Below, piece after piece: positions 1 through 33,436 of a stretch of 33,436 nucleotides of DNA. The position numbers were made by a program, and so were the translations under genes. Numbering within the stretch: the stretch's first letter is position 1; each line of letters begins with the position of its first letter. The stretch comes from Planctomycetota bacterium (lineage in GTDB: Bacteria > Planctomycetota > Planctomycetia > Pirellulales > Lacipirellulaceae): NCBI GenBank assembly GCA_039190745.1, contig JBCCXZ010000043.1:1-33436 (forward strand), given 5' to 3'. The notes beneath the pieces are model-generated. The model had not been told where the DNA came from, searched no databases, and saw nothing but the letters and a program-made list of their open reading frames with translations.

Positions 1-148
1 CAACACGTTTGGTTACGACCGCTCGTTCTTCTTCGACGAGTCGCGTCTGGCGTACGACCTGCCGTCGCTGGTCGGCATCCCCGAGCCGGCTTCGGCGTTG
101 CTTGTTTCGATGGCGCTGGTCGGCTTCGCCGGCCGTCGTCGCCGCTAG
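1..148 (+). CDS. PEP-CTERM sorting-domain protein, 3' end only (starts before window)
   Basis: Frame from nt 2 reads NTFGYDRSFFFDESRLAYDLPSLVG-IPEPASALLVSMALVGFAGRRRR-stop(146-148): PEP, TM helix, Arg tail. Not in the ORF track. Confidence 0.9.
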   Translation, partial: NTFGYDRSFFFDESRLAYDLPSLVGIPEPASALLVSMALVGFAGRRRR

Positions 149-191
149 GCGTTTGAGAGAGGTTTGCTTGCTTCCGTATTGAGTGAGGTAC

Positions 192-236
192 GACGGCGGG
201 CCGGGCGAACAGGCCGCCCAGCCCGCCGTCTTTTTT
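192..236 (+). terminator. Rho-independent terminator
   Basis: GACGGCGGGCCGGGCG / loop AACAGGC / CGCCCAGCCCGCCGTC (16-bp stem, 1 mismatch) then T6. Confidence 0.85.
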
Positions 237-384
237 GAGCCCGGGCAGAGTTTTTCCAGACAGCAGTTTTGGTTCGTTGCCACACCGGGTTGGTCACGCC
301 GCCGGTTGGTCACGACATCGCGGACGCCGGGCAGGGCGCCCCGCACCCCCACACCCAGACAGCACCAGTGAAGGAATCGGAGCA

Positions 385-1542
385 ATGAGAACTTTTTCGA
401 TCATCGCGGCCACGGCGGCGGCTCTGCTTAGCGCCCAGGCGGCGTCGGCACAGCTGATTGCGGCCGACAGCTTTGACTCGGCCGTTTACGACACCGACGA
501 GATCCGTTTCGATGAGACGGGCCCCAATAACGACGGCGACATCGTCACAACCGGTTGGTCCGGCGGTACGCCGTGGGTCTCTGGCACGGGGAACCTGACC
601 TGGAACTCGATTTCTCTCGGCAACGGGGGCGTCTCCTATGACGATGCCTCAGACGGCAAGGGCCGCTACATCGCGAACAGCTTCGACTTCTTCCGGCAGT
701 CATTCCACAACCTCGACTCGTACACTCCCGCCGATACGTACTTTATGAGCTTCTTCGTCGACCCCGGCGGGAGCTTCCTTTCGAGCGGCAGCCGCGAGTA
801 CGCGACGGTTGGGTTCACCAACGCCGTGACTTCCGCTTCGTTCAACAACACCAGCGCCGACAACGTGTTCGGCTTGCAAGTCGGCTTCCGCGGCGAAGAC
901 GCCGGCGCCGACGCGGACACAACGGACCTGATCATCCGGGCACGCGACCTCTCGGGCGACTTGGCCGACACGGTGCTGGTTGCCGACGCGGGCAACGAGC
1001 CGTTCGGCGGCACGTTCCACGTATTGATGAAGGTCGATATCAACGTCGGCGGCGGCACTGCCGACGACGTCACTTACTGGGTCAACCCGGCGGATGTCAC
1101 CTCCGAAGTGACGCTGACTTCCAGTTCGGCCGCCACCGGTTCGATCTCGACCGCGGCCTTTGAAGCGACCGACTCGGTAACGCGTCTCAACGTGCTGACC
1201 AGCAACTGGGCCCGCGGGTTCTTCTACGACGAGGCCCGGTTCGGGTACGACCTCAGCTCGGTGGCCGGCCCGCCGGTTGCGCAGGACGACGCCGACTTTG
1301 ACGGCGACGGAGATGTCGACGTGTCGGATGTCCTTACCTACCAGCGCGGATTCGGTGTCGGTACGACCCAGCCCGAGGGCGACGCCGACGGCGACGGCGT
1401 CGTGGACGCCGACGACTTGGCGGTGATCGAGTCGCAGTTCGGCACCGGCGACGCGGTGGCGGCGATCAGCGCGGTGCCCGAGCCCGCCTCGCTGCTGCTC
1501 GTGTTGTGCGGCCTCGGCGCTTGCGGCCTGCGTCGTCGGTAA
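385..1542 (+). CDS. Secreted PEP-CTERM protein with planctomycete dockerin-like (EF-hand pair) module
   Basis: ATG 385 after AAGGA; signal peptide MRTFSIIAATAAALLSAQAASA; DFDGDGDVDVSD and DADGDGVVDADD repeats; VPEPASLLLVLCGLGACGLRRR tail. ORF-track start 235 is probably too early. Confidence 0.9.
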   Translation: MRTFSIIAATAAALLSAQAASAQLIAADSFDSAVYDTDEIRFDETGPNNDGDIVTTGWSGGTPWVSGTGNLTWNSISLGNGGVSYDDASDGKGRYIANSFDFFRQSFHNLDSYTPADTYFMSFFVDPGGSFLSSGSREYATVGFTNAVTSASFNNTSADNVFGLQVGFRGEDAGADADTTDLIIRARDLSGDLADTVLVADAGNEPFGGTFHVLMKVDINVGGGTADDVTYWVNPADVTSEVTLTSSSAATGSISTAAFEATDSVTRLNVLTSNWARGFFYDEARFGYDLSSVAGPPVAQDDADFDGDGDVDVSDVLTYQRGFGVGTTQPEGDADGDGVVDADDLAVIESQFGTGDAVAAISAVPEPASLLLVLCGLGACGLRRR

Positions 1543-1566
1543 TGGCTTCGTCAGCGTTTGAGACTC

Positions 1567-1609
1567 ATGGGCTCGCCTCGAGTGCTCTCGCCATTCGGGG
1601 CGGGCCCGT
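1567..1609 (+). terminator. RNA stem-loop after PEP-CTERM gene (weak terminator or stability hairpin)
   Basis: GGGCTCGCCTCGAGTG pairs with CATTCGGGGCGGGCCC through three G:U pairs, 7-nt loop; no clear U-tract. Confidence 0.5.
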
Positions 1610-1672
1610 TACAATTGGCGGATCGCATCACCGGCGCCTGCGGTCGGCAGTCCTTATCCGGAGCTATTCCAA

Positions 1673-2695
1673 ATGACACGCTCGCGTAGGGAACTCTCCC
1701 GGAATGCGGCTGGTTTCACGCTGGTCGAGTTGCTCGTCGTGATCGCCATCATCGGCGTGCTGGTCGCTTTGCTGTTGCCGGCTATCCAGTCTGCCCGCGA
1801 GGCCGCTCGGCGGATCCAGTGCGCGAACAACCTGAAGCAGATGGGCCTAGCCGTGCAGAATTACATGTCTGCAAATGGTGACAAGCTGCCGGTTGGCTAT
1901 GAGGGCTGGATCGATACGTCTGCAAGCGCAAACTTCAGCAAACGGCACGTCTTCACGACGATGCTGCCCTACATGGAGCAACAAACGGTCTACGATCAAC
2001 TTCAGTTCGACTATTACGCGGCGCCGACCTCGAACGTCTTTGACGACCCGATGGCGTTCCAGTTGATTCAGGCCTACATCTGCCCAAGTTTCCCAGACGA
2101 GACGATTATTCCTAAGGGAAGCAGCTTCGGTTACGACGAAGGGGCCCTGACCAACTACACCGCGATCGCAGGTGCGACGCTCGACGGGCTGATCCCACTG
2201 GGTGGCGAGGACGAGAATGACGACTTCGTGAATTCAGCCTTTGGGCCCATACCGAAGAACGGTGTGTTCACGTTTGAGTTCAAGTACCTGGGCGAAAAGG
2301 ACAAGGAGTTGATGGTCGGCCGGGCGCGGGGCGGCTCGGAGGTCATCGACGGGCAAAGCAACACCCTCATGATCGGTGAGTTCGTCCACCGCGACACGCC
2401 GCCGAGCCCGCAAGCCGATTACCAAGCCGGGAACATGCGGCCCTGGTACCTGGGGGGCTTCCAGAGTGCTTCGTACTCCACCAAGGTGATCGAGTTTACT
2501 CCCAACGTGAGGATCAACCGCGCGGACGGCGTGAACTTCAACTACCTCCCGATGGGCAGTTACCACCCGGGGACATGCCAGTTCGTGTTCGTGGACGGCA
2601 GCGTCCACCCGATCTCAGACGACATCGACCTCGACCTCTTCCAAGCGTTGGCCACGTGCAACACGGGGGACCTCGTTGACTCGGACTCTTTCTAA
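1673..2695 (+). CDS. DUF1559 family prepilin-type N-terminal cleavage/methylation protein
   Basis: GFTLVELLVVIAIIGVLVALLLPAIQSAREAARRIQCANNLKQ; DGQSNT; H-X9-DG (HPGTCQFVFVDG). Confidence 0.95.
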   Translation: MTRSRRELSRNAAGFTLVELLVVIAIIGVLVALLLPAIQSAREAARRIQCANNLKQMGLAVQNYMSANGDKLPVGYEGWIDTSASANFSKRHVFTTMLPYMEQQTVYDQLQFDYYAAPTSNVFDDPMAFQLIQAYICPSFPDETIIPKGSSFGYDEGALTNYTAIAGATLDGLIPLGGEDENDDFVNSAFGPIPKNGVFTFEFKYLGEKDKELMVGRARGGSEVIDGQSNTLMIGEFVHRDTPPSPQADYQAGNMRPWYLGGFQSASYSTKVIEFTPNVRINRADGVNFNYLPMGSYHPGTCQFVFVDGSVHPISDDIDLDLFQALATCNTGDLVDSDSF

Positions 2696-3143
2696 GGCCG
2701 GTCGCGCCGGCCTCGCTATTGGGCTGCTGAGCGCTACGCTCTCTGTGCTTGGCTGCACGAAGTTGCCCGAGACTGCGCCCGTGAAAGGACGCGTGACCCT
2801 TGACGGGGAGCCGCTGAAGTTCGGCACGGTGATGCTCCAAGACAAGAGCGGCGGTCAGCCGGCCCGCGGCTCGATTGGGCCGGACGGCTCGTTTGTCTGC
2901 ACCACGTTCCGAGAGGGCGACGGGGCCATGCTCGGGCAGAGCCGCGTCAGCGTCCGTTGCTACAGCGGCCAGGACCCCTCGGTGCAGGCCAAGCTGGAGC
3001 CCGGTCAGGAGCAGACCCTCGGCCAACTACTGATCCCGCAGAAGTACACGATGTTCCGCAGCAGCGGCATCGTCGTGGATGTCGGCGTCGAGGGGAACGA
3101 GAACCTCTCGATCGAACTCGTCTCCGAGCGACGCAGGCGTTGA
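2676..3143 (+). CDS. Small lipoprotein, carboxypeptidase-regulatory-like domain (usual DUF1559 partner)
   Basis: Lipobox VLGC; PVKGRVTLDGEPL, GSIGPDGSF, IPQKY; overlaps the DUF1559 end. Confidence 0.8.
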   Translation: MTRTLSKAGRAGLAIGLLSATLSVLGCTKLPETAPVKGRVTLDGEPLKFGTVMLQDKSGGQPARGSIGPDGSFVCTTFREGDGAMLGQSRVSVRCYSGQDPSVQAKLEPGQEQTLGQLLIPQKYTMFRSSGIVVDVGVEGNENLSIELVSERRRR

Positions 3144-3171
3144 GGCCGCGTCTAGTGATCGGCCACCAAGC

Positions 3172-4407
3172 CTATTTCGCCGAGCGCGTGAGCTGCTTCC
3201 GGTACCCCAGCGGGGTCTGACCGAATCGCTTGCGGAAAGCGACCCCGAAGCGTGTGCCGTTGGCAAACCCGCAGGCGGTGGCGATCTCGCCGACCGAGAG
3301 GCCCGAGTCGGCGAGCAGCTGCCGGCCCTTTTCAAGCCTTACACGGCGGATCTCCTCGGCGGGCGACCGCCCCAAGAAGTGCCGGAACTGGATCTCTAGG
3401 CTTCGGCGAGAGACGGGCACCTCGCGGAGGATGTCTTGCACGACGATGTCTTGGAAGGCGTGCGTTTGGATGAACCTCAGTGCGCGAACGACCGTCTCGT
3501 CGTCGATCGCGAGGATGTCGGTGGACTGCCGGCTAGAGACGCCCTGCGGGGGGATCATGAGCGGCTCGGCCGGCGCCGGTTCGCCGTGCATCATCCGGTC
3601 GAGCATCGCGGCCGCTTCGTAGCCGATCTTCTGGCCGGCTACCAGGATGCTGGAGAGCGGCGGGGTGCAGACCTCGCACATCAGGTCGTCGGTGTCGCCG
3701 GCGAGGATCGCGACCTCGTCCGGCACGCGTGTCTCGTTCAGGAAGCAGATCTCGGCGAGCTGGCGGCCGTGGTGGGCGTCGACGGCCAGGATGGCGATCG
3801 GCCGCGGCAGCGAGCGGAGCCAACGGCTGACCCGCCGTTGCCGTTCTTCCCAGCCGATCTTGCGGCCCGCCCGGTAGCCCGGTTTGTAGACCTTGCAGTC
3901 GTGCCCGGCGGCGCGGCAGAGGGCTACAAACTCTTCCCCCCGCTTGGTCGAGTACTTCCGGCTCGGCGGCGCGAAGTAGGCGAACTGGGTGAAGCCCCGG
4001 TCGAGGAAGTGGCCCAGCGCCGCTTTGCCGCGCTCCCGGTCGTCGGTGACAACGTCGGCAACGCCTTCGATCCCCTCGAACACGGTGTCGACGTTTACGG
4101 TGGGCAGCCCGCGCTCCAAGATTTGGTCGACCTGCAGGCGGCTGCCGAAGCGTGCGATCACGCCGTCGCCTTGCCACATGTCGGGCATGGTGGGACGCTG
4201 CTCGTCGTCCCGAGGGTCAATCAGAAGATTCCAGTGGCCGTGGTTCTGAGAGTAGTCGGCGATGCCTCGGATGACGCTGCAGCCCCAGCTGTCTTCGGTT
4301 TCCACCAAGACGGCGACCTGCTTAACCCGCTTCGCGGCTGGCAGCCCGCCGCTCGCTTGAGAATCGTGAATGGAGTGTTGCGGCTGAGCTTCTGTGGTGA
4401 ATGCCAT
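3172..4407 (-). CDS. XylR-type regulator (LacI-like ligand-binding domain plus C-terminal AraC HTH)
   Basis: VAVLVET..GIADY, DGVIAR, VPDEVAILAGD, PPLSSI, RQSTD, VSRRSLE, IATACGF..FGVAFRKRFGQTPLGYR. Start at ATG 4407 is a judgement; track gives 4563. Confidence 0.92.
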   Translation of the reverse strand: MAFTTEAQPQHSIHDSQASGGLPAAKRVKQVAVLVETEDSWGCSVIRGIADYSQNHGHWNLLIDPRDDEQRPTMPDMWQGDGVIARFGSRLQVDQILERGLPTVNVDTVFEGIEGVADVVTDDRERGKAALGHFLDRGFTQFAYFAPPSRKYSTKRGEEFVALCRAAGHDCKVYKPGYRAGRKIGWEERQRRVSRWLRSLPRPIAILAVDAHHGRQLAEICFLNETRVPDEVAILAGDTDDLMCEVCTPPLSSILVAGQKIGYEAAAMLDRMMHGEPAPAEPLMIPPQGVSSRQSTDILAIDDETVVRALRFIQTHAFQDIVVQDILREVPVSRRSLEIQFRHFLGRSPAEEIRRVRLEKGRQLLADSGLSVGEIATACGFANGTRFGVAFRKRFGQTPLGYRKQLTRSAK

Positions 4408-4754
4408 AAGGTTCTCGATGGGCTGAGAGTTCGCCGGGTGCGAGGAGTAAGCGGCCTGCGGAAGGCTTCGCTGGGGTCGCCCCCTCGTTTGCCGTTGCTG
4501 TATCTGCCACCTCTGGTCGATCATAGTTGTGGGCTGCGAAAAAGTCTGCGCGATAGCGAGCAAAAAATGCTCAAATCGACTCTGGCGATTGTGCCGATTA
4601 ATGGGACGCTCTCAACCTCCTTTGCGGGGGGGCGACAGGAGCGGGAAATTACCAGGCTGTTCCGAGGCTACTCATCGCCGCCGGCGGAGCGCATGATGGC
4701 AGGATGGCGCCGCCCGGCGAGGCGATCGGGCGCTGCAAAAACTAGGTGGTTGAT

Positions 4755-5825
4755 ATGAGCAAACTGGTTGTCGGGTTGATGAGCGGCACCTCGTGCGACG
4801 GGGCCGACGCGGCCCTGCTGCGAACCGACGGGGAGTCTGAGATCGACTTCCTCGGGGGCGTGACGCTCCCTTACGAGGCCGACATCCGGTCCCGCCTGCT
4901 CGACGCCTCACAGCACGACGTGCCGCTGACCGAGGTCCTCCGGCTTGAGGAGCAGATTTCCGAGTACCACGTGCGGGCGGTTAGACTCCTGCAAGAAACC
5001 GAGAAGGCGGCCGCCGACGTCGAACTGATCGGTTTCCACGGCCACACGCTGCGGCACGTCCCCAAGAAGGGCCGGACCCTGCAGATTGGCAACCCCTGGA
5101 TACTGGCTCGCGACCTGGGCGTGCCTGTGGTGCACGACTTCCGCCGCAACGACATGGCCTACGGCGGTCAAGGCGCTCCGCTCGTTTCGATGTTTCACCG
5201 GGCTTTGTTCCTGGCGGACGAGCACCCGCTAGTTGTGCTAAACATCGGCGGCGTTGCCAACACGACGTGGCTCGGCGAGGGCGGCGAGATCATCGGGGGC
5301 GATACCGGCCCCGGCTGCGGGCTGATGGACGAGTGGGCCCAAACCACCGCGGAACTGCCCCACGACCGCGACGGCCAACTCGCTGCGGCCGGCTCGGTCG
5401 ACTGGCCGTCTGTCGAGGAGGCGTTGTCCGCAGACTACTTCGCGTTGCCGTTGCCGAAGTCCGCGGACAGGTACGATTTCGATCACGTCGACGTTTCACA
5501 CCTCAGCACCGAAGACGGTGCGGCGACGCTCTGCGCCATCACGGCCGAGGCGGTGTTCCGGGCCGTCAAGAAACTGCCGGCGATGCCCAAGAAAATCTGG
5601 GCGACCGGAGGCGGCGTGCACCACCCGGTCCTGATGCAGATGCTCGCGGAACGCTTTGGCAGCGTCAGCGACGTGAAAGAGCGGGGCCTGAACCCCGACA
5701 CACTCGAAGCGGAGTGCTTTGCGTGGCTCGCCGTGCGTCACACCGAGGGGCTGCCGTTGACGATCCCCGAAACTACGGGCGTCTCGAAGCCGCTCGCGGG
5801 GGCCAGTCTGACCCGCCCCGTCTAG
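4755..5825 (+). CDS. anmK: Anhydro-N-acetylmuramic acid kinase
   Basis: GLMSGTSCDGADAAL, IGFHGHT, DFRRNDMAYGGQGAPL, NIGGVAN, DTGPG, EAECFAWLA; murQ nearby. Confidence 0.95.
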   Translation: MSKLVVGLMSGTSCDGADAALLRTDGESEIDFLGGVTLPYEADIRSRLLDASQHDVPLTEVLRLEEQISEYHVRAVRLLQETEKAAADVELIGFHGHTLRHVPKKGRTLQIGNPWILARDLGVPVVHDFRRNDMAYGGQGAPLVSMFHRALFLADEHPLVVLNIGGVANTTWLGEGGEIIGGDTGPGCGLMDEWAQTTAELPHDRDGQLAAAGSVDWPSVEEALSADYFALPLPKSADRYDFDHVDVSHLSTEDGAATLCAITAEAVFRAVKKLPAMPKKIWATGGGVHHPVLMQMLAERFGSVSDVKERGLNPDTLEAECFAWLAVRHTEGLPLTIPETTGVSKPLAGASLTRPV

Positions 5826-5877
5826 CGAATGGGTAACTTCGAAAGTGCTGCTTCGCGGGTCTAGCGGATCGGGACCT

Positions 5878-6849
5878 TCAACCGCCGGTCTCAAGCAACA
5901 ACTCTGCGGCAAGGCGGACGCACCCCTCGACCGGGTGCTCGACCGATTGGAGCTCGGTCGGGGCAAGCCGGCGGGCCAAGGCCTCTCGGAGCGGCCGGCT
6001 CCCGCAGCCGACGCCGCCCGCGATGGCGATCTCAACCGGCCGGTCGGCCCCTGCGTCCGACCAACTCGTTGTGCACAGCTCAGCGAGGTTCACAGCGGCA
6101 TTCTCAATGATTGCCTTCGCCGAAGCGTCGCCCGCTTCAGCCGCGGCCGAAACGATCGGGGAGAACGCCGCGATCATTGCACGGGCGTCGCTCGTTTTTC
6201 CTAAGGTGGTCGGGATTTCGCGGGCGTGTTCCACGCCGAAGTGTTTCAACGCATCCGCTAGGAGTGCGGTGGGCGAGCCCCGACCGTCTGCGGCCCTCGA
6301 GACGGCGTTGAGTGCGTCCCGCCCGATGGCGTAGCCGCTGCCTTCGTCGCCGAACCAGTAGCCCCAGCCGCCAACCACGGCGGTTTTCCCGCCAGGCGTG
6401 CGCGTCATCGCGACCGAGCCGGTGCCGACGATCAAAGACGTGCCGGCCGATCGCCCGAAGGCGGCCGCCAACACCGCTTCGCCGTCGTGCGCAACGCGGC
6501 ACGTTTCCGCCATCCCGGTTTGCGTGTTCCAGTCGAGTATCTGTTGGACGACATCGGGGCTGCCGGCTCCCGCCGCAGCAATCACCGCCGCCGCAATCCT
6601 CCCGCCGGCAAATCCTTCGCAGGCGCCGGTTGCAGACTCGGTTGCCTTGGAGATGCTGTCGAATGCTCGCTCGGGCCCGACCGCGCGCATGTTGCTCGAT
6701 CCCGACTCTGCTCGCCCTTCGCAGTGGAGCTGGCCATCCTGCCCGACGCGCGAAACCCAGGCTCGGGTGCGGGTGCCGCCCCCGTCGATACCGAGGACCC
6801 ATTTGCCCGCGTGCGCGGCGAGCGACGCGGCGGAAGCTTCGACGGTCAT
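5878..6849 (-). CDS. BadF/BadG/BcrA/BcrD-type N-acetylglucosamine/N-acetylmuramate kinase (MurK-like)
   Basis: [33 protein letters not shown]; 4-bp ATGA overlap with murQ. Confidence 0.88.
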
Positions 6850-7745
6850 TGCTGGCCGTTCTTGAGCGCCTTGCGGAGGTGGCCCTGCGCGGCGTCGAGC
6901 CGCAGGCGGGCTTCTTCGGGCGACTTCGAGAGTGAGTGGGCCACGATGGCGGTCTTGAGTTCACCGGAGCACTGCTGCAGCAGTTCCGAGGCGCCGTCCG
7001 AATCGAGGTTCGTGAGATTCCGCACGATGCGGTTGGCACGCTCGGTGAGCTTGGTGTTGGTGGCTTGCAGGTCGACCATCAGGTTGCCGTAGGTCTTCCC
7101 CATCCGCACCATGGCCCCGGTAGAGAGCATGTTGAGCACCATCTTGGTGGCGGTGCCCGCCTTCATCCGGGTTGAGCCGCTAAGCACTTCCGCCCCTACG
7201 ACGGGGATGATGCTGATGTCTGCCCGGTGGCTCAGGGCCGCGTCGCGGTTGCAGGCCAGGCCGATTGTGAGCGCCCCCTGGCTGCGGGCGAAGTCGAGGG
7301 CACCCAGCACGTAGGGCGTCCTGCCGCTGGTGGCGATGCCAACGACGGCGTCGTGGCTGCAGAGTTCCAGCTTGCGGAGGTCTTCCACCGCCAACTCGGG
7401 CGAATCCTCGGCGCCCTCAACCGCCTTCAGCATGGCGCCCATGCCGCCCGCGATCACGCCGATCACTTGGTTGGGGTCCGCGTTGAAAGTGGGCGGGCAC
7501 TCCGCCGCGTCCAACACGCCGAGCCGCCCCGATGTTCCGGCCCCCATGTAGATCAACCGCCCGCCGTGCTCGAGTCGGTTCGCGATCGCGTCGATCGCCC
7601 GCGCGATGTTGGGCGACTGCTCGGCAACGGCGTCCGCAATCTTCGCGTCCTCAGAGTTGATCAGTTGCACGATCTCCTCAGACGACAGGCTGTCGAGCCT
7701 TTCGGACGCGGGATTACTCGCCTCGGTGGTTAGGTTTTCGAGCAT
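6846..7745 (-). CDS. murQ: N-acetylmuramic acid 6-phosphate etherase
   Basis: [58 protein letters not shown]. Confidence 0.97.
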
Positions 7746-8003
7746 CTCTCGATTCTAGTAGCGGCCTCGGTGGATCGACACACCGCGTGCGTGAAAAAGA
7801 GAAAGGTGTGCGCTGCGGTTACGCCCGTTCGGGTCAAACTCGCATTAGGATGTTTGGCGAATGCTGACGCCTTGTTGATTCAAGCATCTATTCGTGGGCC
7901 ATTGGGGTTTCTGGGGCAAGATGGGTCTGCCTGTGTGCTTTTTGTGCGAGCAGCGTTCACGCTTTCTTAACGTGCTCCACCGCGTGCCCGGCTATAGGTT
8001 CGA

Positions 8004-9491
8004 TTGCCTGTGACGCTAGACACTCTGATTGTCGTCATCTACCTAGCAGGGGCGGTCGGGCTCGGGTTGTGGTTGGGGAGGAATCAGAAGTCGGTTGGGG
8101 ACTACTTCCTCGGGGCCCGCTCGCTGCCGGGCTGGGCCGTGCTCCTCTCGATCGTGGCGACCGAAACCAGCACGGTCACCTTCCTCAGCGTCCCCGGCCT
8201 CTCGTTCAATCCCGAAGGCGGCGACTTCCGCTTCCTGCAGATCACGTTCGGCTACGTTGTTGGTCGGCTCGCGATCGTGGCGTTCTTGCTGCCTCTGTTT
8301 TTTCGGGGGCAGGCCTTCACCGCTTACGAGCTGATGGAGCGGCGGTACGGAGTAACCACCCGACGCCTAACGTCGGTGCTCTTCCTGATCACTCGCAACT
8401 TGGCGGACGCGCTCCGCCTGTTCCTCACTGCGATCGTCCTGCAACAGGCGATCGGATTGGACGTACGCCTCTGCGTGATCGTCATCGGTGTGGTTACGAT
8501 CGGCTACACCGTTTTCGGCGGCGTGAAGTCCGTCGTTTGGAACGACTGCATCCAGTTTATGGTGTACACGCTCGGGGCACTTGCGGCGGTTCAGGTGCTG
8601 GGCGCCAAGACTCCCGGCGGGTGGAACGGAATCTTTGAGTTCGCTCAAGAGGCTGACAAGCTCCGCGTCTTCGATTTGCGGCTGAGTCCCGCCGACGGGG
8701 GCGTTAGTTTCTGGGCCGGCCTTCTCGGCGGCGCGTTCCTCACCGCCGCAACCCACGGAACCGACCAGATGATGGTGCAGCGCTACCTGGCTGCCCGCAG
8801 CCGCGGCGCCGCGGGGTGGGCGCTCGGCCTGAGCGGGTTTGTTGTGATGGCTCAGTTTGCTCTGTTCCTCTTGATCGGCGTCGGCATGGCGTGCTTCTAC
8901 GCTTCCTCCCCCCCTGACGGGGTTCCGGTCGACAGTTTCAAGGGCGATGTTGTCTTCTCACACTTCATCGTGAACCATCTGGGCCGCGGCCTGGTCGGCT
9001 TGACGCTCGCCGCGGTGTTCGCCGCGGCGATGTCGACCCTGTCGAGTTCGCTCAACTCGTCCGCAACGACGTTAATCAAAGACGTGGTCGTCCCCTGCGT
9101 GAAGACCCCGCTCAGCGACCCACAGCAGCTCAAACTGGGGCGTGCGGCCACCGCCCTGTTCGGCGTGGTGCAGATTACGCTTGCGCTCGCCGGCTACGGC
9201 ATCGGTATTGAGAGAGACACGGTCAACGCCGTGCTGAAAATCGCCAGCTTTGTAGCGGGGCCCATGCTGGGGCTCTACATCATCGCCGCGTTCGGCCCGA
9301 GGCTAGCCCTGGTGGGACAGTCGTCCATGTTGTCCGGATTGGGCGTCGGCTTCGTAGTCGTCGGCGCCGTGGCTCAACGCTACGGCCCCCATTGGCTGTG
9401 GTATTCTTTGATTGGGGCGCTCGTCACGATCGCTTGCGCCCTCGTGCTGGCGGTTCTGACGCCGAAAGGGAGAGGGGATGAAGACGCTTAG
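8004..9491 (+). CDS. Sodium:solute symporter (SSS) family transporter
   Basis: DYFLGARSLP, SIVATETSTVTFLSVPG, GGVKSVVWNDCIQ, GTDQMMVQRYL, AAAMSTLSSSLNS; many TM helices; TTG start. Confidence 0.93.
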   Translation: MPVTLDTLIVVIYLAGAVGLGLWLGRNQKSVGDYFLGARSLPGWAVLLSIVATETSTVTFLSVPGLSFNPEGGDFRFLQITFGYVVGRLAIVAFLLPLFFRGQAFTAYELMERRYGVTTRRLTSVLFLITRNLADALRLFLTAIVLQQAIGLDVRLCVIVIGVVTIGYTVFGGVKSVVWNDCIQFMVYTLGALAAVQVLGAKTPGGWNGIFEFAQEADKLRVFDLRLSPADGGVSFWAGLLGGAFLTAATHGTDQMMVQRYLAARSRGAAGWALGLSGFVVMAQFALFLLIGVGMACFYASSPPDGVPVDSFKGDVVFSHFIVNHLGRGLVGLTLAAVFAAAMSTLSSSLNSSATTLIKDVVVPCVKTPLSDPQQLKLGRAATALFGVVQITLALAGYGIGIERDTVNAVLKIASFVAGPMLGLYIIAAFGPRLALVGQSSMLSGLGVGFVVVGAVAQRYGPHWLWYSLIGALVTIACALVLAVLTPKGRGDEDA

Positions 9492-11790
9492 CATGTCTCG
9501 ATGGACGCACGCCTTGCATGCCTTAGTACTCCTGCTGGTGTTGGGTTCGGCCCCCGCGGCGGCCCAACTTTCCGCGATCCACGCCGCGGTGAATCCACTG
9601 GTCGAGGAATCCATTGGCCGCGGGGATATCCCAGGCTGCGTGGTCACGATCGGGAACAGTTCTGGCGTCTACTACCAAGAGGCGTTTGGACAACGGCAGA
9701 TCGAGCCTACGCCCGAGCCGATGACGGCCGACACGGTTTTCGACCTGGCATCGTTAACCAAGCCCGTAGCGACCGCGACTTCTGTGATGCGGCTCGTCGA
9801 ACAAGGCAGCGTGAGGCTGCGGGCCCCGATTTCTGCTCATTTGCCCGAGTTCGGTGAGAACGGCAAGGGCGAGATCACTATCGAGCAGTTGCTCACACAC
9901 CAAGGTGGCTTGATAGCGGACAACAAGCTCGCCGACTACCAGGACGGCCCCGAGAAGTCCTGGGAGCGCATTTGTGCCTTGGGCCTGAAGGCCGAACCGG
10001 GGAGCCGATTCATCTACACCGACGTCGGGTTCATCGTCCTCGGGAAGCTCGTGGAGAAGGTCTCGGGCAAGCCGCTCAACGAATTCGCTCGTGATGAAGT
10101 CTTTGCCCCGCTTGGTATGGGTGAGACCGGTTTTCTTCCGCCTCAATCGCTCCACGCCCGGACTGCGCCCACGGAATTCCAAGACGGCGCCTGGCTCAAG
10201 GGCACTGTGCACGACCCTCGCGCCGCGCTCTTGGGCGGAGTTGCCGGGCACGCGGGGCTGTTCTCGACGGCAGGCGACCTCGGCCGGTACGCCCGGGCGA
10301 TGCTCCGGACGCTTCACGGCCAAGCAGCCGGGCCGCTCAGCCGCGCCGCCGCGCAAGAGATGATCCGCCCGCGGGATGTCGCCGGCAACTGGAGGGGGCT
10401 CGGCTGGGACTCCGCAAGCCGGTACTCTTCCAACCGCGGCGAACTGCTCAGCAGCCGCGCATTCGGGCACGGCGGGTTTACCGGCACCGCGATGTGGATC
10501 GACCCCGAGTTGGACCTGTACGTAATTGTGCTCTCCAACCGGTTGCACCCGGACGGCAAGGGCTCGGTCAACGATCTCGCGGGCCGGATCGGTTCGATCG
10601 CCGCAGCCAATCGCGCTCAGCGTCATCGCCCCCCTACCCCGGCGATGGCGGAAGCGGCGGTGCAGCTCGGCATCGATGTGCTGCGACGCGACGGCTTCAA
10701 GCAGCTCGCCGGCGCCCGGGTGGGTCTGATTACTAACCACACAGGATTGGACAGCACCGGGGCCAGTGCGATCGACCTCTTGCACGCCGCAGAGTCGTGC
10801 GAGCTGGTTTGTTTGTTCAGCCCGGAGCACGGCATCCGCGGCGAGCTCGACCAGTCGAAGATCTCCGACGGCGTCGATGAGAAGACCGGCCTGCCCGTGT
10901 ACAGCCTGTACGGCAAGACGCGCAAACCGCTGCCCGAGCAGCTCGCGTCGATCGACACGCTTGTGTTCGACATCCAAGATATCGGGACGCGGTTCTACAC
11001 CTACATCTCGACCATGGGCCTGGCGATGGAGGCCGCGGCCGAGTCGGGCAAGAAGTTTATCGTGCTCGACCGCCCGAACCCGATCGGCGGCGTCGCGGTC
11101 GCCGGGCCGGTGCTGGACGCGGGTTCCGAGTCGTTCGTCGCTCACCACACGATCCCGATCCGCCACGGGATGACGGTCGGCGAGCTGGCCATGATGTTCC
11201 GCGGCGAGTTGGGTATCGATGTCAAGTTGCAGATCGTCCAGACCGAAGGTTGGCGTCGCGGCGAGTATTGGGACGCGACCGGGCTGACGTGGGTGAACCC
11301 CTCGCCGAATATGCGTTCGCTGACGCAGGCCTTCCTCTATCCCGGCGTGGGGATTTTGGAGACGACCAACGTTTCGGTCGGCCGCGGGACCGACACGCCT
11401 TTCGAATTGATCGGGGCGCCGTGGATCAACCAACGCGAGCTGGCGGCCGCCCTCAACGCCCGCCGGCTGCCCGGCGTGCGGTTCGTCCCCGTCCGCTTCA
11501 CCCCCGATGCCAGCAAGCACGCCGGCTTGGTTTGCGGGGGGGTGAATATCGTCGTCACCGACCGTGCCGCAGCGGAGCCGATTGGCGTCGGGTTGCAACT
11601 GGCGTTGGAGCTGAGACGCCTCTATCCTGACGACTGGGAAGTCGGTTCACTAAACCGTTTGCTCGGCAATCAGGCCGTTCGAGAAGAGGTCTTGGCCGGC
11701 GTCCCGTTGGAACAGATCACGCAGGGGTACCAAGCCGGCGTCGACGCCTTTCTCGTCCGCCGCTCGGGGCTCCTTCTCTACGAGGAGTAG
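9478..11790 (+). CDS. Exported fusion: beta-lactamase-family serine hydrolase (AmiE-like) plus DUF1343/NamZ exo-beta-N-acetylmuramidase
   Basis: Signal peptide; FDLASLTK (SxxK), LLTH, YTD, GHGGFTG; then GLITNHTG, FSPEHG, FDIQDIGTRFYTY, DRPNP, RHGMTVGE, PSPN, GRGT. Confidence 0.92.
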   Translation: MKTLSMSRWTHALHALVLLLVLGSAPAAAQLSAIHAAVNPLVEESIGRGDIPGCVVTIGNSSGVYYQEAFGQRQIEPTPEPMTADTVFDLASLTKPVATATSVMRLVEQGSVRLRAPISAHLPEFGENGKGEITIEQLLTHQGGLIADNKLADYQDGPEKSWERICALGLKAEPGSRFIYTDVGFIVLGKLVEKVSGKPLNEFARDEVFAPLGMGETGFLPPQSLHARTAPTEFQDGAWLKGTVHDPRAALLGGVAGHAGLFSTAGDLGRYARAMLRTLHGQAAGPLSRAAAQEMIRPRDVAGNWRGLGWDSASRYSSNRGELLSSRAFGHGGFTGTAMWIDPELDLYVIVLSNRLHPDGKGSVNDLAGRIGSIAAANRAQRHRPPTPAMAEAAVQLGIDVLRRDGFKQLAGARVGLITNHTGLDSTGASAIDLLHAAESCELVCLFSPEHGIRGELDQSKISDGVDEKTGLPVYSLYGKTRKPLPEQLASIDTLVFDIQDIGTRFYTYISTMGLAMEAAAESGKKFIVLDRPNPIGGVAVAGPVLDAGSESFVAHHTIPIRHGMTVGELAMMFRGELGIDVKLQIVQTEGWRRGEYWDATGLTWVNPSPNMRSLTQAFLYPGVGILETTNVSVGRGTDTPFELIGAPWINQRELAAALNARRLPGVRFVPVRFTPDASKHAGLVCGGVNIVVTDRAAAEPIGVGLQLALELRRLYPDDWEVGSLNRLLGNQAVREEVLAGVPLEQITQGYQAGVDAFLVRRSGLLLYEE

Positions 11791-11793
11791 ACC

Positions 11794-13567
11794 TTGAAGC
11801 CTTGGAAAACGGCCAACCGCTCTCGCATTCGCAGCACAAGGCCCAGAGGCCGTTGCCCCAGTTGGGTCGCCTGCCTGCTCATCGCCGCTCTGGTTTCTGG
11901 CCGGTGGGAGATGAATAGCTGCGCAGCCGAGCCCGCCGGGCCGCTCGTCATCGACGAGTACGAGGTGGTGATTGCCGGCGGCACGACGGCAGCGCTCGCC
12001 GCGGCGATTGCCAGCGCCGAGAAGGGCGCGAAGACTGCGCTTCTCGAGCCGACCGACTGGATCGGCGGCCAGCTCACCGCCAGCGGGGTTCCCGCCGTCG
12101 ACGAGGCTTGGCACAGCATCACGGACAAGACAACCGGCAAGGTGCTGCTCGATGTTTCGACGCTTGCCCGCAAGCCGAAGAACATGACGCCGAAGTTTCG
12201 CGACATGCTGCTGGAGACCGGCTGCCCCGGGGGGTGCTGGGTGAGCCGGTTCTGCTTCGAGCCGAAGCCCGTCCTCGACGAGCACCTCCTGCCGGCGACC
12301 GCCGCGGTCGCGAGCCGGTTGACCGTCTACCCGAATACCGTCGTGAAGAGCCTGACGACCGATGAGAGCACGAAGCGCGTCACGGGGCTCGTCGCTATCC
12401 GCCGGTTCCCACGGACCGGCGTGAAGTGGCAGGGCTACGACCGCCCGCCTTCAGCCGACATCGTCGATTGGTACAGCGCCGAGCCGTCCGAGCGGTTTGA
12501 GAAACGCACGCTGCGTTTCGACGGCTCCCGGGCGGGTAAACGCTTTGTCGTGATCGAAGCAACCGAGTGGGGCGAGGTGCTCGCGCTATGCGGGGCCCGC
12601 TACTTGGTCGGCGTCGATGAATTCGACGGTGCGGTGAAGGGCGACGACACCTATGGCCAGGCGACCGTGTACGGCGTGGTGCAGGAGTACTCTGAAGAGC
12701 CCAAGATCGAGCCGGTCCCAGACCTGGGCGTCGACCGGCTTGGTTTCGGCCCCTACACCGAGCGAGACGACGCATGGGAGAAGATCTGGACCTACCGCCG
12801 GCTCCGCGGCAGCGGCGACAAGCCCCAGCCGGGGGACCTCTCGCTGCAGAACTGGGGCTACTCCAGCGAGACGAACGACGGCGGAAACGACTACCCGTTC
12901 GAGTACCTGTTCAAGACGAAGGCCGCCACCGACGAAGAAGCGGATGACTGGCACGGCGGTGTCGACCTCGGCGTGCTGGAGGCTTCGGAAAAGCGGGCGC
13001 TCGCTTGGCACTACTGGCTGAAGGCGAACACGCCCGAGGGGATCGAGCCGGAGCAGATCACTCTCTCGATTGGCACGCTCGGCACGGGCCATGGGCTCTC
13101 GAAGCTGCCCTACATCCGCGACACGCGGCGTTCGATCGGCCTAGACGGCTTTGTGCTGCGGTTTGCCGACCTGAGCGGCTCGGCCTCGCAGCGGACGGGG
13201 ACCAAGTTTGCCGACCGGATCGCGATCGGCGCCTACCCCGGCGGACGTCCACCCGATGGTCGGCCGTGACTACCCAGAGTACGTCTTGGAGGTGCACGAC
13301 ACGCTGCCGTTCTACGTCCCCTTCCGGGCGCTGACGCACTACAAGTACACCAACGTGCTCGTGGCGGGGAAGACGATGGCGCAGAGCTTCTTAGCAAACT
13401 CTGCGACGCGGCTGCACCCGACGGAGTGGTCGTCTGGCGTCGCGGCGGGGTGTGCGGGGGCGATGATGGTCGAGTGGGGTTGGACCACCGAGGACGTGTA
13501 CGACCGAGTCTCACTCTTGCAAGCGGTGGTGAAAGAGAAGACGCCCATCGACTGGACGTTCAAGTAG
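11794..13567 (+). pseudogene. FAD-dependent oxidoreductase split by a +1 frameshift (pseudogene or sequence error)
   Basis: VVIAGGTTAALAAAIASA, WIGGQLT, EATEWGE, PYIRDTRR in frame 1; ADVHP, PFYVPFRAL, NVLVAGK, ATRLHPTEWSSGVAAG in frame 2. Removing one base at 13236-13241 gives one ORF of about 590 aa. Confidence 0.85.
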
Positions 13568-15230
13568 CGTTGGGTTTGGACGCTGCGCACGGGGTCTCGC
13601 GGGGGTCGTCGACTTCCTCGGGGGCGATGTGGTAGTTGTTCCACTGCACGGAGTAGGCGTCTTCGAACCACTCGCGGATCGGCCGCTCGCGGTCGGGCTC
13701 GAACTCGGGGCGGACGTGATGCGTGCCGCCGAGCACGGGGCCACGGAGCTCTCCGTCGTCGATCACCACCACCCCGCCCTTGATGACCGTCCGGGGCAGC
13801 TGGAACATCCTCTCGCGGTCGTCGTCGGGCGTGTACACGGTGATGTCGGCGTCGGCGCCGACGCCCAGGTGGCCCTTCTGCGTGAGCCCCAGCATCCGCG
13901 CCGGGGCGGCGCGGGTGACGGTGGCGATCTCGCCGAGGGTGTACTCGCGGTCGAGTTCGTACAGGCCGGTGCGTTCGCGGACTTTGTCGGGGCAGGATTC
14001 GATCAGCTCTTTGCGGTAGTGGCGGTCCATCAGCAGACGGATCAGCTGTGGGTAGGCGAGGAACGAGGCCCCGTTGGGCGAGTCGGTGCTAAGGGCCAGA
14101 CGCCAAGGGTCGTCGATCATCAGGAACCACTCGAGCCCGATGGCCCACTGGACGGCGTTCACCAGAGACTTGTTCTTGTAGCTGATAGGCGAGACGCCGC
14201 AGCCGGACTCCATCTCGGCGTCAGCGCTGAACCACTTCTTGCCGCTGAGGTTGGCGAGGAAGTGCCCGAGGGGGCCGTCGCCGGTCATGCTGGTGGTGTT
14301 GCCAAAGAGGACCTGGCCGACGTCGACGGTGATGTTGGAGTTGGCGTTGACGTAGTCCACCAGCGGCTCGGTGCAGCTGTAGAGGCCGGCCTCGTCTTCG
14401 CCCCCGCCGCCGTAGCTGTGGAACTGGATGTGGGTGATGTGCCCGCGGCGGCCTTCGAGGGCCTGCATGCTGGCGAGGGTGGTTTCCCAGTTTCCGGGTA
14501 TGCCGAGGTTGTTGCAGTGGAGGTGCATCGCGTGGGGCAGGCCGAGTTCCTCTGCGGCTTGCGCCACGCCGGCGATGATCTGCCGGGGCGAGACGTCGAA
14601 TGGTTCGATCGTTTGGTCGATGCTGTCGATCACCCGCGGGCCGCCGGACTTCCAGGCCTCCACGCCGGCGGGGTTCACGAGCTTGGGGGCGTAGGCCTTG
14701 GTGGCGGAGAGGAGCCAGGCGAGGAACGTGCGGGCCTGGTCGCGGTCTCCGGTGGCGAGGGCCTTCATCAGGTAGTGGTTGTTGCCCGCGAGGACGTAGA
14801 AGCCTTTGTCGATGCAGGGGGTGTCGTGGAACTCGGCGTGGGCGTGGCGGGCTCCGCCGGGCGGGATGGCCGCGTCGAACGCGGTGGTGTAGCCCAGGCC
14901 GGCGTATTTGTAGCCCGCGGCGAAGGTGCTGGGGACGCTGCCGAGCGTGCCGCCGCGGGTGATGGCGGTGCGGTGGAGTAGATTGTCGCCGTGGTTCTCT
15001 TCGGGCCGCATGAGCCGGGCGGCGGAGACCTTGGGGCCGGCGATGTGGCAGTGCATGTCGATGCCGCCGGGCATGATGACCTGGCCGCGGGCGTCGATGG
15101 TGCGTTCGGGCTTGATGGCCGGGTCGGTCGGCGGGGCGACGATGCGGCCGCCTTCGATCCATAGGTCTGCGACTTCTCCGTCGACGCCGTTGGCGGGGTC
15201 GTAGATGGTGCCGCCGGCGATAAGGAGCAT
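13560..15230 (-). CDS. fhcA: Formylmethanofuran dehydrogenase / formyltransferase-hydrolase complex subunit A
   Basis: YDPANGVDGE, GGIDMHCHIAG, YAGLGYTT, KLVNP, HLHCNNLG, HITHIQFHSYGG, QWAIGLE, STDSPNG, TRAAPA, KGHLGVGADAD. Confidence 0.93.
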   Translation of the reverse strand: MLLIAGGTIYDPANGVDGEVADLWIEGGRIVAPPTDPAIKPERTIDARGQVIMPGGIDMHCHIAGPKVSAARLMRPEENHGDNLLHRTAITRGGTLGSVPSTFAAGYKYAGLGYTTAFDAAIPPGGARHAHAEFHDTPCIDKGFYVLAGNNHYLMKALATGDRDQARTFLAWLLSATKAYAPKLVNPAGVEAWKSGGPRVIDSIDQTIEPFDVSPRQIIAGVAQAAEELGLPHAMHLHCNNLGIPGNWETTLASMQALEGRRGHITHIQFHSYGGGGEDEAGLYSCTEPLVDYVNANSNITVDVGQVLFGNTTSMTGDGPLGHFLANLSGKKWFSADAEMESGCGVSPISYKNKSLVNAVQWAIGLEWFLMIDDPWRLALSTDSPNGASFLAYPQLIRLLMDRHYRKELIESCPDKVRERTGLYELDREYTLGEIATVTRAAPARMLGLTQKGHLGVGADADITVYTPDDDRERMFQLPRTVIKGGVVVIDDGELRGPVLGGTHHVRPEFEPDRERPIREWFEDAYSVQWNNYHIAPEEVDDPRETPCAASKPNAT

Positions 15231-15240
15231 TGGGTGGAGT

Positions 15241-15266
15241 GGGAGTGGGAGAAGGGAGTGGGAGAA
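15241..15266 (+). repeat. Tandem 13-bp repeat (GGGAGTGGGAGAA)x2 with G-quadruplex pattern
   Basis: Read directly: GGG AGT GGG AGAA GGG AGT GGG, 10 bp upstream of the fhcA start. Confidence 0.85.
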
Positions 15267-15460
15267 TAACCGTGGGTTTTGGCCGTTGAGTCGGTTTTGG
15301 CTCGGATTCGGGGACTCGCGGCGATATGCCTAAAGTCGGTTGTTTTGTCGGGGTTGGGTGCGGTTTCGCCAGCGACGCGTAGCGTCGCGGCTAGTTGCGG
15401 GGTGACTTAATAGATCGAGTTTCCGTTCATTCGTGTTGAGTTTTTTGGGACAGAACCGCC

Positions 15461-15886
15461 CTACGCGGGGGCGGCGGTATGCTGGACGAGCTCGGTTTTC
15501 TCTCGGCCGGGGTACATGGCGAAGGCGACGAGGGTGAAGTAGACGCACACCGCGGCGGCGGCGTAGGGGAAGTTGTGCTCGTCGACCCGCGGCGGGGCGC
15601 CGGCGCCTTGGGCGGGGCCGAACGCGGAGAGCACGATGAACAGGTCGACGAAGATAAAGGCGGTGGTAGTGAAGCCGAGGGCGAGCAGCTGGGCGGTGCG
15701 GAACCCGCGGGGGCAGTAGTTGGCGTCGATCTGTTGCTTGCCGACGTAGAAGCGGGCAAAGAACGCGGCGATGGGCAAGCCGATGACGACCAGGAGGCCG
15801 AGCCCCATAGCATTCCCGAGCACGGCGGCTGCGAGCCACGAGAGGCCCGCGACGGCGCAGGGCAGCAGTCCGTCCCAGCCGATCAC
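15461..15886 (-). CDS. Hypothetical membrane protein (about 4 TM)
   Basis: 141 aa, hydrophobic segments, host-like codon usage, ends FAMYPGRE; start uncertain. Confidence 0.7.
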   Translation of the reverse strand: MIGWDGLLPCAVAGLSWLAAAVLGNAMGLGLLVVIGLPIAAFFARFYVGKQQIDANYCPRGFRTAQLLALGFTTTAFIFVDLFIVLSAFGPAQGAGAPPRVDEHNFPYAAAAVCVYFTLVAFAMYPGREKTELVQHTAAPA

Positions 15887-15981
15887 CCGGATTGCCCAGG
15901 CGCGGTAGTCGGTGGTCTCGTCGTAGTGGCCGAAGCGTTCCAGGGTGGGGCCGTTGGGGGAGGGTGCGGGTCAGCTACCGG

Positions 15982-16038
15982 TGTAGCAGAACGGCTGGCC
16001 CAATTTCAATCGAAAAATGTGAGGGATTGCCCCGGAGG
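15982..16038. repeat. 57-bp direct repeat, copy 1
   Basis: TGTAGCAGAACGGCTGGCCCAATTTCAATCGAAAAATGTGAGGGATTGCCCCGGAGG; 55/57 identical to 18209-18265. Confidence 0.95.
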
Positions 16039-16058
16039 CCGCAGAGCGTACGGCGTGT

Positions 16059-17282
16059 TTATGCGGTTTGCGTGTTCGTTGCCACGAATTTCGTGCTTGA
16101 TTTGGGTTGCATCAGCAGCTTGCCGAACTTGGAGTGCACTCCGGTGTGCTGGAGTTCGGCCACGTCGGGGCCCATGCCCCGACCGATCCCGATGACCAGA
16201 GCCGCGGTGAGCCCCAGAGCCAACGGACCATCGACGCCGGCGATGCCGTGGAGCGTGTACGGCAGCGTGGCGGCGATGCAGAACATCAGCAGCGGGGCGA
16301 CGAAGATCACGTCGTGCTTGGGCACGATCCACTGTCGGTTTGCCAGCCGCAGGTCGATGCAGAAGTGGTCGCAGATAACCGACGAGTACGCACCGCACCG
16401 CAGGACGGCGGCCAAGAAGCCGATCATCGCGGCCACTGGGAAGAGTGACGGGACCCCGCCCGGTTCTGCATTTTCAGCGGCGTCGACGAGGAACCAAAAC
16501 CACCCGCCCGCAAGGGACGCTTCGGCGGCTGCGCGGAGCTTGCCAACGCGGCACTCGCCGAGATTCAGCAGCCGGTTGTAGGGCCAACCGAGAAACTCTC
16601 TCGTGCTCATCCACCCGATGGTCCCGTCGAGCAGCGGTTCGCCATAGGTTGGGAATTGTCGCAGTGCCGACCGCACGCCGTGCCAGCCGATCGCGGCGAG
16701 CAGCAACGCCAGCACCGCCGCGGGGGCTTGGTTTGGGGCCGCGGCCATGAAGACCACCGGCAGGGCTGCTGCGGCGTAGCAGTGCGCGATCTGGCCGGTC
16801 ATCGCGTTGGCGAGGGTCCAGGCCAACGCCGACCCGATGAGGAACGCCAGGGCGGGGATCGGGGTGAGGGTGGCCGGGTTGTGGCCCAGCCCGTAGCCGA
16901 TGGGGACCACAACGGACGTGAAGACCGCAAGCGCTGCGACTTCGGGCCATCTAATGTGCAGCGGGCCCTTCGGCAAGGGGAGCGATGGGTCCCAGGGCGT
17001 TCTGGCCAGCCACTCAGAGTATTTCGGGTCGAACACGGGGTGGAAGACGACCCCCTTAAGCAATCCCCAGGCTAAAGGCGAGTAGGCGAGCACAAGCGCC
17101 GCCGGCATCATGAATTCCTCGAAAAGGATCTGCATCAGCGATTCGACGGAGTGCGCATGCCGGACGAGCGCGGCCAAGATCAACAGGCCTATGACCGAGC
17201 AGACGCCGGCGACCCCGAAGCCGATGGCGAGTACTCGCTTGTCTCTCAAGAAGGCGGCGAGGGTGGCGGGGAGGCGGATCAT
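16059..17282 (-). CDS. Multi-pass membrane protein, probable ABC exporter permease
   Basis: About 10 hydrophobic segments; HPVFDPKYSEWLARTPW motif; ATGA overlap with the ABC ATPase. Confidence 0.8.
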   Translation of the reverse strand: MIRLPATLAAFLRDKRVLAIGFGVAGVCSVIGLLILAALVRHAHSVESLMQILFEEFMMPAALVLAYSPLAWGLLKGVVFHPVFDPKYSEWLARTPWDPSLPLPKGPLHIRWPEVAALAVFTSVVVPIGYGLGHNPATLTPIPALAFLIGSALAWTLANAMTGQIAHCYAAAALPVVFMAAAPNQAPAAVLALLLAAIGWHGVRSALRQFPTYGEPLLDGTIGWMSTREFLGWPYNRLLNLGECRVGKLRAAAEASLAGGWFWFLVDAAENAEPGGVPSLFPVAAMIGFLAAVLRCGAYSSVICDHFCIDLRLANRQWIVPKHDVIFVAPLLMFCIAATLPYTLHGIAGVDGPLALGLTAALVIGIGRGMGPDVAELQHTGVHSKFGKLLMQPKSSTKFVATNTQTA

Positions 17283-18058
17283 TCTTGGGGCTCTTGCTGG
17301 AAGTACTCGCCGACGGCGTCGATGGCTTCGGGGTACAGGATCTTGCCGAGCGCTTGCTCGAACGACGCTTCGCCGGCCTGCTCTTGGATCTGCCCAGGGG
17401 TCGCGATCAGGGAGACGGTTTGGTCTTGGATGATCGCCACCCGGTCGGCGAGTTCTTCGACGAGTGCGGGCACGGGCGTGGTCATCACGACGGTGACCTG
17501 GGCGTCCTCACGGAGCCGCTTGAGGACGCCTTTGAGGGCGAGGATGCCGGCCGGGTCGAGCCCGCCGGAGAACGGTTCGTCCAGCAGCAGGTACGGCGCT
17601 TCGGTCATCAGCGCCGACGCGAGCGCGATTTTTTTCCGTTGCCCGGTGGAGTAGTTGCTGATGACGGCGTCTTGCTTCTCCTCGAGGTGGAACAGCTTCA
17701 GGAGACGGTCGGCGTGGTCGAAGCAGCGGAAGTCGTCTATGCCGTAGAGGCCGCCGACGCTCACCAGGAACTCGCGGCCCGTGTGATTTGCGGGGAGCCA
17801 AGTGTCGTCGGGCAGGTAGGTGATTCTCTGGCGGAGTTGCTTTTCCTGCTGCACCGTTTCTCGGAGGCGGACGCCGTCGAACTCGACGTGGCCGCGGACG
17901 GGCCAGATGGCGCCGGCCATGCAGCCGAGGAGCGTGGTCTTGCCGGAGCCGTTGGGGCCGAGGAGGACGACAAGCTCGCCGGCCTCGACGGAGAGGTCGA
18001 CGTCTTTGAGGACGGGGCGGAGGCCGTAGTGGTGGGAGAGTCCGCAGACTCGGATCAT
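17279..18058 (-). CDS. ABC transporter ATP-binding protein
   Basis: Walker A GPNGSGKTT, signature YSTGQRKK, Walker B LLLDEPFSGGLDP; start MIRVCGLSHHYG at 18058. Confidence 0.93.
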   Translation of the reverse strand: MIRVCGLSHHYGLRPVLKDVDLSVEAGELVVLLGPNGSGKTTLLGCMAGAIWPVRGHVEFDGVRLRETVQQEKQLRQRITYLPDDTWLPANHTGREFLVSVGGLYGIDDFRCFDHADRLLKLFHLEEKQDAVISNYSTGQRKKIALASALMTEAPYLLLDEPFSGGLDPAGILALKGVLKRLREDAQVTVVMTTPVPALVEELADRVAIIQDQTVSLIATPGQIQEQAGEASFEQALGKILYPEAIDAVGEYFQQEPQE

Positions 18059-18208
18059 GGGATGACGCCGGGGTGGAGGGGCTGTTTTCTGTGGTTCGTC
18101 CGCGGTGCGGAGAGCTGGCGAGAAATCCGGCCGATGCGGATCGGAGTATGACCGGTTGCCGGTCTTGGACGGCCGCCCAGGCGGGCTTGCCGGAGGCCGC
18201 ACCACCTC

Positions 18209-18265
18209 TGTAGCAGAACGGCTGGCCCAATTTCAATCGAAGAATGTGAGGGATTGCCGCGGAGG
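18209..18265. repeat. 57-bp direct repeat, copy 2
   Basis: TGTAGCAGAACGGCTGGCCCAATTTCAATCGAAGAATGTGAGGGATTGCCGCGGAGG. Confidence 0.95.
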
Positions 18266-18321
18266 TCTATCCGACATCGAGGATGCAACGAATTCCACGG
18301 ATGCGGAGGCCCACGCGCACG

Positions 18322-18351
18322 AAAAAAGCCGGGGACGAAGCCGTCCCCGGC
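18322..18351 (-). terminator. Rho-independent terminator of the PEP-CTERM gene
   Basis: Minus strand GCCGGGGACG-GCTT-CGTCCCCGGC-TTTTTT, perfect 10-bp stem. Confidence 0.9.
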
Positions 18352-18379
18352 GTTGGAAGGTTGGAGTTGGACTGTCGGC

Positions 18380-19039
18380 TTAACGGCGGCGGCGGGGGAA
18401 GGCCAGGGCTGCGGCGGCGAGGCCGATCAGTGTGGCCGAGGCTGGCTCGGGCACCTGGGTGATCGCCATCGAGGTGAGCCAGAAGATTTCAAAGTTGCCG
18501 AAAGCGGGGTCGACCCGGAAGGCGACGTCGGTGATGCCGTCGGGGTCGACGATGCCCCAAAAACCCTCGACGTTCTGAGCGTTGGGATTGGGGTTGATCG
18601 CTTCGCTGATGTCAAACCAAGGGCCCGCCAAGCCGTTGATCGAGACATCGGCTCCGGTGACGGTGACCCACTCGCCGTAGAAGCCGATCGTGTTCGCGGG
18701 CATGGTCCAGAGGATGTTCCGCGGCGCCGTCCCGCCCAAGCGATCCAGGACGAAGCCGAACTCGCTGAGGTCGAAGTCGGGGTGGTTGTAGAACTGGCTC
18801 GGCAGGGCCATGCTCCCGTTGGCCGTTTCCGAGAGGATGCCGATGTCGGTGACGATCGTGTCGGCGTCTGAGGTCGTCGGGCCGTCGAACGTGTCGATTG
18901 TCGTGAGCAGCGATCCGACGGCGTTGTTGTAGTCGGTGAGCGAGGTGTACTGGGTAGGTGCGGCGTAGGCAGAGGCCGCGAGGACGAAGATGAAGGCGAA
19001 GAGCGCGAGCGAAAGCGAATTCTTAAGCGTGGAAGTCAT
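18380..19039 (-). CDS. PEP-CTERM sorting-domain protein
   Basis: AAGGAGAG SD; signal peptide MTSTLKNSLSLALFAFIFVLAASAYA; VPEPASATLIGLAAAALAFPRRRR tail. Second in-frame SD+ATG at 19129. Confidence 0.92.
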   Translation of the reverse strand: MTSTLKNSLSLALFAFIFVLAASAYAAPTQYTSLTDYNNAVGSLLTTIDTFDGPTTSDADTIVTDIGILSETANGSMALPSQFYNHPDFDLSEFGFVLDRLGGTAPRNILWTMPANTIGFYGEWVTVTGADVSINGLAGPWFDISEAINPNPNAQNVEGFWGIVDPDGITDVAFRVDPAFGNFEIFWLTSMAITQVPEPASATLIGLAAAALAFPRRRR

Positions 19040-19160
19040 GAGTTCTCTCCTTTGATGGGCTTGGCAGGTGTTCGATAGGTTGGCAAAGGCGATGTCGTGG
19101 TTGGCGGCGGTAGTTCGTTGAATGTTCATTGGGTCTCTCCTGGGCAGTAGATTTGTTCGG

Positions 19161-19517
19161 TTAAAACTGGTTTGCGTGCGGTTGCGTCCGGTAGGCTTGG
19201 GCGCCCAGCCGGTACGCCTCAGTCTCTTCTTCGATGTCGTAGCGGTCGGCGATGATCTGCACTGAGAGGTCGGGCTCGATCGCGCGGAGCATCGCGAGCA
19301 ACTCAAGCCCGGTCATGTCGGGCAGCCGGCTGCCGACCCACCAATGGGCGTCGCAGTGGCTCGGGACGAGTCGCAGCGCGCCCATGCCGGTGTTGGTCAG
19401 CGTGAGGCGGACCGACTCCCGTTCGCACCGTTCGATGAGTTCGCCGTGCTCCTCCAGGGAGGCGTCGACCACGACCAGGTCGTGAAGCTTGCTGCAGGTT
19501 TCCGGTCGCGTGTTCAT
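19161..19517 (-). CDS. Stand-alone atypical (pseudo-)receiver domain protein
   Basis: LVVVD..., LPDMTGLELLAMLR, AYRLGAQAYRTQP follow the CheY pattern; phospho-Asp position reads G and the conserved Lys reads Q. Confidence 0.78.
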   Translation of the reverse strand: MNTRPETCSKLHDLVVVDASLEEHGELIERCERESVRLTLTNTGMGALRLVPSHCDAHWWVGSRLPDMTGLELLAMLRAIEPDLSVQIIADRYDIEEETEAYRLGAQAYRTQPHANQF

Positions 19518-19568
19518 CGTGGATTGCTTTCTGGGGGCCGCGTTGGTGTCTGATAGAGGGCAAAGGAA

Positions 19569-19585
19569 AGCAGGCGGCGTGCCAA
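19569..19585 (-). promoter_or_regulatory. Sigma54 (-24/-12) promoter
   Basis: Minus strand TTGGCACGCCGCCTGCT versus consensus YTGGCACG-N4-TTGCW (one mismatch), about 50 bp before the pseudo-receiver ATG. Confidence 0.8.
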
Positions 19586-19755
19586 ACGAGCAAGCGCATA
19601 CGACTCGTCGTAGCGCAACCGCATACGGCTAAGCGGGTTGAAGAAAACGCGACAACGCTCACGAGAGCATGCGGCACAAGAAGAGCGGGTTCACGGCTGA
19701 CGCGCAACGGGCGCGGAAGTCCGTGGCGCATCAGGCGTAGGAAGAATGTGGCGCG

Positions 19756-20802
19756 CTAGGGGCCACTCGGCGGCTCGATGCCGAACTCTTGGATCCGCCG
19801 CCGCAGAGAACCCCGGTTCATCCCCAAGAGCCGCGCGGCCTCGGCCTGGTTGTGGCCTGTACGCTTGAGCGTTTGCTCGATGTGCCACTTTTCGAGACGC
19901 TTCATGGTGGCCCACCGTTCGCCCGAGGCGCCGACCAAGCTGTTCACCACCGAATCGTGCAGCGGCGGCTCTTCGGGGGGCGGCGGCGCGGCAACGCTGT
20001 GCCCGGGGGCTTCGGCTGGAGTGTCGAAGACGATGTCGCAGGCCTCGATCATCGAGCCTTTGGCGAGCATCAACGCGCGTTCGAGCACGTTCTGAAGCTC
20101 TCGTACGTTCCCTGGCCAGGGGTGAAGTTGCAGACGCTCTTCCGCTTCGGTCGAGAGAGGCTTGAACGGCATCCGGTCGCCGCGACAGAGCCGAGCGATG
20201 AGGAACTGCGACAGAACCTTGAGGTCGTCCGGCCGCTGAGCGAGCGGAACGGTTTGGAGCGTTGCGACCGCGATGCGGTAAAACAGGTCCTGACGGAACC
20301 GCCCCTTGGCGACTTCTTGCGACAGGCCACGGTTGGTTGCGGAGACGATCCGCACGTCGATCGGCGTCTGCTCGTGCCCGCCGACCGGGGTAACGACCTG
20401 CTCCTGGAGCACGCGCAGGAGCTTGGCTTGGAGCTCGAGCTCGAGTTCGCCGATCTCGTCTAAGAAGAGGGTACCCCCGTCGGCAGCGCGGAAGCACCCG
20501 AGCGCCTCGTGGCTGGCGCCGGTGAACGAACCCTTCAGGTGGCCAAACATGTGGCTCTCGAAGAGGGTCGGGGCGATCGCCGCACAGTTGACCGGAACGA
20601 ACGGGCCTTCGGCCCGAGGGCTCCTCTCGTGGATCGACCTTGCGATGACTTCCTTACCGGTGCCGGTCGGGCCGCAGATGAGGATGTTCGTGGGGTACGG
20701 GGCGACCTCAGAGATTTCTGACTGGATGCGCCGCGCCCAGTCTGACACGCCGACCAAGGGTCGGACAGGAGCGGCCTTAGCGGCCACGTGGTGGAGATTC
20801 AT
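19756..20802 (-). CDS. Sigma54-dependent activator (AAA+ plus Fis HTH) without N-terminal sensor domain
   Basis: GPTGTGKE, ESHMFGHLKGSFTGA, LFLDEIGE, RQDLFYR, WPGNVRELQN, NQAEAARLLG. Start is 20802 or 20886. Confidence 0.93.
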   Translation of the reverse strand: MNLHHVAAKAAPVRPLVGVSDWARRIQSEISEVAPYPTNILICGPTGTGKEVIARSIHERSPRAEGPFVPVNCAAIAPTLFESHMFGHLKGSFTGASHEALGCFRAADGGTLFLDEIGELELELQAKLLRVLQEQVVTPVGGHEQTPIDVRIVSATNRGLSQEVAKGRFRQDLFYRIAVATLQTVPLAQRPDDLKVLSQFLIARLCRGDRMPFKPLSTEAEERLQLHPWPGNVRELQNVLERALMLAKGSMIEACDIVFDTPAEAPGHSVAAPPPPEEPPLHDSVVNSLVGASGERWATMKRLEKWHIEQTLKRTGHNQAEAARLLGMNRGSLRRRIQEFGIEPPSGP

Positions 20803-21339
20803 GGGATCGACCTCAGCCACCAGGTTCTCGCCTCGCCGTGAGATCGTAGCACGACAGGAGAGCTGGGGCGAGCGTTCTCTGTCCACTAGCCGACTCCGGT
20901 ATGCTGAGGCCCGCGCTGCCCTGAAAGCCTGCTCGCTAGGTGGCTCGACGGGGGGGCGTGCCGGCAGGCGCGTCCTGCCATCGGGCTGCGGCGAGCTCGG
21001 CAGCCTGCGGAAGATGGCCTGCCGGCACGGTTACAGCCTGCGTGCCTTACGCTGAAACACAGTGCCGAGCCTACCGGCCTGCTCCATGGGCATTGGTCGC
21101 CGTGGGCTGCTGATCTGGAGGCTCTCGCCAGATAGCCTGGGTTTCGCAGGCAATAAACCTTGCCGGTTGTTTCGATTCTGAGTCCCCGCGTTGCTCGGCT
21201 GAGTGTGGTGTTCACCGCAAGACGATGCTTGACCAAGCCGAACGGTGCGCAGGAGGAGTGTTCGCGACCACGGAGGTTCGTGAGCCGGGCGATAGCGCCA
21301 CTCTTGCAGATCAGCCCGCGGCGGAACAAGGAGGTCGGG

Positions 21340-22521
21340 ATGGTATCTAGCCAGCTCTCGATGGGATTGCGCTCGCGTCGCTTGCATCTGGCAAGCCTTG
21401 CCGCTGTTGCTTGTCTCTGCACACCGGCGGTCGTGCGTGCTCAGGAAGAGACTGTCTCGATCCCCGTCTCTACTTACGAGGACCTGCTCAACCGGCTTGA
21501 CTCGCTCGAGTCTCGTGTTTCGCGTACCGAACGCCGCTCGGCGCCAGTGCGAACCAACGGAACCAAGACCTCGGAAGGGGGATACTTCGCCGCGTACGAG
21601 CTGGCGGTCCTCGCACCGGTGTACAGCAACAGCACGGCGTTCTACACGCACGACACGGTACCCAGTACACCGGAGAGCGCGGTGCTGACCGAGTTCGGTT
21701 GGAACCTTGAGGCGAGCCACCGGTTCGAACTCGGGTACCTGAGCCCTTCGACGAATCTTGGCTGGCGGGCTCGCTACTGGTTCTTTGACGGCGGCGCGAG
21801 CGAAACGTCGGCCGCCGACGTCGACGTGAAGATCGGCGTCGCGGACGACCCGGATATCGCCCTCGACACCATCACGGCTGGCGATCCCGACTTCCTGCAG
21901 GCCAACGCGTCGACAGCGATTGACGTCGTTGATTTCGAGGCGTTCTCCAAGCGCTTTGTCTACAGCAACCAAGTCACCTTCAGCGGCGGCGTCCGTTACG
22001 CCAATATCCAGCACAACTACGCGGGCTTTGACGTCGACCCGACCATCGCCGCCCCAAACAACATTCAGACGGCGTTGCTCACCGACTTCAACTTCGAAGG
22101 GGTTGGGCCGACCGTTTCGCTAGCTTCGCGGCGGAAGATCGGCTGCTCTTGTTGGAGTTGGAACGCCGAAGGGCGAACTTCGTTGCTCTTCGGGCAGGGC
22201 GACGCCCGCTGGGACCGGATCGGCAACAGCGGAGCTGGCACCCCGCTCGACCCTGTCGGCAACTCGGACGTCATCACGCAAGACAACGACCTCAGGATCG
22301 TCCCGGTAGCTGAGCTGCGCCTGGGGCTGGATTACCGCCGCGCCCTGGGCAGCACGGTATTCGAATTTGGGACAGGCGCTGAGGGCCAGGTCTGGATCAA
22401 CGGCGGTACCCCGATGTTCGGCGGGCAAGATGGCGCGACCGACTCCGATAGCATCACGAGCCCCTGGACCGAAGACCTCGGCTTTATCGGTTTCTACTTG
22501 CGTGGCTCGGCCAGATACTAA
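21340..22521 (+). CDS. Outer-membrane beta-barrel protein (Lpg1974/BBP7-like)
   Basis: AAGGAGG SD; signal peptide ending VRA-Q; short coiled coil; GWRARYW, FEGVGPT, ELRLGLDY; alternating C-terminus GFYLRGSARY. Confidence 0.8.
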   Translation: MVSSQLSMGLRSRRLHLASLAAVACLCTPAVVRAQEETVSIPVSTYEDLLNRLDSLESRVSRTERRSAPVRTNGTKTSEGGYFAAYELAVLAPVYSNSTAFYTHDTVPSTPESAVLTEFGWNLEASHRFELGYLSPSTNLGWRARYWFFDGGASETSAADVDVKIGVADDPDIALDTITAGDPDFLQANASTAIDVVDFEAFSKRFVYSNQVTFSGGVRYANIQHNYAGFDVDPTIAAPNNIQTALLTDFNFEGVGPTVSLASRRKIGCSCWSWNAEGRTSLLFGQGDARWDRIGNSGAGTPLDPVGNSDVITQDNDLRIVPVAELRLGLDYRRALGSTVFEFGTGAEGQVWINGGTPMFGGQDGATDSDSITSPWTEDLGFIGFYLRGSARY

Positions 22522-22551
22522 GCCGTTGCGGCCAGCACTGCATGCACCGCG

Positions 22552-22590
22552 AGCCCGGCGTATCGAGCGATACGCCGGGCTTTCTTTTAT
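22552..22590 (+). terminator. Rho-independent terminator
   Basis: AGCCCGGCGTATCG-AG-CGATACGCCGGGCT followed by TTCTTTTAT. Confidence 0.9.
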
Positions 22591-22747
22591 TGACGCTCGT
22601 CTACGTGCCTGGTGCGCCCAGCCGTTCGGATCAAGAAACCGTGCCGGCTAGGACGATTTTTAGGGCATCCGTTCGAGCAAGCCGGTGCGTTTCGCTAGCA
22701 GTTCGGGCGGTCGGATGCCACCCGGTAGCGCCAGTAGCAGGAACGTC

Positions 22748-24985
22748 ATGAATCAAGGCTTGTCAGCATGCCGGCAGGGCTGGGCCAGCTTCCTGAGCCT
22801 GCTCGCGCAGCCGATCAACGGCGCGTCGCTCGCGCTGTTCCGCATTTGCTTTGGCGTGGTGATGTTTGCTCATGCGGTGAAGTATCTCTGGCCGCAGGGC
22901 GGAACGACCCTGAAGGACTACCTCTACCACGAAACGAGCTTCAACTTCACTTACCCGGGGTTTGGCTGGGTGCAGCCGTTTCCCGAGCCGCTGTGGACGC
23001 TCTTCTTTGGGCTGATGGGCCTCGCGGCGCTTGGGGTTGCGGCGGGGGCTTTCTACCGATTGTCTGCCGCGGCGTTGTTCGCGACCTACACCTATATCTT
23101 TTTGAGCGAGGCCGCCAAGTACAACAACCATTACTACCTGATGTGCTTGTTCGCCCTGTTGCTGGTCTTCATGCCGGCGGACAGGCGGTTTTCTGTCGCG
23201 GCGTGGCGGCGACAGCGTGCCGGCGAGCCGGCGGGGGACGGCGCCGTCGTCCCTTTCTGGACGGTCTTTCTGCTACGGGCTCAGCTATTCATCGTCTACT
23301 TCTACGGTGGGATCGCCAAGATCAACCCCGACTGGCTGACTGGGATCCCCATGTCGGGCAAGGGCCGAGCGATCCTCGCGTACTGGACGCCGGTTCTCGG
23401 CCTGCCCGAGATCGACCCGCACTCGGTCGGCCTGTTTATCTGCTGGTTCGGGCTCGTCTTCGACCTTTCGATCGGCTTCCTGCTCGTCTGCCGGCGGACA
23501 CGGCTGCTTGGTTTCGTGCTCATGCTGCTGTTCCACCTCAGCAACCACTTCCTGTTCCCGATCGGTTTGTTCCCGGTCATGGCGTTCTCGACAACGCTGA
23601 TTTTTCTAGAGCCCGACTGGCCGATACGGCTATACCACTGGGTGCGACGCCCACGATTCACTTGGCCGGATCGACGGTGGGCGTGTTGGGGCGCCTGTGC
23701 GCTGCCGCCCGTCGGTTTCTTGCTAGGGTGGAAGGACCGGAGCAGTGGTCTTGCCGGTCCGGAACGGAAGCGGTTATCGCCCTGGGTGGTTGGATGCATC
23801 CTTGCCTTTCTGTCCGTCCAGGCCGCCGCCCCCTTCCGCCACCTGACGATTGGCGGGGACGCAAACTGGACCGAAGAAGGGCAGGACTTCAGTTGGCGGA
23901 TGATGCTGCGCGCCAAAGACGCCAGCCACGTGATCTACCACGTGGTCGACGACAAGATGCTGAGCATGGACGAGCAAGGCCACATGCGTTTCGACTGGTC
24001 TCTCTGGCCCGAAGAGCGCCCCAGGACGATTTATGTGCCGATCGAGAGTTCCAAGTTCAACTGGGACCATCACCGTGGGCTGACCTCCACCTACGAGCCT
24101 TGCCATGGGCTGAGGATCTTCTGCCCGGTTGCGAAGGGCGAGGACATCGTTGCCAAACAGCAGCGGCTCAAGAGTCAATGGTTGCGGTTGTTCGGACGCG
24201 AGGTTTCCGTCGTCGAGACGATCGACTTCAGCAAGGCGGTCGCAGGCTTAGAAGGCCTATTCTCGAACACCGCCCAAGCGGCGGAGTTCAAACCCGCCCT
24301 GGATCGCCTTCGTCGTCTCTCGGGCGAAGCCGAGTCGGCGTCCGGCTTTGTCCGTGAACAAGCCCTGGCGAATCTCGGCCGTGAGATCGACGCTCTAACG
24401 CGTCATAGCGACGAGCGTGGCGTGCGAGAGATGGTGACGCGCCTCCACCCCTTCCTCTTGCAGGGGGCTTCGTTTCCTAATGTGCGATTCCTTGTGGTAG
24501 ACGACCCGCAGCTTACCGTCGATTCGACGACGCTGAACACGCTTGCCGACGGACGCGAGTCGCTCGTGTGGGTCGACCTGAGCCGGCTTCGTCCCAACGA
24601 CTGGAAGGGCCTGCCCCAGTGGTTTGTCACGTTCGAAAACCGAGAGCTGCGCACCGTTTGGAACTACTCTGGAGACCTCAATGCGATCCAGCTACGCCGC
24701 TTCAGCACATCGCCTTGGATGATCCGGCAGTTCGGATGCCACATCGCCGACGTTTGGCAGTGCCAAACGGGTCGTCGACCAAAAGTACGGGTCGTTAGCA
24801 ATCTCATGCTGAACTATCGCCTTCCTCAGCCGTTGATCGACCCGAACGTAGACATCGCTGCGACCGGCTATACGCTGCTCCGACACAACTCTTGGATCCT
24901 GCCACTCGGCAGCAAGGTCGGCAGCGCGAAAGAGAGGATTGCGGGTAGCCGGGAGACCGGAACACAATCACGGTACCAACGGTGA
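22748..24985 (+). CDS. HTTM-domain / vitamin K-dependent gamma-carboxylase-like membrane protein
   Basis: SLALFRICFG, YNNHYYL, VYFYGGIAKINPDWL, FHLSN, IGLFP, WTEEGQDFSWRMML, LIDPNVDIA, WILPL. Confidence 0.9.
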   Translation: MNQGLSACRQGWASFLSLLAQPINGASLALFRICFGVVMFAHAVKYLWPQGGTTLKDYLYHETSFNFTYPGFGWVQPFPEPLWTLFFGLMGLAALGVAAGAFYRLSAAALFATYTYIFLSEAAKYNNHYYLMCLFALLLVFMPADRRFSVAAWRRQRAGEPAGDGAVVPFWTVFLLRAQLFIVYFYGGIAKINPDWLTGIPMSGKGRAILAYWTPVLGLPEIDPHSVGLFICWFGLVFDLSIGFLLVCRRTRLLGFVLMLLFHLSNHFLFPIGLFPVMAFSTTLIFLEPDWPIRLYHWVRRPRFTWPDRRWACWGACALPPVGFLLGWKDRSSGLAGPERKRLSPWVVGCILAFLSVQAAAPFRHLTIGGDANWTEEGQDFSWRMMLRAKDASHVIYHVVDDKMLSMDEQGHMRFDWSLWPEERPRTIYVPIESSKFNWDHHRGLTSTYEPCHGLRIFCPVAKGEDIVAKQQRLKSQWLRLFGREVSVVETIDFSKAVAGLEGLFSNTAQAAEFKPALDRLRRLSGEAESASGFVREQALANLGREIDALTRHSDERGVREMVTRLHPFLLQGASFPNVRFLVVDDPQLTVDSTTLNTLADGRESLVWVDLSRLRPNDWKGLPQWFVTFENRELRTVWNYSGDLNAIQLRRFSTSPWMIRQFGCHIADVWQCQTGRRPKVRVVSNLMLNYRLPQPLIDPNVDIAATGYTLLRHNSWILPLGSKVGSAKERIAGSRETGTQSRYQR

Positions 24986-25149
24986 TTCCGAAGGTACCCG
25001 GAGTCGTCATCGAAGAACTCGCTGAAGTGCGTTTGTCACGCCCAGTGATCACCAACGTCGACAGGGAGCCAGCGAGGGAGTAGAGAGGCCCAGAAACCTA
25101 GAATGCCTGATCCACGATCAGAGATTCTCTAGAGCCCCAGAGTGCCCGG

Positions 25150-26370
25150 CTACGCACGGGCGGCCAGCGCTTCCTCGACGCTGACGTTCCACTTCGGGAA
25201 CGGGTCTTCGAAGTCTTGCCACGCATCGATGCCCTCCGCTAGTTCCTCGTCCGTCAGCAAGCAGTCTTGGAGCGAGTCGTAGATGGCGATCTCGTCCATG
25301 CCGATGCCTATGAAGACCAGTTCTTGCCGGCAGTCGCCGACTTCTGGGTGCCACTTGCCTTCGAGGTCGGCTTGGAAGCTCTCCGACTCGGGCCAGTGCT
25401 CCTGCGGGACCGCGGCCCACCAGAAGCCGCCGAAGTCGAGCCGGGCGACGCGGCCCGCCTGGGACCAGACGCCGATCTTGTCGAGCCGGCTGGCGAGCCA
25501 GAAGAAGCCCTTGCTGCGGAGGACGCCGTTCCAGTCTTGGTTGAGGCGGTTGTAGAACCGCTCCGGGTGGAACGGTCGCCGGGCGCGGTACACGAAACTG
25601 CTTACGCCGTACTCTTCCACCTCGCTGGCGCCGTCGCCGCGGAGGGTCAGCTGCCAGCCCTTGCTCTGCTTGGCGATCTCGAAGTCGAAGCGTCCGGTGC
25701 CCATGATGCGCGTGGGCTCGACGCGGCCGAACGACGAACGGAGCTTGAGGGCGTGGGGGTTGAGCTGTTCGACGTAGGCCTCGACGGCGGCGAGCGCGTC
25801 GTCGTCGATCAGGTCGGTCTTGTTCAGGATGATGACGTTGGCGAACTCGACTTGCTCGGTGAGCAGATCGGCAACGGTCCGCGGGTCGTCTTCGGTGGCC
25901 GCCTGATCGAGGCTTTGCAGGTCTTTGCCGATGCGGAGGTCTTCCAGGAAGTGGGCCGCGTCGACGACGGTGACCATGGTGTCGAGGTCGGCGATCTCGG
26001 AGAGCGGCGTGCCGTCGCCGATCGCGAAGGTGAAGGTATCGGCGACGGGGGCCGGCTCGGAGATGCCCGTTGATTCGATGAGTAGGTAGTCGAACCGCCC
26101 TTCTTTGGCCAGCGACGCGACCTCGGCGAGCAGGTCTTCGCGGAGGGTGCAGCAGATGCAGCCGTTGGTCATCTCGACGAGCTTCTCTTCGGTGCGGCTC
26201 AGGGCGGCTTCGCCTCCGACGATGAGCTGCGAGTCGATGTTGACCTCGCTCATGTCGTTGACGATCACGGCGACACGCATGCCCGACCGATTGGCCAGCA
26301 CATGGTTGAGGAGCGTGGTCTTGCCCGCCCCGAGAAAGCCGGAGAGGACGGTCACAGGGAGTTTGTTCAT
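25150..26370 (-). CDS. COG0523/CobW-family zinc metallochaperone GTPase (ZigA/YciC-like)
   Basis: [69 protein letters not shown]. Confidence 0.95.
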
Positions 26371-26381
26371 TGCGTCGCTGA

Positions 26382-27041
26382 TTAAGATTTAATGGTGTAG
26401 CGATTGAGGGCTTGCGTCAGCGATTGCCCAGTGCGTTCCCAAGTGCGTTGACTGAGAAACCGCCATGCTGCCCCCGTTTTTTCGGCGTGGACGAACGGCC
26501 TGAGCCAGTTATCTACACATTCCCGGCGGTAGTCGAGGCCCGCGGTAACGCGGACCCAGTCCTCGTACTCGGCGATCCAAAGTTGGGAGAGGTTCCAGAG
26601 CTTGCGGGCGCTTTGCCACTGCGGCTTGCCGCGCGGGCGGGCGAAGACGGGCAACTCGTCGGGCCAGTAGATCGTGAGGGAGAGCGATTCGACAGGGGCC
26701 CAGCTCGGGCAGAACTCAAAACGGTTCACGAAGAGGCCGCCGAGTTCGCGGCGTCCGAAGAACATCCCGAAACCCCACAGAGCCACGTGGAACTGGTCGT
26801 GATCCAGCCGGTAGCAAGTGGACCGGTCGGCGGTGCTCTGGTCTCGGTGGCGCTCGAAGCCGAAACGCATCAGCAGATTCTCGTTGGGGTGTTCTATGTC
26901 TTTGCCCCAACACCAAAGCTGCTGCTCCATGAGCTTCCCGCCGAACCGGTGCACCGGCCGGGGGATGCACCACCCCTGCCCCGCACGCGATCGGAGCGTC
27001 GGCCGTGTGCGGTTGGTTTGCGATAGCGCGGGTGTGGGCAT
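26382..27041 (-). CDS. Uncharacterised protein, QQxWCWG family, copy B
   Basis: [36 protein letters not shown]; paralogue of 27061-27669. Start 27041 chosen to avoid overlap. Confidence 0.8.
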
Positions 27042-27060
27042 AGAGCAGACTGCTGGGCGC

Positions 27061-27669
27061 TCAACGCTTCGGGACGAACGCTTGGAAGTTCTCGGCCACC
27101 GCCGCGCCGAGGGATCTCCACGCACAAGCCATCTCCTCGGCCGGCATGATGGTTTGTTTCTCTATATTCCAAGAGTTGATTGTAGCTTGTCGGTACTCGA
27201 CACCCAGCCGCTCGGCGACGGTCGCTTCGTACTCCTGTACCCAGTCGATCAGGCCCAGCGTGAGCGAGGCGCAGGCGTCTCGCTCTGTTTCGTCTGGGGC
27301 ACTCAGTTCTGGCAGGTCGGTTTGCAGCCAGGGCGGGCGGTACAAGTTTGACTGCGTTGTGAAACGCGGCCGGAACTCGAAGCGGGGCAAAAAAATGCCG
27401 CCACGTTTATCCTCGCCGTAGAATATGCCAAACCCGCGCAGGATTACCCGTCGCCCCTGTGGGAGCTCAAGGGTGTAGACGCTGGAACACTTTTCGCGGT
27501 CGGCGGGCGGTTCGGTGCGTGTAAAGCCGGTCTCGAGCAGCCAATTACCGTCGGGCCGCAGGATGTCGCGGCCCCAGCACCAGATCTGTTGGCTGAGCAG
27601 GTCGATCGAATGTTCGATGAGTTCGCGCTCGGCAAGCCGTTGGTTGTCGCTTCGGAACGCCACACGCAT
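27061..27669 (-). CDS. Uncharacterised protein, QQxWCWG family, copy A
   Basis: SQQIWCWGRDI, LRGFGIFYG, GGIFLPRFEF, WVQEYE; ATG 1 bp after the upstream stop. Confidence 0.85.
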   Translation of the reverse strand: MRVAFRSDNQRLAERELIEHSIDLLSQQIWCWGRDILRPDGNWLLETGFTRTEPPADREKCSSVYTLELPQGRRVILRGFGIFYGEDKRGGIFLPRFEFRPRFTTQSNLYRPPWLQTDLPELSAPDETERDACASLTLGLIDWVQEYEATVAERLGVEYRQATINSWNIEKQTIMPAEEMACAWRSLGAAVAENFQAFVPKR

Positions 27670-27670
27670 C

Positions 27671-27961
27671 TCAATCAGCCTCGACGGCCATCACGGCAGC
27701 AATGTTTGCCGTTAACCATGCCGAAGCGGCAAACAACTGCAACCAGTCTCCGGTAGAGGTGATGCCGTAGGAGAACACACTGCCGATCCAGCACAAGCTG
27801 GCAACGGTCTGCCCGATCCACTCAATCTGTAGCGCTTTCGCCAGCCGGCTTGGCTGACTCTGAGACGCACCTCCGCTTCTTGCGGAGCGGTCCAGTTCGT
27901 TCGGCTTGCCTTGGATCGCAGCGGGCCCCAGCTCTGAGGCGTCTTTTGTGGTTCCGGTCAA
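27671..27961 (-). CDS. Small membrane protein (2 TM)
   Basis: TTG overlapping the oxidoreductase TGA (TTGA), GGAGAGGA upstream; IEWIGQTVASLCWIGSVFSYG and DWLQLFAASAWLTANIAAV. Confidence 0.65.
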   Translation of the reverse strand: MTGTTKDASELGPAAIQGKPNELDRSARSGGASQSQPSRLAKALQIEWIGQTVASLCWIGSVFSYGITSTGDWLQLFAASAWLTANIAAVMAVEAD

Positions 27962-29091
27962 CACACGCACTCCTCTCCGCAGCAGGACAGGTCGTCCAGG
28001 TACATGCCCCACAGGCGGTAGTTTTCGAGTTCTTCAGCCGGCAGCCCTAGCGAGGTCGCAATGGCTTTGGCGACGACAGCGAAGCGCTGTCGGTATTTGT
28101 AGATGAAGCAGAATACGTGCTGCTCGTGTCGGACCGACGGACCGCACAGGAACAGCCCTGACGTCACGGTCGATTCGTCCTTGTCGCTCAGCAGCGGGTA
28201 ACCGTCTTCGCGAGGCTCGAACAGTTCGTCGACGAGTCCTAGGCTGCCCTCGAAGCCGGTTGCGAGCAGCGGCGGCGCAGAGGTCTTGAGCTCTCCGCCG
28301 TCGTCTGTACAGACGAGGTAGTCATCGTCCTGCCGTCTGACGGCGGACACTCTGCTGTTTGGGAGCAGCTCGATTTGGTCTTTGAACCACTGCTCTCGCA
28401 TCCGTTCGAGCGAGTAGGTCGAGAGCGCGACGCTGGGGTCGGATGATTCGTCGCCCCATGGGCAGCCGGAGTCGAGCAGCCGGGCACGCTTGTCGTTGCA
28501 GGCGAGGTGGAAGGCGGCGTCGACGCCGGACTCGTAGCCGCCGACGATGACGAAGTCGTCGCCGGGCAGGTCGCCGTACGACGCAACCGTGGCGGTGTGT
28601 CGGCAGTGCTCGGCGCCCTCAAAATCAAGCCGCTTCGGGTACTGGAACTCGCCCGCCGCCCAGATCAGGTGTTTGCAGTAGAGCGTCTCTTCCGGCGTGT
28701 CGAGCAGGAACACGTCGGCGGCCTTGGTCACGCGGATCACGTCGACGCCGTCTTGCACCGGCAGCTCAAAGTACCTGGCGACGGCTTTGAGGTGTGCGGC
28801 GTACTCGGCCCCGGTCGGGTGCTCGACCTGAAGGCTGTAGGCCGGCGAGACCCCGATCGCGATGGAGTTCAGGTCGAGCATGCCGATCGAGTTGCTCGGG
28901 AACGACGGCGTGATGAACCGAGTTTCGGCGGGCCAACGGTCGAAGGAGGCGCCGACGCCGTGACGGTCGATCACCAAGAAGTCTTTGATGCCGGCGTGCT
29001 TGAGCGTGACGGCGACGCCGACGCCCGCCGCACCCGCGCCGACAACGATAGCGTCGTAAGTCTTAACGTTTGTGCTTTTCGTGGCGATCAC
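27958..29091 (-). CDS. NAD(P)/FAD-dependent oxidoreductase with Cys-rich C-terminus
   Basis: VVGAGAAG, FITPSF, WAAGEFQYP, VGGYESG, ATGF, FCFIYKYRQRF, YLDDLSCCGEECVC. Confidence 0.92.
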   Translation of the reverse strand: MIATKSTNVKTYDAIVVGAGAAGVGVAVTLKHAGIKDFLVIDRHGVGASFDRWPAETRFITPSFPSNSIGMLDLNSIAIGVSPAYSLQVEHPTGAEYAAHLKAVARYFELPVQDGVDVIRVTKAADVFLLDTPEETLYCKHLIWAAGEFQYPKRLDFEGAEHCRHTATVASYGDLPGDDFVIVGGYESGVDAAFHLACNDKRARLLDSGCPWGDESSDPSVALSTYSLERMREQWFKDQIELLPNSRVSAVRRQDDDYLVCTDDGGELKTSAPPLLATGFEGSLGLVDELFEPREDGYPLLSDKDESTVTSGLFLCGPSVRHEQHVFCFIYKYRQRFAVVAKAIATSLGLPAEELENYRLWGMYLDDLSCCGEECVC

Positions 29092-29311
29092 AGATTGGCT
29101 CTCTTCGTCTCGACGTTGTGCCTGTCGAGCTCAACCTCGTTGGTCGGGTTGTTGCTTATGCTTACGCGTCCAAGCATCTGCACATGGCCGGGAGGCGACT
29201 AGCGACGGGACAGGAGGGGTGCGGTAGTTCGGCTGTAGGGTCTGCTAAGGCTGTGCAGCAATCGGGCAGCCATCGGCAAGAATTATTGCACAATCCTAGA
29301 GGGTAGCAACA

Positions 29312-29326
29312 TGCAATACGATTGCA
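29312..29326. promoter_or_regulatory. Candidate Zur/Fur-family operator
   Basis: TGCAAT-ACG-ATTGCA palindrome in an AT-rich patch about 220 bp upstream of an operon ending in COG0523. Confidence 0.65.
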
Positions 29327-29401
29327 AGTGTGGGGTGGCGTGCCTGTCTGTGGAACGTCCTCTACGCCAGTGCGCTCTAACCTGGGAACGGCGGCGCATA
29401 C

Positions 29402-29575
29402 GGGGGACCTCGCTCCGCCCGCTTTCGAGCAGCCGGAGCGTCTCCTCGATGCGAGAGCAAATGCCGCTCGCCCGCCGCTTGTCACGCGTGCCCAGCGAGC
29501 GGCTGATGTTCCGGCATTGATGCGGAAACGGACGATGTAGTTGGGTGACTTGCTTTCTCGATGAAGGCTGGCCAT
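29402..29575 (-). pseudogene. Frameshifted, truncated N-terminus of a tyrosine integrase
   Basis: MASLHRESKSPNYIVRFRIN, then a 1-nt deletion near 29514, then RNISRSLGTRDKRRASGICSRIEETLRLLESGRSEVP; resembles N-termini of planctomycete phage-type integrases; no catalytic domain. Confidence 0.7.
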
Positions 29576-29672
29576 CCCAAGAGACTAGCGGGTACTTTCG
29601 CAATTGTAGTGACTCCAAGATCCGATGGCGTCTATTGAATGTGAGGTATTTGCTAGCACGTCAATCACTAAA

Positions 29673-29696
29673 CTACTTATCGCTACTTATCGCTAC
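29673..29696. repeat. Tandem 10-bp repeat (CTACTTATCG)x2.4
   Basis: CTACTTATCG CTACTTATCG CTAC read directly. Confidence 0.9.
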
Positions 29697-30402
29697 GAAA
29701 CCGTTTCCGCGGGTTCCGTTGCTTTTTGGCACTGAAGCGGCTTACTCGCGCGGCGGGGACAGAACCGAGCCTTTATTGGCTGGTCTGTGGCTTGGAAACC
29801 GCGGTAAGGGTGGGCTTCGCCAGCGTTGCGGGCGGACAGAACGCGGCGGCCTTTTTGCCCGAACCGGTGTGCAAAAGCCGCATTCTTTTGGCCGATGGTT
29901 GAACGCACGGAGGCGGCTTTTCTAGGGGCTTCCGCTTTCGAAGACGGTCAGAACCGGGGTGGGTTCTGCAAGGCGAGAGCAGGACGCAGCGGACACAACC
30001 GGTCGGCCCGGTGCGCGAGAACGTCCGCGCAGGCAATGGGTGACTCGGATCGGTTGTCAAAGAACAGTTGCCGGGGTATCGGATTAGTGTATACCCGATC
30101 AGGTGACCGTTTTCTACAAGAATCCGGTTCGCCGGGCTCCTGTCGGCGTCTAACGTAGGAGGGTATCCGGTGAGGTAACGGCCTAGGTCCGCCGTGTTAC
30201 CGGTCTCCTTCCACCTCTAGTTCGCGGCAAACGGGATGCATACCAATATCGCGGTCGCGCGAGAGTATCTGCCGTTGTCGAATCGTTGAGCGACGGGAGT
30301 CGAAAAAACAGGCAAATCGGCTCCCCATCAACCCGCTTCACAGTCGCTTCGAGAACGGCGTCTCAGGACTCCGGCAGTCTATGGCGGGGTCTAGCGTTGA
30401 GA

Positions 30403-30867
30403 CTACTCCCCAAGTGCTTCGCGGATTCTGTTAAGGAAGAACTCGCCAAAGTCGTGTGCTATTTGCGATTGCTTTTGCGGGCCGGACCACCACTCAACCA
30501 CTGGGTGTTCTCCGTCGTCGGATGTTTGCGAGCAATCGGTCGCGTAGAGCCCTCCGTCGCCCGTGCTGCCAACGACAATCAGGCACTCGGGGAGCTGGAA
30601 GTTCTTGCGTTCGTCGAGCGTGTACCAAATGCCGTTGGGAATGGATGAGTGGACGAAGTTGTCATCGGTCACGCCGTAGAACTCTTCGCCGGCAACGTCG
30701 CCGCACCCGAGGCGGCTGAGGAAAGCCCGGTAGGTTGGCGGGAAGGAGAATCCCAAAGCCTGTTCGGCCTTCTCAAGTAGTGCGCCTGGTTTTGAGCCGT
30801 CAAAGTCAGCCTCATCCTGGTGCTGCTCTACGAGGACGAGTGCGTGTTCCAGGTCTGCCATGCTCAT
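30403..30867 (-). CDS. SMI1/KNR4 (SUKH) family immunity protein
   Basis: LEKAEQALGFSFPPTYRAFL, GEEFYG, TGDGGLYATD, IAHDFGEF. Confidence 0.92.
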   Translation of the reverse strand: MSMADLEHALVLVEQHQDEADFDGSKPGALLEKAEQALGFSFPPTYRAFLSRLGCGDVAGEEFYGVTDDNFVHSSIPNGIWYTLDERKNFQLPECLIVVGSTGDGGLYATDCSQTSDDGEHPVVEWWSGPQKQSQIAHDFGEFFLNRIREALGE

Positions 30868-31000
30868 GCGTTAGTCTTCAGGGGCGATCGGTCGCCTTCC
30901 TGGTTGGCAAAGGCATGTCTTTACATTCATCGATTGCAATGTTGTAGCCAATAATGGCTGCCCCAGGCATTTGCTCTACGAAACTAGTTGGCGGTGTTGA

Positions 31001-31546
31001 CTACGGGTACCACCTGGCCTCGGTGAGCGGGGTGAACTCAAAGCCTTGGATGTCATGCTCGGAGAAGATGTCTTTGACCTTCTCGGTCACGAGCTTGTAC
31101 GAATTCTGGCCAGTAGGGCAAAAGAAATCTGATCCATCCCACGACAACTCGTCGAAGAACATCCCAACACGTTCAGCAAAGCGGCTTTCGGGAGATTCGC
31201 CCGGCGCCAGTGAACTCTTGCCCGCGTCAAGTGCCCCGCACCGCCCTGAAATACTAAAGCCCACGTACTCAGCACAGACTTCACCGGCTTTGTTGTGCAG
31301 GACAATAGGATAAGTGGACCATCCCGTCAGGCCATGGTTCTTGAAGACTCTCTGGACAAGAGGACTCAAGTAAAACCAGGTTACTGTGCGCCCACGCGCA
31401 ATGTCTTCGGGTTCCGGGCTTCCCATGACCCAATTGGCGGATAATGCGGATTCCGGTATCCACTCTCCTCGGAGCAACTCGTAGTCGGGGGTCTCGTTGC
31501 CAAAGTCGGCATAGAAACAGTTGTTGCCGAGAGGCGCCTGCTCCAT
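31001..31546 (-). CDS. Probable cognate immunity protein (Imm11/DUF1629-like)
   Basis: Directly after the toxin stop; LSPLVQRVFKNHGLTGW, WDGSDFF, LVTEKVKDIFSEHDIQGFEF; lower GC than the host. Confidence 0.7.
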   Translation of the reverse strand: MEQAPLGNNCFYADFGNETPDYELLRGEWIPESALSANWVMGSPEPEDIARGRTVTWFYLSPLVQRVFKNHGLTGWSTYPIVLHNKAGEVCAEYVGFSISGRCGALDAGKSSLAPGESPESRFAERVGMFFDELSWDGSDFFCPTGQNSYKLVTEKVKDIFSEHDIQGFEFTPLTEARWYP

Positions 31547-31577
31547 GTAATACAGAAGATCGAAACCAGGGAAGGCT

Positions 31578-33295
31578 CTAGTACTGCCAGTCAAAACCAA
31601 ACCTCTCTGCTTGCTCTTTTCCAAACCCGATAATCTCTTCTGGTGTTCTCGCCCTACCCATGAACCTCTCCCATGCCTTTTGGTACTGGCCGCTTGCAGC
31701 TCTGTGGGCACCTTCTTCCCACCAAGCCCCAAACGCCGGGTCATGGATGTTGATTCCAGACTTCTTGAACTTACCTTCTAGGATCTGCGGGAACACGTGG
31801 TGGGCGTCGTATCCTGCTGGTCCTTTCTTTCCAAGCCCCCAAACAGTCGAGAGATTCTGCCGGAAGTTACCTTTTGTGAATGGGTATTCGAGGCCTTGGA
31901 TTCGATTAAGCAGCAGCCGTGACTTTGACGCTCTTTCGATTAACTCTCCACCCAGTCGGGCACCACGCACGACTAGGGTCTTCGCAGCGGAGGCAGCTTC
32001 GACTCCTATGCCGGCGGCGAACTTACTCCATCCGTGCGTGTCGGACCACGAACCTGCCTCTCCGTATTCTTGCGTAATTAGGCCACGAGACCAGTCCCAG
32101 GCCTCTGCATCGTACAGAGGCAGCCGGATCGAGCCTAAGTCGGGATCGAGGATTCCGACTTTTTCTTCGGCCCATGCGATGCCGTTGACGCCATAAGCTG
32201 CAAGGTTGTATCCTTCGCCGGCGATGTCTTGGGCCGCGTTGGCAAAGTTTACGCCTGCCTGAGCTAGCCCCTTGCCTGCTCCGACGGCGACATCGCCGGC
32301 CCACCCTGCCCAACCGCCGGCCCACTCGCTCCAGGACTGCTCACTGTCGGGGCTCTGTCCGCGGACGATCGCGTCGCTAAAACCGGTGGAGACGACTCCC
32401 GTGCCCACGGAGCTGGGCGCGAACGAACCGACCGTAGCGGCGTAGTTGAACAGCGGCGAGGCGATGTTGACCGTCGGCAGGCCGATTTTGAAACCGCCGC
32501 CGCCGGCCAGGTTCAGCGCCTGCCGGCCGAGGCTCAGGAAGTCGATGCCGGTGCTGAAGCCGTTCACGCCGACGCTGGCGTTGAAGAAGCCCCACGAGAA
32601 GCTGGCCGAGAAGAGCGGCCCGACGGCCAGGCCGGCCCAGAACCAAGGGTCGCTGATCGCGGTCTTGAAGGCGTCCTCGGGGTTGCGGACGATGTACTTG
32701 AAGGAGCGGACGGTGTCGTCGAGCTTCTCGCCGACGTAGTCGTAGGAGTCCTCAACGAAGTCGATGGTGTCGTCGTACGCTTCTTCGAAGAAGTCGCCGA
32801 TGTCGTCGAAGGCTTCCTTGACCGTGTTTGTGATCTTGCGGACCAGCTTCTTGAAGAACAGCCCGCTCGGGTCGTAGTAGTTGACGGGGTCGCCGCCGGC
32901 GTAGCGGTAGATGTTGGGGTCTCCGCCCGCCAGCCCGATGGGGTCTTCGCTGATGAAGCGTCCCTGCTGGGCGTCGTACCAGCGGGCCCGGTTGTAGTAG
33001 AGGCCGGCGTCTTCGTCCCACTCGCGCCCGGCGAACGCGGCGTCGACGGCGAGGTTGTCGAAGAGGACGTGGTCGGCGGCGCCGTTGGCGTCGAGGTCGA
33101 CTTTGAAGGGGTCGATGGCCAGCAGGATCTGGCCGTGGGCGTCGTACTCAATGTGGTTGGCCAGGTCGTTGGTGTTGTTGAGCACGTCTCGGACGTTGCC
33201 GGCGTGGTCGGTCGCCGCCCAGAAGAGCCCCTCGGCGGTTGCGTCGCCGGCGTCTTCGAATACCTCGTCGAACAGCGGGGCGTCTGTGCCGACGC
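31578..33295 (-). pseudogene. RHS repeat-associated core toxin, 3' part, with DUF2380-like C-terminal domain; 5' part separated by IS
   Basis: TDHAGNVRD, YDAHG, GLYYNRARWYD, GRFISEDPIG, YRYAGGDPVNYYDPSG; tip AHHVFPQ..GINIHDP..HR..YQKAWERF. Track start 33386 lies inside the IS. Confidence 0.88.
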
Positions 33296-33436
33296 TGGTT
33301 TTCCCCCCTGAAATTGAGCCGCGTGTTGTGAGAGGATCGCATCCGGGCGAAGCCCGGAAAGGATTCTCCGACGATGAAGCGAACACGGCACACGACGGAG
33401 CAGATCATCGAGAAGCTGCGGCTTGCGGACGTTGCC
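33296..33436 (+). mobile_element. Left end of IS3-family insertion sequence (IS407-like)
   Basis: Begins TGGTTTTCCCCCCTGAAATTGAGCC (5'-TG plus C-run) and is followed by orfA; exact boundary inferred from the pattern. Confidence 0.85.
33374..33436 (+). CDS. IS3-family transposase OrfA, N-terminus (partial)
   Basis: GAAAGGA SD, MKRTRHTTEQIIEKLRLADVA; not in the ORF track. Confidence 0.88.
   Translation, partial: MKRTRHTTEQIIEKLRLADVA

Follow-up and report, generated by a model that had tools for sequence, protein, structure and literature searches.

Comparison with Described COG0523 Systems

The closest described counterparts of the locus studied here are the Zur-regulated COG0523 clusters (YciC/ZagA, ZigA), in which likewise a ZigA-like CxCC GTPase is encoded behind a Fur-family operator (PMC2770081, in the passages available). 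As in those clusters, zinc-transport genes and candidate zinc-independent paralogues are found nearby in relatives of our locus. DUF1826, one of the labels in the legend of Figure 4 on Zur-regulated COG0523 clusters (Haas et al. 2009, PMC2770081), also occurs in the regulon described below. In the available text of PMC2770081 no mention of a Cys-tailed flavoprotein, a hairpin protein or a WCWG protein as partner genes was found; the terms 'oxidoreductase' and 'monooxygenase' are confined there to the Background section and the references, and 'FAD' was not found.

A second precedent comes from C. glutamicum, where the COG0523 gene cg0794 and the divergent 'oxidoreductase' gene cg0795 are direct Zur targets, cg0795 being derepressed 45,500-fold, and where the two are suggested by the authors to be functionally connected (PMC2823685, in the portion available). 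The combination of a COG0523 protein with an oxidoreductase recalls our locus, cg0795 being matched to the flavoprotein by its description only. However, cg0794 and cg0795 are divergent whereas the genes here form one operon, and the available portion of PMC2823685 reports no hairpin or WCWG genes.

The present locus lies in a window of 33,436 nucleotides, the whole stretch of DNA analysed, from a marine Planctomycetota bacterium (contig JBCCXZ010000043.1). It consists of five co-oriented ORFs on the minus strand, which encode a flavoprotein, a small hairpin protein, the WCWG proteins A and B and a COG0523 GTPase. Recomputation gave the gaps of -4, 1, 19 and 11 bp that an earlier note on this DNA had listed, and the perfect TGCAAT-N3-ATTGCA palindrome that it had seen ahead of the cluster was located at 29312-29326.

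Operator, Regulator and Zinc Context

The palindrome is a candidate Fur-family (Zur-type) repressor site. At up to one mismatch it is the sole match in the window (shuffle mean 0.01), and the 3.9-Mb genome contains four exact copies where 0.04 would be expected. A distance of 221 bp separates it from the GTG start of the flavoprotein gene downstream, compared with 78 bp in the closest relative (L012), and the operator block is conserved in an alignment of the window with L012, L023 and L085. A promoter-like site on the minus strand (29282-29309; TTGCTA, 16 nt, AATAAT, with a TG extension), assigned by consensus match only, begins 2 nt downstream of the operator, which abuts the -35-like hexamer. 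The consensus scan of the region gave this one site, against a shuffle mean of 0.5.

The 811,611 bp of 80 related loci hold 44 sites with at most one mismatch. Of 55 loci from outside the Nitrospirales, 26 have such an operator no more than 300 bp ahead of the first gene of the cluster; the operator is absent from all 15 Nitrospirales loci, in which no alternative box was found either. In relatives the operator stands upstream of the same cluster and often adjoins a Fur-family gene, and at 13 loci an orthologous Fur-family gene is placed divergently just upstream of the cluster. A literature search, within the texts available, turned up no Zur box described as TGCAAT-N3-ATTGCA.

In the genome under study, two of the four exact operators are found in the intergenic stretch from which the Fur-family gene and a gene for a second ZigA-like COG0523 GTPase diverge. 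This second GTPase scores 589 bits against the ZigA cut-off of 600 and is 59.5% identical to the GTPase of the window. Its gene is followed by genes for a MerC-like protein and an SO_0444-like Cu/Zn permease. In the usual cluster of the relatives a second COG0523 gene stands in front; here it is found beside the regulator on another contig. A third operator copy stands ahead of genes for a thioredoxin-like lipoprotein and a DUF1826 protein; this lipoprotein, which carries a CxxC motif, is found behind the same operator in L019 and L024 as well.

The Fur-family regulator has an HPHF motif and two CxxC motifs and matches Pfam FUR at 3.2e-11. NCBIfam gave weak matches to Fur and PerR (at most 38.6 bits) and no Zur call. 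Thus the sensed metal has to be deduced from the neighbouring genes. In relatives these encode ZIP, Fur-family, ZnuB-like ABC-3, Pro_CA, S18 and L28 proteins and, further, ALAD (HemB), PRA-CH (HisI), DksA-type and QueC proteins. At locus L026, S18, L28, ALAD and PRA-CH genes are all near the cluster, and in G128 the PRA-CH gene sits between the flavoprotein and hairpin genes.

Judged by these comparisons, the palindrome is a conserved operator associated with zinc-linked genes and with a regulator of the Fur family. The distribution of the operator together with the zinc-linked neighbours supports a Zur-type low-zinc regulon well, and the operon very probably belongs to it. The low-zinc regulation proposed in the earlier note is therefore supported by comparison, through the operator, the Fur-family regulator and the zinc-linked genes here and in relatives.

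It is extremely improbable that the regulator responds instead to another metal (Co, Ni, Fe or Mn) which the cluster would then serve, with cobalt, for example, being handled or reduced to replace zinc. COG0523 members such as CobW and Nha3 do serve Co and Fe, NCBIfam makes no Zur assignment for the regulator, and the MerC-like and Cu/Zn permease genes behind the second COG0523 gene would also suit another metal. COG0523 proteins have been linked to cobalt as well as to zinc (PMC11340326, in the part available). Against this, the neighbours make up the classical zinc set (ZIP, ZnuB-like, S18/L28, HemB, HisI, DksA), and the two GTPases score 593 and 589 bits with ZigA but only about 152-154 bits with CobW.

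The Flavoprotein

The first gene (27958-29091, minus strand, GTG start at 29091) encodes an NAD(P)H/FAD two-Rossmann flavoprotein of 377 aa from the family of PDB 3D1C, with the C-terminal tail ...YLDDLSCCGEECVC. It matches Pyr_redox_3 (PF13738) at 1.5e-90 over profile positions 1-305 and has the dinucleotide-binding motifs VVGAGAAG and IVGGYESG. It is no orphan: 3D1C is a full-length homologue (E 9.8e-71, residues 13-377, tail included). All of 55 orthologues carry the tail (WGMYL[DS]DL[ST]CCGxEC and a terminal Cys), and the mean column identity of the protein is 80% among 26 orthologues. Common to the flavoprotein and 3D1C, which we take to come from Staphylococcus aureus, are a C-terminal tail of the form ...YLDD.SCC...C.C and, within the FCFIYKYR block, a conserved Cys, whereas Cys163, Cys210 and Cys316 are not conserved there. 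Under its PDB title 3D1C is a 'flavin-containing putative monooxygenase' without an assigned function; thus what can be learned from the match is the fold and not the mechanism.

The nearest characterised PDB relative by sequence is the bacillithiol disulfide reductase YpdA (7A7B, 2.7e-9), with a match that spans the N-terminal half only (residues 12-204). YpdA/Bdr is likewise an NADPH flavoprotein of the thioredoxin reductase-like two-Rossmann type without a CxxC pair; none was seen on inspection of our sequence. An assignment as YpdA/Bdr was rejected at 70.2 bits (TIGR04018, cut-off 339.9), and so was one as thioredoxin reductase at 23.2 bits (TIGR01292, cut-off 343.45), a family from which the missing CxxC pair also sets the protein apart.

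Weak matches point in another direction: ArsO (3.5e-11), Lys/Orn N-monooxygenase (0.0029) and PDB 4USR, a 'monooxygenase'. Flavin monooxygenases fall within Pyr_redox_3, and the flavoprotein could be a class-B flavin monooxygenase (an N- or S-oxygenase) in a small-molecule pathway to which the WCWG proteins would contribute novel enzymes. The product would be a metal-binding metabolite that is made or recycled, e. g. a zincophore or a low-molecular-weight thiol, and the invariant polar WCWG residues D35, N42, R51, Y65, Y147, E148 and R160 could line an active site. We consider this very unlikely, since the conserved cluster is without synthetase, exporter and receptor genes, the matches to monooxygenase-type families are far below their cut-offs, and a three-gene unit that stands alone and is transferred as such is small for a pathway.

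The Hairpin Protein

The second gene (27671-27961, minus strand, 96 aa) has a TTG start that overlaps the TGA stop of the flavoprotein gene by 4 nt, an overlap that recurs in relatives. In its product the N-terminal part is variable, while the two helices predicted after it (residues 38-65 and 70-95, mean pLDDT 69) are conserved. The earlier note had labelled it a protein with two transmembrane segments. The helical hairpin is supported by the model, but only the second helix passes the Kyte-Doolittle 19-residue mean of 1.4; on this prediction the protein is likely to be inserted in the membrane. The conserved core reads EWLGQT.AS.CWI.SV..YGI.S.GDWLQL.AAS.WL.ANI, and its Cys is absent in some orthologues (e. 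g. L019, L055, L071, L082).

No Pfam or NCBIfam family was matched by the hairpin protein. An Atlas feature search gave YrhK (PF14145) as a lead (0.86; 91% of the members of the cluster carry YrhK), yet hmmscan at E <= 10 returned no YrhK match for 26 hairpin proteins. Where at least 400 bp upstream of WCWG-A were available, the hairpin gene was found there in 63 of 78 loci.

The WCWG Proteins

WCWG-A (27061-27669, minus strand, 202 aa) and WCWG-B (26382-27041, minus strand, 219 aa) are paralogues with 34% identity (E 3e-26). They represent a family of 1116 cluster representatives at E <= 0.001 that has so far no annotation. Neither Pfam nor NCBIfam contains a match to the two proteins, and the PDB contains no sequence match at E <= 10; for 26 members searched against Pfam at E <= 1, two chance matches were all that appeared. 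The AlphaFold model of WCWG-A (pLDDT 88) predicts a soluble bundle of helices into which a beta meander of five strands is inserted. No clear match to this fold was found, the best hits being at E 0.31 with Foldseek and at Z 6.9 with VIA, the latter to helical bundles only. The ATG at 27041 is supported as the start of WCWG-B by an N-terminal R.GQGWC.P motif that B-type orthologues share. The WCWG-B gene is present in 23 of 74 loci, with a COG0523 gene directly after it in 19 of 20. Invariant in the family are Q27, Q28, W30, G33, D35, N42, R51, Y65, Y147, E148 and R160, among which there are few classical metal ligands; Cys31 is not invariant.

Zur regulons are filled with paralogues such as FolE2, HemB, HisI, DksA2 and ribosomal proteins. 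The trio of flavoprotein, hairpin and WCWG protein, or WCWG alone, could similarly be a zinc-sparing substitute that replaces a zinc-dependent enzyme or complex and is merely co-regulated with COG0523. Candidate paralogues do surround the cluster (S18, L28, ALAD and PRA-CH in L026, PRA-CH in G128), the invariant WCWG residues are mostly not metal ligands, and 9 of 48 loci have the trio but no COG0523. We nevertheless regard this substitution as unlikely: WCWG resembles no known enzyme in sequence or fold, the invariant four-Cys tail of the flavoprotein looks like a metal or redox site and not like a metal-free design, and WCWG-B is tightly coupled to COG0523.

The COG0523 GTPase

The last gene (25150-26370, minus strand, 406 aa) encodes a COG0523 G3E GTPase (cobW PF02492, 1.5e-56; CobW_C PF07683, 3.6e-24) with the CxCC motif in its G-domain (GCICC from residue 70). 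ZigA is by far its best family (NCBIfam NF038288, 593 bits; MRF 185 and CobW 151.5 bits). Its score is just below the cut-off of 600 bits, and we therefore call it ZigA-like and not ZigA.

Clients of COG0523 proteins are often encoded nearby. The flavoprotein, with a Zn(Cys)4 tail, and/or WCWG could be clients of this kind, as the earlier note had proposed, and be metallated first by the neighbouring chaperone under starvation. The invariance of the four-Cys tail, which extends to 3D1C, and the position of COG0523 directly after WCWG-B in 19 of 20 loci are consistent with this. Strong induction of a new zinc-requiring protein in starvation would, however, cost zinc, unless its function is essential just then; WCWG is without a conserved ligand set, and the trio is found without nearby COG0523 in 9 of 48 loci and in contigs recorded as archaeal. 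Such a client relationship is quite unlikely in our view.

Distribution of the Trio

The earlier note had read the genes of unknown function as one set. This was supported: most of the 80 related loci show synteny of the flavoprotein, hairpin and WCWG-A genes, and the genes of unknown function do co-occur elsewhere with the oxidoreductase and COG0523. The flavoprotein-hairpin-WCWG trio is a conserved core in Planctomycetota and marine Nitrospirales, and its genes keep together even among marine microbes that are only distantly related. The flavoprotein gene was found in 60 of 70 loci, and in G128 and G100 it is paired with the hairpin gene without WCWG. A COG0523-like gene is found in 39 of 48 well-covered loci; the remaining nine have none within about 6 kb. 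Thus the trio can do without a chaperone gene close by. It is also found on its own in low-GC contigs that are archaeal according to their records. Probably the trio functions as a single module, separate from the chaperone.

A Possible Role in Low-Zinc Metal Handling

Mercuric reductase MerA is a flavoprotein whose C-terminal vicinal Cys pair takes a thiophilic metal from small membrane proteins (MerT/MerF/MerC). It serves us as a working analogy, MerC-like genes being present in the regulon here; no sequence relationship to the MerA system was found. The analogy has its limits: Hg(II) is reducible by MerA whereas Zn(II) is not, and the hairpin protein here has no Cys pair. As Zn(II) is not redox-active, the role of the flavin must be indirect.

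Our best explanation is that a Zur-type (Fur-family) regulator represses the operon, which would be expressed when zinc is scarce, and that the operon joins two units. One would be the ZigA-like COG0523 GTPase, a putative zinc metallochaperone. The other would be the self-contained trio of a TrxR/YpdA-like NAD(P)H/FAD flavoprotein, a probable membrane hairpin and a soluble WCWG protein, which in this lineage is duplicated to A and B, B being tied to the downstream chaperone. Reducing power from NAD(P)H could pass via the flavoprotein to thiol-disulfide or metal-thiolate chemistry at the membrane through the Cys tail. Thiolate-bound Zn might thereby be freed or kept available and then be handed on to COG0523 at its CxCC site; the WCWG proteins would serve as adaptor or accessory subunits.

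Taken as a whole, this explanation has in our judgement an even chance of being right, whereas the thiol or metal-thiolate hand-over as such is put forward only tentatively. The order of the genes, their conservation, the operator with its distribution in the genome and the family assignments come from the computation itself, whereas repression by zinc, a place of the hairpin in the membrane, redox work by the tail and contacts among the proteins are what we infer. We counted in favour of thiol chemistry the kinship with YpdA, the invariant tail in common with 3D1C and the thioredoxin-like lipoprotein behind the same operator; counted against the mechanism were the absence of CxxC from the flavoprotein, the lack of conservation of Cys163 in 3D1C and the hairpin Cys that is missing in some orthologues. 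What is new in this putative low-zinc operon are the hairpin and WCWG partners of the flavoprotein.

Operon layout and conservation of the cluster

The operon (25150..29326) consists of five genes on the minus strand, which encode a 377-aa flavoprotein with a GTG start (29091..27958), a small 96-aa protein (27961..27671) predicted to form a helical hairpin and starting at a TTG that overlaps the stop of the upstream gene, the two WCWG proteins A (27669..27061, 202 aa) and B (27041..26382, 219 aa), and a COG0523 GTPase of 406 aa (26370..25150). Recomputing the ORFs and gaps reproduced the co-orientation and the spacing of -4, 1, 19 and 11 bp described in the earlier note. The palindrome TGCAAT-N3-ATTGCA that it had placed upstream of the operon lies at 29312-29326; no second match to this candidate operator, with one mismatch allowed, occurs in the window (shuffle mean 0.01). 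In Pfam, the flavoprotein matches Pyr_redox_3 at 1.5e-90 and the GTPase carries the cobW and CobW_C domains; the latter scores 593 bits for the NCBIfam family ZigA, whose cut-off is 600. The hairpin, WCWG-A and WCWG-B have no match in Pfam or NCBIfam. WCWG-A and WCWG-B are paralogues (34% identity, E 3e-26).

In a pattern scan that covered each species with one genome, 170 stretches were matched, 132 of which encode a relative of WCWG-A; the best 80 of these 132 loci were kept. They belong to Planctomycetota (mostly Pirellulales), marine Nitrospirales and two contigs recorded as archaeal. According to tblastn with the five window proteins, the usual order is flavoprotein, hairpin and WCWG-A, optionally followed by WCWG-B and framed by COG0523 genes before ("up") and after ("down") this group, which are about 56% and about 85% identical to the window GTPase, respectively. 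ORFs in the relatives were called crudely (longest ORFs, greedily chosen), and gene boundaries there are approximate. Counting for each gene only loci with enough flank among the best 80 of 132, the hairpin was present in 63 of 78, the flavoprotein in 60 of 70, the upstream COG0523 gene in 35 of 66, WCWG-B in 23 of 74 and the downstream COG0523 gene in 29 of 63. Under a less strict criterion, some COG0523-like gene was found in 39 of the 48 well-covered loci from this set and none in the other 9. The co-occurrence of WCWG homologues with the flavoprotein and COG0523 genes supposed in the earlier note was thus borne out.

Within the same best 80 of 132 loci, a COG0523 gene directly follows WCWG-B in 19 of 20 cases; the exception is L013, where only a GTPase fragment follows. 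Flavoprotein and hairpin occur as a pair without WCWG in two other genomes (G128, G100), and WCWG occurs with COG0523 alone at four loci (L004, L020, L041, L048). The cluster therefore consists of three units that are linked to one another: the flavoprotein with the hairpin, WCWG, and COG0523. Two ORFs beside flavoprotein genes without WCWG were considered as further WCWG relatives, but the WCWG profile showed them to be unrelated, and Pfam assigns them to PRA-CH and DUF1826. The module is real and conserved, and in this respect the earlier reading stands; its function we still infer.

Surroundings of the operon in the window

Convergent with the operon lies a gene (22685-24985, plus strand) whose 766-aa product combines an HTTM domain (4.9e-73) with a vitamin-K-dependent gamma-carboxylase lumenal domain (1.9e-28). 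This gene is not kept beside the cluster in annotated relatives. At 30403-33386 (minus strand), a SUKH/SMI1-KNR4 immunity-like gene (30403-30867) is followed by ORFs of 247 and 602 aa without a Pfam family, and the GC content drops to 54-59% across 29-32 kb of the window. This stretch, directly upstream of the promoter region of the operon, looks like a polymorphic toxin-immunity islet. A MurNAc/anhydro-MurNAc recycling set (4746-11790) comprises AnmK, a BadF-type ATPase, a MurQ-like SIS protein, an SSF symporter and a 770-aa fusion of a beta-lactamase-fold domain with a NamZ exo-muramidase. Less than 10 kb from the cluster, an Amidohydro_3 gene is found both in the window (13560-15230, minus strand) and at the related locus L035 (120-1784, minus strand); this may be a coincidence or a zinc-related amidohydrolase.

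Operator, regulator and regulon

The window's genome (G000; 3.89 Mb, 125 contigs) contains four exact copies of the palindrome and one with a single mismatch; modelled from base composition, the expected numbers are 0.04 for exact copies and 1.8 at up to one mismatch. A promoter-like site (TTGCTA, 16 nt, TG-AATAAT) starts 2 nt downstream of the window palindrome. Since no Rfam family matched 24900-30400 at E <= 0.1, the leader of roughly 190 nt contains no known riboswitch.

On contig C12, a Fur-family gene and a second COG0523 gene are divergently oriented, and two exact palindromes, 60 bp apart, lie between them. An HPHF and two CxxC motifs are present in the regulator. The second GTPase reaches 589 bits for ZigA and shares 59.5% identity with that of the window. 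The COG0523 gene is followed by a MerC-like gene, a gene for a 160-aa unknown protein and an ArsP_1/SO_0444-like permease gene, and orthologues of these three are found near the cluster at L019, L024 and L062. This stretch of C12 (L094, 5478-9810), with the regulator, two operators, the ZigA-like COG0523 gene and the three genes behind it, represents a second locus of the regulon. In this genome, the "up" chaperone gene has moved to a place beside the regulator. A further exact palindrome, on contig C5 (L092, 5024-6461), precedes a DUF1826 gene and the gene of a thioredoxin-like lipoprotein with a lipobox-like VATGC and the active site GCPRC. The same thioredoxin-like gene stands behind the operator at L019 and L024 too, and tblastn matched it in 7 of the best 80 of 132 loci.

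In the 811,611 bp of the best 80 of 132 related loci, 44 sites with up to one mismatch were found. Among those with enough upstream sequence, such a site lies within 300 bp upstream of the first cluster gene in 26 of 55 non-Nitrospirales loci; the Nitrospirales had it in 0 of 15 loci of this set, and an alignment of 10 loci revealed no Fur-type box upstream of their flavoprotein genes. At up to two mismatches, many loci show two sites offset by 17 bp. Tandem operators with exactly this offset were seen at L042, L045, L046, L056, L065, L072, L079, L081, L082 and others, and the spacing suggests that two repressor dimers may bind on one face of the DNA. In 13 of the best 80 of 132 loci, the cluster is immediately preceded by a gene on the opposite strand for an orthologue of the C12 regulator (38-62% identity, tblastn); at L019 and L035 such a gene lies nearby on the same strand as the cluster. 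Judged from these arrangements, the palindrome is most probably the operator of the Fur-family regulator, and regulator gene, operator and target operon would form a classical metalloregulator layout. TGCAAT-N3-ATTGCA is a candidate Zur box for Planctomycetota, and it appears to be new.

The metal sensed

NCBIfam does not distinguish which metal the C12 regulator senses. The assignment to zinc comes from the gene classes that adjoin the cluster in relatives. At L020 the order is Zn_ribbon_8, COG0523, WCWG, MerC, ZIP, FUR and MerC. L013 combines FUR, a FeoB-like gene, WCWG-A and -B, the flavoprotein, COG0523 and a ZIP gene, which has an exact operator 98 bp upstream. Pro_CA and ABC-3 (ZnuB-like) genes are found at L022, and QueC and a DksA-type zinc-finger protein at L048. 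Genome G093 has ABC-3, FUR, flavoprotein, a WCWG-like gene, hairpin and COG0523, and genome G100 has COG0523, DUF1826, flavoprotein and hairpin. At L026, S18 and L28 genes and the trio (flavoprotein, hairpin and WCWG protein) are followed by ALAD (HemB) and PRA-CH (HisI). Such neighbour classes are tied to Zur-regulated COG0523 genes in parts of Haas et al. 2009 (PMC2770081). Both GTPases of the window's genome score about 590 bits for ZigA versus about 152 for CobW. The operon thus very probably belongs to a low-zinc regulon; that it serves a metal other than zinc is highly improbable.

The L026 stretch (547-8766 of a Nitrospirales chromosome) is a long zinc-sparing supercluster with two COG0523 genes between S18/L28 and the trio. 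The planctomycete operator is absent from it, and no alternative box was seen there.

Flavoprotein and hairpin

The flavoprotein matches PDB entry 3D1C, a "flavin-containing putative monooxygenase", over residues 13-377, C-terminal tail included (E 9.8e-71). The next PDB relatives are the bacillithiol disulfide reductase YpdA (2.7e-9) and an entry named thioredoxin reductase (1.6e-6), and every score against the NCBIfam equivalogs lies far under the cut-off. A small-molecule pathway, which the earlier note had also considered, seems quite improbable to us. Mean column identity among flavoprotein orthologues is 80% (n=26), and 55 of 55 orthologues carry the tail WGMYL[DS]DL[ST]CCGxEC with a further Cys at its end. 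Four cysteines in the tail and Cys328, and no others, are common to the flavoprotein and 3D1C; Cys163, considered as an active-site Cys like that of thioredoxin reductase, is not conserved in 3D1C and was rejected.

The hairpin model shows helices at residues 38-65 and 70-95 (mean pLDDT 69). The earlier description as a "2-TM" protein holds with the reservation that only the second helix is clearly hydrophobic. The core EWLGQT.AS.CWI.SV..YGI.S.GDWLQL.AAS.WL.ANI is strongly conserved, and the N-terminal stretch is variable. Polar residues are found inside both helices, and the hairpin may therefore serve in binding or conduction instead of acting as an anchor alone.

Several likenesses of the hairpin were pursued. 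A CorA-like split channel, considered for the resemblance of YGI to the GMN of CorA, was dropped because the residue after YGI varies (S, T, N, D or Q); CorA was also not named among the 50 VIA matches listed in the WCWG-A fold search. A DsbD-like electron conduit through the hairpin Cys was given up as a firm proposal because this residue is replaced by F or S at L019, L055, L071 and L082. An ESM Atlas lead to YrhK (0.86) found no confirmation by hmmscan.

The WCWG family

The model of WCWG-A (pLDDT 88) begins with a long helix, continues with a meander of five strands (residues 50-104) and ends in helices. Neither structure nor sequence yielded a convincing relative of WCWG: the fold search with WCWG-A returned generic helical bundles only (best Z 6.9), and there was no Foldseek match under E 0.31. 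The nearest named cluster in the ESM Atlas (0.78) carries DUF4304 on 15% of its members, which we took as chance; otherwise only unnamed clusters were found. The family is large, with 1116 representatives of 50%-identity clusters at E <= 0.001, and 10 diverse representatives examined by cluster look-up were "hypothetical protein" or nameless only.

Invariant in A-type, B-type and distant WCWG proteins are Q27, Q28, W30, G33, D35, N42, L44, G48, F49, R51, Y65, G90, Y147, E148, G156 and R160; Cys31 is nearly invariant only. This set does not resemble a typical zinc site. The earlier note had proposed the WCWG proteins or the flavoprotein as clients of the chaperone, and we consider it distinctly unlikely that the trio proteins are such clients.

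Spread of the trio

WCWG was found in 8 of 401 sampled genomes of the window's phylum and the flavoprotein in 10, with 6 in common. WCWG also occurs in 4 of 301 sampled genomes from the phylum of a Nitrospirales MAG and in 5 of 201 from the order of a MAG recorded as Euryarchaeota, whose genomes measure 1.3-2.1 Mb and whose fetched loci have 36-44% GC. The trio genes are adjacent in all three flanked loci of this order. At L078 and L084 the trio stands alone among unrelated genes, with no COG0523 gene in 6 kb upstream or in 1.7 kb (L078) or 6 kb (L084) downstream. That the trio occurs so sparsely, and in three marine lineages far apart, suggests that it is self-contained and was passed on by horizontal transfer. 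A sequencing-run search listed one DNA run, a marine metagenome, as a match (share 0.92) and no RNA run among the matches listed, and homologues are named in the cultured Gimesia aquarii, Roseiconus lacunae and Crateriforma conspicua.

The search for fused or longer WCWG forms gave a single match, a 1346-aa protein of "Cladocopium goreaui" (P0288) with Pyr_redox_3, DksA-type, Gate and WCWG parts, encoded on a 7.4-Mb contig. We read it not as a genuine fusion but as neighbouring genes of a bacterium that a eukaryotic gene caller had joined; the contig is most likely a planctomycete chromosome inside a dinoflagellate assembly. Another protein (P0131), a flavoprotein fragment joined to a B-type WCWG, is probably a deletion or assembly artefact.

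Proposed mechanism

We propose that at low zinc the regulator would leave the operator. The flavoprotein, held at the membrane by the hairpin, could then spend NAD(P)H on thiol-disulfide or metal-thiolate chemistry via its Cys tail, whereby thiolate-bound zinc would be freed, or kept transferable, for the CxCC site of the COG0523 chaperones. The WCWG proteins may act as accessory or adaptor subunits, B being tied to the downstream chaperone. As a whole, this hand-over mechanism is possible but tentative. Thiol chemistry is favoured by the kinship of the flavoprotein to YpdA and TrxR-type enzymes, by its invariant Cys tail and by the recurrence of the CxxC thioredoxin-like lipoprotein behind the same operator (G000, L019, L024). 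However, Zn(II) is redox-inert, the flavoprotein lacks a CxxC pair, some orthologues of the hairpin do without its Cys, and the trio can occur without a chaperone gene nearby. Alternatively, the trio could itself be a zinc-independent substitute enzyme, which we hold to be unlikely. An analogy for flavoprotein and hairpin in the hand-over mechanism is MerA, where small membrane proteins hand the metal to a C-terminal Cys pair.

In its furthest form, which we put forward as a doubtful proposition, the trio would be a horizontally mobile machine of a new kind that copes with scarce zinc in the ocean: a flavoprotein with a Cys tail, driven by NAD(P)H and docked on a hairpin in the membrane, would capture zinc bound to thiolates or set it free, and WCWG, as adaptor or dedicated client, would represent a novel type of COG0523 partner that couples this machine to the metallochaperone. 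If true, this would be the first defined, genetically linked partner set of ZigA-type chaperones outside pathogens.

Relation to known systems and significance

Zur-regulated COG0523 clusters are a well-known kind of system. In C. glutamicum, the COG0523 gene cg0794 and the oxidoreductase gene cg0795 are described, in part of PMC2823685, as being under direct Zur control, with cg0795 derepressed 45,500-fold. The operon shares with this pair the combination of COG0523 and an oxidoreductase, cg0795 being compared by its description in that part only. In full-text literature searches, neither the trio nor the hairpin or the WCWG family was met in any paper. The assignment of the hairpin and WCWG families to a zinc regulon, the view of the trio as a mobile unit and the strict pairing of WCWG-B with COG0523 appear to be new.

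COG0523 zinc chaperones are widespread, and to our knowledge their clients and helpers are mostly unknown; the cluster offers three conserved, tightly linked and unannotated candidates for such partners. We know of little metal-regulation data from Planctomycetota, where the candidate Zur box would make regulon prediction possible. The hypotheses are testable because cultured carriers exist. The sparse occurrence of the trio (8/401, 4/301 and 5/201 genomes) suggests that it may be a transferable adaptation to low zinc in sea water.
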